Position numbers and translations under genes: made by a program
Shown: positions 1-64,000 of the stretch, piece after piece
How positions within the stretch are numbered: the stretch's first letter is position 1
Layout of the letters: every line of letters begins with the position of its first letter
Assembly: GCF_003019035.1 (NCBI RefSeq)
Contig: NZ_CP027447.1
Source of the DNA: Escherichia coli
GTDB taxonomy: Bacteria; Pseudomonadota; Gammaproteobacteria; Enterobacterales; Enterobacteriaceae
DNA: 64,000 nt
Strand: one strand, 5' to 3'
The notes under the pieces: model-generated
Seen by the model: the letters and a program-made list of their open reading frames with translations, nothing else
The model's database searches: none
What the model was told of the DNA's origin: nothing

Positions 1-564
1 ACGCCATCCTGTGCCAGCGTTCTTGAATGTCTTACTGAACTGGCGTTTGAGCTGGGAATGAATGACGCACCACGCCGTAAAGGGCCGCTCTCCCGCGCCC
101 TGCGACGTCGCCTTGAAGGTACACAGGGGCTGGTTATCATCGACGAAGCTGATCATCTTGGTGCCGAAGTTCTGGAAGAACTCCGCCTGTTACAGGAATC
201 AACCCGTATTGGCCTTGTGCTGATGGGAAATCACCGGGTTTATTCAAATATGACGGGGGGTAACAGAACGGTTGAATTTGCCCGTCTGTTTTCCCGTATT
301 GCAAAGCGCACTGCAATTAATAAAACCAAAAAAGCCGATGTAAAAGCTATTGCGGATGCCTGGCAGATTAACGGCGAAAAAGAACTGGAGTTATTACAGC
401 AGATTGCGCAGAAACCAGGTGCGCTTCGCATTCTGAATCATTCACTTCGCCTTGCCGCCATGACGGCTCACGGTAAAGGTGAGCGTGTTAACGCAGATTA
501 TCTGCGTCAGGCTTTCCGTGAATTAGACCTGGACGTTGATATTTCAACGCTGCTGCGTAATTAA
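1..564 (+). CDS. B: DNA transposition protein B (MuB ATPase), C-terminal part; 5' end off-window
   Basis: Frame is open from position 1; translation (LVIIDEADHLGAEVLEELRLL...) recognised as the MuB C-terminus. Confidence 0.85.
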   Translation, partial: TPSCASVLECLTELAFELGMNDAPRRKGPLSRALRRRLEGTQGLVIIDEADHLGAEVLEELRLLQESTRIGLVLMGNHRVYSNMTGGNRTVEFARLFSRIAKRTAINKTKKADVKAIADAWQINGEKELELLQQIAQKPGALRILNHSLRLAAMTAHGKGERVNADYLRQAFRELDLDVDISTLLRN

Positions 565-579
565 GAAGGAGAAGAAATT

Positions 580-807
580 ATGATGGCCCGAAATATAAAA
601 ATGGCAACGGATGCGCAGAACTGGTTACAGGCGCGCGGGAGTCATGTAAATGAATCATATCTCGGCGTGGCGCGTCCGATTCTTGAAATCACTTACCCAC
701 CGGTGGAACTGGTAAAAAACGCGGTCAGAATTATGGAGCATAAGTCCGGGGTGGCCCGTTCTGTATGGACGGCCCGTCTTAATGGTTGCCAGATTATCTG
801 GAGATAA
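580..807 (+). CDS. kil: Small early protein at the Mu kil position
   Basis: 75-aa ORF immediately after B, with an upstream AAGGAG ribosome-binding site; assignment by position only. Confidence 0.5.
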
Positions 808-809
808 CG

Positions 810-1040
810 ATGTGTATTAAAGCCGAAAAATATATTGAATGGGTTAAACACTGTCAGTGCCACGGGGTGCCGCTGACGACATATAAATGCCCCGGATGTG
901 GTGAACAGATTATGACGCAATGCTCACCCGAAAAGGAAATTCGGGATTCCCTGACATGTTGTCCGTGGTGCAGCGCGGTTTTCTTTAAGCAGGTAAAAGG
1001 CGCGAAGGTAAAAGCCAGCGCAGTTATTCAGAATCAATAA
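810..1040 (+). CDS. Cys-rich small early protein (zinc-ribbon-like CxC/CPGC/CCPWC motifs)
   Basis: ATG at 810 preceded by GGAG and coupled to the upstream stop; cysteine pairs in the translation. Confidence 0.5.
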   Translation: MCIKAEKYIEWVKHCQCHGVPLTTYKCPGCGEQIMTQCSPEKEIRDSLTCCPWCSAVFFKQVKGAKVKASAVIQNQ

Positions 1041-1051
1041 GGAGAAACAAA

Positions 1052-1321
1052 ATGGCAAAGGTTATCTTTGAGTTTACATGGCTGGAAAGTAGTGACGGTT
1101 GCAATGGGCGCAGAGAAGTTCTGGATGCAAAAGCATGTCTTGCAGATATCTCGCCAACGGAAAATACCGGGCCTCATGATTTACTGGCAAATATCGTCCT
1201 GACTATGGCTCCTGAAATTATTAAAAAGGCCAAAGATGAGATGCTGACCACTATGAAGAAAGTGGGTATGGAGGCTGAATGTGATTTAGTACCACATCCG
1301 GTGAATGCGGTTAAACATTAA
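1052..1321 (+). CDS. Hypothetical early (semi-essential region) protein
   Basis: 89-aa ORF with upstream AAGGAG; tightly packed same-strand early operon. Confidence 0.5.
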   Translation: MAKVIFEFTWLESSDGCNGRREVLDAKACLADISPTENTGPHDLLANIVLTMAPEIIKKAKDEMLTTMKKVGMEAECDLVPHPVNAVKH

Positions 1322-1341
1322 TTCGCAAAGGAGCGCTGACA

Positions 1342-1761
1342 ATGAACGTCAAAATCCGAAATGAAATTCAGGCATTAATCCGAATTCAGGAACGCAATAA
1401 CAACGGTGGTGAATTACGCGAGTTTATTTGCGCCCGGAAAGTTGATGGTTGTGGTGAAAAGACTTACCTGATTGCTTTCGACCATTACAGCATCTGTGCG
1501 CGTTATTGCGGCGAAAGCATATCCCGCGCCATTGCATTTGGCGGTGCGTTCAACGTGGATTTATGGGAGTACGTCATGGACCGGGAATACATCTGCGCAT
1601 CAGACCCTGAAGCCCGTGAAATGTGGCAGCGTATCTGGCGCGATTACCGGTTAATGGCAAAAGGCTGGGCGCGCTGCTGTTATTCCTCGCTTGCCCTGAA
1701 AGCGGTTCAGTTATCGCTACGGCATATTCCGGCATCACTGCGCGAGCCTCTGCTGTACTGA
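1342..1761 (+). CDS. Hypothetical early protein, Cys-rich
   Basis: 139-aa ORF with upstream AAGGAG. Confidence 0.5.
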   Translation: MNVKIRNEIQALIRIQERNNNGGELREFICARKVDGCGEKTYLIAFDHYSICARYCGESISRAIAFGGAFNVDLWEYVMDREYICASDPEAREMWQRIWRDYRLMAKGWARCCYSSLALKAVQLSLRHIPASLREPLLY

Positions 1762-2061
1762 ATGGTGACTGACATGAAGTGTAATCGTAAGCGCTGGTCA
1801 CGCGAAGACCGGGAATTTATCGAAGCCAACGTCGGAAAAATGACCGTTGAAGAAATGGCGGAAAAACTGAAAGTCGCCACAACCGCCCTCCGGGCACATG
1901 CCAGAAGGCACGGAATATCATTGTGTGTATACCGAATCAGTGAACACGACAAATATTTATGTCGTGAACTTTATAAAGAAGGACTGGATATTCATGTCAT
2001 TGCCCGAAAGATGGAATTAAGCAATCGAGCTGTATCCAGCATTGTATACAGCGGATATTAA
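1762..2061 (+). CDS. Hypothetical early protein, possible helix-turn-helix
   Basis: 99-aa ORF; start overlaps the upstream stop (ATGA-type coupling). Confidence 0.45.
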   Translation: MVTDMKCNRKRWSREDREFIEANVGKMTVEEMAEKLKVATTALRAHARRHGISLCVYRISEHDKYLCRELYKEGLDIHVIARKMELSNRAVSSIVYSGY

Positions 2062-2080
2062 TTAACAGGAGCTTTAATTT

Positions 2081-2605
2081 ATGGCTAAACCAGCAAAACG
2101 TATCAAAAGTGCCGCAGCGGCTTATGTGCCACAAAACCGCGATGCGGTGATTACCGATATTAAACGCATCGGGGATTTACAGCGCGAAGCATCACGTCTG
2201 GAAACGGAAATGAATGATGCCATCGCGGAAATTACGGAGAAATTTGCAGCCCGGATTGCACCGATTAAAACCGATATTGAAACCCTTTCAAAAGGTGTTC
2301 AGGGATGGTGTGAAGCGAACCGCGACGAACTGACAAACGGCGGCAAAGTGAAGACGGCGAATCTTGTCACCGGTGATGTATCGTGGCGGGTCCGTCCACC
2401 ATCAGTAAGTATTCGTGGTATGGATGCAGTGATGGAAACGCTGGAGCGTCTTGGCCTGCAACGCTTTATTCGCACGAAGCAGGAAATCAACAAGGAAGCG
2501 ATTTTACTAGAACCGAAAGCGGTCGCAGGTGTTGCCGGAATTACAGTTAAATCGGGAATTGAAGATTTTTCCATTATTCCGTTTGAACAGGAAGCCGGTA
2601 TTTAA
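2081..2605 (+). CDS. gam: Gam host-nuclease inhibitor / DNA end-binding protein
   Basis: 174-aa translation recognised as Mu Gam; position after the early ORF block matches Mu. Confidence 0.85.
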   Translation: MAKPAKRIKSAAAAYVPQNRDAVITDIKRIGDLQREASRLETEMNDAIAEITEKFAARIAPIKTDIETLSKGVQGWCEANRDELTNGGKVKTANLVTGDVSWRVRPPSVSIRGMDAVMETLERLGLQRFIRTKQEINKEAILLEPKAVAGVAGITVKSGIEDFSIIPFEQEAGI

Positions 2606-2703
2606 TACCACCATTAATATTTAATTAATTCACATTCTTTTAATTATGGCGCGATGCGTCAGGGGATTGCTCGCGCCTGAAACAGATTACTGAGGAATAA
2701 AAC

Positions 2704-3234
2704 ATGGTTGATGCAAAAATTCTGAATGGTGTCAGCACATTATTACGGGCTTACGGACGCCTGACCTGCGGAGTTCTGGCTGAAAAAATGAAGATGCCTC
2801 CCTCATCAATGGTGTATTTCCTGCGTGATGCGGTTGATGTCGGCGTTCTCACCGAATGCAACGGATTTTATGACGTTCCGCGCCCGCGTCCGACGCCGCC
2901 TGTAAGACGAAACGCAACTGAGCAGCCTGCTGTTGATGATGCGGTGTGGTGCAACTGGCGTCGCTCATTACCCTGGGTGGAAGGTAATACCATCCCCGCA
3001 CTGGCAAAAGAGTTTGCGACAGGCGTACTGACCTGTGAGTCCGTTCACATCGTTGCAGAAGTGGATGACGAGATGTGCAAACAGGGAATGCCACGTTTTG
3101 TGATGGCTTATATCGATATCCGGCTGGGGCGGTTTATTTGCAGTTCAAGCGCCTGGAATATCACCGACCATGTACTGCGTTATCTCATTCTTGATTGTTC
3201 TCCGGCTCCCGTAGCGGTGCAGGAGGTGGCGTGA
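2704..3234 (+). CDS. Hypothetical early protein
   Basis: 176-aa ORF, first of four coupled ORFs between gam and gemA. Confidence 0.5.
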   Translation: MVDAKILNGVSTLLRAYGRLTCGVLAEKMKMPPSSMVYFLRDAVDVGVLTECNGFYDVPRPRPTPPVRRNATEQPAVDDAVWCNWRRSLPWVEGNTIPALAKEFATGVLTCESVHIVAEVDDEMCKQGMPRFVMAYIDIRLGRFICSSSAWNITDHVLRYLILDCSPAPVAVQEVA

Positions 3235-3758
3235 TGTTTTTTAAAACGTCAAATCCCGCAGCACTGCTGGCGTGGGACCAGTTTATGGCGGACTGTCTGA
3301 AACTACGCGAAGAAGCCCGCCATCTTGATAAGGTTCTGGGTTGTGGTTGCCGGTCAGTATTCAGCACAGGTATTGGTGGGCGTTATTTTCATGGTGTGAA
3401 CTTTCCGGGGAATGAGCGCCCTTTCTCGCGGGAGCTGTGGACCGTACAACGGCCCGCATCAGGTAACAGTTGCAGGCCTAGAACTTCGCGGATACCTGTT
3501 CATCTCAGGGAGCAGGCAAAAGAGCTGGCGAAAATATGGCAGGAGAATATTCCGGTCACTTATGCCCGCACAGATGCTCTTTTACCCGCACTGGGACTGG
3601 ATTTCAGCGCAACAATATTCGGGCCGCTCCGGTGGTTCCGTGTTGGTGATGTGATTTACGTCATGACGGGGATGACACCCGCACAGGGCTGCATGACGGA
3701 AATCCTGTCCGATGAATTCATGAAGGCAAAGATTGCGTTAAAGGGGGCCGCTAAATGA
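3234..3758 (+). CDS. Hypothetical early protein
   Basis: ATG at 3234 overlaps the upstream stop (GTGATG); the six-frame ORF at 3195 is rejected as an upstream extension. Confidence 0.5.
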   Translation: MFFKTSNPAALLAWDQFMADCLKLREEARHLDKVLGCGCRSVFSTGIGGRYFHGVNFPGNERPFSRELWTVQRPASGNSCRPRTSRIPVHLREQAKELAKIWQENIPVTYARTDALLPALGLDFSATIFGPLRWFRVGDVIYVMTGMTPAQGCMTEILSDEFMKAKIALKGAAK

Positions 3759-4423
3759 AAGAACGTGGCGTTGCTTTTAATGACGATATGGTCAGGGCAA
3801 TTCTCGAAGGAAGAAAGACGCAAACACGCCGCCCGGTAAAAAATGTCGGACACGATAACTGTCTGGTTATCCATCGTAACGGTGTTTATACCCACGTTAT
3901 GGATGCACCTGAGCATGGTTTATGCCCGTTCGGTAACGTTGGTGATCGCATCTGGGTCCGTGAAGCGTGGGCAATATTAGGCAATGAGGATGGTTGCAGT
4001 GTGGACTGGAACGGCAACCTTTGTCATGGCGATGAGAAGAAGGCAGCAAGGATTTATCGGGCAAGTTGTGAACAAAAGCCTGGTGATTACGGTCTGTGGT
4101 CAATACCTGATGATGCTGACTGGAAACCTCGCACTGTGAATGAAAAGTTTGATGGCAGGTGGTGCCCATCTATCCACATGCCGCGCTGGGCGTCGCGCAT
4201 TCTGTTGGGAATAACCGACGTGCGTGTGGAACGGCTGCATGATATTAGCGAGGCAGATGCGAAAGCGGAAGGCGCATTTCCGGCGACGTACAAAATTACG
4301 CCACCGGAAGCTGTTTATCGCGTTGGTTTTGGTGATATCTGGCGCGGTATTTATGGGCAAGATAACTGGCTGTCTAATCCGTGGGTATGGGTAATTGAGT
4401 TTAAGCGTATTCAGGAAGCATAA
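3755..4423 (+). CDS. Early protein with N-terminal ASCH-like (PUA-fold) motif
   Basis: 222 aa; N-terminal motif MVRAILEGRKTQTRRP resembles the ASCH GxKTxTxR signature (compare E. coli YqfB); start overlaps upstream stop. Confidence 0.55.
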   Translation: MKERGVAFNDDMVRAILEGRKTQTRRPVKNVGHDNCLVIHRNGVYTHVMDAPEHGLCPFGNVGDRIWVREAWAILGNEDGCSVDWNGNLCHGDEKKAARIYRASCEQKPGDYGLWSIPDDADWKPRTVNEKFDGRWCPSIHMPRWASRILLGITDVRVERLHDISEADAKAEGAFPATYKITPPEAVYRVGFGDIWRGIYGQDNWLSNPWVWVIEFKRIQEA

Positions 4424-4425
4424 CT

Positions 4426-4767
4426 ATGAGCAAATCACTTAATGCACGTTGTATTCGCCGTTGGGAAGTCAGATTTAAGCCTGTTTGTGATTCAAAAGTT
4501 AGCCCTCACATGCGTAAAAGCTTTTTGCGTGGGGTGCGTGAATTAGGGCTTATTACGGCTGAAAACATGGTTGAAAGCATGGCTGAGAAAAACGCCAGGT
4601 TTGATTACGACGGCAAGGACACAGGCTGGTCACCGGAGTTTTCTAACTGGTATGCAACATGCCGAGAAAAGTATTGTAAAGAGGCCCGCGACTATCTGGA
4701 TGAAGAAGTCACAAACGATGAGATCGATGAAGAAATCAGAACTGAGCTAGAGTATTGGAATGACTAA
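4426..4767 (+). CDS. Hypothetical early protein with acidic C-terminus
   Basis: 113-aa ORF, coupled to neighbours. Confidence 0.5.
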   Translation: MSKSLNARCIRRWEVRFKPVCDSKVSPHMRKSFLRGVRELGLITAENMVESMAEKNARFDYDGKDTGWSPEFSNWYATCREKYCKEARDYLDEEVTNDEIDEEIRTELEYWND

Positions 4768-5392
4768 TCTGGCCGATATGACCGGAAAGTGTTTCAGCGA
4801 TACAAGCGGTGTGGTAGCACCGCTTTTTAAAGGTATGATCATGAGTCGCACATCCCTGATTAAATTAATCCATGTCGCCCGTCGTGATCTACAACTCGAC
4901 GACGATACTTACCGCGCTTTTCTGATGCAGAAAACGGGCAAAATCAGTTGCCGCGAGCTGACGGTAACGCAACTGGAACAGGTGCTCGATGCCATGAAAG
5001 AACGCGGCTTTAAGAAGCTGAATAAACATCCACGTCGCCGCTTTAAGGGGCATGTCACGCCCCGCGAGAAGGTATACAAAGTCTGGCAGCAGATGGCAGA
5101 AGACGGTTTTATTACCGATGGCGGTGATGTGGCGCTGGATAAATATGTTCAGCGCCTGACGGCGAAACGTAATGGCGGACAGGGTGTTTCCACGCTGGCG
5201 TGGTGTCATGGCGACACCCTGTTGATTGTTCTCGAAACTCTCAAGCAGTGGCATATCCGCTGTATTCGTGAAGCCTTTTCCCGTCACGGGCTTCCGTTGC
5301 CGGTCAGTCCGTCCGGGCGTGAACTGCGCGGCTATGATGCCATGACGGCGGCTTATGCCCATGCCAGAAAGACACGGAGGATGGCACAATGA
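4760..5392 (+). CDS. gemA: GemA-like early protein
   Basis: Position immediately upstream of mor as in Mu; true start may be the internal ATG at 4841 (MSRTSLIKL...). Confidence 0.65.
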   Translation: MTNLADMTGKCFSDTSGVVAPLFKGMIMSRTSLIKLIHVARRDLQLDDDTYRAFLMQKTGKISCRELTVTQLEQVLDAMKERGFKKLNKHPRRRFKGHVTPREKVYKVWQQMAEDGFITDGGDVALDKYVQRLTAKRNGGQGVSTLAWCHGDTLLIVLETLKQWHIRCIREAFSRHGLPLPVSPSGRELRGYDAMTAAYAHARKTRRMAQ

Positions 5393-5778
5393 CGGAAGAT
5401 TTATTTGGTGATTTGCAGGATGACACCATCCTGGCACATCTTGACAATCCCGCAGAGGATACGTCACGCTTTCCGGCACTGCTGGCGGAGCTGAACGATT
5501 TACTGCGCGGGGAATTGTCCCGGCTGGGTGTTGATCCTGCCCATTCACTGGAGATTGTAGTGGCTATCTGTAAGCATCTGGGCGGCGGTCAGGTCTACAT
5601 TCCACGCGGTCAGGTTCTGGACTCGCTGATTCGGGATTTGCGTATCTGGAATGATTTTAACGGTCGCAACGTCAGCGAACTGACCACCCGTTATGGTGTC
5701 ACTTTCAATACGGTTTACAAGGCCATTCGCCGGATGCGACGGCTGAAATACCGCCAGTACCAGCCCTCACTTCTGTAA
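5389..5778 (+). CDS. mor: Mor, middle operon transcriptional activator
   Basis: 129 aa; paralogous to the downstream C protein (shared C-terminal helix-turn-helix region); position matches Mu. Confidence 0.85.
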   Translation: MTEDLFGDLQDDTILAHLDNPAEDTSRFPALLAELNDLLRGELSRLGVDPAHSLEIVVAICKHLGGGQVYIPRGQVLDSLIRDLRIWNDFNGRNVSELTTRYGVTFNTVYKAIRRMRRLKYRQYQPSLL

Positions 5779-5783
5779 ACAGT

Positions 5784-5808
5784 AAAGCCGGTTAATCCGG
5801 CTTTTTTT
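5784..5808 (+). terminator. Rho-independent terminator after mor (end of early transcript)
   Basis: AAAGCCGG-TTAAT-CCGGC hairpin followed by TTTTTTT. Confidence 0.7.
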
Positions 5809-6099
5809 ACGTCCTCAATATCCTGTGATGAATAACCGTACCGGGGGAAATCATCATGGGTAAAGGCTGGAATGCATCCTTTCATCTTGGCAGACGTGAG
5901 CGGCTGCGTCAGGAGGTTTTGCACCGTGTCGCCGGTGGGCCTCGGCCTTCGCCCCGCGACTATACCGGTCATGATGGCACCCACGGCAGTTATTACATGA
6001 AAGGCTGGCAGTCAGTTGATATGCCGGAAATTCTTCACCACTGTCAACGTTATAAGGAAAAATATTGTGTACAGAAAATTCAGTGATGAATGTTTCGGG

Positions 6100-6197
6100 C
6101 CGTCCACGCTGATTAGTGCGATAAAAGTGATTGCCCTTGTGGTTCTGATAACCATCAGTGCCGTGGTGTATCTTTCTGTCTGTTAACCGGGGGAAAT
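6100..6197 (+). promoter_or_regulatory. Probable Mor-dependent middle promoter region upstream of C
   Basis: Intergenic position between the mor terminator and C; no motif verified. Confidence 0.3.
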
Positions 6198-6620
6198 ATG
6201 CAGCATGATTTATTTGAACACGATCCGGCAATTCGCCAGTTAATCGGACATATTGATAACATCCCGGCCCCGGAACTGGAATCACGCTGGCCCCGTTCGG
6301 TGGTTGATCTGATTGATGTTCTGGAAAACGAACTGAAACGCCAGAACGTCAGCAATCCCCGTGAACTTGCCCGTAAACAGGCCGTTGCCCTGTCCTGTTT
6401 TCTGGGGGGGCGGCAGTTTTACATCCCCTGCGGCGATACTATCCTGACCGCGTTACGCGACGATTTGCTTTACTGCCAGTTCAATGGTCGTAACATGGAA
6501 GAACTGCGTCGCCAGTACCGCCTGTCCCAGCCGCAGATCTACCAGATTATTGCCCGCCAGAGAAAGCTGCATACACGACGTCATCAGCCTGATCTGTTCT
6601 CACCTGAAAGCCAGAAATAA
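6198..6620 (+). CDS. C: C, late gene transcriptional activator
   Basis: 140 aa, Mor/C family; position matches Mu. Confidence 0.85.
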   Translation: MQHDLFEHDPAIRQLIGHIDNIPAPELESRWPRSVVDLIDVLENELKRQNVSNPRELARKQAVALSCFLGGRQFYIPCGDTILTALRDDLLYCQFNGRNMEELRRQYRLSQPQIYQIIARQRKLHTRRHQPDLFSPESQK

Positions 6621-6640
6621 CCGGCATCCTGCCGGTTATT
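6616..6640 (+). terminator. Hairpin overlapping the C stop codon, possible terminator
   Basis: ATAACCGGC-ATCCT-GCCGGTTAT inverted repeat; weak T tract. Confidence 0.4.
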
Positions 6641-6644
6641 TCCT

Positions 6645-6711
6645 GTCACCATAATCCCGCACCTGCCATCTGATTTTTTAGACTGCCATCAGAGCATTTT
6701 TTCAGGGAAGC
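6645..6711 (+). promoter_or_regulatory. Late promoter P-lys with candidate C-binding motif
   Basis: CCATAATCCCGCACCT (6649-6664) shares CATAA(C/T)CCC...CCCGCACCT with the region upstream of gene I. Confidence 0.5.
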
Positions 6712-7230
6712 ATGATGGCGGGGATACCAAAAAAACTGAAAGCCGCACTGCTGGCGGTAACGATTGCCGGTGGCGGTGTGGGTGGTTATCAGGAAATGAC
6801 CCGTCAGTCTCTGATCCACCTGGAAAATATCGCTTATCTGCCTTACCGCGATATTGCCGGTGTGCTTACGGTCTGTGTGGGACATACCGGGCCGGATATC
6901 GAAATGCGCCGTTACAGCCATGCGGAGTGTATGGCTCTCCTCGACAGTGATTTAAAACCGGTTTATGCGGCAATCGATCGTCTTGTCAGGGTGCCGCTGA
7001 CGCCATATCAGAAAACGGCGCTGGCAACGTTTATTTTCAACACCGGTGTTACCGCATTCAGTAAAACAACGTTGCTGAAAAAACTCAATGCCGGTGATTA
7101 CGCCGGAGCGCGTGACCAGATGGCCCGCTGGGTGTTTGCCGCAGGCCATAAATGGAAAGGACTGATGAACCGTCGCGAAGTGGAAATGGCAATCTGGAAT
7201 ATCAGGGGGGCGGATGACCTTCGCCAGTAA
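6712..7230 (+). CDS. lys: Endolysin (lysozyme-like, with N-terminal signal-anchor-release type hydrophobic segment)
   Basis: 172 aa; hydrophobic N-terminus LKAALLAVTIAGGGVGG followed by a lysozyme-like domain. Confidence 0.85.
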   Translation: MMAGIPKKLKAALLAVTIAGGGVGGYQEMTRQSLIHLENIAYLPYRDIAGVLTVCVGHTGPDIEMRRYSHAECMALLDSDLKPVYAAIDRLVRVPLTPYQKTALATFIFNTGVTAFSKTTLLKKLNAGDYAGARDQMARWVFAAGHKWKGLMNRREVEMAIWNIRGADDLRQ

Positions 7231-7600
7231 AAGTTTACTGCTGGCAGCCGTGTTTGCCGCCGTTCTGTCTGGGGTGTTGTGGCACAGGCTGGACAGCACC
7301 CGCCACGATAACCAGACGCTGCGCCGTGAATTACAGACGGAGCAACAGGCCCGCAACACGGCTGAATGGTTGTTACACAGTCAGGAACAGACGATGCAGG
7401 TATTTTCCGCTATCCGTGCCGCAAATCGTGCCGCGCGGCTGGCAGATGAGACAGAACATCATGATGCAAAACAAAAAATTACAACCGCCATTACCGGTGA
7501 CAATTGCAGCACTCGTCCTGTGCCTGCCGTTGCTGCTGACAGGTTGCGGGAACTCGAAAAACGCACCCGTGCCATCGGTGGTGATCCTGCCCGAAACTGA
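7214..7600 (+). CDS. Inner-membrane spanin subunit (Rz-like)
   Basis: 128 aa; N-terminal transmembrane helix then charged coiled-coil region; directly after lys. Confidence 0.6.
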   Translation: MTFASKSLLLAAVFAAVLSGVLWHRLDSTRHDNQTLRRELQTEQQARNTAEWLLHSQEQTMQVFSAIRAANRAARLADETEHHDAKQKITTAITGDNCSTRPVPAVAADRLRELEKRTRAIGGDPARN

Positions 7601-7802
7601 TGCAGAACTGACGGAAGCAACGCCCGTTCCGCCCATGCCACAGCCCCTGACGTGGGGAGCATCCCTTCTCTGGAATGCTGACCTGCTGATGGCGCTCGGG
7701 CAGTGCAACCGCGACAAGGCATCAGTCCGGGAACAGGAGACCCGGAGGAAAGAAATTTATGAACGAAGACCAGAACCGGGCGGTGGCGCTGCTGCTCGCT
7801 GA
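7461..7802 (+). CDS. Outer-membrane spanin lipoprotein (Rz1-like), overlapping the inner spanin in another frame
   Basis: Lipoprotein signal with lipobox LLLTGC; proline-rich mature part; ATGATG start at 7461. Confidence 0.5.
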   Translation: MMQNKKLQPPLPVTIAALVLCLPLLLTGCGNSKNAPVPSVVILPETDAELTEATPVPPMPQPLTWGASLLWNADLLMALGQCNRDKASVREQETRRKEIYERRPEPGGGAAAR

Positions 7803-7953
7803 ACTCTGGCAGGGGAATACCCGTGATATTCCCCGTCCGGCGGCGTATGACCCGCCTGTATTGTGTGCCGGTTGCGGTCGTGAGCTGCGGCCTGATGTGC
7901 TGAGACAGCAGCCAATGGCGAACTACTGCCACTGGTGCCGTGGAGCAGAATAA
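7759..7953 (+). CDS. Small zinc-finger protein (CxxC...CxxC)
   Basis: 64-aa ORF with CAGCG and CHWC motifs. Confidence 0.4.
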   Translation: MNEDQNRAVALLLAELWQGNTRDIPRPAAYDPPVLCAGCGRELRPDVLRQQPMANYCHWCRGAE

Positions 7954-8252
7954 TGGATTTGATTTCAGTTTTAGCGTTATGGCCTTACCTGTTGCCTGTT
8001 GTGGCCGGTGGGGCCGTCTGGGCGATGCGTCGTAGTTTTGCCAGCACCGAGCGTGTGGAGCGTCTTGAAAACCGGATGACCGAAATGGAAACCCGCTACG
8101 CCAGCATCCCTGGCACAGAAGATGTACACGAAATGCGCCTGCGTATTGCAGAGCTGTCCGGCGATATCCGGGTGCTGTCCCAGCGGGTGCAGTCATTTTC
8201 CCATCAACTGGAGCTGCTGCTTGAAAACGCAGTAAACCGGAGTAATTCATGA
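7953..8252 (+). CDS. Small membrane protein, possible lysis accessory protein
   Basis: ATG at 7953 overlaps the upstream stop (TAATG); N-terminal transmembrane segment then coiled coil. Confidence 0.5.
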   Translation: MDLISVLALWPYLLPVVAGGAVWAMRRSFASTERVERLENRMTEMETRYASIPGTEDVHEMRLRIAELSGDIRVLSQRVQSFSHQLELLLENAVNRSNS

Positions 8253-8539
8253 TTAACGATATTCTGACCGAAGACCGTCGTCTGGTCATCCTGCGTTCCC
8301 TGATGGACTGCAATAACGAAGCCAACGAATCCATCCTTCAGGACTGTCTGGATGCATACGGACACAACGTTTCCCGCGATGTGGTTCGCGGCCAGATTGA
8401 CTGGCTGGCAGAGCAGCAACTGGTCACCGTGGAAAACCTGCGCGGCTTTTATGTCGTAACGCTGACCTCCCGAGGTCAGGATGTGGCGGAAGGCCGCGCC
8501 CGCGTTGCCGGTGTCAAGCGTCCGCGTCCCCGTGCATGA
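8249..8539 (+). CDS. Hypothetical protein upstream of terminase (Mu gp26 position)
   Basis: 96-aa ORF, coupled to neighbours. Confidence 0.55.
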   Translation: MINDILTEDRRLVILRSLMDCNNEANESILQDCLDAYGHNVSRDVVRGQIDWLAEQQLVTVENLRGFYVVTLTSRGQDVAEGRARVAGVKRPRPRA

Positions 8540-9126
8540 CAGGAGGCGTGATGGACAGGAAAACACGGGGCCGGGCTTCAAAAGTGGATTTACTGCCGGA
8601 AAACGTACGTAAAACGCTGCATGAAATGCTGCGTGATAAGGCGATCCCACAGGCCCGCATTCTGGAAGAAATTAACGCACTGATTGAAGACGCTGGCCTG
8701 CCGGATGAGATGAAACTCTCCCGTTCCGGTCTGAACCGTTACGCGACGAACGTCGAGCAGGTAGGCCATAACCTGCGACAGATGCGTGAAATGACGTCAG
8801 CACTGACCGCAGAACTTGGCGACAAGCCAATGGGAGAAACCACAAAGCTGATTCTGGAAATGGCCCGCAGCCAGCTTTTTAAGGCCATGATGCGGCAAAT
8901 CGAAAACCCGGAATCTGACGTGGATATTGACCTGCTGAAAAATGCCATGCTGGCGGCACAGCGTCTGGAATCCACGGCAATGTCCAGCCACCGGCGCGAG
9001 AAAGAAATCCGCCAGGCATTCGCAGAAGAAGCGGCAAACGCCGTCAGTGAAGAACTGCGCGGGCAGGATGGCATCAGCGAAGAGCTGGAGCAGCGTATCC
9101 GTGATGTGCTGCTGGGTAAGGCATGA
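8536..9126 (+). CDS. Putative terminase small subunit (Mu D / gp27 position)
   Basis: 196 aa; immediately upstream of the large terminase. Confidence 0.6.
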   Translation: MTGGVMDRKTRGRASKVDLLPENVRKTLHEMLRDKAIPQARILEEINALIEDAGLPDEMKLSRSGLNRYATNVEQVGHNLRQMREMTSALTAELGDKPMGETTKLILEMARSQLFKAMMRQIENPESDVDIDLLKNAMLAAQRLESTAMSSHRREKEIRQAFAEEAANAVSEELRGQDGISEELEQRIRDVLLGKA

Positions 9127-9133
9127 GAGGGTT

Positions 9134-10789
9134 ATGAACACCAGAGAAAACAACCTTAAAGCCCTTCATGCCCCCCGAAAAATCAACCTGCGTGAGGAAG
9201 CCGAACTGCTCGGCGTGAATATCGTGACCGATATCGGGGAAGCACAGCCCCGCAATGAACCGGTTTTTCTGGGCTATCAGCGCCGCTGGTTTGAGGATGA
9301 AAGCCAGATTTGCATCGCTGAAAAATCCCGTCGTACCGGTCTGACATGGGCCGAAGCGGGCCGCAATGTCATGACGGCAGCAAAGCCGCGCCGCCGTGGC
9401 GGTCGCAACGTCTTTTATGTGGGTTCCCGTCAGGAAATGGCGCTGGAATATATCGCCGCCTGTGCCCTGTTTGCCCGCGCCTTTAACCAGCTGGCAAAGG
9501 CTGATGTCTGGGAGCAGACCTTCTGGGACAGCGACAAAAAAGAAGAAATCCTCACTTATATGATCCGTTTCCCTAACAGCGGATTTAAGGTGCAGGCGCT
9601 GTCAAGCCGTCCGTCTAACCTGCGTGGTTTGCAGGGGGACGTGGTGATTGATGAGGCGGCATTTCATGAAGCCCTGGACGAACTCCTGAAAGCGGCCTTT
9701 GCTCTCACCATGTGGGGTGCCCGCGTGCGGATCATATCGACACATAACGGCGTCGATAACCTGTTTAACCAGTACATTCAGGATGCGCGCGAGGGGCGCA
9801 AGGATTACAGCGTTCACCGCATCACGCTGGATGATGCCATCGCTGACGGGTTGTACCGACGTATCTGTTACGTCACGAATCAGCCGTGGTCGCCGGAAGC
9901 GGAAAAAGCCTGGCGTGATGGCCTGTACCGGAATGCGCCGAATAAAGAGAGTGCCGACGAGGAATACGGCTGCATTCCTAAAAAATCCGGGGGCGCTTAT
10001 CTGTCACGCGTGCTGATTGAAGCCGCCATGACGCCAGCGCGGGATATCCCGATTCTGCGTTTTGAAGCCCCGGACGATTTTGAATCGCTGACACCACAAA
10101 TGCGCCACGGCATCGTTCAGGACTGGTGTGAACAGGAGCTGCTCCCGTTGCTCGATGCGCTGTCGCCGCTCAATAAACACGTACTGGGCGAAGACTTTGC
10201 ACGCCGTGGCGACCTGACGGTGTTTGTTCCGCTTGCCATCACTCCTGACTTACGCAAACGCGAATGTTTCCGCGTGGAGCTGCGTAATGTGACCTATGAC
10301 CAGCAGCGACAAATCCTTTTATTCATTCTGTCCCGTTTGCCCCGTTTTACCGGCGCTGCATTTGATGCCACCGGTAACGGCGGTTATCTGGCAGAAGCCA
10401 CCCGTCTGATTTATGGCCCGGAGATGATCGACTGTGTGAATCTGACCGCATCCTGGTATCAGGAGTGGATGCCAAAACTGAAAGGCGAGTTTGAAGCGCA
10501 GAACATCACGATTGCCCGGCACCAGACCACTCTTGATGACCTGCTCCACATCAAGGTGGACAAAGGTATTCCGCAGATTGATAAGGGGCGCACAAAAGAT
10601 GAAGGTGGTAAAGGCCGACGACATGGCGACTTTGCCGTGGCGCTCTGTATGGCTGTCAGAGCGTCTTATATGAATGGTTTTGTTATCGACGAGGACAGCA
10701 TACAGGCGCTGCCACCACGCCACCGTGGTGATGATGTTGATAACGATGATTTTGATGATTATCACCAGTTTGAACGAGGGGGCTGGTAA
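9134..10789 (+). CDS. E: Terminase large subunit
   Basis: ATG at 9134 (MNTRENNLKAL...), 551 aa; the six-frame ORF start at 8942 is an in-frame upstream extension overlapping the previous gene. Confidence 0.85.
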   Translation: MNTRENNLKALHAPRKINLREEAELLGVNIVTDIGEAQPRNEPVFLGYQRRWFEDESQICIAEKSRRTGLTWAEAGRNVMTAAKPRRRGGRNVFYVGSRQEMALEYIAACALFARAFNQLAKADVWEQTFWDSDKKEEILTYMIRFPNSGFKVQALSSRPSNLRGLQGDVVIDEAAFHEALDELLKAAFALTMWGARVRIISTHNGVDNLFNQYIQDAREGRKDYSVHRITLDDAIADGLYRRICYVTNQPWSPEAEKAWRDGLYRNAPNKESADEEYGCIPKKSGGAYLSRVLIEAAMTPARDIPILRFEAPDDFESLTPQMRHGIVQDWCEQELLPLLDALSPLNKHVLGEDFARRGDLTVFVPLAITPDLRKRECFRVELRNVTYDQQRQILLFILSRLPRFTGAAFDATGNGGYLAEATRLIYGPEMIDCVNLTASWYQEWMPKLKGEFEAQNITIARHQTTLDDLLHIKVDKGIPQIDKGRTKDEGGKGRRHGDFAVALCMAVRASYMNGFVIDEDSIQALPPRHRGDDVDNDDFDDYHQFERGGW

Positions 10790-12327
10790 TGGGCCGTATT
10801 CTGGATATTTCCGGGCAGCCGTTTGATTTTGACGATGAAATGCAGACCCGCAGCGATGAGCTGGCAATGGTCATGAAGCGTACGCAGGAGCATCCTTCCA
10901 GTGGTGTGACGCCGAACCGGGCCGCGCAGATGCTGCGTGATGCCGAACGCGGTGATCTGACCGCACAGGCTGACCTGGCCTTTGATATGGAAGAAAAGGA
11001 CACCCACCTTTTTTCCGAACTGAGCAAGCGCCGCCTTGCCATTCAGGCGCTGGAATGGCGCATCGCTCCGGCACGTGATGCCAGCGCACAGGAGAAAAAA
11101 GACGCCGACATGCTGAATGAATATCTGCATGATGCGGCGTGGTTTGAAGATGCCCTGTTTGATGCCGGTGATGCCATTCTCAAGGGTTATTCCATGCAGG
11201 AGATTGAATGGGGCTGGCTGGGCAAAATGCGCGTGCCGGTGGCGCTGCATCATCGCGATCCGGCGCTGTTCTGTGCGAACCCCGACAATCTGAACGAATT
11301 ACGCCTGCGTGATGCGTCTTATCACGGGCTGGAGCTGCAACCGTTCGGCTGGTTTATGCACCGGGCCAAATCCCGCACCGGGTATGTCGGCACCAATGGC
11401 CTTGTGCGCACGCTTATCTGGCCTTTTATTTTTAAAAACTATTCCGTGCGTGATTTTGCAGAGTTTCTGGAAATTTACGGACTCCCCATGCGCGTTGGTA
11501 AATATCCGACCGGCTCAACGAACCGCGAGAAAGCCACGCTGATGCAGGCCGTGATGGATATCGGGCGACGTGCCGGTGGCATTATTCCGATGGGGATGAC
11601 GCTGGATTTTCAGAGCGCCGCAGATGGTCAGTCAGACCCTTTTATGGCGATGATTGGCTGGGCAGAAAAAGCGATTTCAAAAGCCATTCTGGGCGGCACC
11701 CTGACCACAGAGGCTGGCGATAAAGGTGCGAGGTCGCTGGGTGAAGTGCATGATGAGGTTCGCCGGGAAATCCGTAACGCGGATGTGGGCCAGCTTGCCC
11801 GCAGTATTAACCGTGACCTGATTTATCCCCTGCTGGCACTGAACAGTGACAGCACCATTGATATTAACCGCCTGCCGGGCATTGTATTTGATACCAGTGA
11901 AGCGGGTGATATTACGGCACTGTCTGACGCCATTCCGAAACTGGCGGCGGGAATGCGTATTCCGGTTTCCTGGATACAGGAAAAACTTCATATTCCACAA
12001 CCGGTCGGTGATGAAGCCGTGTTTACTGCTCAACCGGTTGTCCCGGATAACGGTCCGCAGAAAGAGGCCGCATTATCCGCTGAAGATATCCCGCAGGAGG
12101 ATGATATCGACCGGATGGGCGTCTCACCGGAAGACTGGCAGCGTTCGGTTGATCCCCTGCTGAAACCCGTCATTTTTTCTGTGCTGAAAGATGGCCCGGA
12201 AGCCGCCATGAACAAAGCTGCTTCATTATATCCGCAGATGGATGATGCAGAACTTATCGACATGCTGACCCGTGCCATTTTTGTTGCCGATATATGGGGG
12301 CGTCTGGATGCCGCAGCAGACCATTGA
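10789..12327 (+). CDS. H: Portal protein
   Basis: 512 aa; position after terminase matches Mu. Confidence 0.85.
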   Translation: MGRILDISGQPFDFDDEMQTRSDELAMVMKRTQEHPSSGVTPNRAAQMLRDAERGDLTAQADLAFDMEEKDTHLFSELSKRRLAIQALEWRIAPARDASAQEKKDADMLNEYLHDAAWFEDALFDAGDAILKGYSMQEIEWGWLGKMRVPVALHHRDPALFCANPDNLNELRLRDASYHGLELQPFGWFMHRAKSRTGYVGTNGLVRTLIWPFIFKNYSVRDFAEFLEIYGLPMRVGKYPTGSTNREKATLMQAVMDIGRRAGGIIPMGMTLDFQSAADGQSDPFMAMIGWAEKAISKAILGGTLTTEAGDKGARSLGEVHDEVRREIRNADVGQLARSINRDLIYPLLALNSDSTIDINRLPGIVFDTSEAGDITALSDAIPKLAAGMRIPVSWIQEKLHIPQPVGDEAVFTAQPVVPDNGPQKEAALSAEDIPQEDDIDRMGVSPEDWQRSVDPLLKPVIFSVLKDGPEAAMNKAASLYPQMDDAELIDMLTRAIFVADIWGRLDAAADH

Positions 12328-13627
12328 TCTGGCGTATGCCGCACGCCTCCCGCCAAAGGAGGCTGTCGCGTATTTCCGCGCCAAAGGCTACAACATCACC
12401 TGGAACTGGTACGAACAACTGGCAGACGCGCACGCCCGCGCCTTTACCGTTGCCAAAGCCACCCGGATGGATGTCCTGACCACAATCCGTGAGGAAGTGG
12501 AGCGGGCTGTCAGTGAAGGCATCACCCGTGAGGAATTTACCCGCACACTGGCCCCCCGGCTGCAAAAACTCGGATGGTGGGGAAAACAAATCATCGTGGA
12601 TGCAGACGGAAACGCGAAGGTAATCGAGCTGGGCAGTCCGCGTCGTCTGGCAACCATTTATAACGTCAATACCCGTACGGCGTATGGGGCAGGACGTTAT
12701 GCGCAGATGATGAATACCGCCGATTTGTACCCGTACTGGCAGTACGTTGCCGTTATGGATGGCAGAACACGCCCGGAACATGCGCGGCTGCACAATATGG
12801 TTTTCCGGTATGACGACATTTTCTGGCAGACGCATTACCCGCCCAATGGCTGGAACTGCCGCTGTCGCGTCCGGGCGCTGTCTGCGGCCCGCATGAAAGA
12901 ACTGGGGCTACAGGTCAGTTATGGTGCGTCATTCATGAATACCCGCGAAGTGGATGCCGGTACGGATGAAAGCACCGGAGAGATTTTCCGCACATCGTCA
13001 ACCACGTTTGACAACGGTCGGGTAAAAATGACGCCAGATGTGGGCTGGTCATATAACCCTGGTTCGGCGGCATTTGGTACGGATCAGGCACTGATTCGAA
13101 AACTGGTGGAAATTCGCGACGCGCAGTTGCGTGAGCAGGTTGTTCAGACGCTGAATAACAGCCGGGAGCGTCAGCTTGCTTTTTCCCTCTGGCTTAAACG
13201 CTTGGCAGGATCACGTCAGACCGGTCATGAAATCTGGGCACTGGGTTTTATGACGGAATCGGTAGCTGAAGCCGTACATCAGCGCACCGGGAATATGCCA
13301 GCCCGTCTGCTTGTGATGAACGGGAAAAGTCTGGCGACCACTGCTGATGCCGCCCTGAAACCGGAGGATTTACAGCATCTGCCGTCGCTGATGGCAAAAC
13401 CACAGGCAGTATTGTGGGACAGGGAGAACCACCAGTTGCTGTATGTTGTGGCAACCCGTGACGGCATGGCCCGGATTGTGGTCAGAACATCACAGACAGT
13501 CGGCAGGCAGAATGACCGTGCGGATGTGCTGGTCAGTATCAGCCGCGTATCTGCACAGTCGCTTGAAACCGCGATTGCTGACGGGATGATTGACGTACTG
13601 GAGGGGCATGTGGAGGTGAATAAGTGA
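12272..13627 (+). CDS. F: Head morphogenesis protein (Mu F-like)
   Basis: 451-aa ORF; true start may be the internal ATG at 12308. Confidence 0.8.
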   Translation: MPFLLPIYGGVWMPQQTIDLAYAARLPPKEAVAYFRAKGYNITWNWYEQLADAHARAFTVAKATRMDVLTTIREEVERAVSEGITREEFTRTLAPRLQKLGWWGKQIIVDADGNAKVIELGSPRRLATIYNVNTRTAYGAGRYAQMMNTADLYPYWQYVAVMDGRTRPEHARLHNMVFRYDDIFWQTHYPPNGWNCRCRVRALSAARMKELGLQVSYGASFMNTREVDAGTDESTGEIFRTSSTTFDNGRVKMTPDVGWSYNPGSAAFGTDQALIRKLVEIRDAQLREQVVQTLNNSRERQLAFSLWLKRLAGSRQTGHEIWALGFMTESVAEAVHQRTGNMPARLLVMNGKSLATTADAALKPEDLQHLPSLMAKPQAVLWDRENHQLLYVVATRDGMARIVVRTSQTVGRQNDRADVLVSISRVSAQSLETAIADGMIDVLEGHVEVNK

Positions 13628-14094
13628 GTCTTGATATGAACGTTGCCGTGGATGTGCGACGTATTCAGCTTGCACTGGATGAACTGGGAACCGTTACACG
13701 TGACCGCGCCATTCCCCGTGTGATGGCTGCGGCGCTGCTGTCATCCACGGAACAGGCATTTGAACGGCAGGCAGACCCGGATACAGGGAAAGGCTGGGAA
13801 GCGTGGAGCGATTCGTGGCAGGCATGGCGTCAGGATCATGGTTTTGTTCCGGGCAGTATCCTTACCCTGCATGGCGATCTGGCACGCAGCATTACCACCG
13901 ATTATGGACAGGATTATGCCCTGATTGGTTCGCCAAAAATTTATGCTGCCATTCATCAGTGGGGCGGTACACCCGATATGGCACCCCGCCCGGCAGGCGT
14001 TCCTGCGCGTCCTTATATGGGGCTGGATAAGACCGGGGAACAGGAAATTTTTGATGCCATCAGAAAACGCGTCAGCGCTGCTCTGAGGCAATAA
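13624..14094 (+). CDS. G: Virion morphogenesis protein (Mu G-like)
   Basis: 156 aa; position matches Mu. Confidence 0.7.
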   Translation: MSLDMNVAVDVRRIQLALDELGTVTRDRAIPRVMAAALLSSTEQAFERQADPDTGKGWEAWSDSWQAWRQDHGFVPGSILTLHGDLARSITTDYGQDYALIGSPKIYAAIHQWGGTPDMAPRPAGVPARPYMGLDKTGEQEIFDAIRKRVSAALRQ

Positions 14095-14290
14095 ACTGAA
14101 TCAGACATGAAATCAGCTGCACAGATTTTTTAAAACGCGCCACGGGATTTTTAAACCGGTATTTAACGGTGTATGAATCCCGTTTTATCTTCCTTCCACT
14201 TTCTTTCTCCATTACTCAAATAGCATAACCCCAGATTTTCCCGCACCTCCCGCAAACTGACTGCTCACAAACCATGATGAGCAGCAGGAC
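14095..14290 (+). promoter_or_regulatory. G-I intergenic region: late promoter P-I and expected location of the Mu strong gyrase site
   Basis: Only sizeable non-coding gap in the structural block; CATAACCCC...CCCGCACCT motif at 14224-14250. Confidence 0.5.
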
Positions 14291-15376
14291 ATGAAAAAAC
14301 ACGCGATTGGCATTGCCGCACTGAGTGCGCTGTCCATTGACGATGACGGCTGGTGCCAGCTATTGCCTGCCGGTCATTTCAGTGCCCGTGATGGTCGTCC
14401 GTTTGATGTGACAGACGGTCAGGGGTGGTTCATCGACGGTGAGATTGCCGGGCGTCTGGTTGAAGGCGTTCGCGCGCTCAACCAGGACGTGCTGATTGAT
14501 TACGAGCATAACCAGCTACGTAAGGACAAAGGATTACCCCCGGAACAACTCGTCGCGGCTGGCTGGTTTAACGCCGATGAAATGCAGTGGCGTGAAGGTG
14601 AAGGGTTATTTATCCACCCACGCTGGACGGCGGCGGCCCAGCAGCGCATCGATGACGGCGAATTTGGTTATCTCTCTGCGGTTTTTCCGTATGACACCGC
14701 CACCGGTGCAGTGCTGCAAATCCGCCTTGCTGCGCTGACCAATGACCCCGGTGCCACCGGCATGAAAAAGCTGACCGCACTGGCGGCAGACCTTCCCGAC
14801 ATCCTTCAACAGGAGAACAAACCCATGAATGAAACGCTGCGCAAGCTGCTTGCGCGTCTTGGGGTGACGGTCCCCGAAAATGCAGACATCACCGATGAAC
14901 AGGCCAGCGCGGCCCTGAGTGCGCTTGATGCGCTCGAAACAGATGCCGGAAAAGTGGCGGCGTTGTCTGCCGAACTGGAAAAGGCACAGAAAGCCGCCGT
15001 TGACCTGACGAAATACGTCCCGGTGGAAAGCTACAACGCCCTGCGTGATGAACTGGCACAGGCGACTGCACAAAGCGCCACAGCCAGCCTGAGCGCCGTT
15101 CTGGACAAGGCGGAACAGGAAGGCCGCATTTTCAAAAGCGAACGTACCTATCTGGAACAGCTTGGCGGTCAGATTGGCGTGGCGGCACTGTCGGCACAGC
15201 TTGAGAAAAAACAGCCTATCGCTGCGTTATCTGCCATGCAGACCACCACAGCGAAAATCCCGTCGCAGGAAAAAACGGCGGTGGCGGTGCTGTCTGCTGA
15301 TGAACAGGCAGCAGTGAAGGCGCTCGGCATTACAGAGGCTGAGTATCTGAAAATGAAACAGGAACAAGAAAAATGA
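14291..15376 (+). CDS. I: Head protease / scaffold protein (Mu I; in-frame C-terminal Z scaffold expected)
   Basis: 361 aa; Ala/Glu-rich coiled-coil C-terminus typical of scaffolds. Confidence 0.8.
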   Translation: MKKHAIGIAALSALSIDDDGWCQLLPAGHFSARDGRPFDVTDGQGWFIDGEIAGRLVEGVRALNQDVLIDYEHNQLRKDKGLPPEQLVAAGWFNADEMQWREGEGLFIHPRWTAAAQQRIDDGEFGYLSAVFPYDTATGAVLQIRLAALTNDPGATGMKKLTALAADLPDILQQENKPMNETLRKLLARLGVTVPENADITDEQASAALSALDALETDAGKVAALSAELEKAQKAAVDLTKYVPVESYNALRDELAQATAQSATASLSAVLDKAEQEGRIFKSERTYLEQLGGQIGVAALSAQLEKKQPIAALSAMQTTTAKIPSQEKTAVAVLSADEQAAVKALGITEAEYLKMKQEQEK

Positions 15377-16290
15377 TTGTCACCCCGGCATCCATTAAAG
15401 CCCTGATGACCTCCTGGCGTAAGGATTTTCAGGGCGGTCTTGAAGACGCCCCGTCGCAGTACAGCAAAATTGCAATGGTGGTGAACTCCTCCTCCCGCAG
15501 TAATACCTATGGCTGGCTGGGTAAATTCCCTGCCATGAAAGAATGGGTGGGTAAGCGAACCATTCAGCAAATGGCAGCGCATGGCTACTCCATCGCCAAT
15601 AAAACGTTTGAAGGCACCGTGGGCGTAAGCCGTGATGACTTCGAGGATGACAATCTGGGCATTTATGCGCCGATGTTTCAGGAGATGGGCCGTTCTGCGG
15701 CAGTTCAGCCGGATGAGCTGATTTTTAAACTTCTGAAAGATGGCTTTACCCAGCCGTGCTATGACGGTCAGAACTTCTTCGACAAGGAGCATCCGGTATA
15801 TCCGAATGTGGACGGCACGGGCAGCGCGGTTAATACCTCCAACATCGTTGAGCAGGACAGCTTCAGCGGTCTGCCGTTCTATCTGCTGGACTGCTCCCGC
15901 GCAGTCAAACCGCTGATTTTCCAGGAGCGCCGCAAACCGGAACTGGTCGCACGTACCCGTATCGATGACGACCACGTTTTTATGGATAACGAGTTCCTGT
16001 TTGGTGCCAGCGCCCGCCGTGCTGCCGGTTACGGCTTCTGGCAGATGGCTGTCGCGGTAAAAGGTGATCTGACGCTGGATAACCTCTGGAAGGGCTGGCA
16101 ACTGATGCGTGCGTTTGAAGGTGATGGCGGTAAGAAGCTGGGCCTGAAGCCGACACATATCGTTGTACCGGTCGGGCTGGAAAAAGCCGCAGAGCAACTG
16201 CTTAACCGTGAACTGTTCGCGGATGGCAATACCACCGTCTCCAACGAGATGAAGGGCAAGCTGCAACTGGTTGTCGCTGACTACCTGTAA
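15373..16290 (+). CDS. T: Major head subunit
   Basis: 305 aa; position matches Mu T. Confidence 0.85.
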   Translation: MIVTPASIKALMTSWRKDFQGGLEDAPSQYSKIAMVVNSSSRSNTYGWLGKFPAMKEWVGKRTIQQMAAHGYSIANKTFEGTVGVSRDDFEDDNLGIYAPMFQEMGRSAAVQPDELIFKLLKDGFTQPCYDGQNFFDKEHPVYPNVDGTGSAVNTSNIVEQDSFSGLPFYLLDCSRAVKPLIFQERRKPELVARTRIDDDHVFMDNEFLFGASARRAAGYGFWQMAVAVKGDLTLDNLWKGWQLMRAFEGDGGKKLGLKPTHIVVPVGLEKAAEQLLNRELFADGNTTVSNEMKGKLQLVVADYL

Positions 16291-16298
16291 CCGTCATT

Positions 16299-16324
16299 AA
16301 AAGGCGGTTCAGACCGCCTTTTAA
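16299..16324 (+). terminator. Hairpin after the major head gene
   Basis: AAAAGGCGGT-TCAG-ACCGCCTTTT. Confidence 0.5.
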
Positions 16325-16356
16325 CCTGATTTAAAGGAAAAGGAGGAGCATGTGTT

Positions 16357-16767
16357 ATGTCAGGCACTTCGCTTAATTCACAACGGCTGGACACTTCTCG
16401 CATCACTTGCACGGCGATTATTAAATGCCTTCGTCCGGTCTACCGCCGCGCCGGAATCGCCTTTACACGTGGCGAAAACACCGTGGAAGTCACCGAAGAA
16501 CAACTGGCGATCATTCGTGCCGACAGCGTGCTGTCTGTGGTATCTGCATCGTCAGCAGAAACGCTCGCTGAGGCTGGGGGGCTGGACGTTCTGGGTATGG
16601 GCGATCTGAACGCCCGTATCCGTGCGACCGTTGCCGGTCTGGATAAGGCAAACCCGGAACACTTTACCGCAGGGGGGGAACCCAAAGTGAAAGCCGTCAG
16701 TGCGGCGCTGGGGGAACCGGTGAGCAGTGCGCAAATCAAAGCGGCGCTGGCTGAGGCGGATGCATGA
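16357..16767 (+). CDS. Hypothetical head-associated protein (Mu gp35 position)
   Basis: ATG at 16357 preceded by GGAGG. Confidence 0.55.
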   Translation: MSGTSLNSQRLDTSRITCTAIIKCLRPVYRRAGIAFTRGENTVEVTEEQLAIIRADSVLSVVSASSAETLAEAGGLDVLGMGDLNARIRATVAGLDKANPEHFTAGGEPKVKAVSAALGEPVSSAQIKAALAEADA

Positions 16768-17189
16768 ATTACGCGACGGTAAATGACCTGTGCGCCCGCT
16801 ATACACGTACGCGGCTGGATATTCTCACCCGCCCTAAAACAGCGGACGGGCAGCCGGATGATGCCGTGGCAGAACAGGCACTGGCAGATGCTTCGGCCTT
16901 TATTGATGGCTATCTCGCCGCGCGCTTTGTTCTGCCGCTTACCGTCGTCCCCTCACTGCTGAAACGGCAGTGTTGCGTGGTGGCCTGGTTTTATCTGAAT
17001 GAATCACAACCCACCGAGCAGATCACCGCTGCCTACAGGGACACAGTGCGCTGGCTGGAACAGGTGCGCGATGGCAAAACAGATCCCGGCGTGGAAAGCA
17101 GGACGGCAGCCTCGCCGGATGGTGAAAACCTTGTGCAGGTGCAGTCTGACGCGCCGGTCTTCTCACGAAAACAGAAGGGGTTTATCTGA
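16764..17189 (+). CDS. J: Head-tail connector / completion protein (Mu J position)
   Basis: 141-aa ORF; assignment by synteny. Confidence 0.55.
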   Translation: MNYATVNDLCARYTRTRLDILTRPKTADGQPDDAVAEQALADASAFIDGYLAARFVLPLTVVPSLLKRQCCVVAWFYLNESQPTEQITAAYRDTVRWLEQVRDGKTDPGVESRTAASPDGENLVQVQSDAPVFSRKQKGFI

Positions 17190-17737
17190 TGCTGGAAGAA
17201 ACCGAAGCCGCACTGCTGGCGCGCGTTCGTGAGTTGTTTGGGGCAACCCTGCGGCAGGTGGAACCCCTTACCGGCACATGGACTAACGAGGATGTGCACC
17301 GTCTCTTTCTGGCCCCGCCATCGGTATTTCTGGCATGGATGGGCTGTGGTGAGGGGCGTACGCGTCGGGAAGTTGAAAGTCGCTGGGCATTTTTTGTCGT
17401 GGCGGAGTTGCTGAACGGGGAACCGGTAAACCGGCCCGGTATTTATCAGATTGTGGAGCGACTGATTGCCGGTGTTAACGGTCAGACGTTTGGCCCGACC
17501 ACCGGGATGAGACTGACGCAGGTCAGAAATCTTTGTGACGACAACCGTATCAATGCCGGTGTGGTGCTTTACGGCGTTCTGTTCAGTGGCACTACCCCGC
17601 TGCCGTCCGTGGTGGACATGGATTCGCTGGATGATTACGAGCGTCACTGGCAGACCTGGAAATTCCCGGACGAAACCCCGGAATTTGCCGCACATATCAA
17701 TGTGAATCAGGAAAAGGATCATGATGCTGAAAATTAA
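17189..17737 (+). CDS. K: Tail completion / terminator protein (Mu K position)
   Basis: 182-aa ORF; assignment by synteny. Confidence 0.55.
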   Translation: MLEETEAALLARVRELFGATLRQVEPLTGTWTNEDVHRLFLAPPSVFLAWMGCGEGRTRREVESRWAFFVVAELLNGEPVNRPGIYQIVERLIAGVNGQTFGPTTGMRLTQVRNLCDDNRINAGVVLYGVLFSGTTPLPSVVDMDSLDDYERHWQTWKFPDETPEFAAHINVNQEKDHDAEN

Positions 17738-17927
17738 ACCCGCAGCGGGAAAAGCCATCCGTGACCCGCTCACGATGAAATTACTGGCTCCGGAGGGAGA
17801 AGAAAAGCCCCGTAACAGTTTCTGGATACGTCGCCTTGCTGCCGGTGATGTGGTTGAAGTCGGGAGCACCGAAAACACGGCGGATGATACCGACGCTGCG
17901 CCGAAAAAACGGAGTAAATCGAAATGA
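17721..17927 (+). CDS. Small hypothetical protein (Mu gp38 position)
   Basis: 68-aa ORF. Confidence 0.45.
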
Positions 17928-19411
17928 GCGATATTTCATTTAACGCGATCCCGTCAGATGTTCGCGTTCCTCTGACGTATATCGAATTTGATAACAGTAA
18001 TGCCGTCAGCGGAACACCGGCACCCCGTCAGCGCGTGCTGATGTTCGGGCAAAGCGGAAGTAAAGCCAGTGCGGCACCAAACGTGCCTGTCCGTATCCGT
18101 TCCGGCTCACAGGCCAGTGCGGCGTTTGGTCAGGGTTCCATGCTGGCACTGATGGCAGATGCATTCCTGAACGCTAACCGCGTGGCGGAGCTGTGGTGTA
18201 TTCCGCAGGGGAACGGCACCGGTAATGCGGCTGTCGGTGAAATTTCACTGTCAGGAACGGCAGGCGAAAACGGCTCGCTTGTGACTTACATTGCCGGTCA
18301 GCGACTGGCGGTATCTGTCGCAGCAGGTGCAACGGGAGCGGCGCTGGCTGACCTGCTGGTTGCCCGAATCAAAGGCCAGCCTGATTTACCGGTGACGGCA
18401 GAAGTTCGCGCAGACAGCGGGGATGATGACACCCATGCAGATGTGGTTCTGAGTGCAAAATTTACGGGTGCATTATCTGCCGTGGACGTGCGCTGGAACT
18501 ATTACGCGGGTGAAACGACCCCTTACGGGATTATCACGGCATTCAAAGCCGCCTCCGGGAAAAATGGCAACCCGGATATCAGCGCAAGTATCGCGGGAAT
18601 GGGCGATCTGCAATACAAATATATTGTGATGCCCTATACCGATGAACCGAACCTGAATCTGTTACGCACTGAATTGCAGGAACGCTGGGGACCGGTCAAT
18701 CAGGCTGATGGCTTTGCTGTGACAGTGCTGTCCGGCACGTATGGGGACATTTCCACGTTTGGTGTCAGCCGTAATGACCATCTGATTTCCTGTATGGGGA
18801 TTGCCGGTGCACCGGAACCGTCATATCTGTACGCCGCCACACTGTGTGCCGTTGCCAGCCAGGCGCTTTCCATCGACCCGGCGCGTCCACTCCAGACGCT
18901 GACGTTGCCCGGAAGAATGCCGCCTGCGGTGGGGGATCGTTTCACCTGGTCAGAACGTAATGCGCTGCTGTTTGACGGCATCTCCACGTTTAACGTGAAT
19001 GATGGTGGTGAAATGCAGATTGAACGCATGATCACGATGTACCGCACAAACAAGTACGGTGACAGCGATCCGTCTTATCTGAACGTGAATACCATCGCCA
19101 CGCTGAGTTATCTGCGTTATTCGCTGCGAACCCGCATCACGCAGAAATTCCCGAACTACAAGCTGGCAAGTGATGGCACCCGCTTTGCCACCGGTCAGGC
19201 CGTGGTGACGCCATCCGTGATCAAAACGGAGCTGCTGGCACTGTTTGAAGAATGGGAAAACGCCGGACTGGTCGAGGATTTCGACACGTTCAAAGAGGAG
19301 CTGTATGTGGCACGTAACAAGGACGACAAAGACCGTCTTGATGTGCTGTGCGGCCCGAATCTGATTAACCAGTTCCGCATTTTCGCGGCACAAGTTCAGT
19401 TCATTCTGTAA
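17924..19411 (+). CDS. L: Contractile tail sheath protein
   Basis: 495 aa; followed by a tube-sized gene. Confidence 0.85.
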
Positions 19412-19420
19412 GGAGCATTT

Positions 19421-19777
19421 ATGGCTGGAAATCAGCGTCAGGGGGTGGCGTTCATCCGTGTCAATGGCATGGAGCTTGAAACGATGGAAGGTGCCTCCTT
19501 CACACCTTCCGGCATCACCCGTGAAGAAGTGACCGGCTCGCGGGTTTATGGCTGGAAAGGTAAACCACGTGCCGCAAAGCTGGAATGCAAAATTCCGGGC
19601 GGTGGTGATATCGGTCTGGATGAAATCATCGGCTGGGAAAACATCACGGCAGAGTTTCAGGCAGACACCGGTGAAACCTGGATGATGGCGAATGCCTGGC
19701 AGGCAGATGAACCGAAAAACGACGGCGGCGAAATTTCGCTGGTACTGATGGCAAAACAAAGCAAACGCATTGCATAA
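19421..19777 (+). CDS. M: Tail tube protein
   Basis: 118 aa, directly after the sheath gene. Confidence 0.8.
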   Translation: MAGNQRQGVAFIRVNGMELETMEGASFTPSGITREEVTGSRVYGWKGKPRAAKLECKIPGGGDIGLDEIIGWENITAEFQADTGETWMMANAWQADEPKNDGGEISLVLMAKQSKRIA

Positions 19778-19786
19778 GGGGAAACA

Positions 19787-20221
19787 ATGGACGAAATGAA
19801 TTTAGGTCCTGAAGCACAGGAACTGCATGACAGCATTGTGGCAGAAATTCAGTCCGGAGTGCTGAAACTGAAAGACGGCCTGCCGTTCGGCACCGGTGAC
19901 GAGACTGAAATGCAGTATGACGTGACACTGCGTGAACTGACCGCAGGCGATATGATTGATGCACAGGCGGCTGCTGAAAAGCTTGTAATGAGCAAGGAAG
20001 GTCCGGTGCTGGTCAGTTCCCCGTCCCGGATGGGACTGGAAATGCTGCGCCGACAGATTGCCAGCGTGGGCTGCATCAAAGGCCCGTTGTCGATGGCGCT
20101 GATTCGTAAGCTGTCTGTCGATGACTTCCAGCGTCTGTCGCTGGCCACAGAAATGTACGACATGGCTGTGGCGGCATCGCTGACACAAGAACGGGGGCGA
20201 GTGGCTGCGGTGCCGGAATGA
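19787..20221 (+). CDS. Y: Putative tail assembly chaperone (Mu Y / gp41 position)
   Basis: 144 aa, between tube and tape measure genes. Confidence 0.6.
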   Translation: MDEMNLGPEAQELHDSIVAEIQSGVLKLKDGLPFGTGDETEMQYDVTLRELTAGDMIDAQAAAEKLVMSKEGPVLVSSPSRMGLEMLRRQIASVGCIKGPLSMALIRKLSVDDFQRLSLATEMYDMAVAASLTQERGRVAAVPE

Positions 20222-20365
20222 TATTGAGAAAGCGGCGACAGCGATTGGCGTTATTCTGAAAAGTGGCCCGGAATGGGCCTTATCCCTTCCGCTGTCCCGC
20301 TTTTTCCGGCACTGCCAGCAGGCTAAAACCCTCTCTCAATATCACCGTTAAATCAGGAAATCTCT

Positions 20366-22438
20366 ATGACCGGGAAACGCTTAAAGGCGTCTGTCATTAT
20401 TGATCTTAATGGCAATCTTTCCCGGCGTTCCCGCCAGTATTCGAACCAGATAAACGCCCTGTCCCGTAGCGGGCAAAGTTCCCTGCGTGCCCTACGTATG
20501 GAGGTTGTGCGCGTTTCTGGTGCCATTGACAGAATGGGTTCACTGTCAACCCGTACATTCCGAATGCTGTCAGCCGGGGCGCTGGGTATTGCTGGCGTGG
20601 GTTACACCGCCAATAAACTGTTTATTGGTGCAGCCGCCCAGCGTGAGCAACAGATTATCGCCATGAACTCGCTGTATCACGGCGATAAGGTCAGAGCGCA
20701 GGCCATGATGGCCTGGGCAAAGCAGAACGCGAAGGACACCACGTGGGGGCTGAGTGGTGTTCTGGATGAGATCCGTTCGTCGAAAGGCTTCGGCATGACG
20801 GATGAACAGACGAAACAGTTCATCACCATGTTGCAGGATCAGGGGGCCATGCACGGCTGGGATTTACCCACTGCACAGGGTGCCTCACTGCAACTGAAAC
20901 AGATGTTTGCCCGCCAGCAAATCACGGCGGCGGATGCCAACCTGCTGACCGGTTACGGTATCAACGTTTATCAGGCGCTGGCGGATGCAACGGGAACGGA
21001 CGTTAAAAAAATCCGTGATCTGGGTACAAAGGGCAAGCTGGGCATGAAATCCATTCTGACGGTATTCAGAACGCTGTCAGAACAGTCAAAAGGTGCACAG
21101 GCCAGTGCGATGAACTCCTGGGACGGGATGTTCGCCCAGATGGAAGCTAACCTGCTTGAATTTCGCATAAAGGTGGCAAACAGCGGCCCCTTTGAAGAAA
21201 TCAAGAACGAGATGCGCCGGGTGCTTAACTGGCACGACATGGCGGATAAATCCGGGGAACTTGACGCACTGGCAGAAAACATTGGTCAGAAATTTCTGAC
21301 CACGTTCAGAACGGTAAAAATCGCGGCGCAGGAATTATGGCGCTGGCTGAAACCGGGTAAAGATGCGCTGGCATGGGTTGACCAGAATATTGTCAGCCTG
21401 AAAAAACTGGCTGCTGTTCTGGTGTCTGTCTGGCTTGCCAATAAAGCCCTGAGAGCAGGCTGGGCTGTGGCAAAACCCTCATGGCAGGTTGCCAGTTATC
21501 CGTTTAAAACCGGGCGTCGTATGTGGCGCTGGATGCGAAACCGCAAACGTGGGCAGGCAGGTCTGCCGGTCCCGGATGCCATGACGTCTGAGACGCTGTT
21601 GCAGGGTATCGGCATTCAGCGTGTGTTTGTCATCAACTGGCCCCGTGGATTTGGTGGCTACGGGAGTGGCGGCGGTCGTCGCGGACGGAGCGGCGGAAGA
21701 ATGGCCCCGCTGTTACCCCGCCAGCCGTTATTGCTGTCCGGGCCACAGCCGCTGGCATTACCTGCACCACGCCCTGTACTGGCATTACCCCCACCCGGCG
21801 TACCGGTAACAGCACGGCCTGCACCATTACCTTTACCCGGTAAATCCGGTCTTCTGAGCAGGCTTGCAGGCAGTGCTGCCGGGCAACTGGTTACGGGAAC
21901 GGTCGGAAAGCTGGCTGATGCCGGGCGTGCTGTTGGCGGATGGTTTTCCGGTATCGGAAACAAACTTGCAGGCAGTGCGATCGGTCGGGTTGTGACAAAA
22001 GGTGCCGGGGCGCTGGGCTGGATGGGGAAAGGTGCCGGTCGTGCGTTGTCACGTCTGGGTGGCCCGGTAATGGGGGCACTCCAGCTTGCCCCCGTCCTGA
22101 TGGATGAGCAGGCGTCAACCCATGAAAAAGCAGGCGCAATTGGCAGTACAGCCGGTGCATGGCTCGGCGGTGCCGTTGGCAGCCTTGCCGGACCGCTGGG
22201 TACGGTTGCCGGTGCCACGCTGGGCAGTGTCGCCGGGGAGTATCTGGGCGGTTTTGTAACCGACCTGTATCAGAAATGGACGGCCCCGGATAAGGAACCG
22301 CAGGAACAAAAAGTGAATGCGGAAGCCTCGCTGCGCGTCGAACTTGGCGAGGGGTTACGTCTGACCAGTTCCCGCGTCACCGAGGACGGTATGGGGCTGA
22401 ATATTTACGCGGGCGATAACTACATTACAGGCTGGTAA
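20366..22438 (+). CDS. Tail tape measure protein
   Basis: 690 aa; helical N-terminal part, Gly/Ala/Pro-rich C-terminal part. Confidence 0.8.
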
Positions 22439-22442
22439 AACC

Positions 22443-23930
22443 ATGTTTGAAGATGCTTTAAATGCCGTTAATGCTGTCCGGGATAAAATCAGCGGTGGTA
22501 AGAAAACAACCGGCAAAGGCACGTTTCGTAACGTGCCGTTTCTCGTCATCGAGGAGCAAAAACAGGCTGGCGGACGTCGCCTGGTTAAACGCGAGTACCC
22601 GTTACGTGATACCGGCGGCGTCAATGACCTGGGGAAAAAGCTTCGCTCCCGTACATTCAGCGCCTGCATTCTGAACAGCAACGCAGAAACAGCCAGAGAT
22701 GAAGCGGGTGCGCTGATGGATGCTCTTGATGCTCCGGGTAGCGGTGAGCTGGTACATCCTGATTTCGGCACTGTGGACGTCATGGTGGATTCATGGGAAT
22801 GCCGCACTAAAGCGGATGAACTGAATTATTACGCGTTCACCGTTACCGTTTATCCGTCGTTGCAGGATACTGCCCCGGACGCAGAGACAGACACCAGTGC
22901 AGCCGTACCGGCACAGGCCGTTGCTGTAACCGGTTCTCTGGGAGATACGCTATCCTCTGTCTGGCAGACCGTAAAAGATGGCACTGCGGCGGCAACCGCC
23001 GTGATGGAAGCTGTAACCGGTGTCATCGATGATATCAGTGATGCGGTGGACAATCTGGGGGTTACGCAGACTGTCAGCGGTCTGATGGGATCGCTTTCTG
23101 CGATGAAAGGCTCTGTGACCAGCCTGATTAACCAGCCTGCCATGCTGGCCTCCTCGCTGATGGGGGCGCTGTCCGGCGTTTCATCGTTATGCGATACCCG
23201 GACAGCATTTTCCACATGGAACCGTCTGGCGCAGCGATTCGAACGTCGCCATGCCGCCACCGCAGGCAGACAGGGGGCAATCACAACCTCGTACAACAGT
23301 CCGGTTGCAGAAAAAAATATTGCCACACTGAACTACGTCATGCTGGCAGCAGCACAGACATACCGAGCGGAGGCAGCAAGCCAGGCACTGACTGCGGCAC
23401 TGGATTTCAGTCGCCGGATGGATAATGCCGCCCGTGCACCTGTACTGGATGCCCCGTCCACCACAACCGGCACAGCCAGCGGGGCCAGCAGCACATCCGC
23501 TACCGTCACACAGGGACAGTTACAGTTAACTGCCATAACCCCGGACGGCGGCTTTTCACAGGTATCCTTTTCAGACAGTGGTACAGCCACGCCCCCGGTA
23601 TTTGAAAGTGTGTCCGATATCGGAAAAACAGCCGCCATGCTGGGGGCTGCACTGGATACCGTCATTCTGACGGCATCTGAGCAGGGCTTTTCGACAGACA
23701 GCGTTCAGCTTACGCAACTGCGTCTGCTGGTTGTTGCCGACCTGGAAAAACGCGGGCTGCAACTGGCGGGCAGTGAAACGCACCGCCTGCCGGAGACGAT
23801 GCCTGCAATGGTGGCCCTGTACCGTTACACAGGAAACAGCCGGAACTGGCAACGGCTGGCCCGCAGGAACGGTATCAGCAACCCGTTGTTTGTTCCCGGT
23901 GGTGTCAGTATTGAGGTGATTAATGAGTAA
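22443..23930 (+). CDS. N: DNA circularisation protein (Mu N)
   Basis: 495 aa; position matches Mu. Confidence 0.8.
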
Positions 23931-25062
23931 TACCGTCACGCTGCGAACGGATGGCAGGCTTTTTACCGGCTGGACGTCAGTCTCTGTCACCCGCTCGATT
24001 GAATCCGTAGCCGGATATTTTGAGCTGGGGGTGAACGTGCCACCGGATACGGATTTATCCGGGCTGGCACCGGGGAAGGCGTTCACGCTGGAAATCGACG
24101 GGCAGATTGTCTGCACCGGTTATATCGATTCACGGCGACGCCAGATGACTGCTGACAGTATGAAAATCACTGTCGCCGGACGTGACAAAACGGCTGACCT
24201 GATTGACTGTGCTGCCGTTTACAGTGGCGGACAGTGGAAAAACCGCACACTGGAGCAGATTGCGCGTGACCTGTGCGCCCCTTATGGCGTTACCGTTCGC
24301 TGGGAGCTTTCCGATAAGGAAAGTTCGGCAGTTTTTCCCGGCTTCACGCTGGACCATTCAGAAACCGTTTATGAGGCGCTGGTGCGTGCCTCCCGCGCAC
24401 GCGGTGTACTGATGACCAGCAATGCCGCCGGAGAGCTGGTATTCAGCCGGGCTGCCAGCACAGCTACTGATGAGCTGGTTCTCGGAGAAAATCTGCTGAC
24501 ACTGGATTTTGAGGAAGACTTCCGCGACCGGTTCAGCGAATACACCGTCAAGGGGTATGCCCGCGCAAACGGTGCTGAGGGTGATGATATTGATGCGAAA
24601 AGTATCGTCTCCCGGAAAGGGACCGCCACTGACAGTGATGTAACCCGTTACAGACCGATGATCATCATTGCTGACAGCAAAATTACGGCGAAGGATGCAC
24701 AGGCCCGCGCCCTGCGTGAGCAACGCCGCAGACTGGCAAAATCCATCACCTTTGAGGCTGAAATTGACGGATGGACTCGCAAGGACGGGCAACTCTGGAT
24801 GCCGAACCTGCTGGTCACTATTGATGCCTCGAAATATGCCATCAAAACCACGGAATTACTGGTCAGCAAAGTCACCCTGATACTGAATGACCAGGACGGG
24901 CTGAAAACCCGCGTCAGCCTTGCACCACGCGAAGGCTTTCTGGTGCCGGTTGAAAGCGACCGTAAAAACAGGAAAGGCGGCGACAGTAACGGCGGTATTG
25001 ATGCGCTGGTTGAAGATTATTATCGCAGACACCCGGAGAAAACGCCGCCGTGGAAAGAGTAA
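23923..25062 (+). CDS. P: Baseplate hub protein (Mu P)
   Basis: 379 aa; synteny. Confidence 0.8.
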
Positions 25063-25643
25063 ATGATTCCGCCCTGAACCGCCTGCTGACGCCGCTGATG
25101 CGTCGTGTGCGCCTGATGCTTGCGCGCGCTGTTGTTAACGTGATTAACGACGGGCGAAAGGTTCAGAACCTGCAGGTCGGCCTGCTGGATGATGAGGAAT
25201 CTGATGAAGTGGAGCGCCTGCAAAATTACGGGCATTTCAGCGTTCCCCTGCCGGGAGCAGAGGCGCTGATTGCCTGTGTAGGCGCACAACGTGATCAGGG
25301 GATTGCCGTTGTGGTGGAAGACCGCCGCTACCGCCCGACAAATCTTGAACCGGGTGATGCAGGCATTTACCACCACGAGGGGCATCGTATCAGGCTGACA
25401 AAGGACGGACGCTGCATCATTACCTGTAAAACGGTTGAGGTTTACGCTGATGAAAGTATGACCGTTGACACACCCAGAACCACGTTTACCGGCGACGTTG
25501 AGATCCAGAAAGGTCTGGGCGTTAAAGGTAAAAGCCAGTTCGACAGCAATATTACTGCCCCGGATGCCATCATCAATGGCAAATCGACGGATAAGCATAT
25601 CCACCGTGGCGACAGCGGCGGAACCACGGGGCCAATGCAATGA
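25050..25643 (+). CDS. Q: Baseplate assembly / spike protein (Mu Q-like)
   Basis: 197 aa; synteny. Confidence 0.75.
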   Translation: MERVNDSALNRLLTPLMRRVRLMLARAVVNVINDGRKVQNLQVGLLDDEESDEVERLQNYGHFSVPLPGAEALIACVGAQRDQGIAVVVEDRRYRPTNLEPGDAGIYHHEGHRIRLTKDGRCIITCKTVEVYADESMTVDTPRTTFTGDVEIQKGLGVKGKSQFDSNITAPDAIINGKSTDKHIHRGDSGGTTGPMQ

Positions 25644-26077
25644 CCGATTTAGCCATTATCTGGACGAACGGACGCGGCGATATTGCACAGGATGGCATTG
25701 ATATGCTGACCGACGACAGCCTGACAACCGATGTGACAATCTCCCTGTTTACAGACCGGCGCGCGCTGGATTCTGACACGCTGCCGGATGGTTCAGATGA
25801 TCGCCGTGGATGGTGGGGTGACAGTTACCGCGACCGCCCCATCGGTTCGCGGTTGTGGCTGTTATCACGTGAAAAAGCCACACCGGATACGCTGGAACGC
25901 GCCAGAGGGTATGCCGAAGAGGCGCTGGAATGGCTGAAAACAGCGGGCCGGGTAAGTGCGATTAACGTCAGAGCGGAACAGTTACATCAGGGCTGGTTAT
26001 ACCTCTACATTGCACTGACATTACCGGATGGTTCCGTTATTCCTTATGAGTTTAAAGCAGCATTTAACGGGGTTTAA
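25640..26077 (+). CDS. V: Baseplate wedge protein (Mu V, lysozyme-fold-like)
   Basis: 145 aa; synteny. Confidence 0.75.
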   Translation: MTDLAIIWTNGRGDIAQDGIDMLTDDSLTTDVTISLFTDRRALDSDTLPDGSDDRRGWWGDSYRDRPIGSRLWLLSREKATPDTLERARGYAEEALEWLKTAGRVSAINVRAEQLHQGWLYLYIALTLPDGSVIPYEFKAAFNGV

Positions 26078-27160
26078 ATGGCTTATTCACCACCGACATT
26101 ATCATCGCTGATTGCCCGTACAGAACAGAATATTGAACAGCGCCTGCCGGGTAGCTGGCCTCAGGCCCGTGAAAAAACGCTGAGTGCCATTGCTTATGCT
26201 CAGGCGGGCCTTGCTGCCGGTTGTCACGAGCATATTTCATGGGTTGGACGGCAGATTATCCCGTCGACAGCAGATGAAGATGAGTTGCTGGAGCACTGCC
26301 GGTTCTGGGGCGTGCGCCGCAAACAGGCGACAGCCGCCAGCGGCCCGCTGACTGTCACCACATCGGCAGCGACCACCATTCCTGCCGGTACACGCTGGCA
26401 GCGTGCTGATGGTGTGGTTTACAGCCTGGCTGATGCCATTGTGATTGACCGTGCAGGAACGACGGAAATTACCGTTACCGCACTGGCTGCCGGTGAAGCA
26501 GGAAATACCGGTGAGAATACCCTTTTAACGTTGATCACCCCGGTTGCCTGTGTTGTTTCCGATGCCATCACTGTAAAAGGGTTTTCCGGTGGGGCTGATA
26601 TTGAGAGTGCAGCGGAGCTGCTGTCACGGCTGGAATATCGTGTCCAGTATCCTCCGTTCGGCGGTAATCAGTTTGATTACGTCCGCTGGGCACGTGAAGT
26701 CAGCGGCGTTACCCGTGCCTGGTGTTTTCCGACATGGAAAGGCGGTGGCACAGTCGGGGTGACGTTTGTTATGGATAACCGGAGCAATATTTTTCCACAA
26801 CCGGCAGACGTGGAACGCGTGGCAGATTATATCGCCGGTCATACTGACCCGATCACCGGTCTGATTGTCGGACAGCCTGACGGTGTAAATGTCACTGTAT
26901 TTGCGCCAAAGGCAAAGCCGGTAAATCCACGGATTTATATATCACCGAAGACAGCCGAACTGAAACAGGCTATTACCCACGCCATTAATACCATGTTTTT
27001 TAATGAGGTGACGCCGGGCGGCGCACTTGCCCCCTCCCGTATTATCCGTGCGGTGGCAGGTGTTACCGGTCTGGATGATTTTGAAGTGCGTTTCCCGACA
27101 GAGATCCAGCGTTCGGAGAATACGGAACTGTTAACACCGGGGACAATTGAATGGCTGTAA
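26078..27160 (+). CDS. W: Baseplate J-like protein (Mu W)
   Basis: 360 aa; synteny. Confidence 0.8.
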   Translation: MAYSPPTLSSLIARTEQNIEQRLPGSWPQAREKTLSAIAYAQAGLAAGCHEHISWVGRQIIPSTADEDELLEHCRFWGVRRKQATAASGPLTVTTSAATTIPAGTRWQRADGVVYSLADAIVIDRAGTTEITVTALAAGEAGNTGENTLLTLITPVACVVSDAITVKGFSGGADIESAAELLSRLEYRVQYPPFGGNQFDYVRWAREVSGVTRAWCFPTWKGGGTVGVTFVMDNRSNIFPQPADVERVADYIAGHTDPITGLIVGQPDGVNVTVFAPKAKPVNPRIYISPKTAELKQAITHAINTMFFNEVTPGGALAPSRIIRAVAGVTGLDDFEVRFPTEIQRSENTELLTPGTIEWL

Positions 27161-27693
27161 CACCCTATCAGACGGCCTTTCTGCAATTACTGCCGTCAGG
27201 GCTTGCCTGGAATAAAAGCCCCGACAGCAAATTATCTGCGCTGGCGCAGGCCATCAGCGACGTGATTGCCACTGCGGCGGATGATGCGCGGCAAATGCTG
27301 CGGGAGCGTTTCCCGTCCACATCCCGCTGGTATCTGGGGGAGTGGGAATCATTTCTGGGGTTGCCGGACTGTACCAGCGAAAACGGCACCTTGTCCGAAC
27401 GCCAGCGGGCTGCCGCGAATAAAATGCGTATGACCGGCAATCTGAGTCGGCGCTTTTATGAATGGCTGGCTGCGCAGTACGGTTTTACCGTCAGGCTGAC
27501 GGATTCCACAGAAGGCCAGTGGGTTACGCAGGTCAATATTTACGGTATTAAAAATTATCGCAACGCAACGGTGCTGGATAATGTCCTGACGCCGTTACGT
27601 GTTTATGAATCGGGTGCGCTGGAATGTTTACTGGAGAAATATAAACCCGCGCATCAGATTTATAAATTTGTTTACCATGACGGAGATAACTAA
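27151..27693 (+). CDS. R: Tail protein (Mu R)
   Basis: 180 aa; synteny. Confidence 0.7.
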   Translation: MAVTPYQTAFLQLLPSGLAWNKSPDSKLSALAQAISDVIATAADDARQMLRERFPSTSRWYLGEWESFLGLPDCTSENGTLSERQRAAANKMRMTGNLSRRFYEWLAAQYGFTVRLTDSTEGQWVTQVNIYGIKNYRNATVLDNVLTPLRVYESGALECLLEKYKPAHQIYKFVYHDGDN

Positions 27694-29048
27694 TGTTTTA
27701 TATTGATAACGACAGCGGCGTAACCGTCATGCCGCCCGTATCCGCCCAGCGTAGTGCTATCGTTCGCTGGTTTTCAGAAGGTGACGGGAATAATGTTATC
27801 ACATGGCCCGGCATGGACTGGTTTAATATTGTTCAGGCGGAGTTATTAAACACGCTGGAAGAAGCTGGTATTCAACCGGATAAAACAAAATTAAACCAGC
27901 TTGCACTGTCCATTAAAGCCATTATGAGCAATAACGCGCTGCTGATAAAAAATAACCTCAGCGAAATTAAAACTGCCGGGGCATCAGCACAGCGTACAGC
28001 ACGTGAAAATCTGGATATCTATGATGCCAGCCTGAACAAAAAAGGACTCGTTCAGCTAACCAGTGCCACTGACAGCCCCAGTGAAACGCTGGCAGCCACC
28101 GCAAAAGCGGTGAAAATTGCGATGGATAATGCCAATGCCCGTCTGGCAAAAGACCGGAACGGAGCAGATATTCCCAATAAGCCGCTGTTTATCCAAAACC
28201 TCGGTTTACAGGAAACGGTAAACAAGGCTGGTAACGCTGTTCAGCGTTCTGGCGATACAATGACCGGAAAACTGAATCTACCACAGACATCTGCATTCGG
28301 CGTTAATACCGATAATGCACTGGGTGGTAATTCCATTACTCTCGGAGATAACGACACCGGTATTAAACAGGGCGGCGATGGTGTCCTTTTATTCTATTTA
28401 AATGGACAACTGATATTTGGGCTTCAACCCACATCCGCTGATTTTTATAAGCGAGTTGCCTACATTCATCAGGGAGTAGCTCCAGATGGGAGTGGCGCAT
28501 TTGCAGACCAGTTAAATAATGCCACCGCGCCTTTTGTTCAGACGCAGTTTGCCTGGAATCCCACTCCTGGCGGTCATTACGTACCGATAGCTAAGGGCTT
28601 GTCCATTCGCAATGGACAGGGGTATCCAGGTGCGGTCAGCTTTGGTTATTTACTAACTGAACAAATGGGATTTCCCATACCATGCATTCATATGCGTGGA
28701 GATTACGGAGCTGATGCTTTGTGGCAGTTTAACCCGAACGATAAATCTTTTATTTCACCGGGGGCTCTTGTTGCGGGTGGCATCCGTTATAACACCGATG
28801 GAAATATATTTGGCGGGTGTTGGGGTTCAAATTTAGCTGATTATCTCAATAGCACATATGTAAGAGACATTCGACTTGGTAGCGCAGAATCAATATCAGC
28901 ATGGCGAGGCCCTGGTTACTGGGATACTTCTGGATATGTTCTGACCGCAGCCGGAAACAGCAACACCGATGAATTTATTGATACATTAACCAGAAGGCCT
29001 ATTCAGAAGTTGATTGGTGGGACATATTATAACGTTGTGAGTATTTGA
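27693..29048 (+). CDS. S: Tail fibre protein S: constant part outside the G segment, variable part inside
   Basis: 451 aa; gix site at 28188-28215 lies within the gene; C-terminus YYNVVSI parallels the S' C-terminus WYNVASV. Confidence 0.8.
28188..28215 (+). repeat. gix recombination site (left) for Gin invertase
   Basis: TTATCCAAAACCTCGGTTTACAGGAAAC; inverted copy at 31023-31048 with one mismatch in the 26 aligned bases. Confidence 0.85.
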
Positions 29049-29049
29049 C

Positions 29050-29577
29050 ATGATGCATTTAAAAAACATTAAAGCAGGGAACCCAAAAACACCTGAACAA
29101 TACCAGTTAACCAAAAAAGCTGGAGTGGTCTGGCTTTATACTGAAGATGGTAAAAACTGGTACGAAGAACAAAAAAACTTTCAACCAGATACTATAAAAA
29201 TTGCATACGATAAAAATAATGTGATTGTTACCGTAAGCAAAGATGTTTCAACGATTAACCCGGAAGGTTTAAGTGTTGTTGAAGTATCCGATATTACGGC
29301 AAATCGTCGCGCAGACAATAACGGAAACTGGATGTTTCTGGATGGTAAAGTAGTAAAGCGGGAATATACAAAACAGGAGCTGCAACAGCAGGCAGAGTTA
29401 CAAAAATCCGCTTTGCTTTCCGAAGCGGAGTCTGTGATTCAACCGCTGGAACGTGCTGTCAGGCTGAATATGGCAACTAATGAGGAACGCGCACGACTGG
29501 AGTCATGGGAACGCTACAGTGTTCTGGTCAGCCGTGTGGATACGGCAAATCCTGAATGGCCACAAAAGCCTGAATAA
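29050..29577 (+). CDS. U: Tail fibre assembly protein U
   Basis: 175 aa; paralogous to the U' ORF on the opposite strand. Confidence 0.8.
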
Positions 29578-29582
29578 AAATT

Positions 29583-29602
29583 AAGGCCCGATAGCGGGCC
29601 TT
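29583..29602. terminator. Hairpin between convergent U and U', possible bidirectional terminator
   Basis: AAGGCCCG-ATAG-CGGGCCTT; A/T-rich flank on the U' side. Confidence 0.5.
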
Positions 29603-29605
29603 GTC

Positions 29606-30139
29606 TCATTCTGGTTGTTCCGGGAATGTTACAGGAAGAACAGAGGTATCTGTGGCATCAACCTGCTGCATGTATAACATCCAGTTAATGAGTCTTTGCC
29701 TGTCTGAATCGCTGATAATTCCCAGCGCAAGCTGTGTTTGCCAGCACTGCGTTTCCTCTCTGGCCTGTCGCAGCAAAATCTGTTTCTGAATTTCAGCCAG
29801 TTGACGTAGTTCTTCATCAGTCCGGGGGCGTTTCATGACCTTGCCATCCTGAAACACCCAGTCACCGAGAATATCGGCCCGGCGATTCGCTGTCGTGTCG
29901 GGTAATTCGACAACGCTCATTCCTTCCGGGTTAATAGACGACACATCTTTTTCAATATAGCGAATGATACCTCTGTCATCGTAAGCGATTTTTAGTGTGT
30001 CTGCCTGAAAGGCTTTTTGTGCCTCATACCAGTTCTGACCATCTTCAGCGTAAAGCCAGATAACACCATGTCTCTTTGTTAACTCATACTGTTCCAGTGT
30101 TTTAGCATTACCCGCTTTTATGTTCTTTAAGTGCATCAT
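29606..30139 (-). CDS. Tail fibre assembly protein U' (silent in this orientation)
   Basis: 177 aa, same N-terminus as U ([11 protein letters not shown]...). Confidence 0.8.
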   Translation of the reverse strand: MMHLKNIKAGNAKTLEQYELTKRHGVIWLYAEDGQNWYEAQKAFQADTLKIAYDDRGIIRYIEKDVSSINPEGMSVVELPDTTANRRADILGDWVFQDGKVMKRPRTDEELRQLAEIQKQILLRQAREETQCWQTQLALGIISDSDRQRLINWMLYMQQVDATDTSVLPVTFPEQPE

Positions 30140-30140
30140 A

Positions 30141-30998
30141 TTAAACGCTCGCTACATTATACCAGGTGCCATTTATATACTTTTGAACGGGTCTGTAATA
30201 AACGCCCGCTATATTATCGGCAGAGTTGGACCCTGTATCCTGAACATTAATACCAGACAATACATGACCTGACGGGCACTTGAAATTCCATGTTTGCCAG
30301 TTGTTCACACCATGATATTGCTGTGAACCAAGACGAACATCTTTTACGTATCGGGAATCAAAGTTACTCCAGTTACTTGGTTGTATGTGACCGTTTACAG
30401 CAAATATCACCGAATTATCTGTATTTCGCTGACTATAGAAATGCCAGCCTGAATCATCACCAAGCTCTGCAACAGTTGGTCTTGATGAAGTGCCCCATAA
30501 ATTAAAACCTACGTTTTTCGTGGAGTTGTTGGAGCTGGATAGCGTGAATTTTTTACCATCCCCGGCCTGAACGTTTTTAAAAGCAATAGCAACTCCATTC
30601 TGAAAGCGGAATACTCGCTGACTATTAGCGTAAACATCCAGAATACCGTCTCCATTCTGTTTAAATCCGGTATCATTATCACCAAGAACAATAGAGCTAC
30701 CACCTAACGCATTCGTCGTACCAACTCCAAGGCTGCCATTAATGACGGCATTAACAAGAATATTTAGTGCATCCCATTTCAGCGTCATCAGGTCTTTTGT
30801 TGTGGTGCTTTGTTTGCTTCTCCATTTGAAATATTCATTGCCGTTGTCGCCTGTTTCAAACCACATGTATGAATCAGTGTCACCATCGGCATCATTTTTA
30901 AATCCAATCTTCGCCCAGTCAGTATTTCGAATCCAGGCAAGGATTGAGTCATTTTCAAAAGTAAGCCCACCGGACAAAGTATCGCCATTTTTTTGCAC
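30141..30998 (-). CDS. Alternative tail fibre variable part S' (promoterless, silent in this orientation)
   Basis: 285-aa ORF from first ATG; real reading frame should run from the gix site. Confidence 0.75.
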   Translation of the reverse strand: MQKNGDTLSGGLTFENDSILAWIRNTDWAKIGFKNDADGDTDSYMWFETGDNGNEYFKWRSKQSTTTKDLMTLKWDALNILVNAVINGSLGVGTTNALGGSSIVLGDNDTGFKQNGDGILDVYANSQRVFRFQNGVAIAFKNVQAGDGKKFTLSSSNNSTKNVGFNLWGTSSRPTVAELGDDSGWHFYSQRNTDNSVIFAVNGHIQPSNWSNFDSRYVKDVRLGSQQYHGVNNWQTWNFKCPSGHVLSGINVQDTGSNSADNIAGVYYRPVQKYINGTWYNVASV

Positions 30999-31022
30999 GG
31001 CATTACCAGCCCTGTTTACCGT

Positions 31023-31048
31023 TTCCTGTAAACCGAGGTTTTAGATAA
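31023..31048 (-). repeat. gix recombination site (right)
   Basis: TTCCTGTAAACCGAGGTTTTAGATAA, inverted relative to 28188-28215. Confidence 0.85.
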
Positions 31049-31102
31049 TGGCCGTTTCCGGCCTGCATGGCATGATTTGCGATTTTGGACGGGAGATTCA
31101 GC

Positions 31103-31684
31103 GTGCTGATTGGCTATGTAAGGGTATCAACAAATGACCAGAATACAGACCTGCAACGAAACGCTCTTGTTTGTGCAGGATGTGAACAAATATTTGAAGA
31201 TAAATTAAGCGGAACAAGGACAGACAGACCTGGATTAAAGCGCGCTTTAAAGCGTCTTCAAAAAGGTGACACACTGGTTGTCTGGAAACTGGATCGCCTC
31301 GGGCGAAGCATGAAACATCTGATTTCTCTCGTCGGAGAACTACGGGAGCGAGGGATTAATTTTCGCAGCCTTACTGACAGTATTGATACGTCATCCCCAA
31401 TGGGGCGTTTTTTCTTCCACGTTATGGGTGCCCTGGCTGAAATGGAACGAGAACTAATCATCGAGCGAACGATGGCTGGACTTGCTGCCGCCAGAAATAA
31501 AGGCCGTATTGGTGGGCGACCACCTAAACTAACCAAAGCGGAATGGGAGCAGGCCGGGCGTTTATTAGCACAAGGAATCCCCCGCAAGCAGGTTGCATTG
31601 ATCTACGATGTGGCCCTGTCAACTCTGTATAAAAAACACCCCGCGAAACGAGCGCATATAGAAAACGACGATCGAATCAATTAA
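31103..31684 (+). CDS. gin: Gin serine DNA invertase
   Basis: Probable GTG start at 31103 (VLIGYVRVSTNDQNTDLQ...), 193 aa; serine recombinase resolvase/invertase family. Confidence 0.9.
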   Translation: MLIGYVRVSTNDQNTDLQRNALVCAGCEQIFEDKLSGTRTDRPGLKRALKRLQKGDTLVVWKLDRLGRSMKHLISLVGELRERGINFRSLTDSIDTSSPMGRFFFHVMGALAEMERELIIERTMAGLAAARNKGRIGGRPPKLTKAEWEQAGRLLAQGIPRKQVALIYDVALSTLYKKHPAKRAHIENDDRIN

Positions 31685-31778
31685 ATCGATCGGTAATACA
31701 GATCGATTATGCCCCAATAACCACACTCAACCCATGATGTTTTTTAAGATAGTGGCGAATTGATGCAAAGGAGGTGAG
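31665..31778 (+). promoter_or_regulatory. com-mom promoter region with three clustered GATC Dam sites
   Basis: GATC at 31670, 31688 and 31701; CCCCAATAACC C-box-like motif; GGAGG ribosome-binding site before com. Confidence 0.65.
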
Positions 31779-31967
31779 ATGAAATCAATTCGCTGTAAAA
31801 ACTGCAACAAACTGTTATTTAAGGCGGATTCCTTTGATCACATTGAAATCAGGTGTCCGCGTTGCAAACGTCACATCATAATGCTGAATGCCTGCGAGCA
31901 TCCCACGGAGAAACATTGTGGGAAAAGAGAAAAAATCACGCATTCTGACGAAACCGTGCGTTATTGA
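31779..31967 (+). CDS. com: Com, zinc-finger translational activator of mom
   Basis: 62 aa with CxxC...CxxC; overlaps the mom reading frame. Confidence 0.85.
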
Positions 31968-32634
31968 GTATGAAGGCCAGATTGTTGGCTATGGTTCAAA
32001 GGAGCTGCGCGTTGAAACCATATCCTGCTGGCTGGCCCGCACAATTATTCAGACAAAGCACTATTCCCGCCGTTTTGTGAATAACTCTTACCTCCACCTG
32101 GGAGTGTTCAGCGGACGCGATCTGGTTGGCGTTCTCCAGTGGGGATATGCCCTTAACCCCAACTCAGGTCGTCGTGTCGTGCTTGAAACGGATAACCGGG
32201 GCTATATGGAGTTGAATCGCATGTGGCTACACGACGACATGCCCCGCAACTCTGAATCACGGGCCATCAGCTACGCGCTGAAAGTTATCAGATTACTGTA
32301 TCCGTCAGTGGAGTGGGTTCAGTCCTTTGCTGACGAACGCTGCGGACGCGCAGGCGTTGTGTATCAGGCGTCGAATTTTGATTTTATTGGCAGCCATGAA
32401 AGCACGTTCTACGAGCTGGATGGTGAGTGGTATCACGAGATAACGATGAACGCAATTAAGCGCGGTGGACAACGAGGCGTGTATTTACGGGCTAATAAAG
32501 AGCGTGCCGTGGTGCACAAATTTAATCAGTATCGCTACATCAGGTTCCTGAACAAGCGAGCAAGGAAGCGACTAAATACTAATCTATTCAGGATCCAACC
32601 ATATCCAAAATCAACTCTGACTAGTATCAAATAA
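31888..32634 (+). CDS. mom: Mom DNA modification protein (anti-restriction adenine modification)
   Basis: 248-aa ORF from first in-frame ATG, overlapping com; real start uncertain. Confidence 0.8.
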
Positions 32635-32769
32635 CTTATTTATTCCTGCTGAAAAGCAGCTCCTCATGGCATAAAATTGTTCACGTGAGTTTAAAATGAC
32701 CAAATGGCAGTACAGTATTTGGTCATTTTATGGGGTGAATTTTAAAGTCAAAACGATGGTAAGGTGCAT

Positions 32770-33105
32770 ATGAAAAAAATACTCATAGCAGTACTACTTT
32801 GCTTTGGTGTTCTTTCTGCTAATCAGGCAATAGCGGCTGTTACCTTAAGCGGTAAGTATCCTGCATGCATATCTGCTAATGAATTCGAGCGATTAAGCTC
32901 AATTTTGCAACACGAAGATCAAGAGGCGTTTGAAGAGATCTTTAAGACATCATGCTTTATGCCTAAAAAGGGGGTTAAAGTTGATAAAGTTGTTTCTATG
33001 GGGTGGACCAGTGGAGTTGCGCATGTCAAAGTTTATGTAAAAGGCAATCTTTACGATCTTTGGACTAACACCGAAAATCTTCAGTCCGAGAAGGCTGGTA
33101 AATAA
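32770..33105 (+). CDS. Small secreted protein of unknown function between mom and the Mu right end
   Basis: ATG at 32770 preceded by AAGGTG; signal peptide MKKILIAVLLCFGVLSANQAIA; mature part ~90 aa with two Cys; AT-rich. Confidence 0.55.
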   Translation: MKKILIAVLLCFGVLSANQAIAAVTLSGKYPACISANEFERLSSILQHEDQEAFEEIFKTSCFMPKKGVKVDKVVSMGWTSGVAHVKVYVKGNLYDLWTNTENLQSEKAGK

Positions 33106-33330
33106 CGCTGTAATCAACGTGTAATCACATCTCCTACCAGCTATCGCCTGATAAAGTTAGGTGATAGCTATTTCAATACTCTCTAGTTTCACTGAAAGCA
33201 CGAAACTTAATACCTCCATTCCAGATTGCTTAATAATCGAGCATTTTTATCTTGAATGTTTTTGCGCGCTTTATCAGCCATACCCTAAGTGATCCCCATG
33301 TAATGAATAAAAAGCAGTAATTAATACTGC

Positions 33331-33407
33331 TGTTTCATTTGAAGCGCGAAAGCTAAAGTTTTCGCATTTATCGTGAAACGCTTTCGCGTTTTTCGTGCGC
33401 CGCTTCA
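33331..33407 (+). repeat. Mu right-end terminal sequence with MuA transposase binding sites (attR)
   Basis: TGTTTCATTTGAAGCGCGAAAG and TTTTCGCATTTATCGTGAAACG repeats; terminus ...CGTGCGCCGCTTCA. Confidence 0.85.
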
Positions 33408-33412
33408 TTCAG
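33408..33412. repeat. Candidate 5-bp target-site duplication copy (TTCAG)
   Basis: First five host bases after the Mu end; the matching copy would flank the off-window left end. Confidence 0.4.
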
Positions 33413-33706
33413 GGTGAACGTCCACTCTTTTTGATCGTCAGACGCTTTCCAGCTACTTGCCAGATCGCCTTCAACGTCGGTTGAGCCTTTATCACCGTCC
33501 GTTTTGTACTGAACCAGTCGCTGATAAGACGGGTAGGTCACTGTCCAGTCGTTATTATCAATTGTCACCGCTGGGTCGAGGGTTTGTGGGTCGGCAGCTT
33601 TACCGATCACCAGCATATCTTTCGGTACGGCGGCGTGCGCAACCGGCATTGTTGTGGCAAGGACGATCGCGAGCAATGTAGGACGAAACAAAATCGATCT
33701 CTTCAT
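33408..33706 (-). pseudogene. ddpA: ddpA 5' fragment (D-Ala-D-Ala dipeptide-binding protein), truncated by the prophage
   Basis: Signal peptide and N-terminal ~99 codons (MKRSILFRPTLLAIV...DQKEWTFTL) run straight into the Mu terminus. Confidence 0.8.
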
Positions 33707-33719
33707 GACAGTTTCCTGA

Positions 33720-34301
33720 TTAACTGGCGTGCTGTGTGCCAGGGGATATAAAACAGGTGAATTGATCAGCGAGTAGTGGGTAACTCGCTGCCTGGGGTAA
33801 TTCGAAGTGCCACCATTCGCTCGGGATACCGACAAAGCCACCGCCAGTCATAATCGCATTCAGCAACAGCCGATTGCGCTGAGCGGCTGGCGGGACGGAA
33901 GGGTGATAAGCATGGGAACGTTCGTGCATTTCATCGAACTCTGCACCCATATCCAGTATGTTCCCGTGCTCATCACGAAGCGTCAGGTCGATCGCTGTGC
34001 CACGGCTGTGATTAGAACCGACCGCCACATCAACAACATATTGCGGGTCTGGGCAGGCTTGCCACAACATCGCCTGTGCTTGTTGTGGGCGATACGCATC
34101 GTAAATCACCAGTTGTAAGCCTGACAGCTGGGCGATACTGATACTTTTCGCCAGCGCAGTAATCGCATCCTTGTGTAACAGACAACGCGCTTGCTGATAA
34201 ATAGCTTTGCCTGTGATGTTATCAGCACAGGCGTATTTCAATTCGATCTCCAGATCAGGGAAGATCACGGCTAAATCAACCAGTTCGGTGGTATCCGACA
34301 T
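33720..34301 (-). CDS. ddpX: D-Ala-D-Ala dipeptidase
   Basis: 193 aa, VanX-like. Confidence 0.9.
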   Translation of the reverse strand: MSDTTELVDLAVIFPDLEIELKYACADNITGKAIYQQARCLLHKDAITALAKSISIAQLSGLQLVIYDAYRPQQAQAMLWQACPDPQYVVDVAVGSNHSRGTAIDLTLRDEHGNILDMGAEFDEMHERSHAYHPSVPPAAQRNRLLLNAIMTGGGFVGIPSEWWHFELPQAASYPLLADQFTCFISPGTQHAS

Positions 34302-34558
34302 AAACGGTTCCTGTATAAGACAAAAATTGCTGCGCTTTCCGCTTATGCAGATCTCATGCCACGCCGGGATAAGCGCCAGAATGCTGGCTTAAAGTTATAT
34401 TTTTTAACTTTTGATCAACATTTGTGCATCGTAATGCAGTTTTGGTGCAAGAGGGGAAGTTAAGGAAGGAATCTCCCGGAATCGTAGCTGAAATCACAGT
34501 ATTTAAGTGACAGTGTCACGTTAAAGGAAAACCCGCGAGTGCGGGCGAGAGGAATTTG

Positions 34559-36958
34559 TCAGATTTTCAGCGGTAACACGCTGCTCATCCAGCCTGGAAT
34601 TTCTTCGGCGGGCAGGGGGCGGGAAAAGAAATATCCCTGAATAACGCGACAGTGGATCTTGCGTAGCATCTCAAATTGCTCTTTGGTTTCGACGCCTTCC
34701 GCCACGACGGTTAAATTAAGGCTTTGCCCAATGCTGGTAATGGCTTCAAGTAAGGCAAGGATGCGTTTTTCGGTCAGACAACGATCGACAAAACTTTTGT
34801 CAATTTTGATTTCCGTTACTGGAAGACTGACTAAGCGGGATAATCCGGAAAAGCCCGTGCCAAAATCATCTACCGATAAACCCACGCCCATATCGCGCAG
34901 GATCTGAATGCGTTTAAAGATTTCGGTATCGTGTTCCATCATCATGCTTTCCGTGATTTCCACCGTCAGCTGGTGGCCGTTAATACCCCAGGCTTGCATT
35001 GCATCAGACACCTGATTAGGCAGCTGATTACTGCGAAAGTGCAGCGCCGACAAGTTCACGGATAACGCCGGGATATGAATATTCTGGCTACGCCATTCTG
35101 CTAACTGACGGCAAGCTTCCGCGATGACCCAGCGTCCAATATTTTCGATTTCACCGATCTCTTCTGCGAGAGGAATAAACCGTGAAGGGGGCACATGACC
35201 ATGCAGGGGATCGTGCCAGCGAGCAAGGGCTTCGATGCCGTACAGTTCACCCGTTTCTGCGAAGATTTGTGGCTGGTAAACCAGTTTCAGTTGGTTATTG
35301 CTAATTGCTTCTTTCAGCGCCGCGCCTAAAACCAAACGCTCTTTTACCATTTCGTTCATCGCCGGGCTGAAGAACTGCCAGCCGTTACCGCCATTTTTGC
35401 GAATAAAATCCATTGCATTGTGAGCAGTGGAGAGCAGGTAATCGCGGTTTTTACCCACGTCGTAGCTGATGCCAATGCTCAAGGTGAGCGGGAATGGTTT
35501 ATCGTCAATCATTATCGGCTTGCTGACCACATTCCGTAGCTCATCGGCGATCTGCGTAATGTTACTGACGTCGTTTTCCAGGCTCACGAGGACAAACTGC
35601 GTACCTTCGATACGACAGAGATATTGATCCGGTTTGAGTTTTTCACGAAAGCGATTGACCACTTCCAGCAATGCCTGATCGGCCCACGCATAGCCAAGGC
35701 TATCAATCACATCCTGAATATGGTCAACACCGATGAGATACACCACCGGAGAGACGGCTTTGTCGACCAGGTCATCGAGGTAATTGTGCAGGTTATTGCG
35801 ATTTGGCAGACCGGTCATCGGATCAAATTGGATGAGTTGTTCAATATGCTGACGGCTTTTTTCCTGTTCCAGCGCCAGCGCGGCCATATGCTGGCTAATA
35901 TCTGCCACGCGTTCGATAAAGGCGCTGGTTTCTGCTCCTGACGAGGTTTTAATTTGCAGGATCCCCGCCGGCGCACCATCACGCTGACGAATGGTCGCTG
36001 ACCAGCTTTGCGCATTTTGAACTTCTGCACCGTGCGAAGATGACGCCCAGTGTATCGGCATCCCGTTGCGCAGCGCGAACAGCGAAACATGCGATTCGTT
36101 GAGTACAGATTCGATGTTACGACAAATGATTTCCCCCATTTCATGAAATGGCGGGCTGCTGCACATGGCGGCGAGAATATTGCCTTCAAGCTGGCGGATT
36201 TGCCGTTCTTCGGTGATATCCGAGAAGGTCATTACCAGGTTCTGCAGATGCGCGAGCACGTCATAAACCGGGCTGATAGAGGCTTTAATCCAGATTTTTT
36301 CACCGGTGCGCGTCAACAGCAGAAATTCATCCTGATCGCGGGCGGTTTTCCATAGCAACTGTTGTAAACGAATGCGGTTATCGGCAGGGAATTCAGGAAT
36401 GTTCAGGAGTGTATCGGGCTGCATACCGCTGGCTTCGCTAATGCAGTAACCAAACATTTCGGTAAATGCGCGATTGCACTGCACAATATGGCGTTCCGGA
36501 TCGAGGACAATCACCGGTCGGTCGAGATGGTCAACAGCAATAATCAATTGTCGGGTCTGTTCTTTTTGCGCCATTTCTACGCTGGCATCCCGTACCAGCG
36601 CCAGGTAATAAACTTTCCCCTCGGCGCTCACTTTCGATAGCGCAAAACGGGTCCAGATTTTACTGCCGTCTTTTTTCTCCAGCTGCAGCTCCCGACTCAT
36701 CCCCTCGACGCGCGCTTTACCGCCTTCACGGTTATGACGAATGTATTCAGGATGCGCAGGACGCAAATCCCGCGGAATCAGCATATCAATGTTATTGCCA
36801 ATGACTTCTTCACGTTTGTACCCCCAGAGCTTCTCTGCGGCGGGGTTGAAAAACATCACTTCATCATTTTCGTTAATTAACACCGCGCCCATCATATTTT
36901 GCTCAAGGGCGGGGAAAAAAATGCCATCGGCGGCATTATCCGCATCGGTTAGCTTCAT
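34559..36958 (-). CDS. dosP: Oxygen-sensing c-di-GMP phosphodiesterase (haem-PAS, GGDEF, EAL)
   Basis: 799 aa from MKLTDADN...; EAL-domain signature in the C-terminal part. Confidence 0.9.
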   Translation of the reverse strand: MKLTDADNAADGIFFPALEQNMMGAVLINENDEVMFFNPAAEKLWGYKREEVIGNNIDMLIPRDLRPAHPEYIRHNREGGKARVEGMSRELQLEKKDGSKIWTRFALSKVSAEGKVYYLALVRDASVEMAQKEQTRQLIIAVDHLDRPVIVLDPERHIVQCNRAFTEMFGYCISEASGMQPDTLLNIPEFPADNRIRLQQLLWKTARDQDEFLLLTRTGEKIWIKASISPVYDVLAHLQNLVMTFSDITEERQIRQLEGNILAAMCSSPPFHEMGEIICRNIESVLNESHVSLFALRNGMPIHWASSSHGAEVQNAQSWSATIRQRDGAPAGILQIKTSSGAETSAFIERVADISQHMAALALEQEKSRQHIEQLIQFDPMTGLPNRNNLHNYLDDLVDKAVSPVVYLIGVDHIQDVIDSLGYAWADQALLEVVNRFREKLKPDQYLCRIEGTQFVLVSLENDVSNITQIADELRNVVSKPIMIDDKPFPLTLSIGISYDVGKNRDYLLSTAHNAMDFIRKNGGNGWQFFSPAMNEMVKERLVLGAALKEAISNNQLKLVYQPQIFAETGELYGIEALARWHDPLHGHVPPSRFIPLAEEIGEIENIGRWVIAEACRQLAEWRSQNIHIPALSVNLSALHFRSNQLPNQVSDAMQAWGINGHQLTVEITESMMMEHDTEIFKRIQILRDMGVGLSVDDFGTGFSGLSRLVSLPVTEIKIDKSFVDRCLTEKRILALLEAITSIGQSLNLTVVAEGVETKEQFEMLRKIHCRVIQGYFFSRPLPAEEIPGWMSSVLPLKI

Positions 36959-36982
36959 AATTACCTCTGCATCCTGACGCAT

Positions 36983-38365
36983 CTAAAGACTGGCTTTCCA
37001 GAGTTCAACACGGTTTCTACCTCGTCTTTTGGCGATATACAGAGCTTCATCGGCTATTTGAATGAGGCGCTCATAGTCAGGATGACCATTAAACATGGCG
37101 GCACCGATGGAAAGTGAGAGGGCAATATCTTCGCCGTTTGCGGCTTTCAGTTTGGTTTTCTCCACCCGACTGCGAATACGTTCTGCGGTACGTAACGTTT
37201 CGTTTTCCGAAGCTTCAGTCAAAACAATGATAAATTCATCGCCCCCGTAGCGGAAAACATAATCACTACTGCGGACGTTGTCATAAAAGGCCTGAGAGAC
37301 TTTACGCAGAATTTCATCGCCAGTGTTATGGCCCCACGTATCGTTAATCTCTTTGAATTTATCAACGTCAATAATCAGCACTGACAGCGGTGTACCGGTC
37401 CGGTTGGCATGGGCAATTTCGCGTTTGAAGATCGTCGGCAGGAAACGGCGGTTAAGTAATTTCGTCAGTACATCCATACCGACTTCGTGGCGCGATACTT
37501 CTTCAAACAATTCACGCAACAAGGTAATAATTTGCGATACGGTATTTCTTATCTGTAATAAAAATTTCACCCGTAAACTTCTGTTATTCAAATTCCTGGT
37601 GTTACGCATGGTTTGATTGAAAATACCGTCGAAATCCTGAATCAGACGGGAGATATGGCCCACTTCGGCTATGCCGCTAAAATAATGTCGACCTTTATGG
37701 TTAAACCACAGGCCAAAATCAGCCTGGCTTAAAGGCAAACTACTGCCTAAATCAGAATCCAGCAGGACTTTATAGATAATATCTATTTCCCATGAAAGTA
37801 TTGAGGCTATTTGCCGTTCTTTTTCTTCTTCGGCGTTTTCCAGTAACGAGAAGATACGATAGTTTTCATCTTCCTTTGAGGCACTACTGTCACTAAAGGT
37901 AAACGCGCGGGTCATCACCTCCATAGCGATATCAATACTGTTAATAGAGAAATGGTAGACCTGAAGTTTTTCTGCGGCGGAATAATCCGAAGAGAAGATT
38001 ACCGGATAGAGGATTTTTTTCAGCACCCGAAACCCCATCTCGACAATTTCTACCGGAATTCCTATGCGGGCATGCACTTCCGCGACGGTATGCTGGATTT
38101 GTATTAGCCTTTCGACATCGTCAACCTGGGCAGAAAGCACGTTAATAATCCAGCGTTCCATCGCACTTTTCAACTGCCGCTCAACTTGTTCATTACTCAA
38201 GAATTCTTCGGCATGCGGGTCGATGCGGACAATTCGATAAAACTCAATACTCAGATAATGAGCATGCGCAACGGCAATTTCCGCGGCTTTAGCACGAATG
38301 AGCGGATCTGCTTGTTCGACAAGCCCGGTCCACTCATCTTTCATTCTTTTAAAATACATCTCCAT
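36983..38365 (-). CDS. dosC: Oxygen-sensing diguanylate cyclase (globin-coupled sensor)
   Basis: 460 aa; GGDEF motif (RYGGDEF). Confidence 0.9.
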   Translation of the reverse strand: MEMYFKRMKDEWTGLVEQADPLIRAKAAEIAVAHAHYLSIEFYRIVRIDPHAEEFLSNEQVERQLKSAMERWIINVLSAQVDDVERLIQIQHTVAEVHARIGIPVEIVEMGFRVLKKILYPVIFSSDYSAAEKLQVYHFSINSIDIAMEVMTRAFTFSDSSASKEDENYRIFSLLENAEEEKERQIASILSWEIDIIYKVLLDSDLGSSLPLSQADFGLWFNHKGRHYFSGIAEVGHISRLIQDFDGIFNQTMRNTRNLNNRSLRVKFLLQIRNTVSQIITLLRELFEEVSRHEVGMDVLTKLLNRRFLPTIFKREIAHANRTGTPLSVLIIDVDKFKEINDTWGHNTGDEILRKVSQAFYDNVRSSDYVFRYGGDEFIIVLTEASENETLRTAERIRSRVEKTKLKAANGEDIALSLSIGAAMFNGHPDYERLIQIADEALYIAKRRGRNRVELWKASL

Positions 38366-38738
38366 AATTCACACCCTTATAAGGCTGGGAAAGCAGACGG
38401 AATCAAAACGAAACGCAACGTGCGAGATCGACTAACTGCACCATACTCTCCTGAAATATGAAGATATACTGAAAACAAATAAGCGACTTAGGACAGTTTC
38501 AATCTACGCTACTGTTCTTCAGAAGAGTATAGCCCATCGTAATTATTTTTCGGTGACAGCGAATATCGTATGTTTTTTCATGTTCATACTTTTTTTAGGG
38601 GATTTATGACTGTTTAACTAAGTGTGGTTAATTGCGTAGTTAATTTGACTTAAGTAAGCATGATTACTAGTGGGATATTTCAAGAGGGTAACAAGCCGGG
38701 GGGAAAGCACCGGCTTGTTACAAAGTAAGAATGGGAGT

Positions 38739-40058
38739 TTAACTGCCCCAACGACTTTGCAGATAGCTGACCGCTTGTTGAGTCTGTGGCTTATTCAGAT
38801 AGTCCTCACGGAACAAGATTGTGCCGCTAATTTCTGGCACGGCATCGTTAAGATCGAGCTGCTTTTTCAGTTCCGGTACGCCGCCGTTAATCATCCAGTC
38901 TGGCTCTATCTTTGAAGGTTCTCCTACTTTATAGAAGGCGATACCGATATACAGGCGGGTCCTGGTCGGTTTAACGACATCCGCCCACCATTTTGCCAAC
39001 ACGTCATAACGCGCGGCACTCCGTGAGAACGGCCAGTAAATTTGGGGAGCAATGTAATCCAGCAACCCTTGTTCCACCCATCGACGGGTATCAGCGTAGG
39101 ATTCGTCATAGGCTGCCGCGCCTCGGGTATCGGAACCGAGCGGATCGTGTGATCGGTTACGCCACACGCCTGCCGGGCTAACGCCAAATTCGACTTCCGG
39201 CTTAATGCTTTTAATGGTGTGCGATACCTTCGCAATTAACTGCTGAGTATTGTTGCGCCGCCAGTCTGCTTTTGACGCAAATGCGCCGCCGTATTTGCGG
39301 TACGTTTCATTATCATTTAGCCGTGAAGCTGGCGACTCAGTATAGAAATAGTCGTCAAACTGCACGCCATCTACCGGATAGCGGGAAACCACTTCCACAA
39401 CTATTGATGTGATCCAGTCCTGAACCTCAGGTATGCCCGGGTCGAGGACAAAGCGATCGCCGGACGTTCTGATCCAGTCGCGGTGTTGCACATAGACGCT
39501 CGCCGGTTGTTGAGACAGGGTGCTATTCAGTTCCCTGATAGTACCGGGCTTCGTATTAACCGATACGCGATAGGGGTTAAACCATGCGTGTACTTTCATC
39601 CCACGCTTGTGGGCTTCGTCGAGCATAAATTGCAGCGGATCGTAACCCGGATTTTCACCAATCTTACCGGTCATAAGATCGGACCACGGCAAAATTTTCG
39701 ATGGCCACAGGGCGGTACCATCCGGCTTGACCTGGAAAAAGACCGTGTTTATGCCGAGACGTTGCAGATGATCCAGTTTGTCGATCATCGCCTGTTGTTG
39801 TACACGTGCCCGGCTGGCGGGGTTACTAATGTTAACCGAGGATACCGGTGGCCAGTCGAGGCGAGACACCGTGGCCAGCCAGATGCCACGCATCGGTTGT
39901 GACGATTGTTGCGTCGTGGCTGGTGGCTTTGAACCCGCTGGTGGTGTCACCATGGACTCTGGAGGCGTGCTTTTACAACTACACAGTAAAAGTGCCAGTG
40001 CAACCAGTATCGCTGGTCTTCTAATCGCTAATTTCTCGTTTCGGGAGCAGATATCCAT
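38739..40058 (-). CDS. yddW: Lipoprotein glycoside hydrolase YddW
   Basis: 439 aa; lipoprotein signal ...LLCSCK. Confidence 0.85.
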   Translation of the reverse strand: MDICSRNEKLAIRRPAILVALALLLCSCKSTPPESMVTPPAGSKPPATTQQSSQPMRGIWLATVSRLDWPPVSSVNISNPASRARVQQQAMIDKLDHLQRLGINTVFFQVKPDGTALWPSKILPWSDLMTGKIGENPGYDPLQFMLDEAHKRGMKVHAWFNPYRVSVNTKPGTIRELNSTLSQQPASVYVQHRDWIRTSGDRFVLDPGIPEVQDWITSIVVEVVSRYPVDGVQFDDYFYTESPASRLNDNETYRKYGGAFASKADWRRNNTQQLIAKVSHTIKSIKPEVEFGVSPAGVWRNRSHDPLGSDTRGAAAYDESYADTRRWVEQGLLDYIAPQIYWPFSRSAARYDVLAKWWADVVKPTRTRLYIGIAFYKVGEPSKIEPDWMINGGVPELKKQLDLNDAVPEISGTILFREDYLNKPQTQQAVSYLQSRWGS

Positions 40059-40188
40059 ATGTGCTGGTTTCCGGTAAACAGATGTGCGCTCATTCTCGTA
40101 CTTATCCCGGTTAAGTCAATACGACAGCAAGCACGAAAAAGGGAGCGATGAATTATCGCTCCCTTATCTTATAACCATTCAGACATGG

Positions 40189-41724
40189 TTAGTGTTTCTT
40201 GTCATTCATCACAATATAGTGTGGTGAACGTGCACGCGGGTGCAGGAAGAAGTGACCTTTTGGTGCGTTCTGACTGTTGATTGGCTCCAGAGTAACGCCG
40301 GTATTCCCTTTGCCTTTACGATCATGAACAGCATAGAGAATAAAGGGCAGGGCAAGTACCACCAGGAAACTCACGACCAGTAATTCAACATACATATCAG
40401 TAGAGTCACCCTGGATGTTATCCGGCGGCAGGAAGGAAACAATAAACGCCATAATTGAAGTCAGCAGACCGACAATAGCCACGACCAGTTTCACCCCTTT
40501 ACCACCAGGGATATTAAATGTGCGTTTTAAGTCAGGATGTTTGAGAACCAACACAATGTAGCCAATAAACAGCATGAAATAAGCACACAGATAAATCACC
40601 ACCGTCAGCGCCAGTGCGATCAGGAAGGACATGTTGTTACCGCCACCGGTATTGGTGAGGATGATCAACGCGATAGAAGTAATCACCAGCTGCGAAATGA
40701 CCAGCGTTACCGGTACGCCATTTTTGTTCATTTTAGCGAATGCTGCTGGCAGCAGGTTTTTCTGCGCTGTGACATACATCCCGCGAGAAGGACCAACAAT
40801 CCAGGAAGCGATTTCCGCCAGAACACCCAGCAACAGCAGTGCGGAGATCACGCGAACCGTCCACTCAATTTCCGGTGCCACATGTGACATCAGAACGGTA
40901 AAGGTTTGCATTACCCCTGCGGAGAGGTTGATTTCATTACCCGGAATGACCATCGCAATAGACAAACCGCCAACAGAGCTTAAGCAGATTGCCGCCACCA
41001 TCAGTAGTAACATAGCCAGTGGATAGTCGCGCCCGGGGTTGCTCATTTCATTGACGTGGGTTGCGGAAGCTTCAACGCCCATATAACTCAAAATGAAGGC
41101 AACAAATACAACCAGAGTGCCCACTTTAGAGAAGTCAGGGAAGAAGGTCTTCGCATCCATTTCGATAGCAACGGGGGCACCGGAGTGCAGATAAATAGCC
41201 GCTAATGCGATCAAAATAAATGCAGGTAACAGGATACCGGCGAAGAAGCCAACTTTAGCAATTCGCGCCGTGTATTTCGTGCCACCAAACTGCGTTAATG
41301 CCAGCGCCCAAAGAATGATGAGTGCTGCAATAGTTTTGGTAATGGGGTCTTCATTCAGAGCTGGCCATTTCAGGATGTAGGAGAGTGCCCCTAACACGAA
41401 ATAGAGCATCGGAATAAAACCAATGGCGATTTGCAGATAGCCAAATGAGATCGCTGCAAATCCCCATCTCGGCCCCAGAGTATTTGATACCCAGGCGAAG
41501 ACGCCACCTTCTTCCCAGCCGTCGACGGTAGCCATTTCCGCAGCACAAAGTCCCACGGGAATAAACCATAAAATCCCGCCTAATAGCAGGAAGAAGACTA
41601 ATGAAAAGCCCGATGTTGCGAAGGTAGGGTATTCATAAACAGCCATTACCATCGATGCCGTTATGGCAAAGAATCCGAGTAATGTGAGCTGCTTAGCTTT
41701 ACCTGTCTGTACTGATGTAGCCAT
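40189..41724 (-). CDS. gadC: Glutamate:GABA antiporter
   Basis: 511 aa, multi-pass transporter; directly downstream of gadB. Confidence 0.9.
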
Positions 41725-41879
41725 ATTATCCCCCTAAAACGGTATTCCTGTCGGAACCGCACCTGTTTTGTTCTGAAGCGTATTCAGAACAATATTTTCC
41801 GTTGCTAATGCCAGTGAACAGACTTTGGAAATTGTCCCGAAACGGCTTCGTTTCGGGACACCGTTACCGTTAAACGTTA

Positions 41880-43280
41880 TCAGGTGTGTTTAAAGCCGTT
41901 CTGCTGGGCAATACCCTGCAGTTTCGGGTGGTCGCTGAGATATTTCAGGGAGGCTTTGTAGTCTTCCAGCAACAGTTCAGCAAAGTCCATTTCGAAGCCG
42001 CGACGACACATAATGCGCATCACCACGATGTCGGTGGCTTCACCGCCGAGAGTGAAGGCCGGAACCTGCCAGCCGCGCAGACGCAGACGTTCAGAGAGGT
42101 CGTACAGGGTGTATCCCGGATCTTCACCATCTTTCAGTTTGAAGCAAACCGCCGGGATGCCTTCGTCCGGGCGACCGGTACAGATGAACTCATACGGCCC
42201 CAGTTTGGCGATTTCATCCGCCAGATAAGCGGCAACCTGGTAGGAAGCGTTCTGTACTTTGGTATAGCCTTCACGACCGAGGCGCAGGAATTCATAGTAC
42301 TGTGCAATCACCTGACCCGCCGGGCGGGAGAAGTTGATGGCGAAAGTACCAATCTGACCGCCGAGGTAGTCAACGTTGAACACCAGTTCCTGCGGCAGCG
42401 CTTCTTCATCACGCCAGATAACCCAGCCGCAGCCCAGCGGAGCCAGACCGAATTTATGGCCTGAAGCACTGATCGATTTCACACGCGGCAGGCGGAAGTC
42501 CCAGACGATATCCGGAGCGACGAACGGTGCCAGGAAGCCACCGCTGGCAGCGTCGATGTGCATGTCGATGTCGATACCGGTGTCGGCCTGGAATTTATCC
42601 AGCGCATCGTGCAGCGGCTGCGGGAACTCATAGTTACCGGTATAGGTCACGCCGAAAGTCGGCACCACGCCGATGGTATTTTCGTCGCAGGCTTCAATCA
42701 TGCGTTTCGGGTCCATAAACAACTGACCGGGGCGCATAGGGATCTCACGCAACTCCACATCCCAGTAGCGGGCGAATTTATGCCAGCAGATTTGTACCGG
42801 ACCGCACACCAGGTTTGGTTTATCCGTTGGCTTACCTGCAGCTTCCATACGCTTGCGCCAACGCCATTTCATCGCCATCCCGCCAAGCATACAGGCCTCG
42901 GAAGAACCAATGGTGTTGGTGCCAACGGCCTGACCATTTTTCGGTGCAGGCGCATGCCACAGATCGGCAACCATGTTTACGCAACGCAGGTCGATGGCTG
43001 CGGATTGCGGATATTCTTCTTTGTCGATCCAGTTTTTGTTAATGGATAAATCCATCAACTTGTGGACGTTTTCGTCGTCCCAGGTCTGGCAGAAAGTGGC
43101 CAGGTTCTGACGAGCGTTGCCATCAAGATATAATTCGTCATTGATAATCTGAAATGCGACATCGTCGCGCATTTCGTGCAGCGGAAAACGTTTTGATTCT
43201 GCGATAGTGGAAATAGACTTTGCACCAAAACGTGAATCGAGTAGTTCCGACCTTAAATCCGTTACTTGCTTCTTATCCAT
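41880..43280 (-). CDS. gadB: Glutamate decarboxylase beta
   Basis: 466 aa from [21 protein letters not shown]...; the six-frame ORF has a 23-codon upstream extension. Confidence 0.9.
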
Positions 43281-43359
43281 TTTAAACTCCTTAAAATGAT
43301 TGGATCGCATTAAAAAAGTAGGATTTATCGATAAAGTAAGCAAGTGCAAAGGACTCGTG

Positions 43360-43379
43360 TTTAAATAACAAAATCCTAA
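43360..43379 (-). promoter_or_regulatory. GAD box (GadE-binding site) upstream of gadB
   Basis: Reverse complement reads TTAGGATTTTGTTATTTAAA. Confidence 0.6.
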
Positions 43380-43641
43380 TGTTATTTATCGCGAGATATT
43401 ATGTGAATTATATTTTATCATTGAAAATCAATATATTACTGAATTCTTGGGTGGTGGCAAGGTGTTTTATGCTGTTATTTTTATGCACTTTCTACGCCTC
43501 CTGAATTATCACGTAAAAATCAGACCTTAAAATATCACTATTAGCACTCGGCTATTATTTTGAACGCATTTATAAAATTATTACATAAAAATGGCGAATA
43601 TTGCTAAAATCCCCGCCAACGAGGTGTTGACGGGGCTGTGA

Positions 43642-46437
43642 TTATTTTGGCAATAATACTCCGGTATAGGTATTCACCGGATGAGAAAGATATTGTTTAA
43701 CGGCAGTGTTAACATTCTCTACCGTCATTTGTTTCAATAATTGCTCCTGCTCAGTCCATGCTGCAGGATCGTCATATTGAATAAGACTATTTACAATGGT
43801 GTTCGCTAATTGTTGAACGCTACGCTGTTGGATATCGAGGCTGCGCTGAACGTTTTGCTGGTATTCATTCAGTTCTTGCTCACTGATCCCTTTAGCCAGA
43901 CGCTTAACCATCACTTCATTCGCTAACGTTAACAGTTCATCATGTCGTTCTGGTTGACAAGTAAAAGCCAGCAAATGACTGATATCTTTGGCCTGAGGAT
44001 CAACCGAGAGACGAGAAGAAACGCTGTATGCTCCAGATGCCTGTTCACGAATATTAACGCGTAGATCTTTTGCCAGTGCGACGTTAAAAGCATCGAGCGC
44101 CATACGCGTCTCCAGATTTACAGGTGTCCGGGAATCATAACGCTTCCACTGTGAAACCTGTGCCACAGGTTCATTTTGTTCTTTTACAGTAACCGATGCG
44201 TTGTCCGTCGCGCGAGTTAATGGTTTACCTGCGGCTAATGGCGAATCAGAGTGTTTGATTGATCCTAAGTAACGCGTAATTAACGCCACGAGTTTGTCTT
44301 CTGCGACATTACCGACAATGACAAACGTGATATCCGCTGGAGATGAAAACAACTGGCGATCGGCAGCCAGCGCATCTGCGGCAGTAAACTGTGCAATCTG
44401 ATTTTCTTGCGGTAATTTCGTGCGGTTATCAGCATAGCGCGTCTCATACATCTGCTGGGCGAATTTCTCCGCTGGACGCTGGTCGAGCGTTTTCAACGCC
44501 TGAATTTGAGCATTTTGTAGCGATGCCCAAATATTATCGTTAATCGTGCTGTGGGTGATTCGCTGGTTAATCAACTGGAAACCAGGTTCAGGGTTATTAG
44601 TCCGCGCGCTAACAGAGAGCAATGTATTCATGCCACTGACTTTACTGCTCATGGTTACCGAGTTTTCCGCACTCCAGCGTTTCAGGCTGGAAGAGGAGAG
44701 TTCACCAACGCCGCTTCCGCTTACTGCTTTATTTGCCAGCGCGATAAGTGATTTTTGCTGCGCAGGGAAACTTAAATCGCCTTTATTAGATACGGCAGTA
44801 ATTTGTAGCTTTTGCTCTTCACCCGCGGATTTTGCCAGAATAACCCTGGCACCATTGGAAAGTGTTAATGATGTCAGATTCTCAGCCAGCGTTTCTTTGC
44901 TGCTAATTTCCGCCTGTGGGTCAGCGTCTACTGTTAACGATAAATTTCTGCCTGGGAAGATGTAAGCTGCCAGCTTTTTGTTGGCGTACTCTTTTTCCAG
45001 CGCCAGGATAGCCGCAGGAGACAATGCTTTTTTGGCGGCAACTTCATTGTTTACCATTTGCTCCCAAAATGCGTCCTGGTTCTTTCTTAACTGCTGCCAT
45101 TTTTCCGCCAGACTTTGCACGGTAATTTGCTGCCACAGACGTTTCGAAAGTTGATATGTCTCTTCCGGCGACAAGAACGGCGTATTATTTAATGAGCTGG
45201 ATGCCAGGCGACTGGTCAGCATACGTAAATCACGCTCAGCTTGCTGATCAACCGCATTTTTCAGCCAGGTAAGGCGGGTAGATTTAACATCATCGAGTTC
45301 TTCAGCAGAAAAGCCATGCTGATCAATGGTTGCCAACTCTGCCATTAATGCATTCGCAGCATCCTGCATATTATCGTCTTGTGCATTTACACGGAAAAAC
45401 AGCGACTGATAATCGGGTGCAATTTTGACGCTGCGCGCAGTGCCGCCAGAAATAGTCTTCAACTCGCCCGACTGTATGCGTTCTTGCAGACGTTGGTTGA
45501 ACAGCTGAACTAACATGCTCCATTCAGCTTGTTCGATAAAGCTTTGCTCATCGCTCACTTGCACCATTGGCAGGCGATAATAGAGTGCGATGCCGTTCAC
45601 CCGGTTTTCTTTATCATTGATGATATTAAAGCGCAGGTGGTTTTCGGCTTTTGTCGGCCAGACGCGATTTTCAGCTGCTTTGTTAGCCGGAAGCTTACTT
45701 AAATTATCCTTTATCAGCGCCAGCGCTTCTTTACTGTCGATATCGCCGACCACAATAAAGGTCATATTATTTGGTTGATACCAGCGTTGATAAAATTGGC
45801 GCAATTGTGCCGGTGTGACCGTGGCGACGGTATCCATCAGGCCGATAGGTTCACGGTCTAAATTACGGGTATTTGCCAGCAGGAAAGGGCGGCGCGCCTG
45901 AGAGGTGCGCCATTTCGCATCCTGATGGGCACGCCATTCCTCAGTAATTACGCCGCGTTCAGCGTCTACTTCGAGTTTTTCAAAGGTTGCGGCATTACTC
46001 CATTCACTGAAGATTGCCATCACTTGTTGCAGATTTTGTTTCTGCGTAGTCGGCAAACTCACCTGATACACTGTTTCGTCATAGCTGGTATAGGCATTAA
46101 CATCGCGACCAAAACGCAGGCCCATTGACTCAAATGTTTCGATGACTTTATTACCCGGCCATGTTTTTGTGCCGTTAAACATCATATGTTCTACAAAATG
46201 AGCCACGCCGCGCTCATTGTCCTCTTCCTGCAATGAACCGGTATGAATTTGCAGCCATAAATTTACCTGATCCTTTGGTTGAGCATGCGGATAAATCATA
46301 TATCGCAAGCCATTGTCCAGTTGCCCGGTAATTAACTTTTCATCCTGCGGTAAGGCGGCGGCAATCAGTCGCCCGGGGAGCAACAGAGTTGCCACTAACG
46401 TCAGTAAGAAACAGAGGTTTCTCATAATTATCTCCAT
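43642..46437 (-). CDS. pqqL: Periplasmic M16-family zinc protease
   Basis: 931 aa; signal peptide; HFVEHMMFNG zinc-binding motif. Confidence 0.85.
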   Translation of the reverse strand: MEIIMRNLCFLLTLVATLLLPGRLIAAALPQDEKLITGQLDNGLRYMIYPHAQPKDQVNLWLQIHTGSLQEEDNERGVAHFVEHMMFNGTKTWPGNKVIETFESMGLRFGRDVNAYTSYDETVYQVSLPTTQKQNLQQVMAIFSEWSNAATFEKLEVDAERGVITEEWRAHQDAKWRTSQARRPFLLANTRNLDREPIGLMDTVATVTPAQLRQFYQRWYQPNNMTFIVVGDIDSKEALALIKDNLSKLPANKAAENRVWPTKAENHLRFNIINDKENRVNGIALYYRLPMVQVSDEQSFIEQAEWSMLVQLFNQRLQERIQSGELKTISGGTARSVKIAPDYQSLFFRVNAQDDNMQDAANALMAELATIDQHGFSAEELDDVKSTRLTWLKNAVDQQAERDLRMLTSRLASSSLNNTPFLSPEETYQLSKRLWQQITVQSLAEKWQQLRKNQDAFWEQMVNNEVAAKKALSPAAILALEKEYANKKLAAYIFPGRNLSLTVDADPQAEISSKETLAENLTSLTLSNGARVILAKSAGEEQKLQITAVSNKGDLSFPAQQKSLIALANKAVSGSGVGELSSSSLKRWSAENSVTMSSKVSGMNTLLSVSARTNNPEPGFQLINQRITHSTINDNIWASLQNAQIQALKTLDQRPAEKFAQQMYETRYADNRTKLPQENQIAQFTAADALAADRQLFSSPADITFVIVGNVAEDKLVALITRYLGSIKHSDSPLAAGKPLTRATDNASVTVKEQNEPVAQVSQWKRYDSRTPVNLETRMALDAFNVALAKDLRVNIREQASGAYSVSSRLSVDPQAKDISHLLAFTCQPERHDELLTLANEVMVKRLAKGISEQELNEYQQNVQRSLDIQQRSVQQLANTIVNSLIQYDDPAAWTEQEQLLKQMTVENVNTAVKQYLSHPVNTYTGVLLPK

Positions 46438-46481
46438 GCGAAAACCGGGCGAATTTACCCGGTTAAGTAAAATCCGAACTA

Positions 46482-48854
46482 TTAAAATTTCATGCTGACA
46501 TCAAGCCAGAAAGTACGGCCACTGGCGTAGGTCGCCACACCGGTATTCGTTGTATCAACAGCGGTTTTGCTATCCAGTACATTGAGAATATCGGCACTGA
46601 ACGTCAGGTTTTGTTGTTTCAGAAATTGTGGCGTCCAGGACAAGCGGGTGTCCCAGGTCAGGCTGCTATCCAGTTTTTCGTCAACATACTGCTTGTAATC
46701 TGAATATTCGCTGATGTATTGCGCATTCGTCTTACCCAGGATAATGCGAGCTTTACGCGCTTCTTGCCAGGTCAGCGTATTCGCCCACACCAACCCGTTC
46801 GGTTGATGCGTGAAATCCATGTTTAAGGAGATCTTTAGTGGATTATTAAAATCCGCCACTGGAACGCTATCGTAAGAGACCAGATTACCGTTATAAACCA
46901 CCTGGTTATCACCGGTATTGCTCTCCTCATAACCATTGTTTAACGACAAGTTGCCCTTGCTCTTGATATAGCTAAAGACAATTTGCGGGTTAATATCTAC
47001 CTGGCTGATATGCAGGGGTTCGGCCAGTTCAAAACTGAGGTTGAACGAATGCGTTTTGGTTTTGCCGTCGTTGTTATATTCAGTAATGGTGGTTTTAGTC
47101 GCGCTGTCGGTACGACTGCTTTTGCTGATTTGATCATGCGCTTCACGGTAAACATAGTTTGCGCGCGCAATAACGTTCTTACTGATTTTTTGCTGCAATC
47201 CCATTGCCAGTTCATCGTTATAAGGCGTTTTCAAATCCTGATAACGCGTCAGGGTTTTATTGCCTGATACCGATTCCGTCCAGCTATTGCGAATATCACG
47301 TAATCCCATATCAAGAATATTCCCGCCATAGTAACGGTTATAACCTGCGGTAATCATTGAGGTTTGATCAGCAAAAATATCCCATTCCGTCATAAAACGC
47401 GGGGAGATATTGTGGTTTGACAGATAGTTGTCATAGTCATACCGCACGCCGGGCATTAATGACACATTACGCCAGCTAATGCGATCCGCCATATACAGCG
47501 TGTAGTTGTCAATTCCCAGGCTGCCTTTACCTTTATGGTAAATGGTATGGTTAGTTTTCTTTCCGGCAGCATTAATCACATAGGATTCAGACTGGTTATG
47601 GCGTTCAGTCCATGCATCGGAATAGATGTATTCCGCGCCGAAGTAGGGTTGATGCGAAACATTACCCACGGTGAATTTTTGCCAGTCCAGGCGTGTTTTG
47701 AAGGTGTAATTATCTACAGCCTGGGAAATGTGTCCTAATCCGCCACGGGTGCAACGCCCTGAAATATCACCATATGTACATGAAAGTTCGGTGTACCAGA
47801 TGTCATGATCGTGACGGGTATAATCACTAATATGATCCCAACCAACGGTGGTACGCAGTTTGGCCCATGCGAGCTGGGTATCCATATCCCATGCCAGACC
47901 ATAGGATTTATTACCCATTTCGCGATCAGACTCCGGGAAGGTGCTGGTATTATAATCACGGCTGGAGCCGGTATATTTTAAGGTTAAATCGTGGGTAAAG
48001 CGGTCGCTGGCAAACCAGGTAAATTTGCTCAATGCAGTATCGATAACGTTTTTATACTGTGCCCGGCCGGCGACAATGCCGTCATTCGAAACATAATCCG
48101 CGCGGGTGATATCAGACTGGCGGCGCGATAAACCGGCGGTAACGCCAAAGTTATCAGCGAGTTCCTGATTAAACGACAAGGTATAAAAGTTCTTTTTAAA
48201 ATCTGGAGAGTAATAAGTACTTCCTGAAGAACCTTGATTAAATGCGCTCTTGTTATTCTCATCGATATGCGATGTTAACCAGTCCGAACGCGTAGTGCGA
48301 TAACCCAGTTTCACGCTGCTATCATCAGCGTTGAAGCGTTTGATCTTTGCATCAATTACCCCGCCATTGAAGCGACCAAATTCAACCGGCACAAAACTGT
48401 CATAAAGCGTCACATTGTCCAGTAAGCTGACATCAAGATAATAGCCCTGTGACATCCCGCTAATATTGGTTGCACTACTGGCATCGGACTCATTCGCTGG
48501 GTTCAGGTTATTCGTTGCACTAATGCCATCAATCAAATAGGCATTCTGGTAGGGCGACGCACCGTGAATAGAGATTTTCTCCGGGCGAATATCTCCCTGG
48601 TTCAATGAGGTACTTTGCGTTGAATCCATGCGTACCGCAGGGTTGGTTCTCAGCAGATCGCTGATATTGCCATTCCCGGTCGGTAAACGCTCGATGCTTT
48701 CACTGGTGTAATGCGTGTTGCCGTTTACGGGTACAGGGACAGGAGCATAGACCGTCATCTCTTCAAAAACATGCATGTACATATTTTTGTCATCGACGGC
48801 CTGCGCTACATCAGCGCCACATAAAATGACGCCAGGAATAAGAACTCGCTTCAT
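46482..48854 (-). CDS. yddB: TonB-dependent outer-membrane receptor
   Basis: 790 aa; signal peptide; C-terminal aromatic residue. Confidence 0.85.
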   Translation of the reverse strand: MKRVLIPGVILCGADVAQAVDDKNMYMHVFEEMTVYAPVPVPVNGNTHYTSESIERLPTGNGNISDLLRTNPAVRMDSTQSTSLNQGDIRPEKISIHGASPYQNAYLIDGISATNNLNPANESDASSATNISGMSQGYYLDVSLLDNVTLYDSFVPVEFGRFNGGVIDAKIKRFNADDSSVKLGYRTTRSDWLTSHIDENNKSAFNQGSSGSTYYSPDFKKNFYTLSFNQELADNFGVTAGLSRRQSDITRADYVSNDGIVAGRAQYKNVIDTALSKFTWFASDRFTHDLTLKYTGSSRDYNTSTFPESDREMGNKSYGLAWDMDTQLAWAKLRTTVGWDHISDYTRHDHDIWYTELSCTYGDISGRCTRGGLGHISQAVDNYTFKTRLDWQKFTVGNVSHQPYFGAEYIYSDAWTERHNQSESYVINAAGKKTNHTIYHKGKGSLGIDNYTLYMADRISWRNVSLMPGVRYDYDNYLSNHNISPRFMTEWDIFADQTSMITAGYNRYYGGNILDMGLRDIRNSWTESVSGNKTLTRYQDLKTPYNDELAMGLQQKISKNVIARANYVYREAHDQISKSSRTDSATKTTITEYNNDGKTKTHSFNLSFELAEPLHISQVDINPQIVFSYIKSKGNLSLNNGYEESNTGDNQVVYNGNLVSYDSVPVADFNNPLKISLNMDFTHQPNGLVWANTLTWQEARKARIILGKTNAQYISEYSDYKQYVDEKLDSSLTWDTRLSWTPQFLKQQNLTFSADILNVLDSKTAVDTTNTGVATYASGRTFWLDVSMKF

Positions 48855-48891
48855 TTATTTATATCTCCGTACAGCAGGGCTTTTATTGTTT

Positions 48892-50577
48892 TTATAAAAC
48901 CGCGCTAATGTCACAAATATCATCGGCCAGGTTCCAGACACCGGGTTGATGTGTAACCATAATGACGCCGCTTGTGGGGAGTTTTTCTCGCACTAAACGC
49001 AGTAAGCGGATTGCCTCTTGTTCCTCAAGATGAGAGGTAGTTTCGTCAAGAAATATCCATTTCGGACGTCGTAAAATTAATCGAGCCAGGGCGATACGTT
49101 GTTTTTCGCCGCTGGAAAGAATATCTCCCCAGCGATCGTGGTCATGAATACGCGCAGCCAATTTCCCCAGTCCAACCTGATGCAGTACTTCACTCAACGA
49201 TTTATCGTCTACGGACAGGGGAAGTGCTTTACAAATAATCTCTTTCAGTAAGCCGGTTTTGATTAACGGTGTTTGTGACACATACCAACTGTCAGCAGGA
49301 GAAGAAATATCACCTTTAAACCACGGCCAGCAGTGGGATAATGTTTTAAGCAGTGTGGTTTTTCCCGCACCAGAGTAACCTTTCAGCAATAGCCATTTGC
49401 CTGGCAAAACATGAAAGTTCAGGTTCTCTAATATGATCTTATTATCAGGAGTACGAATACTCGCGTCAGCCACTTGTACCGCATGTTGGCAATTTTTAGG
49501 CTTATTCGTAGGGCGCTGTTCGGTGAGTTGATGGAACTCATACAAGCGATCGATAACCGCAGCCAGTTCAGCAAGTTCATCATATTTATAAATAAACCAG
49601 CTTAAATTGTTCGATACCAGCATAAATGCCTGGCGCGATTTCATCAGTCCGCCCAGATTGATCTGTCCGCTAATAAACTGCGGCAATAACAGAAAGTAGG
49701 GAAGAACGCTAAGCGAGCGCGAATAAATATTCTGCCAGTAATCAAGCCACCGCTGACGATTCATTAAACGATGCCAGTTCTCTTTAATGGTATGAAAATT
49801 TTCGCTCAACTCCTGGCGTTGTAGAGACTCAGCATTGCTTAGCGCAATCAGTTCTGCCTGCTTATTATGCTGCACAAGATTAGTTCGAAATGTCGCTTCG
49901 CTACGTTGTTTTTCCACATTAAGCGGACGAATACGTTTACCAACCTTATGGGTAAATAAAGTTCCACCGATCACAATGAGCACGACGGTATAGACCATAT
50001 ACCCCTGGATATTCCATTCAGTTCCACCAACAGTGAATGAGAGCGTACCCGCGCTTTGCCAAAGAATAACGGTAAAGGTGATCAGCATGCTAAGTGACTG
50101 GATGAAGCCAAATGAAAGACTGAGCGTTTTGCTGATCAGTAAGAGAATGTCTTCAGCGATACGTTGGTCAGGGTTATCTGTATTTTTATGCTCGCCGTAG
50201 ATCTGCGTGAAGTAGTAGTTTTTATCTGCAAACCAGCGATTAAGGTAGTAATCTGTTAACCATTCGCGCCAGCGAATAGTCAGTAGTTTAATTAACCATG
50301 TTTTGTTTACGGATATTAATACAAAGATCCCCAGCAGGGCAGGGAACCAAAGGACAAGCTGCCAAAGCTTATCAGTTTCTTTCTGGCTTAGCGCATTGAA
50401 AAAATCATTATTCCAGTCGTTTAACCAGACCTGAATTTTAACCACGCCAAGGATCATGGCGAGGATAATAATGATTAACAACACTGAAGTTTTATTATTC
50501 TTACGCAGCCAAAAGGGCTTCAGCAGACAGAGATACTTTGCTATCAACATACAAAACGTAATGGGAATGGTTATCAT
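48892..50577 (-). CDS. yddA: ABC transporter, fused permease and ATPase
   Basis: 561 aa; Walker A (GYSGAGKTT) and ABC signature (LSSGEKQR). Confidence 0.85.
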   Translation of the reverse strand: MITIPITFCMLIAKYLCLLKPFWLRKNNKTSVLLIIIILAMILGVVKIQVWLNDWNNDFFNALSQKETDKLWQLVLWFPALLGIFVLISVNKTWLIKLLTIRWREWLTDYYLNRWFADKNYYFTQIYGEHKNTDNPDQRIAEDILLLISKTLSLSFGFIQSLSMLITFTVILWQSAGTLSFTVGGTEWNIQGYMVYTVVLIVIGGTLFTHKVGKRIRPLNVEKQRSEATFRTNLVQHNKQAELIALSNAESLQRQELSENFHTIKENWHRLMNRQRWLDYWQNIYSRSLSVLPYFLLLPQFISGQINLGGLMKSRQAFMLVSNNLSWFIYKYDELAELAAVIDRLYEFHQLTEQRPTNKPKNCQHAVQVADASIRTPDNKIILENLNFHVLPGKWLLLKGYSGAGKTTLLKTLSHCWPWFKGDISSPADSWYVSQTPLIKTGLLKEIICKALPLSVDDKSLSEVLHQVGLGKLAARIHDHDRWGDILSSGEKQRIALARLILRRPKWIFLDETTSHLEEQEAIRLLRLVREKLPTSGVIMVTHQPGVWNLADDICDISAVL

Positions 50578-50867
50578 TAGCGAAAATTTATTGTGCCATC
50601 CAATGATTATCTATGGCAATGATATACTGATGAAATTTATTTAAGTATCATTTAACAATATGAAATATAAAGAAATATTTCATTTTCAGTGGTTATGGTT
50701 ATGCTATTGATAATCAAGGGTATTGCTAATGCCCTGACGCATACCTCGTAAGCCAGGATTTTCGCAAAGGAAGATGATGAAGACGAAACACCCGACAGGA
50801 ATTTATGTCGGGTGCCTTGTTAAGGTCATAAGAAGGAGGCTAAGAATGGAGCTAAGGGGGAGCGTTA

Positions 50868-52040
50868 TTAATTATTCTCCATTTGTTTTGCAACATCCAT
50901 AATGTGGTAAAGCGGTACTCTGTTCTTAGCTAACTCCACCATGGCGTTCATATAAGGTACCATGGTTGAAAAAAGGATTTTATAACCTTCGCAAAAATAG
51001 GAAACAGTCTCATTGTTTACTTTAGTAATACGATGCTTAGGGCAACCACCATTGCAGATAGGTTTATATGCACATTGCTGACATTTCGCTGAAATCCGTT
51101 TTTTTTGCGCTGTCAGTTGAACACTGTTCATCGTTTTGAGTTCAGATTTATTAATGTTTCCAATTTTGTACTGTGGATAGACAAAATGATCGCATTCGTA
51201 AATATCTCCATTACTTTCAACAACCAGATTATCCTTGCAGGATTCCTGGAAAATACAACTGGTATGCCCATTCCCCAAAAAACGGCTGACAAAGCTTTCA
51301 AACTGACGGATGAAAATTTCACCCACATCGTTTTTAACCCATTGCATAAAAATGGTTGACATAAACTTGCCATAAGCCGTGGGAGGCACAGAAAAATCAA
51401 TGATACGGAATGTGTTCTCACTATGACCACTGAAATCAATATTCGGCGTCCCGGTTTCTAGCAATTCGATAAATTGCATATGTTTACTGCCGATAGATTT
51501 TAAAAAATGATAAACCTCATGAGGGTAATGGACATTAACGTTATTAATGACGGTTAACGTATTAAACTCTACTTGATATGATTTCAGACGCTCGATGGCT
51601 GCTATCACTTTTGCAAAAGTACCGTTGCCTGAATTACTGCGTCTGTAACGGTCATGTAGCTCCTGGGGGCCATCGATCGAGATACCAACCAGAAACTCAT
51701 GTTCTTTGAGAAAGGCACACCATTCATTATTCAATAAAATGCCATTCGTTTGTAATGCATTAAAAATACGTTTTTGGCCTGCATAGCGTTGTTGATAGTG
51801 AATAACTTTACGGAAAAAATCCAGGCCAGCCAGAGTGGGTTCACCCCCTTGCCAGGTAAAATAGACCTGATTGCCAGACGCTGCGATATATTGTTTGATG
51901 AACTCTTTCAGAGTGCTGTCATCCATCCATTTTTCATGAGTAAACTGCGACTCTTTTTCAAGGTAAAAACAGTAATCACATTTGAGATTACATTGAAAAC
52001 TGGAGGGCTTGGCTGTAACGTGCATCGCTATCTCGCTCAA
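50868..52040 (-). CDS. ydeM: Radical-SAM anaerobic sulfatase-maturating enzyme homologue
   Basis: ORF has two candidate ATG starts; CxxxCxxC-type motif (CNLKCDYC). Confidence 0.8.
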
Positions 52041-52076
52041 TAAGGCGGCGGAAAAATCCGCCGCATGAAGGTTTAG

Positions 52077-53759
52077 TTATTTCGCTTCGCTTAGTGCTTT
52101 CTTGATATTGTTAAACTTCTCCTGATTTACCTCGCTAAGCGGTGGTTGGCTGCTGTCGATAAACTCTCTTACCACGCCTTGCATCTCTTTAACGACCTGC
52201 GGATTGGCGGCCGCAAGGTTATCTTTTTGCTGTAGATCCGTCAGTTTGTATAGACCTAACTGATTGTTTTCTACTGTATAGACTAGCGAATAATCGTTAT
52301 TTCTCACCGTATAAGAGAATTGGCTTAAATCCTCGGTGTTGGGGTTATGCGGGTAATCGTCTGACTGATGGCGGACAAATTTGTGGTAATTATCCCAGAA
52401 GGGAATATTTTCCTCATCAAACCAGTGAGAATAAGAGGTTATCCAGGTCAGATTTTTATGTGGCTCGCCTTGTTTCTTATCTTGCAACCACGGCAGCAAG
52501 GAAACGCCATCCAGCTTAAGGTCTTTTGGAATGCTGATATCGGCTGCATCAAGAGCTGTCGGGTAGAAATCCATTGCGGAAATCAGCTTGTCATAATTAC
52601 CGGGTTGAAGTTTTCCTTTCCACCACATAAACATTGGGGTGTGAGTACCGCCAGGATAAGTCTGACTCTTATAGCCTTTTTGCGCCCCGTTCAGCGGCAG
52701 AGGACCATCGATAACCGCACCATTATCGGAGGTAAAGAGAATAATAGTATTGTCATACTGTCCGTTTTTCTTCAGTTGTTCGAGAATGCGTTTTACACCC
52801 TGATCAACAGAATAAACGGAAGCGTAGTAGTTATCTGCTGTTTGACTACCGGTATTAAATTGCTTCTGATATTGCTCCGGTGCAGGATTATCATTTGGCA
52901 GGTGCGGAGCATTATAAGCCAGGTAAAGCATAAAAGGCTGGTCAAGTGTTTTGGCACGATCAACAACGCCAATTGCCTCATCGGTTAACTGATCGCTGAT
53001 ATAACCTTTTGCTGGGACGCGTTCACGGTTTTTGAACAGTGAAGGGGAGTTGTAATATGCCGTTCCTGCAGCGTGGAATCCCATAAAGTAATCAAAGCCA
53101 CGGTTTTGAGGTTGCCATTCTTCCGCAGAAAATGTGGTGAAGTTGTCATGATAGTCACGCGTTTGTTTATCTTCCGGTACCGGCACATTACTGATTTTTG
53201 ACAAGTGCCATTTACCTACTGCTGCAGTGTAATAACCATGATTCTGGAATAATTCAGGCAAGAAAGTTTCTGTTAGCGGAATACCATCCTGAGCATCGGT
53301 ATTGGAATAGACACCAAAGCGGGCGGGCGCTCGACCGGTCATTATTGCGGCGCGGGAGGGGCCGGAAACACCGTGCGCCACATAGCCGTTAGTAAAACGT
53401 ACGCCTTCATCCATTAATGAAAGGAGCGTCGGCGTTGATTTTTGCGCAGCTTCAATGGCTTTATCTATCCCTATTTTGTAGGTATCGACAACTTCACGAT
53501 TTTCCATTGTTTTTGGGTCAAAAGATCCCTTATCAAAAGGAAGTTGTCCATAACCAAGATCATCCATGGTCAGTACGATAATATTTGGCTTTCCTTTGGT
53601 ACTGTATTCAGTCGGCGTAAAGTCTGAGAAAGCAACGTTTGTTTTGGTTGCTTTCAGCTTTACATCATCTGCCGCATGAGCAGCAAATGCAGCCATACCA
53701 GATGCCAGTATCAAAGATATCGAGGTACTTACGACACTTTTCTTTAATGCAGACTTCAT
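52077..53759 (-). CDS. ydeN: Sulfatase
   Basis: 560 aa from MKSALKK... with signal peptide; the six-frame ORF has a 60-codon upstream extension. Confidence 0.85.
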   Translation of the reverse strand: MKSALKKSVVSTSISLILASGMAAFAAHAADDVKLKATKTNVAFSDFTPTEYSTKGKPNIIVLTMDDLGYGQLPFDKGSFDPKTMENREVVDTYKIGIDKAIEAAQKSTPTLLSLMDEGVRFTNGYVAHGVSGPSRAAIMTGRAPARFGVYSNTDAQDGIPLTETFLPELFQNHGYYTAAVGKWHLSKISNVPVPEDKQTRDYHDNFTTFSAEEWQPQNRGFDYFMGFHAAGTAYYNSPSLFKNRERVPAKGYISDQLTDEAIGVVDRAKTLDQPFMLYLAYNAPHLPNDNPAPEQYQKQFNTGSQTADNYYASVYSVDQGVKRILEQLKKNGQYDNTIILFTSDNGAVIDGPLPLNGAQKGYKSQTYPGGTHTPMFMWWKGKLQPGNYDKLISAMDFYPTALDAADISIPKDLKLDGVSLLPWLQDKKQGEPHKNLTWITSYSHWFDEENIPFWDNYHKFVRHQSDDYPHNPNTEDLSQFSYTVRNNDYSLVYTVENNQLGLYKLTDLQQKDNLAAANPQVVKEMQGVVREFIDSSQPPLSEVNQEKFNNIKKALSEAK

Positions 53760-54160
53760 AAATGTTCCTCTTCTTATTGTACTTAATTCCAAAGTAATTT
53801 TACGAAGAGAAATAAGTGGATGTAAGTGAAGTGAGTCACATAAAGAGATAGCAGATTTAGCTAAAAAAAGAGAAATAACAGTCCATAAACTGTTGACATT
53901 ACTTTCTGTTCTACTAAGTAATTTCTCGTTGATAAACAACTAATCTATTGATATTTAACAAATTATTTAATTTCACCGACAAAATACCGAATTGAGATCA
54001 TAAATAATCATGCAACGGGTTATGCAAATGCATAAATATGTGATGGCTGTCACTTATTTATTTCAAGAAATATATCACCTAAAAACAACGCGGGGCAGGG
54101 AATGGCTGCCCCATTTAATTCTTACGCAGCGTGTGTGGTTGACTACTCGTTAGCAAATAA

Positions 54161-54922
54161 TCAAATAGCTAAAGCACTCATCGTGTTGTCCGTGTTCATA
54201 CCGGTGTGCCTTTGACAACGGTACTCCTTAGAAACTCTCTTTGGACTGTTGCCGAAATGTTTGCGGAACGCATAAATAAAATAAGATGTACTCGCATAAC
54301 CACATTGTTCGGCAATTTTATTGACTGAACCTTCTACGCGTATCAAATTTTTTGCGTGCTGCATTCTGGCATCTAAAAGAATCTGTGAGAATGTCGTTTG
54401 CTCTTGCTTTAGTTTTTTCTTCAACAGGCTTTCACTGATGTACAGGCAGTCACAAATATCTTTCAGCTTCCATGGGTGCGCCAGCTTCATGTTGACAATA
54501 TTTCTCACTTTCCCGGAAACGGATAGCACACCGTTAGTTAATAGTGTAATGAAACCTTTGCATGCGGCAAAAATAGACAGGCAAGAAAAAAGCAAAAGTT
54601 CTGAAAAATTATGATGATTGCGTTCTTCCGAGTTGAGATAAGCAATCATTTCATTAAGCAATCCAGTCGGTACATTTGAAGCACGTAAAAACTTCGCAGG
54701 AACAGGCACCGTCACTGTCTGGATGTTAGTGCATTGTAGATATTTTTTAATGGTATTTTCATTAAATCCGATTTCTTTAAAATGCCGCTCATAAGGTTCA
54801 AAATGTGTACGAACAGCGTTATCTACCATCAGGATCTCGCCGTCAGAGAAGGCGTAATCTTTATCTAAAATGTTAGCGTTGAAAGCATGATGAATAAATA
54901 TAACAGAACAAACGAGCGACAT
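54161..54922 (-). CDS. ydeO: AraC-family acid-resistance regulator
   Basis: 253 aa; C-terminal AraC-type helix-turn-helix. Confidence 0.85.
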   Translation of the reverse strand: MSLVCSVIFIHHAFNANILDKDYAFSDGEILMVDNAVRTHFEPYERHFKEIGFNENTIKKYLQCTNIQTVTVPVPAKFLRASNVPTGLLNEMIAYLNSEERNHHNFSELLLFSCLSIFAACKGFITLLTNGVLSVSGKVRNIVNMKLAHPWKLKDICDCLYISESLLKKKLKQEQTTFSQILLDARMQHAKNLIRVEGSVNKIAEQCGYASTSYFIYAFRKHFGNSPKRVSKEYRCQRHTGMNTDNTMSALAI

Positions 54923-54995
54923 TTTATCTCCTTAAAACAATAAAGTTTTATCGATACCTTTTAAACATTTCACATTTATAATTTGCTGTTTATTT

Positions 54996-55193
54996 TCAGT
55001 CTTGCAAACTATTGATAATGAAATGTGTAAGATCTCTTGCAATGCGACCCATTTCTGAAATACTCAGCTGATCAATTGCCGAAAAAATGGCTATCAACGT
55101 AAGTGTCAGTAATAAGACAACCACAATTACAGACATGATTTCTTTATAGTTGTCTCTTTGCGTGATTTTGTTTTTCACTGTGGTCGCATGCAT
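54996..55193 (-). CDS. safA: Small membrane two-component connector protein
   Basis: 65 aa, single transmembrane helix; upstream of ydeO. Confidence 0.75.
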   Translation of the reverse strand: MHATTVKNKITQRDNYKEIMSVIVVVLLLTLTLIAIFSAIDQLSISEMGRIARDLTHFIINSLQD

Positions 55194-55440
55194 TTCAAAT
55201 ATGTTTATTTAGCGGATAACGTTAAAAATCGTAAATCAGTATGCTTAATATAACAGGCTGGATAAAAGAGGAAATAGGACTGGTGCTTCAGTACTGAGCG
55301 GAGTTTCTTACAGCTGTAGGCAGAAGTTTATATCTTATAGTATGTAGTTTAATTTAATCCATATGAGCAAATTGCGTGATAATAGTCAATGAGGAATTCT
55401 TCTGCTGTGCGGATGACAGCAGAAGAAATGAGAAGAGGCA

Positions 55441-57720
55441 TTAATTTGATGGTTCTAATTCAACCGGAATACTTTTATAGCCAGGAATGCCACTTAATGG
55501 ATCGTGGTTATCAAGTGTTAGCATGTGATTCGATTCTGGAAAATAGGTCACCAGTGAGCGGTCAGCCATAGGGTAAATGACCACTTTTAATCTATCCATG
55601 CGGCGTGAGCTTCGCTTACCGTCTGGCGTAAGCGCAATAAGATTAACTCTTTCGCCGTTTTTTACACGGCAAATTTTAGCTTGTTTAGCACTCATAAAGA
55701 CCACATCTCGTTGACCGAATACCCCTCGATAGCGATCATCCATACCATAAATCGTCGTGTTGTACTGATCGTGACTGCGTACTGTCGCCATGACTAGCTT
55801 ACTGTTAAACGCTGAAGAGGGATCTTCTAACAGCCCTTTACTGGTAATGAAATTAGCCTTACCTGACGGCGTCATCCAGCGCCTTTCAGCAGCTGCATTT
55901 ATCAGGTGAAAACCACCGGGATGACGGATGCGCTGGTTATAGTCGGCGAACTCTGGCAGCACAGCTTCAATGTCATTGCGAATGCGATCATAATCTTCCA
56001 CCAGATACTCCCAGGCTACCACGCTCTGGGGTAGTGCTGCCTGCGCGATTCCCGCGACCACTGCACACTCTGATTTCAGCATTACACCGGCGGGTTTTAA
56101 CACACCACGCGAGGCATGAATCATCGACATTGAATCTTCAACGGTTACCGCCTGCGCACCGCTTTTTTGCATGTCAATCTCGCTACGTCCCAGAACCGGC
56201 AGAATATAGCTATGCCGTGCGGTCAGCAGATGAGAGCGGTTAAGCTTAGTGGCTACGTGTACCGCCAAATCTAATTGCGTTAACGGTACAGCGCTCGCTT
56301 CCCGATCTGGCATTGCCAGCGCAAAGTTGCCCCCCATGCAGATCAATGCTCGAGCTTGCCCCGTACATATTGCTTGCATGCTGGCAATTGCAGCATGTCC
56401 AGGTGCATGAGGTGGGGTGAAACCATAGCGCTCACCCAGGCGAGCCAGAAACTCTGCAGACGGTTTCTCGGTGATACCGACGGTTCGGTCGCCCTGTACA
56501 TTAGAGTGACCTCGTAGTGGGCAGATGCCCGCACCAGGCTTGCCAATGTTACCTTTCATCAACAGCAGATTGACCAGTTGCTGTACATTCTGGGTACCAT
56601 GTTCGTGCTGAGTGATCCCCATTCCGTAACAGATAATGGTGCGTTCGGCAGCGGCATATGCATCAGCCAGTTCGGCGATTTGAGTCTGACTTAGTCCAGA
56701 AATACGCTCGATATCTTTCCACTCGGAATTGAGAACGTCACGGCGTAGCTCGTCAAAGCCGACGGTATGCGTTTGAATAAATTCGTCATCCAGCAATGAG
56801 GGCCGACCTGCGGCGCTTGCAGCATCATCGCGCTCAATTAACAGGCGCATCATCCCCTTGAGCAACGCCATATCACCACCAATGCGCACGTTGTAGTAGG
56901 CACTGGCCAACTGAGTCTCAGAGTTCGTCAGCATTTCAAACGGGTTTTGCGGTGCGGTAAATCGCTCCAGGCCACGTTCCTGTAGAGGATTGATGGCGAT
57001 CATTTTCGCTCCCCGTTTCACTAAAGCGCGCAACGAAGTCAACATGCGAGGGTGGTTTGTACCAGGGTTATGCCCAATGCAAATGACTAAATCGCATTTC
57101 TCAAAGTCTTCCAGCAACACGGTCCCTTTACCTACACCGATACTCGCTGCCAAACCCACACTGGTCGGTTCATGGCACATGTTGGAGCAGTCGGGGAAGT
57201 TATTGCTCCCGTATTCACGGGCAAAAAGCTGATAAAGAAAGGCAGCTTCATTGGAAGTGCGGCCCGAAGTATAGAATTCAACCTGATTGGGATCACTATA
57301 GCTTTGAAGGCGTTCGCCAATTTCGTCGAAAGCTTGTTGCCAGCTTAATGGCTTGTAACAGTCGCTGACGGCATCATATTTCAAAGGCTGGGTGAGACGC
57401 CCCGCAGCCTCAAGCTCGTGATCTCCCCAGGTAAGTAATGATTGAACCGTATTCTCAGCAAAGAAAGAGGCATTTACCTGCTTATCCGTGACTTCCCAGG
57501 CGATTGCTTTTGCGCCGTTTTCACAAATGTCGAATGACGCACTGTGCTTAGGATCTGGCCATGCACAACCCGGACAGTCAAAGCCCTCTGGCTTATTCAT
57601 GTCAAACATGGCAATAACATCCTGGCGTATATCCATCTGCTTACGTACTGCATTCGCTACGGATTTAACAGCACCCCAACCACCGGCAGCCCCCTGGTAG
57701 GATTCAATTTTTTTCTTCAT
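55441..57720 (-). CDS. ydeP: Molybdopterin oxidoreductase (formate dehydrogenase-like), acid-resistance associated
   Basis: 759 aa; N-terminal Cys cluster. Confidence 0.85.
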
Positions 57721-58052
57721 CTACTTATCCTGTGTGGAAATGAATTATTAGGATTTGTAATAGCGATGATGCACAGTATATACAAAGGGATTATCGTCAA
57801 TATGGATATATAAGAGTAGGGGACTACTCTCTTTCTATTTTAATCTATTATCGTTAAACAAAAGATTAAATACGATAAATTAAGCATCATCTCTCATAGT
57901 GTTTAAATTAACATATTTTTCAATATAAAAAATAAGACTCTGGCTTCAATTGTGCGCGGATTTTCTTACAGATGTAGGATAATAGCCTTCACAAAATAAT
58001 TATCCGCGCAATTTTCGTGAATGGAGCGCATAGACTAAGGTCAAAATCACAA

Positions 58053-58967
58053 TTATTCATAGATAAAAGTGACACCAATGACTGACTGGACGGTTCCGGC
58101 TGCAACCTTGTTTCCTGTTTGTCCATAGGTTGCGCTTAAACCCAGAGGTACTTTGCTTTTATTTACTGTCCCCAGGGAGACGTTTTCTCCCGTAGCCAGT
58201 ATTTTTCCATTACGCATCAGAGAGACACCCACTCCCGATGCTTTTGTTGCATCTGGTGCTGTGTTAGCAAACACTTGTCTGGCACTGTCAGTGGTAGCAC
58301 CCGAAAGATAAAATGAGAGCTTTTGTTCACTTGAGCAATATACGCCAAGGGGTATTTCTGCGCTTCCAGGAAAGTCAGGGAGATTCACGGTGACATTACG
58401 ACTATCAACGGTGCAGCCGCCTGTTGGCATAACAACACTGTTATTTGAAATAATATTCCACGTAAAATTACGCGGATTTCCGCTTCCTAACGTGGCAATT
58501 TTATACATATGAATACGGGCAATAACTTCCCCAGCTTTTATGACAACTCCACCGGCCGCACCGACTGGGGTAATATAGAGTTTTAACGGTAATGGCATCG
58601 GTGTCTTATCACCAATATCTAATACATTAGTATTTGTCGTCAACGGGAAGGGGTAGGTCACATTATTCCAGTACAGCGATCCTTTATATGACTGTAGGGA
58701 GCCTGCGAAAGCTGAGCCTTGTACCAGGTTTATATGATCAGTGTCGTACCAGCCGCCGTAATCATTCCAGCAACTTATATGCTGAGACAAGTCTACAACC
58801 AGATTCTGGCCCGGTTGTATTACAGGGTCGAGATTAACATAAACAGAGGTTGTACCTGCTCCAATACTTGACCCGCCATCGACATTACAACTGAAGGCAA
58901 AAACTTTGCCTGCCATTAATAGAAGATAAATACTGAACAGAACCTTTATACTGAATGTTTTACCCAT
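58053..58967 (-). CDS. ydeQ: Fimbrial tip adhesin (FimH-like)
   Basis: 304 aa; signal peptide; last gene of the chaperone-usher operon. Confidence 0.8.
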
Positions 58968-59025
58968 GATATATCCTAAGGTTAAAAAATTGATTTAAAT
59001 AGAGGCAAAAAAAATCAAATTGATG

Positions 59026-59529
59026 TTATTGCCAGGTATAGATCACATTGATTAGCGACTCGATCGTTCCCTGGCTTGCGTTTCCATTCACCGTGATAGC
59101 TCTTGCCTTAAGTGGAAACTGTGCATTACGAGTGATCTCATCAACAATAACCGTTTTGCTATCGCCATTTTTTAACGTCGCATCCTGGTCATCCCTTAGC
59201 TCTATCTGAATATTTTCGGCAGTACCTTCATTTTTGTAATAACCCGTATTGTCAGTTGAACCTGTCACGATTGCCGTCACTGCACTTGTTTCAATCGGAC
59301 AATCGGTTAATGACAAAGTAATATTGTGCCAGCCAGATGCAGAACCAGGTTGTTGCAGATTGCGTGTATAAAGATCCCCGAGATTAACGTTAGCTTCTTT
59401 GGTTTGAATAGTGCATGGTTTAGCGACTACCCGACCATTAACAGTGATAGTGACATCGGCGGCCTGGAGAGTTGCTGTGAATAATGTGCAAAACGTAGCT
59501 AACAGGAACCTCTTGTGAAGTCTTTTCAT
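59026..59529 (-). CDS. ydeR: Fimbrial minor subunit
   Basis: 167 aa; signal peptide; pilin-like C-terminus. Confidence 0.8.
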   Translation of the reverse strand: MKRLHKRFLLATFCTLFTATLQAADVTITVNGRVVAKPCTIQTKEANVNLGDLYTRNLQQPGSASGWHNITLSLTDCPIETSAVTAIVTGSTDNTGYYKNEGTAENIQIELRDDQDATLKNGDSKTVIVDEITRNAQFPLKARAITVNGNASQGTIESLINVIYTWQ

Positions 59530-59541
59530 ATCTGACTCTGA

Positions 59542-60072
59542 TTATTGAAATTCAAGGGTAAAGGTTGCCGAAGCGCTCACCAGTCCAGGATTGACGGACT
59601 TCTGAGTTGACTTCAAACGAGCGGAGTAAGGCAAAATATTGTTCTGTTCTGGTACCAATGGGATCCACTGCATCCCGGCATGAAGGTCATTCAATTTCAC
59701 CGGACGCATATTTCCGTCCAGTATTTCTATACCCAAACCGGAGGCCGTATTGCTTCCTTCATCCAGTTTCAACAGAGTATTATTTTCTGCATCCTCAATA
59801 CCGTTAAATGCAACCCGAACTCCCGTTGTCCCTTTGCTGCATTCACTTAATGTAATCTGAAAAGGGACGGCTGGACTTGTGCTACCGGTCGTTGGAAATT
59901 GTCTGGCACTGTTTTTTTGGAGATCTACGGTAAAATTAAGCGAATCCGATGAGACTGTGCAGCCATAATCGAGGACGCGCCCGCTAATTTTAATAACGCT
60001 ATCTGCAGATAAAGCAGAATAGGTGGTTAACCCCAGACATAAACCGAGGAAAATAATGTTATTGTATTTCAT
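59542..60072 (-). CDS. ydeS: Fimbrial minor subunit
   Basis: 176 aa; signal peptide. Confidence 0.8.
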   Translation of the reverse strand: MKYNNIIFLGLCLGLTTYSALSADSVIKISGRVLDYGCTVSSDSLNFTVDLQKNSARQFPTTGSTSPAVPFQITLSECSKGTTGVRVAFNGIEDAENNTLLKLDEGSNTASGLGIEILDGNMRPVKLNDLHAGMQWIPLVPEQNNILPYSARLKSTQKSVNPGLVSASATFTLEFQ

Positions 60073-60085
60073 AATCTATTGTTCC

Positions 60086-62737
60086 TTAGCGACAGATTGC
60101 TGTCTGCTGGTTCAGTAAGGTACCAGGAGAAACTTCAGGAAGCTTGTACTCGACAATACAGTTTGAGTTTTTATCTTTGCCCCATGAAACCTGTAATTTC
60201 CCTGACTGTGGAAGTCCAGTCAGATAAACCTGACCGTTTTCCGCGACAATGCTGCCATTTTTATTCTCTCCATGTGTGACAATTGCACCGAATGGAACGC
60301 TCTTATTACCGTACTTCAACGTCATTAATACTTTCCCGCCGATTTGTGCATTAAATGTTGCTCTGGCAATAGCACCGTGAGTTGGGATGACAGTGACAAC
60401 GGTTTCATCCAGTTCAACATTATCTGCAAGGGAATTCGCGTTAAGAGCGACACGATTTTCTCTATATTCTGTCGCAAATGGTAATATGGCATAGCCACGC
60501 CAGTCGGTATGAATTCCGGTCTGGTTCTCTATTTTGACATTATCAGCGCCAGGAGCCTTAACCAGAACCATTGTGTCGCCCAGCGGCTGTCCAAAGGTGA
60601 TGCCATCAGCATGAGCAATAATCCCACCACTCATTCCGTAATAAATCTGGCTGCTGTCACCACTCCGACTGTAACCGACATTCGTATTACCGTAAGCTCC
60701 ACGATAATTAAGAGAACTGTAACCACTGGTGCCAGACGATGTATTACCCCCTTGGGTGTTACCGACCTGAACGCTATAATTCAGGTTATTATCCGGCAGC
60801 AGAGTGCCATAAACCCCTGATAGGTTGGTCATGCCGCCTTTCAAATCGTTTGACATACTGTAACTGGCGTTTGAATTACGAAATGCCGACTGACTGTCTG
60901 TACGCATCCAATGACTGAAGGGAACATTAAGCGTAAAAGCAAGTAAATGATCCCGATCGTTTTGCCATATATTATTGGAATAGCTGTAATTCAGCGAAGT
61001 CGTAATATCACCAAACGGCACATTTAATCCAAATGATATTTGCTGGTCGCTGCGTGACGTGTTCCAGTAACTTTGGCGACTGGCACTGAAAAATGTCGTA
61101 CCGTAATGTCCAAGCTGCTGAGAGATGCTTATTTGTTCCTGACCACGCTTACTGTAAAACAGATTAAAATAATCAATAAATAGTGTCTGCTCATTGCTGT
61201 CTCCGGTAGGAGGCTTGACGGTGTAACCACTCATTCGACTGTATGCACTGTCGGATAAGTTATAAAAACCTTGCGTAGAATAGCGATATCCTGCGACCTG
61301 GATATTGGTTCCCGTCTGGTAGAAGGATTTGCTGTAGACGGATTTAACCGATTGCCCGCTGTGACGGGTGCCATCTGCAAGTGTCGTATTGGCCTGCGTG
61401 ATATCGAAAGAAAAGGCACCAAAAAGTCCTAAATCTTTACCAATACCAAGGTTGAAGGCCTGATATTCTTCTGCAATTTGTATTCCGCCATAAGGTGTCC
61501 AGTTTCCTTTCAGACCATGCATCAAGCTTGCTTGTACGAACTTGGGGGAGCTTTGCAGGTTATTTCCACTACGATATTCCCCCATGGCAAGCGCATAACG
61601 CGTATATCCAGCACGTTGGAGAACCGGAACAGACGAATAAGGAACATATAATGTCTGAATACTGCCGTCTGCCTCTTTTATAGTTACTTGCAGATCACCA
61701 CCATTGGCCGCAGAGTTGATATCATCAATAGTAAAAGGGCCGGGTGGAACAGTAGTCTGATAAACATCGTATCCGTTCTGTTTTACACTCACTTGTGCGG
61801 TGCCACGGGCAATACCATGAATCACCGGAGCGAAACCATGTTGGCTATCGGGCAACATCGCTTCTGTTGAATTTATTTTTAGGCCACGAAAGTTCACACT
61901 ATCAAAAATATCGCCATCGGTATAACTATCACCTACCGTTAAGCGTGAGCGTAAGGGAATAATGTCACGTTCAGCCGACGTATTGATATGCTGCCATTTA
62001 TTGCTGTCAGATGAATTGCTACTCCCACTGTTATAACTCCACGTTGAGTTATCGCGCAGTCGCCAACTACCAATGTTGATGCCACTCTGTAAATTCAAAT
62101 ATGCATAGTTGGATTTTCCAGCATTATGGTTACTACGATTATTAATAGAATTACCATTAAAACTATAGTTTAGAAGCCCAGCATTTATTCCTTCTTCCCA
62201 CAGATCAGGAGAAACATAGCCGCGAGCCATTCTGCCAACATATATTTGCGGAACGGAGAGTGACAGATGTTGCTGACCAACATCAAACTCAGATGATGCG
62301 TCAGCCAAACGATCCTGGAGTGGTGTGCATGCGCTGTTGTCCGGCACATGTTTTTCTGCCGAATGTTCCTTGTTGTCTAATAATGCTGATTTTTTTATGC
62401 CAAGACTGACAAGAAGGTCTGTACTCAGGCATGGGATGAGATCTGCGTTATTATCATCTGCAATAAAAGTAATATCCCGACTAGTCATAAATTCGTCGTT
62501 CAAATAAATGTCGACCCGATATGTACCAGGTGGTGCCTCGCGCCCCTTAGTAAAGGCGGATAAATCGACAGATTCAGCAAGATCATTGCTTAAAAACCGT
62601 GGATTAAAATAATACTCTGCGTCAACGGGAAATACCGCAGTTGCTAAGCCAAGGGCAATGGTAAGCCGTGCAAAGCGAGGCAGTAGTAACACCTGATGCA
62701 TACGATATGCCTTAAATGCGGCACGAAAGGCTGTCAT
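60086..62737 (-). CDS. ydeT: Fimbrial usher (FimD-like), apparently intact
   Basis: 883-aa uninterrupted ORF. Confidence 0.85.
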   Translation of the reverse strand: MTAFRAAFKAYRMHQVLLLPRFARLTIALGLATAVFPVDAEYYFNPRFLSNDLAESVDLSAFTKGREAPPGTYRVDIYLNDEFMTSRDITFIADDNNADLIPCLSTDLLVSLGIKKSALLDNKEHSAEKHVPDNSACTPLQDRLADASSEFDVGQQHLSLSVPQIYVGRMARGYVSPDLWEEGINAGLLNYSFNGNSINNRSNHNAGKSNYAYLNLQSGINIGSWRLRDNSTWSYNSGSSNSSDSNKWQHINTSAERDIIPLRSRLTVGDSYTDGDIFDSVNFRGLKINSTEAMLPDSQHGFAPVIHGIARGTAQVSVKQNGYDVYQTTVPPGPFTIDDINSAANGGDLQVTIKEADGSIQTLYVPYSSVPVLQRAGYTRYALAMGEYRSGNNLQSSPKFVQASLMHGLKGNWTPYGGIQIAEEYQAFNLGIGKDLGLFGAFSFDITQANTTLADGTRHSGQSVKSVYSKSFYQTGTNIQVAGYRYSTQGFYNLSDSAYSRMSGYTVKPPTGDSNEQTLFIDYFNLFYSKRGQEQISISQQLGHYGTTFFSASRQSYWNTSRSDQQISFGLNVPFGDITTSLNYSYSNNIWQNDRDHLLAFTLNVPFSHWMRTDSQSAFRNSNASYSMSNDLKGGMTNLSGVYGTLLPDNNLNYSVQVGNTQGGNTSSGTSGYSSLNYRGAYGNTNVGYSRSGDSSQIYYGMSGGIIAHADGITFGQPLGDTMVLVKAPGADNVKIENQTGIHTDWRGYAILPFATEYRENRVALNANSLADNVELDETVVTVIPTHGAIARATFNAQIGGKVLMTLKYGNKSVPFGAIVTHGENKNGSIVAENGQVYLTGLPQSGKLQVSWGKDKNSNCIVEYKLPEVSPGTLLNQQTAICR

Positions 62738-62778
62738 TATTAATTCCGATTGAGTTTATTATTAATTAGGTCACTGGC

Positions 62779-63498
62779 TTACTGCATGGTTGCCTTAATA
62801 CGCGGAGTTAATGCACCGTAATCATTGATCGTCTGAAAACTGATATCCCCGGTTGCAACATGCGGGATATCCACCGATACTTCACCTTTTGGCGGCACCA
62901 TGGTGTTTGGGAGATTGCTATTTCCTGCTTTCATATTTGTTACGGTAATGAAGTAGGGCGTTGGATTAATAAGAGTGAGTTTGCTACCGCTGCGACGAAA
63001 CCGAAGCATTGCTGGCGCTTCTTCAGGTGCCATTGCCAGGTTCGTGGGGCGATAAAACATTTTTATGCGGCTAATAATTGCCAGCTGTAATGAATTCTCA
63101 TTCTTCTGGTCTTTTTCCATAGCAGGAATAGCTTTAACATTAACCCAGAACAGGCTTTCACGGTCGCCTGGTAACTGATGATTAGTGGCGTTGATTATCC
63201 GCAGCGTATTCTCTTTTTTACCTTGCATGGAAAAAAGCGGTGGGGTAATGACAAACTGGGTGTCTTTTTGGTCACCTGCATTTTCTATCCATGACTGAAT
63301 GAGATAGACACTGGCAGGATCATTATTCGTGACAGGCAATAAAACCTGTTTCTGGTTTGCCGGATAAATTACCCGCGTCGCACCAAGTGCGACAGCTGCG
63401 TTGGCAATGGTGCTATGGCAAGCAAAGAGCAATAAAAGTAACACTGTCGCCATAAAGGAAACAGAGTAGGGGGTACGCGTAGTTTGCATCTGATGCAT
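62779..63498 (-). CDS. Periplasmic fimbrial chaperone (FimC/PapD-like)
   Basis: 239 aa; signal peptide. Confidence 0.85.
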   Translation of the reverse strand: MHQMQTTRTPYSVSFMATVLLLLLFACHSTIANAAVALGATRVIYPANQKQVLLPVTNNDPASVYLIQSWIENAGDQKDTQFVITPPLFSMQGKKENTLRIINATNHQLPGDRESLFWVNVKAIPAMEKDQKNENSLQLAIISRIKMFYRPTNLAMAPEEAPAMLRFRRSGSKLTLINPTPYFITVTNMKAGNSNLPNTMVPPKGEVSVDIPHVATGDISFQTINDYGALTPRIKATMQ

Positions 63499-63851
63499 TC
63501 TCCATGTGTTAAGAGGATAAGCGGGAAAACCGTTACATCAGACAATCAGTAAATGTTGCTAATACATTGGCGACTCGCCGGGTTTCCAGACTTAATGCGT
63601 TTGTAATAAATGTTGGTTCTCTTTTAATAGGAAAACCTTGCTACAAAGTAAATATTTTAAATAACAGTAAGTTTAACTACTGTTGTTTATTGATCGTTTA
63701 GATATTATGTGATTTTTTCATACCGCTCCAAAACACAAACTATTCCTCATTAATAATGAGATGAACATTGGTGAATTGCTCGGGTGTGCGTAGCCATGCC
63801 ACACACACCCTGTTTCAATTTCAGATGACGTATAGCCACCTTAAGATTGAA

Positions 63852-64000
63852 TTATAGATATTGAACTTTGAAGGTCGCATCTGCGTTTGCAGTACCAGCT
63901 ACTGACTGCCCGAGAGCAATATATCGAGCCTGGAACGGCAATATATTCGTGCCATCAATCAAGTCAGTTTTAGCGCTAAAAGTGGCACCATCAAGTATTA
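63852..64000 (-). CDS. Fimbrial major subunit, 3' part only (5' end off-window)
   Basis: Minus-strand frame ends ...[14 protein letters not shown] then stop at 63852-63854, typical pilin C-terminus. Confidence 0.5.

Follow-up and report, generated by a model that had tools for sequence, protein, structure and literature searches.

To be semi-essential, the early region of phage Mu would have to be dispensable for plaque formation and yet affect growth or host viability. When it is deleted, host viability after infection with MuBam recovers (PMC3325207), and most of its ORFs have no assigned function (PMC3325207, PMC3820752). Two of its genes are already known to act on the host: Mu kil kills the host and cells become spherical (Waggoner 1989, as cited in PMC3961180), and Mu E6 encodes Gnarl2, which shifts the O-antigen ladder downwards and renders wild E. 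coli sensitive to T5 (PMC12373910; Silas et al., bioRxiv 2023 and Nat Commun 2025). Mu gp6, gp7 and gp8 were each expressed individually in a published 200-gene accessory-gene library, the main text of which names gp7 as a positive and makes no mention of gp6 (orf137) or gp8 (orf119).

We analysed a 64,000-nucleotide stretch of Escherichia coli DNA (hereafter the window) that carries a closely similar block. The original prediction had singled out five tightly packed ORFs between B and gam and matched them to the Mu semi-essential region, adding that the genetically defined functions there had not all been mapped to ORFs and that early small proteins of this kind are often inhibitors of host proteins. 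Our data agree on the layout (one strand, 75–139 aa, gaps of 0–20 nt) and on the match, the block being the beginning of that region and collinear with Mu (97.8% of nucleotides identical); the remarks on unassigned functions and host targets accord with the Mu literature cited above. The block is very probably the kil-E5-E6-E7-E8 start of the semi-essential early (Pe) region of a Mu-family transposable prophage (Table 1). Since Mu gp6, gp7 and gp8 have already been screened singly, part of the experiment proposed with the prediction, expression of each ORF by itself, has been done.

Table 1 Genes of the block and its two boundaries, with positions in the window.
Feature	Position	Strand	Remarks
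B 3' part (transposition gene)	1..564	+	Upstream boundary; Pfam Phage-MuB_C 3.7e-34, AAA_22
kil (Mup05)	583..807	+	74 aa; 75 aa from an alternative ATG at 580
gp6/E5 (Mup06)	810..1040	+	76 aa
gp7/E6-slot gene	1052..1321	+	89 aa; "window-type" allele
gp8/E7 (Mup08)	1342..1761	+	139 aa
gp9/E8 (Mup09)	1774..2061	+	95 aa; 99 aa from 1762
gam (Mup10), host nuclease inhibitor	2081..2605	+	Downstream boundary; Pfam Phage_Mu_Gam 4.1e-42

At the protein level Kil, gp6, gp9 and Gam match Mu at every residue (100% identity) and B is 99% identical to Mu B; gp8 is 96% identical to its Mu counterpart, with five substitutions that include Y37C. The exact sequences of all five proteins are already in public databases, 88 E. 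coli genomes carry the block, and the five genes have long been catalogued in Mu; the observation is genuine, though ordinary and already known. The Mu Kil family carries the identifiers phrog_2743 and PF26843, and the window protein belongs to it by sequence match (phrog_2743 at 1.3e-42; exact sequence of UniProt KIL_BPMU). The identity of the first ORF as kil, a named gene, and the difference between the allele in the E6 slot and that of Mu had both been missed. The right end of the prophage lies at 33386–33407 and is followed by flanking E. coli DNA; in SCU-301, an E. coli genome with a 100%-identical flank, the prophage was not found at the extrapolated position. A literature search by protein accession returned no match, and literature on "arm" and "cim" was uninformative.

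The gaps among the five ORFs are 2, 11, 20 and 0–12 nt, and each start is preceded at 5–9 nt by a Shine-Dalgarno sequence of AAGGAG or GGAG type as read from the sequence (AAGGAG at 566–571 for kil). For gp9 the start at 1774 is the more likely, as it agrees with diverged homologues and with the revised Mu annotation. Given Mu biology and this tight packing with ribosome-binding sites, we infer that, on infection or induction, transcription from Pe would run through A and B into the block. A scan for promoter-like and terminator-like sites found no excess over shuffled sequence, the entire window held no Rfam family at gathering score, and PADLOC defence-system models gave no match. Sequence searches against the PDB returned nothing significant for Kil, gp6, gp8 or gp9 (best match for gp9, 2lvs).

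The window gp7 allele is the sole lead to come from the block. Window gp7 and Mu gp7 (NP_050611) gave no BLASTP alignment and fall into different families (phrog_2230 and phrog_10252, respectively). The window protein recurs in Mu_3F6 at 100% identity and in PhiR68_1 and the Yersinia phages vB_YpM_5/6 at 99%. A true homologue of it is the D108 allele (YP_003335755), also 89 aa long, which aligns at 40% identity (E = 7e-14) and has the SP...GPHD and PEII.KA motifs in common with it; dN between the two is 0.52 and dS 1.24, compared with a dS of 0.03–0.08 in the flanking genes. Divergence of the DNA runs from about codon 6 of gp7 to its stop codon between near-identical flanks, and the alleles sort into three groups (Mu/Gnarl2-type, window-type and D108-type) that share at most 38% identity past residue 9. 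These patterns mark the gp7 slot as home to three ancient, deeply diverged alleles exchanged by recombination.

How window gp7 relates to Gnarl2 bears directly on its likely activity. The two occupy the same slot between gp6/kil and gp8 in the same early-operon context, are of similar length (89 vs 87 aa), and share both the N-terminus MAKVI[IF]E[IF] (the first 8 residues) and a C-terminal His. Window gp7 could accordingly be a true homologue of Gnarl2 that has diverged strongly in sequence but modifies the O-antigen or LPS in the same way, changing susceptibility to other phages, and we regard this as possible though rather doubtful. In its favour, Mu gp7 cross-matches phrog_2230 weakly (E = 0.009), both proteins would appear, judged by eye, to run strand-strand-long helix-strand, and hhalign assigned the full-length profiles a probability of 80%. 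When the first 9 residues were removed, however, the hhalign probability fell to 0.7% and the score to 13.0, within the range of a null built from column shuffles (10.1 +/- 2.1, maximum 18.7). Loss of the signal after this trim identifies the full-length result as an artefact of the conserved N-terminal flank, and we rejected it as evidence of homology. BLASTP likewise finds no relationship, identity between allele groups is 12–24%, and the window-type allele is absent from the published library. Beyond the shared N-terminus homology is not detectable, and by these comparisons window gp7 is a positional counterpart of Gnarl2 and not a demonstrable homologue.

Since only position supports a transfer of function from Gnarl2, the suggestion that the gp7-slot protein may, like Mu Gnarl2, have its effect on the cell envelope or LPS is a weak one. 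More tentatively still than the homology just discussed, the slot may hold a balanced polymorphism, in which at least three ancient alleles that cannot be aligned with one another are shuffled among near-identical Mu backbones, each tuned to a different target in the host envelope or in O-antigen biosynthesis. Window gp7 would in that case be a new small protein that modifies LPS, or some other surface barrier, with a specificity of its own.

Comparison with related loci divides the block into two parts. The order B-kil-(gp6)-gp7-gp8-gp9-gam is kept in 26 IMG/VR contigs, and 31 more diverged Mu-like loci have the arrangement B-(gp8-like)-kil-(0 or one 85-aa gene)-gp9. Both kil and gp9 were found in every related locus covering their region, and in all those covering the upstream region kil follows B, either directly or with one small ORF between. 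In diverged Mu-like phages kil adjoins gp9 (in one example kil ends at 2489 and gp9 starts at 2492), and in some others the two ORFs overlap. The genes between them behave differently: gp6 is missing as a clean indel from about half of related phages, with a 33-nt spacer in its place, and its presence is independent of the gp7 allele group, while gp8 in distant relatives is either missing or located upstream of kil. The conserved core of the block consists of kil and gp9; the three genes that separate them, gp6, gp7 and gp8, make up an accessory island whose members vary independently.

The second core gene encodes a putative DNA-binding protein. Window gp9 matches phrog_323, "transcriptional regulator, D5-like" (5e-29), and homologues 45–55% identical to it adjoin kil in the 31 diverged Mu-like contigs. 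Its AF2 model (pLDDT 80.1) has two three-helix bundles (helices 10–19, 25–32 and 36–45, then 57–68, 73–79 and 84–93). The top PDB fold matches were all helix-turn-helix (HTH) DNA binders, namely the Tc3 bipartite DNA-binding domain, Cbp2, and the HTH domains of IstA and resolvase, with a best E-value of 0.09 and none at E <= 0.001. Seven BFVD fold matches reached E <= 1e-3, mostly to uncharacterised proteins, and all Pfam HTH matches were below gathering score. The model suggests that gp9 is a tandem (bipartite) HTH protein that would bind DNA as a small regulator.

A conserved lethal gene next to a putative HTH gene recalls higBA, in which the gene for a small toxin precedes that for an HTH antidote or autoregulator. 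We consider it very unlikely that kil and gp9 are such a toxin-antitoxin-like pair, and equally unlikely, as part of the same idea, that the accessory genes were inserted later between them. The two genes abut in diverged Mu-like phages and occur together in every related locus covering the region, Kil is lethal according to the source cited above, and gp9, modelled as HTH, has a very weak HigA-type match (E = 0.02). Yet that match is the nearest approach to an antitoxin family, with no significant hit in PADLOC or NCBIfam, and the co-occurrence is explained equally well if kil and gp9 are merely core early genes. Furthermore, Mu expressing the whole region still kills its host, and deletion of the region restores viability, which argues that gp9 does not neutralise Kil in the native context. 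Reading kil and gp9 as a conserved core around an accessory island narrows the questions posed by the block to what gp9 binds and whether the alternative gp7 alleles share Gnarl2 activity or differ from it in specificity.

The original prediction also held that two of the ORFs carry CxxC-type cysteine pairs and resemble zinc ribbons; this stands for gp6 and fails for gp8. The cysteines of gp6 form CPGC (C27, C30) and CPWC (C51, C54) pairs with 20 residues between them, and among 8 homologues C27, C51 and C54 are invariant and C30 is kept in 7. These data make gp6 a credible predicted 4-Cys zinc ribbon, which would bind a host protein or nucleic acid. Its matches to the FmdB and ECs_2282 zinc ribbons are weak, and it scored below every curated zinc-ribbon cut-off (18 bits vs 31.3 for TIGR02605, 16.8 vs 37 for NF047912 and 15 vs 24.5 for Zn_ribbon_ACC). 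It constitutes a narrow family of its own (phrog_3786; PF26833 by Pfam matches precomputed on homologues). Other Mu-like phages encode a 54-aa zinc ribbon in the gap between B and kil, which is unrelated to gp6; homology between the two was rejected at an hhalign probability of 15%.

The reading that makes zinc-ribbon metalloproteins of gp6 and gp8 alike, the two Cys-rich ORFs, is highly improbable because of the pattern of cysteine conservation in gp8. This protein does have 7 Cys in 139 residues (C30, C37, C52, C56, C85, C111 and C112), and the stretch H48-x3-C52-x3-C56 is invariant in its close family. However, it is without any CxxC, the spacings being only C-x6-C and C-x3-C; C52 and C56 are the only invariant cysteines in the close family, and the other five (C30, C37, C85, C111 and C112) differ from one close homologue to another, Mu itself having Tyr at position 37. 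When 1.84 billion cluster representatives were searched with a gp8 profile, one full-length gp8 cluster was recovered and, as distant homologues, P0043 and P0044, neither of which keeps any of the gp8 cysteines or H48; a frameshifted gp8 copy (P0024) was left out of the comparison. There was no match to a zinc-ribbon family in Pfam, NCBIfam or PHROGs, and the structure model of gp8 is of low confidence, with no recognisable fold or family. By its cysteines, then, gp8 is not a zinc ribbon. With a 4-Cys site already contradicted, the residual possibility would be a His/Cys2 site in the close family. The correction removes gp8 as a target for zinc-protein work; it would most likely function as a binder of a host protein.

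Against diverged relatives, dN/dS was 0.06–0.14 for kil, 0.12–0.35 for gp6, 0.12–0.23 for gp8 and 0.14–0.27 for gp9, with Gam at about 0.10, values that identify the five ORFs as real genes under purifying selection and not chance ORFs. The opposite view, that some of them are chance ORFs or decaying, functionless remnants, might draw on their RefSeq labels ("hypothetical protein" only), on the dispensability of gp6 in many phages and on frameshifted copies in public data such as P0024, but is scarcely credible, being already contradicted by these dN/dS values, which place purifying selection on all ORFs at a level comparable to gam, and facing also a ribosome-binding site at each ORF and a gene order kept across dozens of independent contigs.

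Beyond Mu itself, three of the proteins invite comparison with characterised systems. With its two CxxC knuckles spaced by about 20 residues and a length of about 76 aa, gp6 resembles the small 4-Cys zinc ribbons, with weak matches to FmdB/CxxC_CxxC_SSSS (TIGR02605), the ECs_2282 family and archaeal Zn-ribbon RNA-binding proteins. The two modelled HTH bundles of gp9, with a linker about 10 residues long between them, recall those of Tc3 transposase (1u78), the CRISPR-repeat-binding protein Cbp2 (2lvs) and the N-terminal HTH of IstA. In contrast to these, gp9 would be a stand-alone protein of 95 aa without a catalytic domain, and the PDB E-values of the likeness are not significant.

Mu Kil shares with Lambda Kil, Rac KilR and T7 Gp0.4 the general character of a small early phage protein that is lethal to the host and alters its morphology. 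Those three are FtsZ inhibitors and have no sequence similarity to Mu Kil, and, unlike them, Mu Kil produces spherical cells and not filaments, as described in PMC3961180. Death with spherical cells, taken from the same account, points to a block of cell elongation rather than to FtsZ. Because the phenotype is one of spheres and not filaments, the PHROG label "septation inhibition" for the Mu Kil family is probably a misnomer. As a whole, the block has the same gene order and the same position between B and gam as the Mu semi-essential region (NC_000929, AF083977, M64097), from which it differs in the five gp8 substitutions and in the other allele that fills the gp7 slot.

The five ORFs packed on one strand between B and gam are, on sequence grounds, real genes, and the block they form is collinear with the kil–E8 annotation of phage Mu; the original reading of it as the Mu semi-essential region is correct. 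Gene names follow three Mu records that carry the same ORFs (kil, E5/gp6, E6/gp7, E7/gp8 and E8/gp9). Successive genes are separated by 2, 11, 20 and 0–12 nt, and a ribosome-binding site of the AAGGAG or GGAG type precedes all five starts. Promoter-like and terminator-like sites were no more frequent in the block than in shuffled sequence, and no Rfam family matched. Compared with relatives sharing 68–92% protein identity, dN/dS was 0.06–0.14 for kil, 0.12–0.35 for gp6, 0.12–0.23 for gp8 and 0.14–0.27 for gp9 (~0.10 for Gam). ORFs of 75–81 aa also overlap the block on the minus strand (693–920, 1574–1801 and 1707–1952), and similar antisense ORFs were entered as "putative" (F-86, D-75) in a 1991 Mu record (M64097); those of the block are most likely chance ORFs, because the plus-strand frames are under strong purifying selection.

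Table. Genes of the block, its boundaries and the downstream replacement genes (window positions).
Feature	Position	Strand or role	Length	Basis
B, 3' end		upstream boundary of block		Pfam Phage-MuB_C, 3.7e-34
kil (Mup05)	580/583–807	same strand as other four		Mu annotation
gp6/E5	810–1040	same strand as other four		Mu annotation
gp7/E6 slot	1052–1321	same strand as other four		Mu annotation
gp8/E7	1342–1761	same strand as other four		Mu annotation
gp9/E8	1762/1774–2061	same strand as other four		Mu annotation
gam		downstream boundary of block		Phage_Mu_Gam, 4.1e-42
Replacement gene 1	3755–4423		222 aa	phrog_874
Replacement gene 2	4426–4767		113 aa	phrog_6675

The block is already known. It occurs in 88 of 5,426 complete E. 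coli genomes (best match among complete RefSeq genomes, 99.3%), and all five exact proteins are in public collections, some on at least 1,000 contigs. Kil, gp6, gp9 and Gam match their Mu counterparts exactly (100% identity), and gp8 carries 5 substitutions in 139 residues (Y37C among them). RefSeq labels the products "hypothetical protein", with "Kil protein family" in one of 12 rows among the matches listed.

Gene order was conserved across 26 IMG/VR contigs found via gp8. Homologues of gp9 with 45–55% identity occur in 31 viral contigs from more diverged Mu-like phages, where the order is B, sometimes a gp8-like gene, kil, either no gene or one 85-aa gene (phrog_1518, "host nuclease inhibitor"), gp9 and gam. 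The conserved core is therefore kil and gp9, which often abut. In the Mu/D108 lineage, three genes (gp6, gp7 and gp8) lie between them, each varying independently: gp6 is missing from about half of related phages, which have a clean 33-nt spacer instead, and its presence is independent of gp7 allele group, and in two distant contigs gp8-like genes lie 5' of kil, their stop codons overlapping its start. At these two Mu-like loci (L033, 1754–2324; L034, 554–1107), the gp8 homologues are 113 and 105 aa long, have none of the Cys conserved and directly follow B, and the overlap with kil is 11 nt in L033 (14 nt if the ORF-list start is used) and 4 nt in L034; the two genes may be translationally coupled in such phages. 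The most likely working model is that the block would act as an early-operon host-takeover module, with Kil and the putative helix-turn-helix (HTH) protein gp9 as its core around a swappable accessory island of gp6 (a predicted zinc ribbon), gp7 (an allelic cassette) and gp8. Mu gp6 (orf137), gp7 (orf63) and gp8 (orf119) are all included in the 200-gene accessory-gene library of Silas et al.

For the gp7 slot, BLASTP gave no alignment between the third ORF and Mu gp7, and gp7 proteins fall into three allele groups with at most 38% mutual identity past residue 9. DNA divergence among the window, Mu and the Mu-related phage D108 begins near gp7 codon 6 and ends at the gp7 stop codon, with almost identical flanks. 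Between the window and D108, flanking genes had dS of 0.03–0.08 and dN of ~0, whereas gp7 had dS of 1.24 and dN of 0.52; by these substitution rates, the alleles are old and were exchanged by recombination, and did not arise through recent in-place divergence. Every allele is constrained, as dN/dS was 0.13–0.32 within the allele groups. The Mu allele is Gnarl2, which downshifts the O-antigen ladder and makes ECOR1 and ECOR22 T5-sensitive by 10^5 to 10^6-fold (PMC12373910). Full-length profile–profile comparison of the window/D108 family with Gnarl2 gave a probability of 80%, but this signal came wholly from the common first 9 residues: without them the score was 13.0, against 10.1 +/- 2.1 (maximum 18.7) for column shuffles. 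We therefore regard the window gp7 as a positional counterpart of Gnarl2 rather than an established homologue. The window allele, absent from the published 200-gene library, and possible differences in envelope specificity among the three allele groups make up the sole lead with some novelty.

Two Cys-rich zinc-ribbon-like proteins had been proposed in the block; the proposal holds for gp6 but not for gp8. In gp6, C27-P-G-C30 and C51-P-W-C54 are spaced by 20 residues, and across eight homologues C27, C51 and C54 are invariant and C30 is kept in seven, with other Cys positions variable. The FmdB and ECs_2282 zinc-ribbon families matched below their cut-offs, a PDB sequence search returned weak matches that included archaeal zinc-ribbon proteins, and gp6 homologues carry a precomputed Pfam assignment (PF26833). 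A zinc ribbon is thus a credible prediction for gp6. In contrast, gp8 has no CxxC motif, and C52 and C56 are the only invariant Cys in its close family; two distant homologues (P0043 and P0044), found by profile search among 1.84 billion cluster representatives, retain none of the Cys. A further 44%-identical "homologue" (P0024, 149 aa) is a frameshifted copy whose mid-section matches a +1-frame ORF at 1472–1654, and it would distort conservation analyses if included. Some diverged Mu-like phages encode a 54-aa CxxC...CxxC zinc ribbon in the B–kil gap (L078, 1636–1810; L079, 2074–2250), which was rejected as a gp6 relative (hhalign probability 15%), so small zinc ribbons recur here from independent origins. 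The 54-aa protein aligns to the N-terminal portion of phrog_26321, whose C-terminal portion matches the 85-aa "host nuclease inhibitor"-like protein of the kil–gp9 gap in the same phage group.

Positions 1–33407 of the window are Mu-family prophage, with the exact canonical Mu right end at 33386–33407 and the gadC/dosP region of the E. coli chromosome beyond. The flank at 34000–42000 (gadC, dosP, dosC and ddpX) is 100% identical to E. coli strain SCU-301, which has no prophage at the site extrapolated from it. Positions 1–3718 share 97.8% nucleotide identity with Mu (77% of the 1–4500 query covered) and 92–98% with related phages. Mu identity stops at 3718, where the E14/E15 (gp13/gp14) region is swapped for two other genes with 84–88% matches in Yersinia phages vB_YpM_41/44 and an STEC phage; the final ~10 residues of gp12 are also unlike Mu. 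The 3718–4770 interval looks like a second accessory-gene swap within the same early operon.

Mu Kil is reported to kill the host and render cells spherical (PMC3961180), which suggests that it blocks cell elongation, not FtsZ. In MuBam infection, deletion of the semi-essential region restored host viability (PMC3325207). PHROGs and RefSeq label 583–807 "Kil protein for bacterial septation inhibition", which does not fit the spherical-cell phenotype, a sign of blocked elongation rather than filamentation. Some records name the protein "Protein cim", and AF083977 equates kil with cim.

The other core protein, gp9, matched phrog_323 ("transcriptional regulator, D5-like", 5e-29). Its AF2 model (15-sequence alignment, pLDDT 80.1) consists of two three-helix bundles with a short linker between them, the second bundle (LCRELYKEGL..IA.KME.S) nearly invariant, and we read gp9 as a small bipartite-HTH protein and putative DNA binder. 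Seven viral models matched its fold at E <= 0.001; the best PDB matches, none at that level, were the bipartite DNA-binding domain of Tc3 transposase, HTH domains of IstA, resolvase and ArdK, and Cbp2, a CRISPR-repeat-binding protein.

Follow-up and report, generated by a model that had tools for sequence, protein, structure and literature searches.

A conserved, unannotated intercistronic motif with a predicted stem-loop where core and accessory early genes meet in Mu-like phages of enterobacteria

Locus and early operon

The stretch of Escherichia coli DNA analysed here (64,000 nt of contig NZ_CP027447.1, assembly GCF_003019035.1; hereafter the window) carries in its first 6-7 kb the early region of a Mu-like phage, which is about 97% identical to Mu (AF083977) over window positions 1800-3718. 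The early genes follow one another in the order end of B, kil, several small ORFs, gam, a gp11 homologue, further early genes, gemA, mor and C, and all of them lie on the + strand, the one along which the long Pe early transcript is read. This transcript runs from ner onward and through the semi-essential region (PMC3820752). Between B and mor, a single gap exceeds 20 nt, namely the 98 bp between gam and the gp11 homologue at 2606-2703; the remaining early genes overlap or abut in the ORF list. In the curated Mu record, the annotation of this gap consists of a ribosome-binding site only. The features of the locus are collected in Table 1.

Similarity to Mu, D108 and SfMu stops at about 3718, and window positions 3719-4767 form a second variable stretch within the early operon. 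Two ORFs without a Pfam match (3755-4423, 222 aa, and 4426-4767, 113 aa) stand there in place of the Mu E14-E15 region.

Table 1. Features in and around the gap between gam and the gp11 homologue (window coordinates)
Feature	Position	Strand	Basis and remarks
gam (host-nuclease inhibitor)	2081..2605	+	ORF list; 97% identical to Mu, Mu_10 Gam in AF083977
A/T-rich tract into hairpin	2606..2647	+	Tract plus leader 22% GC
Covariance-model match, conserved core	2630..2692	+	End of U-rich tract, hairpin, CCUGAA and start of leader
5' arm of outer stem, GGCGCGA	2648..2654	+	Sequence; predicted fold
Apical part	2655..2670	+	RNAfold and alignments; conserved sequence GCGUCAGGG
3' arm of outer stem, TCGCGCC	2671..2677	+	Sequence; predicted fold; covariation
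Leader of next gene	2678..2703	+	UGAA after the stem, then Shine-Dalgarno GAGGA at 2693-2697
gp11 homologue, first gene of the distal block in the window phage	2704..3234	+	Pfam Gp11_C; other phages have other genes here
mor	5389-5778	+	ORF list

Sequence and predicted fold of the hairpin

A GC-rich inverted repeat had been placed in this gap, at about 2646-2675, by the first-pass annotation. The repeat is real, with exactly 16 nt between its arms, and the position given for it was 2 nt too low, the actual one being 2648-2677. The description of the gap as AT-rich apart from the repeat was also correct, the hairpin having 73% GC against 22% for the other 68 nt. When the gap was shuffled 5000 times, a perfect 7-bp inverted repeat with at least six G/C per arm arose in 0.02% of the shuffles. 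The pair does not appear in the automated repeat listing, probably through the treatment of GCGCG as a short-unit run, and is plain by eye.

Structure prediction, which had been proposed as a check on the repeat, returned a stable but irregular hairpin of about 12 bp for the + strand RNA (RNAfold, -17.4 kcal/mol, z = -2.6). It consists of the 7-bp outer stem, a U bulge, a 5-bp inner stem with one G-U pair and one bulged U, and an AGGG loop. The predicted apical pairs are G2656-C2670, C2657-G2669, G2658-U2668, U2659-A2666 and C2660-G2665, with U2655 and U2667 bulged and the loop at 2661-2664. The opposite-strand RNA is predicted at -15.4 kcal/mol, and the DNA at about -10 kcal/mol on either strand. 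The tract 5' of the hairpin holds TAATTAA/TTAATTA palindromes (2622-2628 and 2640-2646), extra TAA stop triplets past the gam stop, a pyrimidine/U run (2635-2641) and AAUUA (2642-2646). On the 3' side, CCUGAA, which comprises the last two stem bases and UGAA, is common to the Mu, O157, Erwinia and Klebsiella types.

TAATTAA and TTAATTA also make up a second perfect 7-bp inverted repeat, paired in the RNAfold minimum-energy fold of the gap; since 9% of shuffles yield some 7-bp repeat, it is probably a by-product of composition. Mu proper (AF083977, about 6364-6401) has A for G at the positions corresponding to 2656 and 2664, with the loss of one inner pair and a loop region that reads AGGAG, a perfect Shine-Dalgarno-like sequence. 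Other variants likewise retain an all-purine loop (AGAGG, AGGGA). Within the window, a search for a kissing partner of the loop gave 13 matches at two mismatches or fewer, none of them tellingly placed. The small ORF MARCVRGLLAPETDY, with 15 codons from the ATG at 2646 to the TGA at 2693, was rejected as the conserved feature: its frame is shifted by a 1-nt indel in the O157 type, and an ATG is missing from both group B and the PhiKM type.

Distribution among phages and genomes

Related loci were gathered via the Gam protein (in viral contigs and in one genome per species), by an exact DNA pattern, and by BLAST against phage and E. coli collections, and a covariance model was built on 17 diverse copies. 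With cmsearch, this model (R1) scored 70.9 bits (E 2.9e-14) on the element in the window, which is the single copy in the 64 kb at E<=1, and it found 65 + strand copies in the 97 other sources searched. The element follows gam in Mu, D108, SfMu, PhiR68_1 and Yersinia Mu-like phages. It also does so in the O157-type E. coli prophages, whose core TTTTAATTATGGCGC-TCGCGTCAGGGGACTGCYTGCGCCTG is nearly unchanged although identity in Gam is down to about 57%. A version reading CGGCGCTTGCGTCAGGGATTCGTTCGCGCCG follows gam in a Kluyvera and Enterobacteriaceae group, and one reading CCGGCGTCAGCGCCGTGGGCTTCTGCACGCCGG does so in the PhiKM phage type, which is the third lineage in E. coli. The covariance model also matches Erwinia and Pantoea prophages, and BLAST matches a Klebsiella phage. 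Homologous A/T-rich blocks (ATTAAT ... TTTAAnTATGG) lie 5' of the hairpin in the O157-type, PhiKM-type, Erwinia, Pantoea and Klebsiella elements. Conservation across Mu-like phages, a further check proposed with the first-pass annotation, was strongly positive and is accompanied by compensatory base changes.

Of the 5,426 complete E. coli genomes, 321 contain the element in its Mu and O157 types and 623 in its PhiKM type. The 56-nt element occurs at 379 places in E. coli genomes against 385 for the 401-nt Mu-like gam junction, and because these counts are nearly equal, the element appears to be restricted to Mu-like prophages in this species. A REP or other dispersed repeat was rejected, given one copy in the 64-kb window and an occurrence only in Mu-like prophages. 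As a separate observation, three distinct Mu-like prophage lineages are common in E. coli, with some version of the element in each.

No Rfam family was found by cmscan of 2300-3000 at E<=10, which gave two chance matches elsewhere only. The element is unannotated in the Mu, SfMu and Klebsiella records, and in the E. coli RefSeq and phage records among the matches listed. A full-text literature search, whose reach does not extend to the older Mu papers, gave no description of it, and an earlier mention is possible.

Across gam loci from many bacterial groups, 53 of 128 distinct ones have a gap of at least 40 nt after gam. A GC hairpin of considerable predicted strength (-13 to -28 kcal/mol), next to which there is no U tract, is present in most of these 53 gaps and falls into several unrelated sequence families, the exceptions being mainly loci at which the ORF caller had chosen a spurious start at 40 nt. 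The recurrence of post-gam GC hairpins in unrelated sequence families suggests that a structural role at this position is generic and wider than the family described here.

A different hairpin follows gam in Mu-like prophages of Nitrosomonas and related hosts (L047 at about 2015-2080, L051, L044, L192 and L224). It is exemplified by GATGGCG-TTAAATCTAG-CGCCATC, located in the first 70 nt past the gam stop. Its 5' arm and loop are complementary to the bases immediately before the next ATG, as in GGCGTTAAAT versus ATTTAACGCC-ATG in L047, and the same complementarity extends over 7-8 nt in L044, L051 and L192. This suggests that an alternative pairing could control the start site of the next gene.

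Covariation of the stem

On 42 distinct alignment rows, which come from related sequences and were fitted to the model, so that the covariation figures lean towards structure, a 14-pair model is 81% paired against 25-53% with the 3' partners slid by 1-3 columns, both sides change at five pairs (22 cells), and the observed covariation score was reached by 0 of 500 shuffles; a 10-pair version of the test was likewise run. The single swaps are visible directly in the raw sequences. The fifth stem pair changes from C:G to U:A in L041, the PhiKM type, Erwinia, Pantoea and the Klebsiella phage, and the sixth from G:C to A:U in Erwinia and Klebsiella (GGCGTAA/TTACGCC). The arms read GGCGCGA/TCGCGCC in Mu, GGCGT..ACGCC in the PhiKM type and L041, and GGCGTGA/TCACGCC in Pantoea. 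In the apical part, GUC/GAC becomes GCC/GGC in the PhiKM type, and C:G pairs are added at the base of the stem outside the Mu type. The spacing between the arms is 16 nt for the Mu type but widens to 19 nt for the O157 and PhiKM types, and the stem lengthens at different ends according to lineage. Predicted folding energies across lineages range from -13 to -22 kcal/mol, with z from -2.6 to -4.5. Judged by these comparisons, the element is a conserved stem-loop whose structure appears to be under selection.

A:C mismatches are present alongside G:U pairs, and the stem has mismatches in some prophage copies (L079, L081). Folding energy leaves the strand undecided: of the distinct variants, 15 fold more stably as the + strand and 13 as the - strand.

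Junction of core and exchangeable genes

The first-pass designation of the repeat as gam-downstream is true in the window and too narrow elsewhere. Two extra small ORFs separate the element from gam in Erwinia typographi and a Pantoea symbiont, which puts it about 430 bp past that gene. In Klebsiella phage ST405-OXA48phi1.1 (MK388859, about 4818-5886; L265/L266), a transposable phage with a repressor, a transposase, an ATPase and GemA, there is no gam at this place, and the element follows a DUF3164 gene and a 62-codon ORF. Because this phage carries these two where Mu has gam, the element is independent of gam. What precedes the element is gam, gam with two ORFs, or DUF3164.

The slot 3' of the element was compared at window 2678-3234 and at loci L003-L006, L012, L015, L021, L037-L043, L065, L106, L188, L189 and L265. 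Its first gene is one of at least 10 different ones among related phages, including the gp11 type (MVDAKIL), the DUF5420 type (MKAYAYF/MAYFYFK), genes beginning MTNQEM, MTTKSE, MSIKYRYF, MNEQQLISM and MIFKCIQCE, and others, several of the products being small proteins unrelated to one another. Between close relatives, homology stops a few bases past CCTGAA, the 3' foot of the stem. Throughout, the hairpin sits 30-46 nt past the preceding stop codon, and the next start codon follows it by 15-27 nt. Across the genomes compared, the element therefore stands at a fixed place, with the core early genes on one side and a variable block of accessory genes on the other. The element stays while the genes on either side change, which is consistent with an operon-level rather than a single-gene signal.

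Terminator and promoter features

The first-pass annotation had also noted that the repeat does not look like a terminator, and this agrees with our results. A U tract is absent on both strands, and the hairpin is called neither by the terminator scan nor in the TransTermHP annotation of the Mu record. An intrinsic terminator was rejected: the GC-rich stem-loop is present, but there is no U run 0-2 nt past the stem on either strand. Directly past the stem, the + strand reads UGAAACAGAUUACUG and the - strand AUAAUUAAAAGAAUG, with TGAAACAGATTACTG downstream of the hairpin, and the homologues of the hairpin are likewise without a U tract. What the scan does call is a stem and T-run after mor, at 5784-5804, and not the gam hairpin.

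The mor terminator has an 8-bp stem, AAAGCCGG-TTAAT-CCGGCTTT, followed by TTTTT; it is a textbook intrinsic terminator and matches the point at which the early operon of Mu ends. The gam hairpin is like it in being a GC-rich stem-loop at the end of a gene, and differs from it in having no U tract, a longer irregular stem with an internal loop or bulge, and translated early genes directly downstream.

A scan of 2000-3400 gave no sigma-70-like promoter. A promoter in the A/T-rich tract was rejected as well: there is no match of at least 9/12 on either strand, the best -10-like hexamers are not conserved, and the start would fall inside the stem.

Proposed role in the early mRNA

The repeat is the central part of a conserved cis-element, some 60-75 nt long, in which an A/U-rich tract is followed by the irregular, GC-rich stem-loop (about 12 bp) and then by a short leader. 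In enterobacterial Mu-like transposable phages, this element takes up the one non-coding gap that the early operon has. Because it lies on the coding strand of the Pe early transcript, it is transcribed and should fold as RNA. It is not a terminator, a function as an operator is disfavoured, and from the sequence evidence it most likely acts in the early mRNA. We infer that the RNA is the active form and that the mechanism is one of decay or processing. An RNA-processing element within the early transcript, which the first-pass annotation had named next to an operator, would fit everything seen. We tentatively favour, as quite possible if short of probable, an intercistronic RNA stem-loop of the Pe transcript that would shape mRNA stability or processing at the border of core and accessory genes. 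The hairpin would block 3'-to-5' exonucleases, so that the A-B-kil-gam segment would be protected after the message is cut further downstream. Additionally or instead, RNase E could cut in the adjacent A/U-rich tract, and the hairpin would then cap the 5' end of the distal accessory segment. In this way the amounts of the core early proteins would be uncoupled from the variable distal genes, and whichever gene sits behind the element would find a constant context. Some observations weigh against this proposal. An exonuclease barrier leaves the conserved apical sequence GCGUCAGGG unexplained, the undecided strand (15 versus 13 variants) leaves a DNA palindrome or hairpin possible, and the conservation of the junction could partly reflect repeated recombination and not selection at the RNA level.

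REP-type and other intercistronic stabilising hairpins, such as that of malE-malF, which are associated with segmental mRNA stability in operons, share with the element a stable, GC-rich hairpin that no U tract follows and that lies in a transcribed gap within an operon, at a point where the upstream and downstream genes plausibly need different expression. The element differs from REP in its one copy per genome, its unrelated sequence, its conserved apical sequence and its conserved A/U-rich 5' tract; an effect of the element on mRNA half-life would be hypothetical. The classical RNase E site has an A/U-rich single-stranded tract directly 5' of a stable hairpin (T4 gene 32, RAUUW). In common with RNase E sites (the T4 gene 32 -71 site, RNA I, 9S RNA), the window has an A/U-rich, predicted single-stranded segment, the AAUUA mentioned above, 5' of a stable stem-loop, and every lineage has a U/A-rich tract on the 5' side of the hairpin. 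A RAUUW-like motif is missing from some of these lineages, group B and the PhiKM type having U-runs instead, and the segment is a candidate site only. PeSL (promoter-early stem-loop) cassettes of T4-type phages flank shuffled accessory ORFs. The element has in common with them a short conserved non-coding stem-loop motif that borders exchanged small accessory early genes, and differs in that no promoter was detected, in its one copy per genome as opposed to repeats, and in the phage family.

Alternative readings

Among the alternatives, a site for an RNA-binding factor, in the sense of a translational operator of the first distal gene with the G-rich apical loop recognised on its GC clamp, is rather unlikely. 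The factor could be a protein of the host (CsrA, for instance, binds GGA displayed in a hairpin loop) or of the phage, or else the 30S subunit, given a loop that resembles a Shine-Dalgarno sequence (AGGGG in the window, AGGAG in Mu, AGAGG in L007). Such an operator would account for an apical sequence conserved beyond the needs of pairing, and for the 15-27 nt that always separate the hairpin from the next start codon, whichever the gene. GGA, which CsrA requires, is present in the apical part of 19 of the 26 distinct cores and absent from the PhiKM type, the most abundant lineage, and from L038/Kluyvera, L040 and L041; that GGA is not invariant, with whole lineages lacking it, counts against a CsrA site. 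In the PhiKM type and some others, pairing between the U-rich tract and the Shine-Dalgarno sequence is predicted around the hairpin, with the Shine-Dalgarno sequence buried. Such an anti-Shine-Dalgarno basal helix is predicted strongly in the PhiKM type and also in L041, Pantoea and others, and overall it is a composition effect only: we do not claim it, because the pairing (0.47) is no better than with a shuffled upstream tract (0.43), and in the window the Shine-Dalgarno sequence is largely open. The RNA site of Com, the activator of Mu mom, is CC(N)2-3GAG in a hairpin loop (PMC6483171). This motif is missing from the hairpin, which speaks against an operator acting via Com, and a Com site was rejected; no candidate phage RNA-binding protein was found either. 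A more ambitious proposal, which we regard as doubtful, is a dedicated structured RNA whose sequence-specific apical loop would be read by a conserved host or phage factor and would gate the exchangeable accessory slot, possibly with counter-defence genes. A DNA-level element is distinctly unlikely, whether as an operator, in the sense of a palindrome bound by a protein, or as a conserved linker that would mainly lead to homologous recombination between related phages and so form the fixed left border of the gene slot. It would agree with the break in homology just past CCTGAA, with different genes after it and varying genes upstream as well, and the near-equal stability on both strands together with both A:C and G:U mismatches is what a DNA palindrome would give. 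A spacing of 16-19 nt and a stem that lengthens at different ends are awkward for a dimeric DNA-binding protein. The operator suggested by the first-pass annotation is further disfavoured by arms that co-vary without a recognisable half-site, a centre that is asymmetric yet conserved, and the want of a nearby promoter to control, and a recombination linker needs sequence identity, not pairing upheld by compensatory change.

It is improbable, in our estimate, that the element is a transcription signal in the nascent RNA, either a pause or attenuation hairpin or a nut- or put-like antitermination site that would govern the amount or the pace of RNA polymerase arriving at the distal early genes and mor. 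Its place in mid-operon upstream of the regulator mor and its stable nascent-RNA hairpin would suit such a signal. The RfaH ops consensus is GGCGGTAGCGTG, and GGCGCTCGCGTC of the O157 type is faintly like it by eye (9/12). An ops site (GGCGGTAGnnTG, with conserved G5-T6-A7, read on the non-template strand) was nevertheless rejected, the 9/12 of the O157 type being the best match and columns 5-7, with the ops-critical G5, T6 and A7, being the most variable of the family. BoxA and boxB are absent, and a lambda-type nut site (boxA plus a 5-bp boxB with a purine-rich pentaloop) was set aside, with no conserved boxA and with an apical stem of 3-5 bp and a loop of 3-4 nt. The element does share with lambda nut and RfaH ops the character of a cis-signal in an early or long operon transcript, a small hairpin and a partly ops-like GGCG...GCG; it differs in that the positions which define boxA/boxB or ops lack conservation, with neither a partner protein nor downstream terminators evident. 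Between the element and mor, the scan gives no intrinsic terminator above chance level for which antitermination would be required. A consensus pause sequence is missing at the distance where one would be expected, and the lack of an Rfam match also counts against a transcription signal. A CRISPR-repeat mimic, a preQ1-type riboswitch, an integron attC or IS200-type hairpin, an RNase III site and a tRNA-like minihelix were considered and appear unlikely for lack of their defining features. That the element is a functionless relic, for example the decayed stem of a terminator at an old module boundary, is likewise improbable. The stem mismatches in some prophage copies (L079, L081) would suit a relic. 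Against a relic stand the compensatory upkeep of the stem across lineages in which the flanking Gam is only 57-63% identical, the retention of the element in rearranged contexts and in those without gam, and its being the only gap tolerated in a tightly packed operon.

Significance

Mu is a textbook phage, yet the element is unannotated in the records examined and has no Rfam family. We regard it as an unannotated, conserved intercistronic stem-loop motif of about one in six E. coli genomes, whose function is likely conventional. It marks the exact end of the core transposition and replication genes and the start of the swappable accessory genes. A dedicated, loop-read RNA, should that be the correct reading, would establish a new kind of regulatory RNA in phages, carried by roughly every sixth complete E. 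coli genome; a merely stabilising hairpin would be an ordinary though well-conserved example. If the element controls the fate of the mRNA or its translation, it would explain how a changing set of accessory genes is expressed from one promoter, and it would offer a handle for engineering or annotating the slot.

Follow-up and report, generated by a model that had tools for sequence, protein, structure and literature searches.

The gene at positions 3755-4423 on the + strand of the window, a 64,000-nucleotide stretch of Escherichia coli contig NZ_CP027447.1, is best explained as encoding an early, accessory, stand-alone N-acyl-nucleobase amidohydrolase of the YqfB type with N4-acetylcytidine (ac4C) as the leading candidate substrate, an explanation drawn by analogy and given an even chance of being correct. 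It is based on the predicted fold of the 222-aa product, the conservation of individual residues, the location of the gene in an early operon and the mobility of the cassette that carries it. The protein is a direct homologue of PmgT of phage P1. The fold assignment by itself is not new, since some database records already call homologues ASCH-domain proteins. The identification of the PmgT-like phage family as a YqfB-type (GKTR) variant of the ASCH proteins appears to be unreported, as do two findings from sequence comparison, namely the catalytic residues apparently kept across this family and its two insertions with an additional invariant motif.

The window opens within a Mu-like prophage, with the 3' part of B, gam (2081-2605), gp11, gp12, gemA, mor, C and lys. 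The features in and around the gene are as follows.

2704-3234: gp11, in the block between gam and gemA.
3234-3758: gp12, directly 5' of the 222-aa gene.
3722-4799, + strand: two-gene cassette of 1078 bp, delimited by blastn breakpoints against Mu (NC_000929).
3741-3747, + strand: Shine-Dalgarno sequence AAGGGGG, 7 nt 5' of the ATG, read from the sequence.
3755-4423, + strand: CDS of the 222-aa PmgT-like protein with a predicted ASCH fold, from the ORF listing.
4426-4767, + strand: ORF113 (113 aa, pI 5.0, PHROG 6675), a partner of the ASCH gene in some enterobacterial phages only.
5784-5804, + strand: intrinsic terminator after mor at the end of the early transcript, with an 8-pair stem followed by a T-run.

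The 222-aa ORF lies exactly where the sequence-only reading had placed it. Its start codon shares bases with the gp12 stop in an ATGA at 3755-3758, and ORF113 starts (4426) 2 nt past its stop. Judged by its homologues this is a real ORF, since the matches go far beyond chance, with more than 8000 homologous clusters at 90% identity (best E = 2.5e-155, word-indexed search) and 54,813 representatives of 50%-identity clusters at E ≤ 1e-3, or 27,624 at E ≤ 1e-30 (exhaustive profile search). The product is labelled a hypothetical protein in RefSeq (WP_001621843.1) and has a near-neutral pI of 6.4, so that it is not strongly basic. No strong promoter or terminator breaking the early operon was found on the + strand ahead of the hairpin at 5784-5804, which places the gene within the early transcript, upstream of the terminator that follows mor, as had been proposed. 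The same reading described a coupled four-gene block between gam and gemA. This is broadly right, as gp11, gp12, the 222-aa gene and ORF113 make up the block, but coupling into gemA is not established because the gemA start given by RefSeq and by Mu (4841) sits 73 nt beyond ORF113. The longest gemA ORF (4760-5392, 210 aa) overlaps ORF113, and the start equivalent to that of Mu and RefSeq yields 183 aa (4841-5392). The extra 27 codons, which lie in or beside the cassette junction at about 4800, are probably not translated.

The region from 2000 to 5800 matches Escherichia phage PhiR68_1 from end to end at 97.3% identity, whereas Mu, D108 and SfMu cover just about 71% of it. Comparison by blastn shows that Mu 7442-8187, comprising the 3' end of gp12, gp13, gp14 and the antisense gp15, is swapped for the 1078-bp cassette, and canonical Mu does not carry the 222-aa ASCH gene. 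Positions 3755-4765 share 81.5% DNA identity with a segment of the unrelated Yersinia phage vB_YpM_41 (49 kb). The GC content is 0.496 for the ASCH gene and 0.442 for ORF113, compared with 0.526 for the flanking genes. The cassette is 100% identical in the chromosome of E. coli strain S6, and a near match is present in 241 of 5426 complete E. coli genomes, mostly on P1-like plasmids (about 90-100 kb) and on plasmids of about 48-50 kb; at least 80% of the cassette is found in only 14 of the 5426.

The interval between gp12 and gemA (window 3234-4841) is a variable accessory slot across Muvirus genomes. It holds gp13, gp14 and gp15 in Mu, one extra gene and a 0.5-kb unannotated gap in SfMu, three small genes in Yersinia phage vB_YpM_3, and the ASCH gene with ORF113 in the window. 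Since the content of this slot differs among Mu-like phages, the nearness of the ASCH gene to gam says little in favour of a functional link. ORF113 adjoins the ASCH gene in 11 of 85 loci surveyed (80 viral contigs, the window and annotated phages), a co-occurrence too limited for an obligate partner, and its identification as a PmgU homologue was also rejected (E = 1.6). The two genes are found together in enterobacterial lambdoid phages (Klebsiella RothC/D, Yersinia vB_YpM_41/44), and more distant homologues of ORF113 are present in Hafnia and Listeria phages. At the right end of the prophage are the Gin invertase (31085-31684) and Mom (31888-32634; Pfam Mom, E = 2.8e-75), followed by host genes (33720-36982) for a ddpX-like D-Ala-D-Ala dipeptidase and a dosP-like PAS-GGDEF-EAL protein; the prophage thus ends at about 32.7-33.7 kb. 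A link between the ASCH gene and Mom was rejected because the two occur separately, canonical Mu having mom without the ASCH gene, and P1 and the lambdoid phages having the ASCH gene without mom.

The sequence-only reading had proposed an ASCH-like, PUA-fold protein, and structure prediction bears this out. The first AlphaFold2 (AF2) model, built from an alignment of 38 close homologues, was mediocre (pLDDT 65), with residues 72-146 modelled poorly, yet the top matches of its Foldseek search against the PDB were all ASCH proteins (YqfB, EF3133, 3s9x, ZmASCH and PH0355). It was replaced by a second model based on 84 sequences, including diverse homologues from viral contigs (pLDDT 85, pTM 0.79). 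The strong PDB matches of the predicted fold were ASCH proteins every time, with YqfB the best, and the model contains the beta-barrel and flanking helices that superpose on solved ASCH domains. An ASCH (PUA-like) fold for the 222-aa protein is therefore supported by modelling. Proteins of the ASCH superfamily (PF04266), such as TRIP4/ASC-1, EOLA1, ZmASCH and TthASCH, share this beta-barrel/alpha fold and an octapeptide of the form G-x-K-x-x-[E/T/S]-x-R. In the 222-aa protein this octapeptide follows helix 1 as G19-R-K21-T-Q-T24-R-R26. The motif originally noted, MVRAILEGRKTQTRRP, is present at nt 3788-3835 and corresponds to residues 12-27, not to the very start of the protein as had been stated.

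Sequence profiles fall short of the same assignment. The window protein has no Pfam match at E ≤ 1, and the gathering threshold of the Pfam ASCH model (21.2 bits) is missed also by the best family representative (P0141, 17.7 bits). No significant match was obtained in a search of NCBIfam, or in a search of the PDB with a profile from the family alignment, and the PmgT-like family has no Pfam model of its own. A phmmer comparison with PDB sequences gave a match to the TRIP4 ASCH domain (E = 0.012) at residues 128-158 (WCPSIHMPRWASRILLGITDVRVE), which pairs these residues with the N-terminal beta1, helix and octapeptide of TRIP4. The internal duplication that this would imply was rejected, because residues 150-160 form strand beta4 in the model and the family consensus has E in place of the G that mimics the octapeptide; the match is fortuitous at best.

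The correspondence with YqfB extends to individual residues. The features of the protein are listed below, with their positions in the window.

3809-3832, + strand: ASCH octapeptide GRKTQTRR (G19-R26) of the YqfB 'GKTR' type, in register with YqfB G19-R26 by hhalign.
3836-3934, + strand: insertion 1, residues 28-60, between beta2 and beta3, from alignment A2 and the secondary structure of the model.
3947-3964, + strand: strand beta3, RIWVRE, with E70 and the family-specific R69 (144/150).
3965-4165, + strand: insertion 2, residues 71-137, a small beta-rich subdomain.
4166-4186, + strand: family signature loop PSIHMPR (PSxHMPR), residues 138-144, family-specific and near-invariant.
4208-4210, + strand: codon GGA for G152, allele-specific, where the family consensus is Glu (GAA).
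4256-4273, + strand: helix DAKAEG, residues 168-173, from hhalign of the core and C-terminal part against YqfB.
4382-4408, + strand: C-terminal strand WVWVIEFKR, the equivalent of YqfB FYVIEFKCL by hhalign.

Residues 6-31 align in register with residues 6-31 of YqfB, so that F8, G19, K21, T24 and R26 carry the same numbers in both proteins. The remainder of the protein aligns with YqfB as well once insertion 2 is taken out: ILLGITDVRVERLHDISEADAKAEG pairs with a YqfB segment that sets E172 on E74 and D168 on H70, IWRGIYG pairs with VIADIYP and sets Y200 on Y89, and VWVIEFKRI pairs with FYVIEFKCL, although the hhalign probabilities against the single YqfB sequence are low (12-53%). In YqfB, Lys21 is proposed to act as the base, Thr24 as the nucleophile, Glu74 as the acid and Arg26 as the oxyanion hole; activity is lost in the mutants K21A, T24A and R26A, whereas E74A works at a 100- to 1000-fold lower rate and T24S retains activity (PMC6972931). 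These positions are occupied in the alignment by K21, T24, E172 and R26, each conserved to 98% or more. In a count over 150 family representatives sharing 38-59% identity with the query, the predicted base K21 (150/150), nucleophile T24 (147/150), oxyanion hole R26 (149/150) and acid E172 (150/150) are accompanied by R25 (150/150) and by G19 of the octapeptide (147/150). The sequence-only reading had taken the protein for a nucleic-acid-binding fold. The fold agrees with that description, but the retention of the YqfB catalytic residues leads to the prediction of an enzyme, not only of a binder.

The remaining residues with 100% conservation among YqfB-like proteins (Asp27, His70 and Tyr89) are not retained in the same way. 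The position of D27 is occupied by P27 in the window protein, the counterpart of H70 is D168, itself a conserved Asp, and the counterpart of Y89 is Tyr (Y200) in the clade of the window protein only, the wider family having Asn in 91 and Tyr in 45 of the 150 representatives. The protein also differs from E. coli YqfB (PDB 1te7, 9kyf-9kyh) in length, 222 aa against 103 aa, because of the two insertions. Insertion 1 ranges from 22 to 58 aa in the family, and insertion 2 from 27 to 67 aa in the homologues, with a conserved core at Y101-R-A103 (the YRA hairpin). Beyond what YqfB contains, the window protein has the invariant E70 (150/150), the PSxHMPR loop (P138 146/150, M142 148/150, P143 149/150), R148 downstream of this loop (150/150) and E159 (146/150), which together with R144 (149/150) and H141 (138/150) are specific to the family. 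W210, W212 and F216 are invariant or almost so in the 150 representatives. The window gene is phage-borne and early, whereas yqfB is a chromosomal housekeeping gene.

The copy in the window departs from its family at one position. Glu is found at position 152 in 143 of the 150 representatives (about 95% of the family) and in 114 of 115 close clusters with the motif, and G152, which is shared with PhiR68_1, can be derived from the consensus by a single A-to-G transition (GAA to GGA). By this comparison, the activity of the window copy could be altered. The YqfB residue aligned with G152, E54, is outside the list of 100% conserved residues (PMC6972931).

ASCH proteins were established as ac4C amidohydrolases and erasers of tRNA ac4C between 2020 and 2026. 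In a 2026 preprint, all 19 ASCH proteins tested deacetylated tRNA ac4C in vitro, no phage protein being among them; the YqfB-type GKTR group is placed there in bacteria, archaea and some eukaryotes, and viruses are listed only under the GKER type. Most ASCH proteins, including the viral ones according to this preprint, are of the GKER type, whereas the PmgT-like family is of the GKTR type.

The PHROG 874 profile matches the 222-aa protein over residues 1-221 (E = 3.9e-86). Most of the 90%-identity clusters bear the name hypothetical, and small numbers of them are called 'ASCH domain-containing protein' or 'morphogenetic protein'. Phage records with homologues have hosts in Pseudomonas, Vibrio, Burkholderia, Myxococcus (Mx8 p14), Salinibacter, Microcystis, Flavobacterium and Akkermansia. 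P1 PmgT (P1_gp095) exhibits 65% identity to the window protein by BLASTP (E = 3e-98), and the label 'morphogenetic protein' of some cluster members derives from P1, where PmgT is tagged with a 'putative morphogenetic function' without evidence. Like the window gene, pmgT is an early accessory gene; the C1 operator Op88 and sigma-70 promoters lie ahead of it and place it under the control of the repressor. Its neighbours are unlike those in the window, pap lying upstream of it and pmgU/pmgV downstream. In a genome-wide CRISPRi screen, as in previous studies cited by its authors, pmgT proved non-essential and dispensable for plaque formation. P1-like plasmids carry the gene in a hypervariable region, where it is replaceable without loss of lysogeny (JL22).

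The reference P1 PmgT (locus L005, 2989-3918) has 309 aa, and its C-terminus departs from all homologues after NPWV and overlaps pmgU. In P1-like plasmids the protein has 242 aa and the ordinary VIEFKR end, and by this comparison the reference pmgT looks frameshifted at its 3' end. In phage vB_EcoM-Ro157c2YLVW, pmgT is broken into two ORFs (L004, 3994-4714). In P1-like elements, pmgT is immediately preceded by a gene of the P1 'acid phosphatase' Pap family (L012, 5288-5791; L005, 2288-2794), which matches the Pfam HAD_PNKP polynucleotide kinase phosphatase domain with 44 bits (cut-off 27.6); this similarity is a hint of a role in the healing of nucleic-acid ends, and not of a generic acid phosphatase.

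Across the 85 loci, 274 of 331 flanking genes are co-directional with the ASCH gene. In lambdoid prophages it is found in the early accessory region, typically with a CI-like repressor about 4 kb upstream and RecT, RecE or YqaJ immediately upstream, an integrase about 1 kb downstream and genes for Ead/Ea22, DUF4060, TraR-like proteins and excisionase close by. No conserved partner gene was found in these loci beyond such positional neighbours, and the family search yielded no domain fusions of PmgT-like proteins. The 'ea' region of lambda and P22 and the semi-essential early region of Mu are slots of the same kind, non-essential, mosaic and early-transcribed, downstream of the recombination and Gam functions. 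The likeness is positional, and most of the genes are unrelated in sequence.

In the proposed mechanism, the PmgT-like enzyme would be made early, would be dispensable for basic growth and would hold a modified base in the pocket of the barrel. Thr24 as the nucleophile, Lys21 as the base, Glu172 as the acid and Arg26 as the oxyanion hole would then hydrolyse an N-acyl (amide) bond on this base, as is done by the E. coli N4-acetylcytidine amidohydrolase YqfB. The benefit to the phage may be a remodelling of host RNA or nucleotide marks in lytic growth. By analogy, the leading candidate substrate would be N4-acetylcytosine, whether in free ac4C or at position 34 of elongator tRNA-Met (ac4C34). 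TmcA, the writer of ac4C34, is not known to be general in the Salinibacter, Myxococcus, Microcystis, Flavobacterium and Akkermansia hosts. As the family is present in phages of such hosts, the substrate common to its members may be something other than ac4C. A modified or larger substrate is suggested by the extra invariant residues, which likewise disfavour ac4C as a general substrate, and the two insertions with the invariant PSxHMPR/R148/E70 cluster may adapt the pocket to a substrate that is larger or of another kind, perhaps a polymer.

A non-catalytic reader comparable to YTH, EVE and SRA proteins is a less probable explanation, with roughly one chance in five. Such a protein would bind a modified base, for example m6A, in RNA or DNA and would serve as a regulator or a shield, perhaps in concert with adenine methyltransferases of the phage. 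Modified-base readers predominate in the PUA-like superfamily, and adenine methyltransferases of two unrelated families are found within a few genes of the ASCH gene, MT-A70 in 15 and Dam (PF05869) in 10 of the 85 loci, for example an MT-A70 protein at L048:4324-5016 and a Dam protein at L050:3699-4247. These neighbours reproduce the association of ASCH and methyltransferase genes in operons noted by Iyer and colleagues (PMC4738411). The linkage could be merely positional, however, as the methyltransferases and the ASCH gene share one accessory region, and most loci, including the window, have no methyltransferase nearby. Near-invariance of the YqfB catalytic Lys, Thr, Arg and Glu in very divergent members would also be unexpected for a pure reader. 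A somewhat lower probability is assigned to an anti-defence factor that destroys or sequesters a nucleotide-derived immune signal, or strips a base mark that guides a modification-dependent or anticodon nuclease. The sequence-only reading had suggested a role of this kind, or in host takeover. PUA/ASCH domains serve as sensors in defence systems, and the setting of an early-expressed, non-essential gene would suit this role, in the 'ea' position between the recombination genes and the integrase of lambdoid phages and in the hypervariable region of P1; in Mu-like phages, its carriage by a mobile cassette in a variable slot is compatible with this role without being direct support. Against this, PADLOC gave no match at E ≤ 1, no conserved defence-related partner gene is nearby in the 85 loci, and no anti-defence report was found in the literature on ASCH or PmgT proteins.

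Other chemistry on the ASCH fold is improbable. The protein could be a single-stranded RNA nuclease of the ZmASCH kind, or a DNA glycosylase that excises bases, as does the ASCH-like defence protein BapA. YqfB is the best structural match, however; ZmASCH belongs to the GKER octapeptide group and not to the GKTR (YqfB) type of the window protein, and BapA has two barrels with the catalytic Asp in a different loop. A role in virion morphogenesis, as the name of P1 PmgT and some UniRef names state, is very improbable, the inherited annotation being the one point in its favour. This label is contradicted by timing (the early operon of the Mu-like prophage and the C1-repressed early promoter of P1), by the dispensability of pmgT in P1 and its replacement in JL22, and by the fold, which the model predicts to be that of a small nucleoside or nucleic-acid enzyme.

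An active amidohydrolase of the YqfB type would provide a function for a common dark-matter gene of P1, Mu-like and lambdoid phages and of phages infecting several other bacterial phyla, and temperate phages would then carry an early enzyme that edits base modifications. A more speculative and rather unlikely extension is that the PmgT-like proteins are phage erasers of N-acyl base marks on host tRNA or other nucleic acid, acting early once a cell is infected or a prophage induced. In enterobacteria they would take off ac4C34 of tRNA-Met, and in other hosts a different amide-linked mark, and the removal may reprogramme decoding or blind a host nuclease that reads the mark. If this were true, erasure would represent a strategy of counter-defence or takeover through the host epitranscriptome.

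Follow-up and report, generated by a model that had tools for sequence, protein, structure and literature searches.

Motif copies upstream of lys and I in a Mu-type prophage of Escherichia coli very probably mark C-dependent late promoters

A motif that recurs upstream of lys and I in a Mu-type prophage of E. coli almost certainly marks two C-dependent late promoters, Plys and PI, out of four in this element, the others being PP and Pmom. The motif had been proposed to mark C-dependent late promoters in a first-pass annotation of a 64,000-nucleotide stretch of contig NZ_CP027447.1 (hereafter the window). We observed the two sites at the locations, and with the architecture, of late promoters annotated in Mu, in an element that carries an intact C gene, and with a core box that is conserved or co-varies in related phages. 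C binding and C dependence are predicted here, carried over from the Mu literature by near-identity to the Mu features. These promoters are already known, having been described for Mu since 1989, and nothing is added to that biology.

The right ~33 kb of the prophage occupies positions 1-33407 of the window, with 33392-33407 corresponding to the Mu right end and E. coli ddpA to the insertion site. The prophage shares ~98% identity with Mu, D108 and SfMu. Besides the promoter mismatches given below, it differs from Mu, at strain level only, by the absence of gene 19 between mor and C, by ~630 bp extra at the right end, and by a C-terminal difference of two residues in the C protein. The cognate activator gene C, which belongs to the Mor/C family of late-gene transcription activators, is intact and lies on the same element as the promoters (6198..6620). 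Its product matches Mu C at 138/140 aa and Pfam Mor (PF08765) with an E of 9e-34. C, the hairpin that follows it, and all late-promoter elements described below lie on the + strand. This hairpin, AACCGGCA-TCC-TGCCGGTT (6620..6638), which we read from the sequence as the terminator of the middle transcript, adjoins the upstream edge of Plys. A simple terminator scan missed it; it was recognized by eye and agrees with the terminator that the Mu record places at the corresponding site (Mu 10383-10406).

All four late promoters annotated in the Mu GenBank record, which cites PMID 2522923, map into the window. The 67-bp Mu features for Plys, PI, PP, and Pmom show 2, 1, 0, and 0 mismatches to it, respectively, all of them outside the box and the -10, and each feature begins 13 bp upstream of an ATAA. 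The late promoters here have the same elements as those of Mu at homologous positions, with matching boxes, -10 hexamers, 28-bp spacing, T6 run, Pmom spacer, and activator gene. The four -10 hexamers (TAGACT, CAAACT, TATCCT, and TAAGAT) are recognizable and all begin at ATAA+28, and no -35 consensus accompanies them; a σ70 consensus scan found no -35/-10 promoter at Plys or PI. In Mu, C sites have been described as an "imperfect" 16-bp dyad centered at -43.5 (PMC2582627), with the consensus TTAT-N5-6-ATAA (PMC12867686), and for Mu Plys and Pmom both the dependence of transcription on C and a DNase footprint of C spanning about -30 to -55 are documented (PMC2582627, PMC4461284). All 4/4 sites carry the right arm of this dyad, ATAA, with its distance to the -10 unchanged. 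Pmom (TTAT-N6) and PP (TTAA-N5) also have a clear left arm, whereas that of Plys (TCCT) and PI (CTCA) is degenerate and poorly recognizable.

Plys, the late promoter of the lys transcription unit (6638..6704), corresponds to Mu feature 10403-10469, labeled "Late promoter activated by C" in the Mu record with reference to PMID 2522923. The two substitutions relative to Mu fall in the spacer or downstream, leaving the box and the -10 untouched. The motif copy CCATAATCCCGCACCT reported in the first-pass annotation is found exactly at 6649-6664. The predicted C-binding element (6640..6658), whose register was set from the position of the -10, the published center at -43.5 (PMC2582627), and alignment, comprises the 16-bp imperfect dyad at 6640-6655 (-51 to -36); its conserved right arm, taken together with the flank, is CCATAATCCC at 6649-6658. 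The full C element reaches about 10 bp further upstream than had been flagged. The -10 hexamer TAGACT (6679..6684) is preceded by a T6 run (6674-6679), a stretch common to Plys and Pmom (PMC4461284). From the -10 and the published center, +1 would lie near 6691. Translation of lys would begin at an ATG at 6712 or 6715; the former is separated from the motif end by 48 bp and from the ATAA start by 61 bp.

PI, the late promoter of the head-gene unit of which I is the first gene (14212..14278), corresponds to Mu feature 17977-18043, with a single mismatch at its first base, on the upstream edge. The second motif copy, CATAACCCCAGATTTTCCCGCACCT, is likewise exactly where it had been reported, at 14224-14248. 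The predicted C-binding element (14214..14232) includes the conserved right arm and flank GCATAACCCC at 14223-14232, and it ranks 1 of ~128,000 positions under a matrix for which divergent relatives were the sole training set. The -10 hexamer CAAACT (14253..14258) is offset by 28 from ATAA, and the same reckoning as for Plys would place +1 near 14265. Gene I has its ATG at 14291, 43 bp from the motif end and 66 bp from the ATAA start, and the spacing of 45-55 bp upstream of the first gene originally proposed roughly fits both units. In the PI spacer, a 10-bp match between the lys and I promoters, TCCCGCACCT, is displaced by exactly one helical turn relative to Plys. With its preceding bases it reads ATTTTCCCGCACCT, which is 12/14 identical to ATAATCCCGCACCT in Plys and forms a degenerate second copy of the Plys box. 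We rejected an alternative PI promoter set by this second box, since CTCACA, which stands at the 28-bp distance downstream, is not -10-like.

As for the other two promoters, the motif search suggested upstream of P recovered a third copy, CATAACCCC, at 23534-23542, which is the box of annotated PP (23522..23588; Mu feature 27287-27353, 0 mismatches), the late promoter of the tail/baseplate unit. PP lies inside gene N, its box being 388 bp upstream of the P ATG and its -10, TATCCT, at 23563-23568. The box and the 28-bp spacing are kept where the surrounding N coding sequence has diverged, which makes the box a conservation island. In three relatives identified through P (L164-L166) there is no box at the homologous place; the P-protein and C-protein relatives are on different contigs, and this comparison does not come from the genomes used for lys and I. 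Pmom, the late promoter of com-mom (31704..31770), corresponds to Mu feature 35693-35759 with 0 mismatches. Its dyad, TTATGCCCCAATAA, is at 31707-31720, and the related element noted upstream of com/mom, CCCCAATAACC at 31712-31722, proved to be the Pmom C site. Pmom has a weak -35, ACCACA (31720-31725), a 19-bp spacer, and the -10 TAAGAT (31745-31750), the -35 and the spacer agreeing with Mu Pmom (PMC2582627).

Could the likeness of two C-rich intergenic regions simply be due to chance, with no shared function? Raw counts in the window are only marginally above shuffled expectation. CATAAYCCC occurs 4 times vs 1.06 expected (4/100 shuffles reach 4), and CCCGCACCT, the second part of the motif as first described, occurs twice as an exact match vs 0.47 expected (8/100 shuffles reach 2) and 17 times with one mismatch vs 12.9 expected. 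Such counts are by themselves weak evidence; it is position that makes the motif non-random. The three CATAAYCCC copies in the prophage are all on the + strand, each within a 67-bp late-promoter feature and in the same register, while the fourth is in host DNA on the - strand (52341). Random copies inside coding regions, which would have spoken against the proposal, were not seen, the sole coding copy (in gene N) being PP itself. A gapped composite, CATAAYCCC-N(0-12)-CCCGCACCT, matches only PI (0/100 shuffles); it misses Plys because the two halves overlap there by CCC, and the gapped search is therefore not a fair composite count. The degenerate core [CG][CA]ATAA[CT]C[AC]C is found in the prophage only at the four promoters, always on the + strand, and also has 4 matches in 31 kb of host DNA, so that the core alone is not specific. 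When box and -10 were combined in a matrix built from relatives only, the four window sites ranked 1, 2, 5, and 12 of ~128,000 positions; with box-only matrices, Plys ranked 67th and Pmom 76th. Leave-one-out matrices, each resting on just three sites of the window, gave ranks of 8 to 79 of ~128,000, which lends support, though weakly given the small number of sites. Since the prophage copies fall precisely on promoters that are annotated and experimentally mapped in Mu, and box and spacing hold across lineages as described below, chance likeness is scarcely credible.

Related phages display the same layout. In six phage lineages, with C proteins 54-100% identical, 14/14 sites have a box with a -10 exactly 28 bp downstream. 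The box is lineage-specific and yet common to the lys and I promoters of one phage (e.g., ccGGAATCCCC), the boxes being CAGATACCGGAATCCCCGA, CAGATACCGGAATCACCT, A(G/T)AAACCCA, and (A/G)TAA(T/A)CCCCG. Across these phages it is either conserved or changes along with the activator. The ATAA vs GGAA box type is tracked across lineages by residue 112 of C (Pro, Thr, or Val), which hints at a specificity code that may be readable from sequence. Scanning the whole collection with a 14-mer of the relatives, CAGATACCGGAATC, returned, among the matches listed, only the known lys and I promoters in two target genomes, with no P- or mom-promoter copies found among the matches listed for these two; most of the listed matches fell elsewhere in the collection, and we take these to be chance. 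The variation of the box also bears on whether the motif might be recognized by RNA polymerase itself, as an unusual -35 or extended element, instead of by an activator. The motif does overlap the -35 region, and Mu Plys, PI, and PP are bound by RNA polymerase without C (PMC4461284). However, the box is centered upstream of the -35 and is unlike TTGACA, no consensus promoter was found there, the box differs between C lineages (ATAA to GGAA) despite a conserved host polymerase, and published C footprints cover it (PMC2582627). We therefore consider a polymerase element very improbable and an activator site the far better reading.

The original interpretation proved right in the main, with a refinement as to the composite: only CATAA(C/T)CCC is the common C box, and CCCGCACCT is out of register and absent from PP and Pmom. 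The 10-bp identity, which the legend to Fig. 1 of PMC4461284 points out, is TCCCGCACCT; it lies at 6655..6664 in Plys (ATAA +4 to +13, about -36 to -27) and at 14239..14248 in PI (ATAA +14 to +23, about -26 to -17); CCCGCACCT accordingly spans about -35 to -27 in the former and, within the spacer of the latter, about -25 to -17. That CCCGCACCT is itself a C-recognition element, and CATAAYCCC plus CCCGCACCT the operator, is unlikely. It would fit with the TCCCGCACCT identity between the 67-bp Plys and PI being rarer than chance (matched in 16/5000 shuffles and 26/5000 random prophage segment pairs), with the two copies being offset by exactly 10 bp and hence on the same helix face, with the Plys copy overlapping the downstream end of the published footprint, and with the reported importance for activation of bases just downstream of the dyad (PMC2582627). 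Nevertheless, the 10-bp shift between Plys and PI holds whether the ATAA box or the -10 is taken as the reference, sharing of CCCGCACCT between lys and I is seen in 0/5 divergent lineages, all of which share the upstream box, and TCCCGCACCT is mostly outside the Plys bases -52 to -34, which are needed according to mutational analysis (PMC2582627). Out of register, missing from PP and Pmom, and unshared in relatives, CCCGCACCT is therefore, judging from these alignments, not a generic part of the C operator but a piece of a Mu-lineage-specific identity between Plys and PI. It is also improbable, though conceivable, that TCCCGCACCT, found only in Plys and PI, is a second functional module, contacted either by polymerase or by a C tetramer through its downstream half; such a module would tune isomerization-type activation at the morphogenesis promoters and not at Pmom.

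With CATAA(C/T)CCC as the C box, each promoter combines a σ70-type -10, no usable -35, and a predicted imperfect-dyad C site centered near -43.5. The box represents the well-conserved right arm (ATAA) with the bases next to it and occupies about -42 to -34, its distance to the -10 downstream being always 28 bp. C would be made from the middle transcript, whose putative terminator adjoins Plys, and its binding would lead host RNA polymerase holoenzyme to start late transcription. In Mu, C acts at closed-to-open complex isomerization at lys, I, and P, and via DNA unwinding, polymerase recruitment, and promoter escape at mom (PMC4461284). In the Mu literature, C has been proposed to bind as a dimer, a 2025 preprint reports a tetramer, and C requires the β sliding clamp; a cryo-EM complex of C with RNA polymerase has been described (bioRxiv 10.1101/2025.05.02.651988).

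The Mor-dependent middle promoter Pm of Mu corresponds to window 5771-5841, its activator Mor, a paralogue within the Mor/C family, being encoded at 5389-5778. Like the late promoters, Pm has a 16-bp dyad centered at -43.5, is σ70 dependent, and lacks a -35; it depends on the C-terminal domains of α and σ, according to the literature. Unlike them, it has a different box sequence, with no ccATAAyCCC. Pm is a separate element of different sequence, and the motif sites, which are downstream of C, are not Pm. Other activator-dependent phage promoters include the sites of P2 Ogr and P4 Delta, PRE with λ CII, and T4 late promoters with the gp45 clamp. In these systems too a small phage activator offsets a missing -35 and times late genes, but the proteins and site sequences are unrelated to Mu C, and the likeness is one of analogy only. 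Mu C resembles the T4 late system in its use of a sliding clamp (PMC12867686).

The value of these results is mainly one of validation: activator-dependent promoters were recognized from sequence alone, and the check proposed at the outset recovered a third promoter. Two minor additions are that the match in CCCGCACCT can now be read as specific to one lineage and shifted in register, and that Mu-like phages hold the 28-bp box-to--10 layout while the box changes together with the C protein.

The motif sites lie within a Mu-type prophage. Two regions, 6000-15000 and 22400-33200, are 95-99% identical to the Escherichia phages Mu and D108, to Shigella phage SfMu and to Mu-like phages of Yersinia (megablast against phage records). 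At 33392-33407 stands TTCGTGCGCCGCTTCA, the canonical right end of Mu, with E. coli chromosome (ddpA/ddpX/dosP side) from 33408 on. The sites are therefore within the prophage, the left part of which precedes the window. The insertion site is host gene ddpA (33368-33841, - strand, and 33408 onward), which is disrupted since the host match begins at 33408, ~299 bp into the gene. At 6037-6068, ~400 bp of Mu are absent (9430-9831 in the Mu record, a stretch from between mor and C that is essentially gene 19/E19); SfMu and Yersinia Mu-like phages align across this point as a single piece, which suggests that they lack the segment too. A ~630-bp AT-rich insert (32645-33273, GC about 0.38) separates the end of mom from the final 134 bp of Mu; megablast gave no match to it in 50,697 phage records or among 5,426 complete E. 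coli genomes. The insert contains a 113-aa ORF (32764-33105, + strand) with a signal-peptide-like N terminus, which belongs to no Pfam, PHROG or NCBIfam family and may represent cargo carried at the right end of Mu.

Within this prophage, the motif sites, on sequence grounds, are the Mu late promoters themselves, in a Mu-type strain, and not merely similar elements. Four late promoters, each a 67-bp feature, are listed in the GenBank record of Mu with reference to Margolin, Rao & Howe 1989, and the window carries all of them: Plys (6638-6704, two mismatches), PI (14212-14278, one mismatch), and PP (23522-23588) and Pmom (31704-31770), both without mismatch. Every defining feature of Mu late promoters that is testable in sequence is present at these sites. 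The first-pass annotation had placed CCATAATCCCGCACCT at 6649-6664, CATAACCCC...CCCGCACCT at 14224-14248 and CCCCAATAACC at 31712-31722, all of which we found there, and its reading of them as binding sites for the late-gene activator C is supported by their coincidence with the Mu features. The finding itself is already known. Gene C is intact (6198-6620; 138/140 identical to Mu C; Pfam family Mor), and a middle-transcript terminator hairpin (6620-6638) adjoins Plys. The G-I intergenic region also holds the Mu strong gyrase site (~14095-14190; cut annotated at Mu 17879/80, about 14114/5 here), whose flanking block, cttttaaacgcg...gatttaaac...gttttaaa, is kept together with the site in phages with a G protein only 57-68% identical.

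Raw motif counts are not compelling by themselves: CATAAYCCC occurs 4 times (1.06 expected), exact CCCGCACCT twice (0.47 expected) and CCCGCACCT with one mismatch 17 times (12.9 expected). It is position that makes the motif real, as all prophage copies of CATAAYCCC are on the + strand, inside Mu late-promoter features, with ATAA 13 bp into the feature. The proposed search upstream of P yields the third copy (23534-42), which is the P promoter, within gene N and 388 bp 5' of the P start codon. In the host, a PI-box-like core copy, caatagCATAACCATAACCAC (50676-50703, - strand), with a -10-like TATATT 27 bp downstream, lies in AT-rich sequence 5' of yddA; its score under the full matrix is low and it is probably a chance occurrence.

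With ATAA as the anchor of a four-promoter alignment (6651, 14225, 23535 and 31717), the -10 hexamers TAGACT, CAAACT, TATCCT and TAAGAT each begin at ATAA +28. Scanning for consensus sigma-70 promoters revealed no -35/-10 pair at Plys or PI. Pmom displays a TTAT-N6-ATAA dyad (31707-31720) centered 43.5 bp upstream of the start implied by its -10, and a weak -35, ACCACA, with a 19-bp spacer. The published Pmom has a dyad center at -43.5, the same weak -35 and a 19-bp spacer (PMC2582627), and this agreement in center and spacer fixes the register. In this register, the predicted 16-bp C element of Plys would span 6640-6655 and the region that mutational analysis found necessary (-52 to -34) about 6639-6657; CCATAATCCC, highlighted in the first-pass annotation, is by this alignment the right arm of the C element together with neighboring bases. 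The left arm is easily recognized in Pmom and in PP (TTAA-N5-ATAA); those of Plys and PI are degenerate.

The motif had been proposed to have two parts. Only CATAAYCCC stands as the common C box; CCCGCACCT is out of register and specific to the Mu lineage. It falls within a 10-bp identity, TCCCGCACCT (6655-6664 and 14239-14248), located at +4 to +13 relative to ATAA in Plys versus +14 to +23 in PI, displaced by exactly 10 bp with respect to both ATAA and the -10 and so falling in the spacer in PI. In the four-promoter alignment, TCCCGCACCT is not present in PP or Pmom, and in none of the relatives' lineages do the lys and I promoters have a second common element corresponding to CCCGCACCT. Pure chance is unlikely, since a match of equal length between two 67-bp segments arose in 16/5000 shuffles and 26/5000 random pairs of prophage segments, though these statistics are not overwhelming. 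CCCGCACCT is a Mu-lineage identity possibly without function.

C-protein searches of viral contigs identified Mu-like phages with a C 54-67% identical. In each, one box lies between C and lys and another between G and I, both followed at exactly 28 bp by a -10-like hexamer, a layout seen in 14/14 aligned sites from six lineages (including the window's four). The box varies between lineages, yet is common to the lys and I promoters of one phage: CAGATACCGGAATCCCCGA in L014 and L016, CAGATACCGGAATCACCT in L017-L019, A(G/T)AAACCCA in L020, CCATAATCCCCG and GTAAACCCCG in L022. In phages with a P protein 65-72% identical, the box of the P promoter, cAGTTAAaCnCCATAACC, with TAATAT or TAGTCT 28 bp beyond it, forms a conserved island amid diverged N coding sequence, 388-391 bp from P. 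A weight matrix of box plus -10, trained on relatives only, ranks PI 1, PP 2, Plys 5 and Pmom 12 of about 128,000 positions. One contig, L015, has a 9-bp tandem repeat, (CCCCAAAAG)n, at the 5' end of its endolysin gene (~10430-10500, equivalent to L007 ~3530-3600), which is not in its sister contigs L014 and L016.

Co-variation of this kind, with boxes that differ between lineages yet agree within one phage, is what would be expected of an operator evolving with its activator. Residue 112 of C (~6531-6533), located in the recognition helix of the HTH, is Thr throughout the GGAA-box lineages and Pro or Val in ATAA-type ones (window C compared with L014, L017, L019 and L021); it may determine box specificity, a lead only because independent lineages are few. 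In Mu, the C footprint at Plys and Pmom covers about -30 to -55, and binding of a C dimer has been proposed (PMC2582627); a 2025 preprint (bioRxiv 10.1101/2025.05.02.651988) reports C as a tetramer in a Pmom activation complex imaged by cryo-EM. At Pmom, C unwinds DNA, recruits polymerase and favors promoter escape; Plys, PI and PP are bound by polymerase in the absence of C, which there works at open-complex formation (PMC4461284). C also requires the beta sliding clamp (2026 paper, PMC12867686). Because the promoters and C are both near-identical to those of Mu, we infer that this mechanism would hold for the prophage described here.

Follow-up and report, generated by a model that had tools for sequence, protein, structure and literature searches.

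Background

The closest described counterpart of the locus analysed here is the lysis system of bacteriophage Mu, for which Chamblee et al. (2022, mBio 13:e00813-22, PMC9239132) coined the term "releasin" to designate gp25. In that work, Mu gp22 was characterised as a SAR (signal-anchor-release) endolysin that the phage 21 pinholin S21-68 is able to release. A Mu 25::cam lysogen does not lyse in a timely manner and continues to grow to about 3 h, and chloroform still frees active gp22 from it. Production of gp22 and gp25 alone, from plasmids, is enough for lysis. Substitution K6A or K7A in gp22 removes the requirement for gp25, whereas K9A or K-to-R changes do not. Moreover, gp25 promotes the release of three unrelated SAR endolysins. 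The products gp23 and gp23.1 act as spanins, with amber mutants yielding spherical cells and being complemented by lambda Rz/Rz1 (PMC9239132). Chamblee et al. left three models for the action of gp25: the endolysin N-terminus may be cleaved by proteolysis, its charge may be neutralised non-covalently or an unknown partner be involved, or a channel may form transiently. Our literature search found no later mechanistic study of the releasin.

A Mu-type lysis cassette in an Escherichia coli prophage

The sequence analysed here, referred to as the window, is a stretch of 64,000 nucleotides from Escherichia coli (GCF_003019035.1, NZ_CP027447.1), with positions counted from its first letter. We read positions 6715-8252 as the late lysis operon carried by a transposable prophage of Mu type; the operon would be holin-less and composed of a SAR endolysin, a releasin and spanins, and we assign this reading a probability of about 0.95. 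Function is carried over from Mu through sequence identity, the DNA of this lysogen being the sole material. The interval holds five overlapping genes on the + strand, which correspond to Mu 22, 23, 23.1, 24 and 25 at approximately 98.4% DNA identity, and the Mu record AF083977.1 labels these products as SAR endolysin, i-spanin, o-spanin, hypothetical protein and releasin (gp25). The cassette is thus already known, as a near-identical copy of the Mu type example dissected in 2022. The features of the locus are as follows.

6067-6186, + strand: gp20-like middle gene, 39 aa, single transmembrane domain (TMD), GTG start (PHROG 19823, E 8e-30)
6198-6620, + strand: gene C, Mor-family late transcription activator (Pfam Mor, E 9.3e-34; so annotated in Mu)
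6638-6704, + strand: putative Plys, C-activated late promoter (homology to Mu 10403-10469)
6715-7230, + strand: gp22, SAR endolysin, T4-lysozyme-type muramidase (PF00959 Phage_lysozyme, E 1.3e-36)
7214-7600, + strand: gp23, i-spanin (inner-membrane subunit), 128 aa (PHROG 214, Rz-like spanin, E 1.5e-34)
7461-7802, + strand: gp23.1, o-spanin (outer-membrane lipoprotein subunit), 113 aa (Pfam LysC PF23793, E 4.6e-13)
7759-7953, + strand: gp24, 64-aa Cys4 protein (63 of 64 aa identical to Mu gp24; D20N)
7953-8252, + strand: gp25, releasin (DUF2730), 99 aa (Pfam PF10805, E 2.5e-13; 99 of 99 aa identical to Mu gp25)
8249-8539, + strand: 96-aa ORF after the gp25 gene

A megablast search with positions 6100-8600 returned 15 matching phage records at 98.3-99.0% identity, 14 of which cover at least 80% of the query, and all 15 belong to the Mu group (Mu, D108, SfMu, PhiR68_1 and the Yersinia vB_YpM phages). 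With an identity of 98.4-99.0% to the genomes of 14 Mu-group phages, the cassette does not represent a chance pattern. At an identity of at least 98%, it is present in 40 of 5,426 complete E. coli genomes.

The control region upstream of the cassette is similarly conserved. The C protein is identical to Mu C at 138 of 140 residues, with two substitutions, and of the 94 nt that separate C from gene 22, where a late promoter is annotated in Mu, 92 match Mu. A promoter scan found no sigma-70 consensus site upstream of the endolysin gene, and Plys was therefore placed by homology to Mu. The missing sigma-70 consensus fits an activator-dependent promoter. By homology to Mu, C would activate Plys and thereby produce a single transcript of the tightly overlapping genes.

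Endolysin and spanins

A previous reading of the DNA, made from the sequence alone (hereafter the sequence-only reading), had described an endolysin with a hydrophobic N-terminus, and such a gene is present at 6712/6715-7230, with the adjustment that the Mu start lies at 6715. Adjacent ATG codons occur at 6712 and 6715, and the second, which agrees with the Mu numbering, gives a protein of 171 aa. Residues 8-26 of gp22, LKAALLAVTIAGGGVGGYQ, are weakly hydrophobic (mean Kyte-Doolittle value 1.06) and include 4 Ala, 5 Gly and 1 Thr. Residues K6, K7 and K9, which precede or flank this domain, are kept, as is the E37/D46/T52 triad (E-x8-D-x5-T). A PHROG search assigns the protein to the endolysin family. 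Both sequence hallmarks of a SAR endolysin were thus found, namely a muramidase domain with the triad and a Gly/Ala-rich N-terminus with basic residues.

The protein is identical to Mu gp22 at 169 of 171 residues (differences M42L and S118T), and because neither difference falls at K6, K7, K9 or the triad, the SAR and lock behaviour described in Mu may be transferred to it. By analogy with Mu, gp22 would reach the inner membrane through Sec export by the host and remain anchored there by its SAR domain while the muramidase domain sits in the periplasm, and Lys6 and Lys7 at the cytoplasmic side would lock it in the membrane.

The overlapping inner/outer spanin pair with the lipobox LLLTGC is likewise present as previously described. 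The gp23 protein carries a single N-terminal TMD at residues 7-23 (hydropathy) and differs from its Mu counterpart by five substitutions (123 of 128 aa identical). The gp23.1 gene begins inside the gp23 gene in another frame, 140 nt before the gp23 stop, and extends past its end. In gp23.1, the lipid-modified cysteine of the lipobox would be Cys29, the mature part of 84 aa contains 10 Pro, and five substitutions again separate the protein from Mu (108 of 113 aa identical). Together, gp23 and gp23.1 have the makeup of a two-component spanin of overlapped architecture. In the last steps of lysis, again by analogy with Mu, released gp22 would refold and degrade peptidoglycan, whereupon the gp23/gp23.1 complex would disrupt the outer membrane.

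The releasin gp25

The single-pass membrane protein of about 99 aa noted from the sequence was recovered at 7953-8252, with one TMD. Its PF10805 score is 50.4 bits against a cut-off of 24.9, with the best stretch at residues 30-100 of a 105-aa form; this form, which starts at a GTG at 7935, is an upstream extension of the 99-aa gp25 gene. The TMD lies near residues 3-25 (hydropathy) and is followed by R26 and R27, a pair that is invariant in 15 homologues. The predicted topology is N-out/C-in, with approximately four periplasmic residues and a cytoplasmic domain of 73 aa that is predicted to be helical and contains 12 acidic and 10 basic residues. Moreover, gp25 is encoded by the fourth gene after the endolysin, and hence within five genes downstream, in a Mu-like phage. 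By these features of sequence and position, gp25 would be a Mu-type releasin (DUF2730, type I of Chamblee et al.).

The sequence-only reading had proposed that this membrane protein controls endolysin release, a view that holds insofar as the identical Mu gp25 is required, while its holin-like aspect does not: gp25 sets no holin-like timing and instead permits the release of K6/K7-locked gp22. It had also proposed deleting 7953-8252 and assaying lysis timing. As the protein encoded in the window is identical to Mu gp25 at 99 of 99 residues, this deletion has in effect already been done in Mu, where the equivalent 25::cam blocks timely lysis and where a canonical holin was not found (PMC9239132). 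By analogy with the identical Mu protein, gp25 here would be needed for gp22 to exit the bilayer on schedule. The raw-sequence inference of holin-less release therefore matched the Mu experiments.

As to how gp25 acts, we tentatively favour a non-covalent role at the cytoplasmic face, in which the protein may shield or neutralise the charges of K6 and K7 or chaperone the charged N-terminus across the bilayer. Proteolysis is ranked below this possibility, as a weak preference, because gp25 works on SAR domains that share no sequence (PMC9239132) and because its model is a helix-break-helix with no globular fold. The AlphaFold2 model, built from a 15-sequence alignment, consists of a pair of long helices briefly interrupted at residues 50-54 and is of low confidence (pLDDT 62.5, pTM 0.24). 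In the same alignment, S31, D57 and H84 are invariant, so that a catalytic role for gp25 is possible from the sequence; given these residues and the weak model, the non-covalent preference is tentative. A profile search of PDB sequences with gp25 returned nothing below E 0.09. For the field, the question is how a charge-locked signal-anchor is freed by a cytoplasmic protein that is membrane-tethered and non-lethal, and in this respect the present locus is no more tractable than Mu. Taken alone, the locus matters little, as it is a near-exact copy of the Mu system of 2022, whose parts the GenBank annotation of Mu already names.

The 64-aa protein gp24

The previously noted 64-aa ORF was confirmed at 7759-7953, with four cysteines in two CxxC pairs. 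The motif is CxxC-x17-CHxC (C36-x2-C39 and C57-x2-C60), and the protein has no hydrophobic segment. It belongs to PHROG 3260, a family of unknown function; in Pfam and NCBIfam it gave just sub-threshold CxxC matches (NinF, BsaP and ECs_2282), and no relative was found among PDB sequences. A word-indexed homologue search recovered three proteins, and an exhaustive search of 1.84 billion representatives yielded three genuine 50%-identity clusters in addition to repeat-protein noise. Residues C36, C39, C57, H58 and C60 are invariant across the three homologue clusters.

At all loci examined, namely the present one, Mu, SfMu and the diverged relatives L004 and L005, the gp24 gene immediately precedes the DUF2730 gene, with an overlap between the two; here, the gp24 stop codon and the gp25 start codon share one base. 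Given this conserved adjacency, it is conceivable, though improbable, that the zinc-ribbon-like gp24 specifically serves the releasin, as its partner or modulator, and might, for instance, tune when gp25 becomes active. If so, Mu would possess a two-part timing device replacing holin/antiholin logic. The sequence-only reading had included 7759-7953 among the segments to be deleted in lysis-timing assays; in Mu, the two-plasmid reconstitution achieves lysis with no need for gp24 (PMC9239132).

The surrounding prophage

In a local blastn comparison of the window with the full Mu genome, collinearity begins at Mu position 3733, which lies in gene B, and extends to the Mu right end, found at window position 33407, such that the prophage spans 1-33407 of the window. 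The first approximately 3.7 kb at the left end, comprising c, ner, A and the beginning of B, falls outside the window, and in Mu this region encodes no membrane proteins (PMC9239132). GemA, Mor, C, gp27, Mom and Gin were all found. In the 22-kb block that runs from gene 20 up to the G segment, the sole gap relative to Mu is 1 nt and intergenic. The collinear block ends in the constant 5' part of the tail-fibre gene S, and no frameshifting indels were found in it.

The Mu right end (33274-33407) adjoins a broken host ddpA. Beyond the prophage end, ddpX (D-Ala-D-Ala dipeptidase, Pfam Peptidase_M15) lies at 33720-34301 on the - strand. The interrupted ddpA and the ddpX gene beyond 33407 identify the host as E. 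coli and the element as a Mu-like prophage that has transposed into ddpA, thereby breaking up the ddp operon (right end 33407; region 33368-34301).

Several segments of the prophage depart from Mu. At 3721-4800, the Mu gp13, gp14 and Mu_54 segment is swapped for unrelated DNA, which holds an ORF of 222 aa (3755-4423; PHROG 874, unknown function) and an ORF of 113 aa with an acidic tail (4426-4767), both with no Pfam match. The G-segment/tail-fibre region (28267-31011) shows either approximately 70-73% identity to Mu or no match, while the flanking gin, com and mom are approximately 97% identical, and this divergence points to a host-range module other than that of Mu. An insert of approximately 665 bp (32610-33273) separates mom (31888-32634) from the Mu right-end sequence; its ORF at 32764-33105 codes for a protein of 113 aa whose N-terminus, MKKILIAVLLCFGVLSANQAIA, resembles a signal peptide. 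The ORF has no Pfam or PHROG match, and the insert gave no megablast match in the phage collection or complete E. coli genomes. The insert and its ORF are possibly a moron.

The question of a holin

ORFs of at least 30 aa across 1-33500 were scanned for hydrophobic segments with home-made Kyte-Doolittle scans (a 19-aa window at 1.6 and a 17-aa window at 1.2), as distinct from TMHMM. No real ORF with at least two hydrophobic segments was found in 5700-8600 or among the Mu-homologous prophage genes in the window, in agreement with the earlier statement that no multi-TMD holin ORF lies adjacent to the cassette. As candidates for a hidden holin, the ORFs with at least two well-separated hydrophobic segments were all antisense to a known gene, and the other multi-segment calls were overlapping windows over one stretch, in spurious or out-of-frame ORFs. 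Searches of Pfam and PHROG gave no holin family match. Every membrane protein of the cassette carries one TMD, with one strong hydrophobic segment each in gp23, gp23.1 and gp25, and no sequence of a canonical holin of class I, II or III or of a pinholin was recognised in the late lysis cassette.

Upstream of the cassette, Mu gene 19, which encodes four TMDs, is missing from the prophage: Mu 9463-9831 is absent from the corresponding window region, 5778-6198. This region contains a gp18-like ORF of 76 aa (5856-6086) with an altered C-terminus that overlaps the gp20-like ORF. Direct inspection of SfMu showed that the gene-19-less layout and the GTG start of gp20 are shared with the window, and contiguous matches to the gene 18-20 region (5780-6200) occur in PhiR68_1 and vB_YpM_3/23/Tongde.

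Alternative readings

Two alternatives would restore a holin to the system. Since gp25 is the sole membrane protein of the late cassette besides the endolysin and spanins, and is small and late-transcribed as holins are, it could be regarded as a holin or pinholin of an unusual, single-TMD type, depolarising the membrane and thereby freeing the SAR endolysin in the manner of phage 21 S68. We consider this very improbable, as the identical Mu gp25 causes no growth defect and none of the dinitrophenol-triggered lethality seen with lambda S105 and 21 S68; Mu lysis is delayed by dinitrophenol and not advanced (PMC9239132); and gp25 has one TMD and just approximately four periplasmic residues. A holin might otherwise be sought in the middle operon, where gp19 (four TMDs) and gp20 (one TMD) are membrane proteins near the lysis genes and were proposed as a holin/antiholin pair by Samanta et al., as that proposal is cited in PMC9239132. 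The TMD-bearing proteins of Mu are indeed only gp19, gp20, gp23 and gp25, but inactivation of genes 19 and 20 has little effect on lysis and reveals no holin behaviour, gp19, gp20 and gp25 confer no dinitrophenol-triggered lethality singly or jointly, and gene 20 is not a lysis gene in Mu (PMC9239132). Moreover, gene 19 is absent here and from SfMu, PhiR68_1 and vB_YpM_3/23/Tongde, and counterparts of genes 18-20 are missing between GemA and C in the more distant relative L005. This natural absence of gene 19, both here and in several Mu-group records deposited as phage genomes, lends comparative support to the view that gp19 is not a hidden holin, and a gp19/gp20 pair is in our estimation the most improbable reading of all.

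It is also improbable, if slightly less so than either holin proposal, that the cassette is the now inactive relic of a defective prophage. Parts of the early region and the G segment do differ from Mu, and with the left end outside the window the integrity of the element can be judged only in part. Against this stand the collinearity with Mu, free of frameshifting indels, from gene 20 to the constant part of S, the intact lysis ORFs with their conserved start contexts, and the presence of the Mu right end abutting the disrupted ddpA. The evidence as a whole is most consistent with a holin-less lysis operon of Mu type, in which a SAR endolysin is released with the aid of gp25.

Comparison with known systems

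The Mu cassette 22-23-23.1-24-25 has the same genes, order and overlaps as the cassette in the window, and Mu gp26 (96 of 96 aa) and gp27 (191 of 191 aa) are also identical to proteins encoded here. The differences from Mu are the substitutions in gp22 (M42L and S118T), gp23 and gp23.1 (five each) and gp24 (D20N), as well as the missing 4-TMD gene 19. SfMu resembles the window in having a 76-aa gp18-like ORF and a GTG-start gp20, followed by C, the endolysin, the spanin, gp24 and the DUF2730 gene, but its gp25 differs in being 100 aa long with a slightly different N-terminal TMD. SfMu and the Yersinia phages vB_YpM_3/23/Tongde (Muvirus) differ from the window in the early region and in the tail fibres.

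At a greater distance, L005, with approximately 64% gp25 identity, encodes a P-K-K SAR endolysin, both spanins, a gp24 homologue, a DUF2730 gene and gp26/gp27 with the order kept. Between GemA and its C-like activator, L005 carries a gene for a 124-aa protein with a signal peptide (967-1341), and no Mor gene or gene 18-20 equivalents were called in that interval.

Phage 21 S68/R21 and P1 Lyz share with the window a Sec-exported, membrane-tethered muramidase that becomes active once out of the bilayer. In contrast to such pinholin/SAR-endolysin systems, the window encodes no pinholin and, by analogy with Mu, would achieve release through a non-lethal, non-depolarising, tethered cytoplasmic protein acting together with a K6/K7 lock on the endolysin.

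Follow-up and report, generated by a model that had tools for sequence, protein, structure and literature searches.

The question raised by this locus is whether the one sizeable non-coding gap among the structural genes of a Mu-family prophage, between genes G and I, carries the central strong gyrase site (SGS) known from phage Mu and, if so, how much of the gap belongs to it. To our knowledge, the Mu SGS is the strongest of all known gyrase sites, and it is a standard substrate in gyrase biochemistry and structure work. The prophage occupies positions 1-33407 of the window, the term used here for the whole stretch of 64,000 nucleotides of the Escherichia coli chromosome that was analyzed. 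The first base of the window aligns to Mu 3733, inside gene B, and the left 3.7 kb of the prophage (left end, c, ner and A, the transposase gene) lies outside it. The right end is found at 33407 (Mu right end ...TTCGTGCGCCGCTTCA), followed by the E. coli genes ddpA/ddpX/dosP. Alignment of Mu 9832-32002 with the prophage (22 kb) gives 98.2% identity with a single indel, and the genome-wide divergence of the prophage from Mu is 1.75%.

The G-I gap is 196 bp long, spans exactly 14095-14290 and is poor in open reading frames (ORFs). Its G+C content is 43%, against 56-57% in the flanking genes. The initial annotation had described it as the only sizeable non-coding gap in the structural block, and the Mu annotation bears this out. 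There, the late-region gaps of more than 10 bp are G-I (196 bp), T-gp35 (66 bp, the next largest), gp41/56-gp42 (14 bp) and gp26-D (11 bp). The gap and its flanks hold the following features:

13624-14094, plus strand: gene G (virion morphogenesis / neck protein), 156 aa; Pfam PF05069 Phage_tail_S, E = 1.6e-42.
14048-14087, no strand assigned: predicted left arm of the SGS (-65 to -26), placed by the PMC6463007 boundaries through the gap-free Mu alignment; one difference from Mu, at 14079.
14088-14137, no strand assigned: predicted core of the SGS (-25 to +25), which is the gate segment; its dyad is at 14112/14113.
14111-14114 (Mu 17876-17879), no strand assigned: predicted 4-bp stagger AATC, placed by the GenBank mark, the cryo-EM bonds and the center of the 133-bp experimental fragment.
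14130-14167, plus strand: three phased A/T blocks (TTAAA, 16 nt, TTAAA, 7 nt, TTAAC), running from the core edge into the right arm.
14138-14197, no strand assigned: predicted right arm of the SGS (+26 to +85), after PMC6463007, PMC13284261 and PMC11626157; its only difference from Mu is at 14196.
14142-14192, plus strand: terminator-like hairpin (stem ACGGGAUUU/AAAUCCCGU with an inner stem), then UUUUAUCUU, from RNA folding; it overlaps the right arm of the SGS.
14212-14278, plus strand: C-dependent late promoter P_I, identical at 66/67 positions to the annotated Mu promoter at 17977-18043.
14291-15376, plus strand: gene I (head protease/scaffold), first gene of the P_I transcript, 361 aa; Pfam PF10123 Mu-like_Pro, E = 1e-97.

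The proposal that the G-I gap is the place of the Mu SGS is upheld by a gap-free alignment to the characterized site, in a position between the PF05069 gene G and the PF10123 gene I. The Mu GenBank records NC_000929 and AF083977 carry a misc_feature named ‘gyrase cut site’ at 17879..17880, 20 bp past the G stop codon. The window aligns to Mu at this site with an offset of 3765, so that Mu 17879/17880 corresponds to window 14114/14115. The 133-bp ‘Mu SGS’ fragment used experimentally, which originates from Sutormin et al., covers Mu 17812-17944 and is centered on 17878; its counterpart is window 14047-14179. Alignment to the characterized Mu gyrase site had been named at the outset as a means of checking the assignment, and over this fragment 128/133 bases match the reference Mu sequence. 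Cryo-EM of gyrase on a 217-bp Mu SGS fragment has located the scissile bonds at dA/dA and, on the other strand, at 5′-T/GATTT-3′ (PMC11626157). In the window, the bonds would fall at 14110/14111 on the top strand and at 14114/14115 on the bottom strand. The top-strand bond is deduced from the 4-bp 5′ stagger, and the bottom-strand bond is the GenBank ‘gyrase cut site’ itself. The AATC of the stagger is unchanged from Mu.

If the published boundaries are applied (-65 to +85 relative to the dyad), the SGS would extend over approximately 14048-14197 and would start 47 bp inside G. The last 47 bp of this gene, whose product is 98.7% identical to Mu G, thereby double as the left arm. The idea that the whole gap serves as the SGS stands for its first half only, as the distal half consists of P_I and the ribosome-binding region. 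The arms are unequal in Mu: in PMC6463007, the left arm is given as dispensable and the first 40 bp of the right arm as essential. PMC13284261, citing Oram 2006, likewise gives the right arm as required and the left arm as not. In the prophage, the essential stretch (14138-14177, +26 to +65) has the same sequence as in Mu and does not vary among nine aligned phage records, three near-identical IMG/VR contigs and one metagenome contig.

The window and Mu were also scored against a published 133-bp gyrase consensus, using unweighted exact and strong/weak (G+C versus A+T) matching. This did not single out the SGS of the window among the positions scored, and the authentic Mu SGS ranked at approximately 1,400-5,000 of 73,170 positions, depending on the measure and strand. 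Since the authentic site was not singled out either, this crude test is uninformative and was discarded; unweighted consensus matching cannot replace a position-weight matrix. An integration host factor (IHF) site in the core was considered separately and rejected, as there was no match by eye against WATCARNNNNTTR.

The gap also carries the P_I late promoter motif, as the initial annotation had stated. The motif, CATAACCCC, lies at 14224-14232, within the stretch that is nearly identical to the Mu late promoter. It aligns with CATAATCCC in Plys (6638-6704), CATAACCCC in PP (23522-23588) and AATAACCAC in Pmom (31704-31770), and CATAA(C/T)CC is common to all four. The gene of the activator is also found in the window:

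6198-6620, strand not stated: activator gene C, a 140-aa ORF equivalent to Mu C at 9963-10385.

The interval 13600-14800 contained no sigma-70 consensus promoter, which would be as expected for an activator-dependent P_I.

Between the core and P_I, the transcript of 14142-14183 folds into a branched hairpin of -19.8 kcal/mol (z = -3.3), with the U tract UUUUAUCUU next to it. This hairpin coincides with a TransTermHP terminator in AF083977 (17908-17953, window 14143-14188). Nothing in the gap was called by a simple scan for terminators and promoters; the hairpin escaped the scan because its loop is too long and its stem long and branched, and it was found by folding. A search of Rfam over 13900-14450 gave no RNA family match at E <= 1. 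It is probable that the hairpin is the end of the lys-to-G late transcript.

The right arm displays a 10-11 bp A/T periodicity. The best 50-bp segment of the right arm (start 14144) is matched by 0.01% of all segments of that length, and the best 60-bp and 70-bp segments by 0.5-1%, these fractions being somewhat optimistic because the best segment was picked among approximately 35 candidates. The phased blocks were written as a pattern (TT[AG]A[AC], 15-17 nt, TT[AG]A[AC], 6-8 nt, TT[AG]A[AC]), which has a single match on both strands of the 64-kb window, at 14130-14167.

The wider distribution of the blocks was followed in 70 IMG/VR loci encoding G homologues at 30-99% identity. The sequence 3′ of G diverges almost completely among these relatives, and the gap is mostly 80-217 bp long, with one outlier of 676 bp. 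Three TTT(T)(A/G)AA blocks at fixed spacing recur 3′ of G and hold the only invariant columns of the alignment. In its strict form, the three-block pattern is matched downstream of G in 37/67 related loci and nowhere else in these loci (0 matches in a background of 426 kb); as the pattern was written after the sequences had been seen, its match rate in relatives is partly circular, whereas the background rate is not. In related viral contigs, down to a G identity of approximately 41%, the blocks are retained after G even as the surrounding sequence has diverged and the cleavage core drifts without restraint. Most of the non-matching loci with a G identity of at least 41% have a recognizable variant of the blocks, such as GATTTTCTAACCTGTATTTAACGGGCTTTAAAA in the enterohemorrhagic E. 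coli (EHEC) Mu-like element. The blocks are absent only from a group with a G identity of 30-33%.

Differences from Mu are concentrated in the core. Five are located in the 133-bp fragment (14079, which lies in G, 14097, 14105, 14109 and 14118), and a sixth is found at 14196 (+84), in the distal right arm. All four of those within the SGS portion of the gap up to 14179 are core changes: 14097 (-16, A>T), 14105 (-8, G>A), 14109 (-4, A>G) and 14118 (+6, C>T). At the genome-wide divergence, 0.9 substitutions would be expected in the 50-bp core, against the four observed (binomial P = 0.011), and these four may have an effect on cleavage efficiency. Three of the four (-16 T, -8 A and -4 G) form a haplotype that is common to D108 and Mu_3F6, the latter being 99.8% identical to the window over 1.2 kb. 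The T at 14118 is private, as both of these phages have C there. It was not found in 13 phage records or in 39 site-carrying complete E. coli genomes (best match: one mismatch in 66 bp), and the single metagenome contig that matches a degenerate core pattern has C at the equivalent position. This T may be a real allele or an assembly error. The gap as a whole is present at 96.9% identity or more in only 40/5,426 complete E. coli genomes, some of which hold two or three copies, and none of the copies in these 40 genomes is identical to that of the window.

A separate observation concerns the experimental fragment itself. The 133-bp sequence of Sutormin et al. was taken from pMP1000, which carries a nuB-mutant SGS, and its only difference from reference Mu is G17881C (equivalent to window 14116). 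This change is at odds with those of nuB1 and nuB103 as they are described in the Fig. 7 legend of PMC6463007. With the position-weight matrix of Sutormin et al. (Table DS10), this nuB-allele fragment has a score of 14.3.

Other explanations of the interval must be weighed against its identification as the SGS. One is that the gap is only transcription punctuation, consisting of the lys-to-G terminator and P_I, with the right arm conserved for the RNA hairpin and not for gyrase. The stable hairpin and U tract at 14142-14192, the terminator annotated there in the Mu record and the presence of P_I are all in keeping with this, and comparable hairpins occur in some relatives (z = -4.1 in L035 and -2.2 in L042). 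The relatives also provide an argument to the contrary. Four of them (L022, L028, L031 and L074) keep the three A/T blocks, although the hairpin is absent or no better than in shuffled sequence, and in the L016-L021 group the blocks lie in an 81-bp gap that ends at the start codon of I and is too short for P_I. Because the blocks persist without the hairpin or room for the promoter, the DNA-level A/T signal is the more widely conserved feature. In addition, published deletion and replacement experiments in Mu tie the replication phenotype to gyrase binding. Punctuation alone is very unlikely, and the hairpin and gyrase-site roles, which overlap, do not exclude each other. It is harder still to credit that the gap encodes a small protein, for which there are two candidates: ‘31.5’ of D108 (42 codons, window 14100-14228, plus strand) and a 46-aa ORF of Mu_3F6 (14072-14212, minus strand). 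Each is annotated as a coding sequence in one phage record, and the minus-strand ORF also appears in the mechanically produced ORF list. Neither has a Pfam or PHROG family or is annotated in Mu, SfMu or other records, and the plus-strand ORF has no ATG, GTG or TTG at its annotated 5′ end. The gap varies in sequence and in length (80-217 bp in most relatives and 676 bp in a single one), and hence preserves no reading frame. Both small ORFs over the gyrase site are probably spurious gene calls.

It could also be argued that the site is a genuine SGS that has decayed, in that the core changes at -16, -8, -4 and +6 have weakened gyrase cleavage and the prophage no longer benefits from it. The clustering of the four differences in the 50-bp core would fit such decay, as would the private T at +6. 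Both -4 A>G and +6 C>T depart from the published consensus bases that flank the stagger (-2 and +7 in Topo-Seq numbering), but the Mu core itself matches this consensus poorly. Three of the four changes are those of the D108 / Mu_3F6 haplotype, and these phages were isolated as viable. Furthermore, the AATC stagger and the essential right arm are unchanged, and the intact state of all the late genes that were checked speaks against a decaying element. Loss of function is a very improbable reading of the core changes.

The reading preferred here, which can be held with high confidence, is that the G-I gap comprises the Mu SGS together with a separate, overlapping terminator-like hairpin and P_I. 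The mechanism was worked out in published studies of Mu and would apply to this copy by extension. Host DNA gyrase would take the core as its gate segment and cut AATC (14111-14114) with a stagger of 4 bp. The right arm (14138-14197), with the minor grooves of its phased A/T blocks turned toward the protein, would wrap the GyrA C-terminal domain and be presented as the T segment. Such an arrangement has been seen by cryo-EM: one GyrA C-terminal domain is encircled by the right arm, whose A/T minor grooves are directed at the protein, and the same arm supplies the T segment (PMC11626157). This wrapping would result in unusually stable gyrase binding and highly processive supercoiling. A plectoneme growing from the SGS would carry this site at its apex and hold both ends of the prophage at its base, and it would pair the left and right ends because the SGS lies midway between them. 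With the ends paired for transposase-mediated synapsis, replicative transposition could start promptly after induction. The SGS would also keep the prophage as a separate chromosomal domain. In the distal part of the gap, the hairpin would close the lys-to-G late transcript and the C-activated P_I would start the I transcript.

Studies of Mu have reported that deletion of the SGS delays replication by approximately 100 minutes and that the SGS works best when placed centrally (PMC10052514). What is blocked is the synapsis of the ends: for loxP sites on either side of the prophage, the deletion reduces Cre-mediated recombination by a factor of 30 (PMC3820752). The initial annotation had placed the gap near the middle of the prophage, and this holds in a conditional form. 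The dyad is 19.3 kb from the right end (33407) and would be approximately 17.8 kb from the left end, or at about 48% of the prophage, if the missing part is equivalent to Mu 1-3732. Centrality is not readable from the window alone, as the left 3.7 kb is outside it. Among 22 near-full-length relatives, the G stop codon lies at a median of 0.50 of the contig (range 0.41-0.56), the contig ends not being verified phage ends. This mid-genome position agrees with the central gyrase sites published for Mu-like prophages (Oram and Pato 2004, as cited in PMC3820752).

The prophage looks functional in the part that is seen, because all of the late genes checked are intact. Simple translation at positions transferred from Mu gave intact ORFs for 26/27 genes from lys to gp48, the check leaving out gp41/56, a programmed frameshift product. 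We infer that the prophage is competent for transposition; its left end and transposase gene lie beyond the window.

Several features of the prophage outside the gap were observed in the course of the comparison with Mu. In the semi-essential early region, 1059-1327 and 3718-4831 do not align to Mu at the megablast level. As their flanks are 97-99% identical to Mu, these two intervals look like mosaic replacements. The tail-fibre / invertible G-segment region (28237-31011) also diverges from Mu, with U only 79.6% identical, and a piece of it aligns to Mu in inverted orientation (31048-30735). This alignment suggests a different host-range module or a different orientation of the G segment. Between mom and the right end of the prophage, a 670-bp segment of low G+C content (37-41%; 32604-33273) has no Mu counterpart. 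Neither the phage collection nor a set of 5,426 complete E. coli genomes yielded a megablast match to it, and it contains an ORF:

32764-33105, plus strand: 113-aa ORF with a signal-peptide-like N terminus (MKKILIAVLLCFGVLSANQAIA).

This ORF had no Pfam or PHROG match. The segment is possibly a ‘moron’, accessory cargo carried at the right end of the prophage. On the host side, strain SCU-301 is a 100% match to the flank from just past the right end of the prophage (query base 109 onward), and this match suggests that SCU-301 has the same chromosomal site without the prophage.

The presence of a Mu SGS in a Mu-family prophage is already known and expected, and it is no new biology. The value of the present analysis lies in a precise map of the SGS in the window, including the cut site, the arms, the overlapping hairpin and P_I. 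It also catalogues natural SGS alleles, in which the core is polymorphic, whereas close relatives show no variation in the essential right arm. The three-block pattern marks the SGS in diverged Mu-like phages and could serve their annotation. A more far-reaching conjecture can be put forward only tentatively, as we consider it rather unlikely. It holds that the right arm is a specific three-block code, TTT(A/G)AA(C) at spacings of approximately 21 and 12 bp, and not a matter of generic bendability. It further holds that natural core alleles, such as the private 14118 C>T on the D108-type core, tune gyrase cleavage in the way that the laboratory nuB mutations do.

When known gyrase sites are compared with that of the prophage, those of plasmids (pSC101 par, pBR322) and of the chromosome (REP/BIME) are the most distant. 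They have in common with it the preferential binding and cleavage by gyrase and phased G+C/A+T flanks, but differ in having no sequence similarity and a different biological role. In the replacement experiments of Pato, plasmid and chromosomal gyrase sites reportedly failed to stand in for the Mu SGS.

Other Mu-like prophages (E. coli O157 Sp18-type, Haemophilus, Neisseria and Salmonella) are alike in having a central G-I (or equivalent) gap with phased A/T blocks, and the EHEC Mu-like element has AACC(T/G)GTATTTAACGG in common with Mu. They differ in that their G proteins are 41-69% identical, their cores are different and the arrangement of the blocks is partly different. The central gyrase sites of other Mu-like prophages were the subject of the 2004 work of Oram and Pato, in which only some of them are said to have been able to replace the Mu SGS.

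The sites of D108 and Mu_3F6 are much closer, as they have the core haplotype (-8 A, -4 G, -16 T) and the right arm of the prophage, and are set apart from it by the C at the 14118 equivalent, where the prophage has T. The Mu SGS itself differs from that of the prophage by the five substitutions in the 133-bp fragment and the one at 14196, with 14118 C>T private to the prophage. The two correspond in several respects: the site has its cut mark 20 bp after G, has the AATC stagger, matches at 128/133 bases, keeps the essential right arm and the terminator-like hairpin, has a probable mid-genome place and is followed downstream by P_I.
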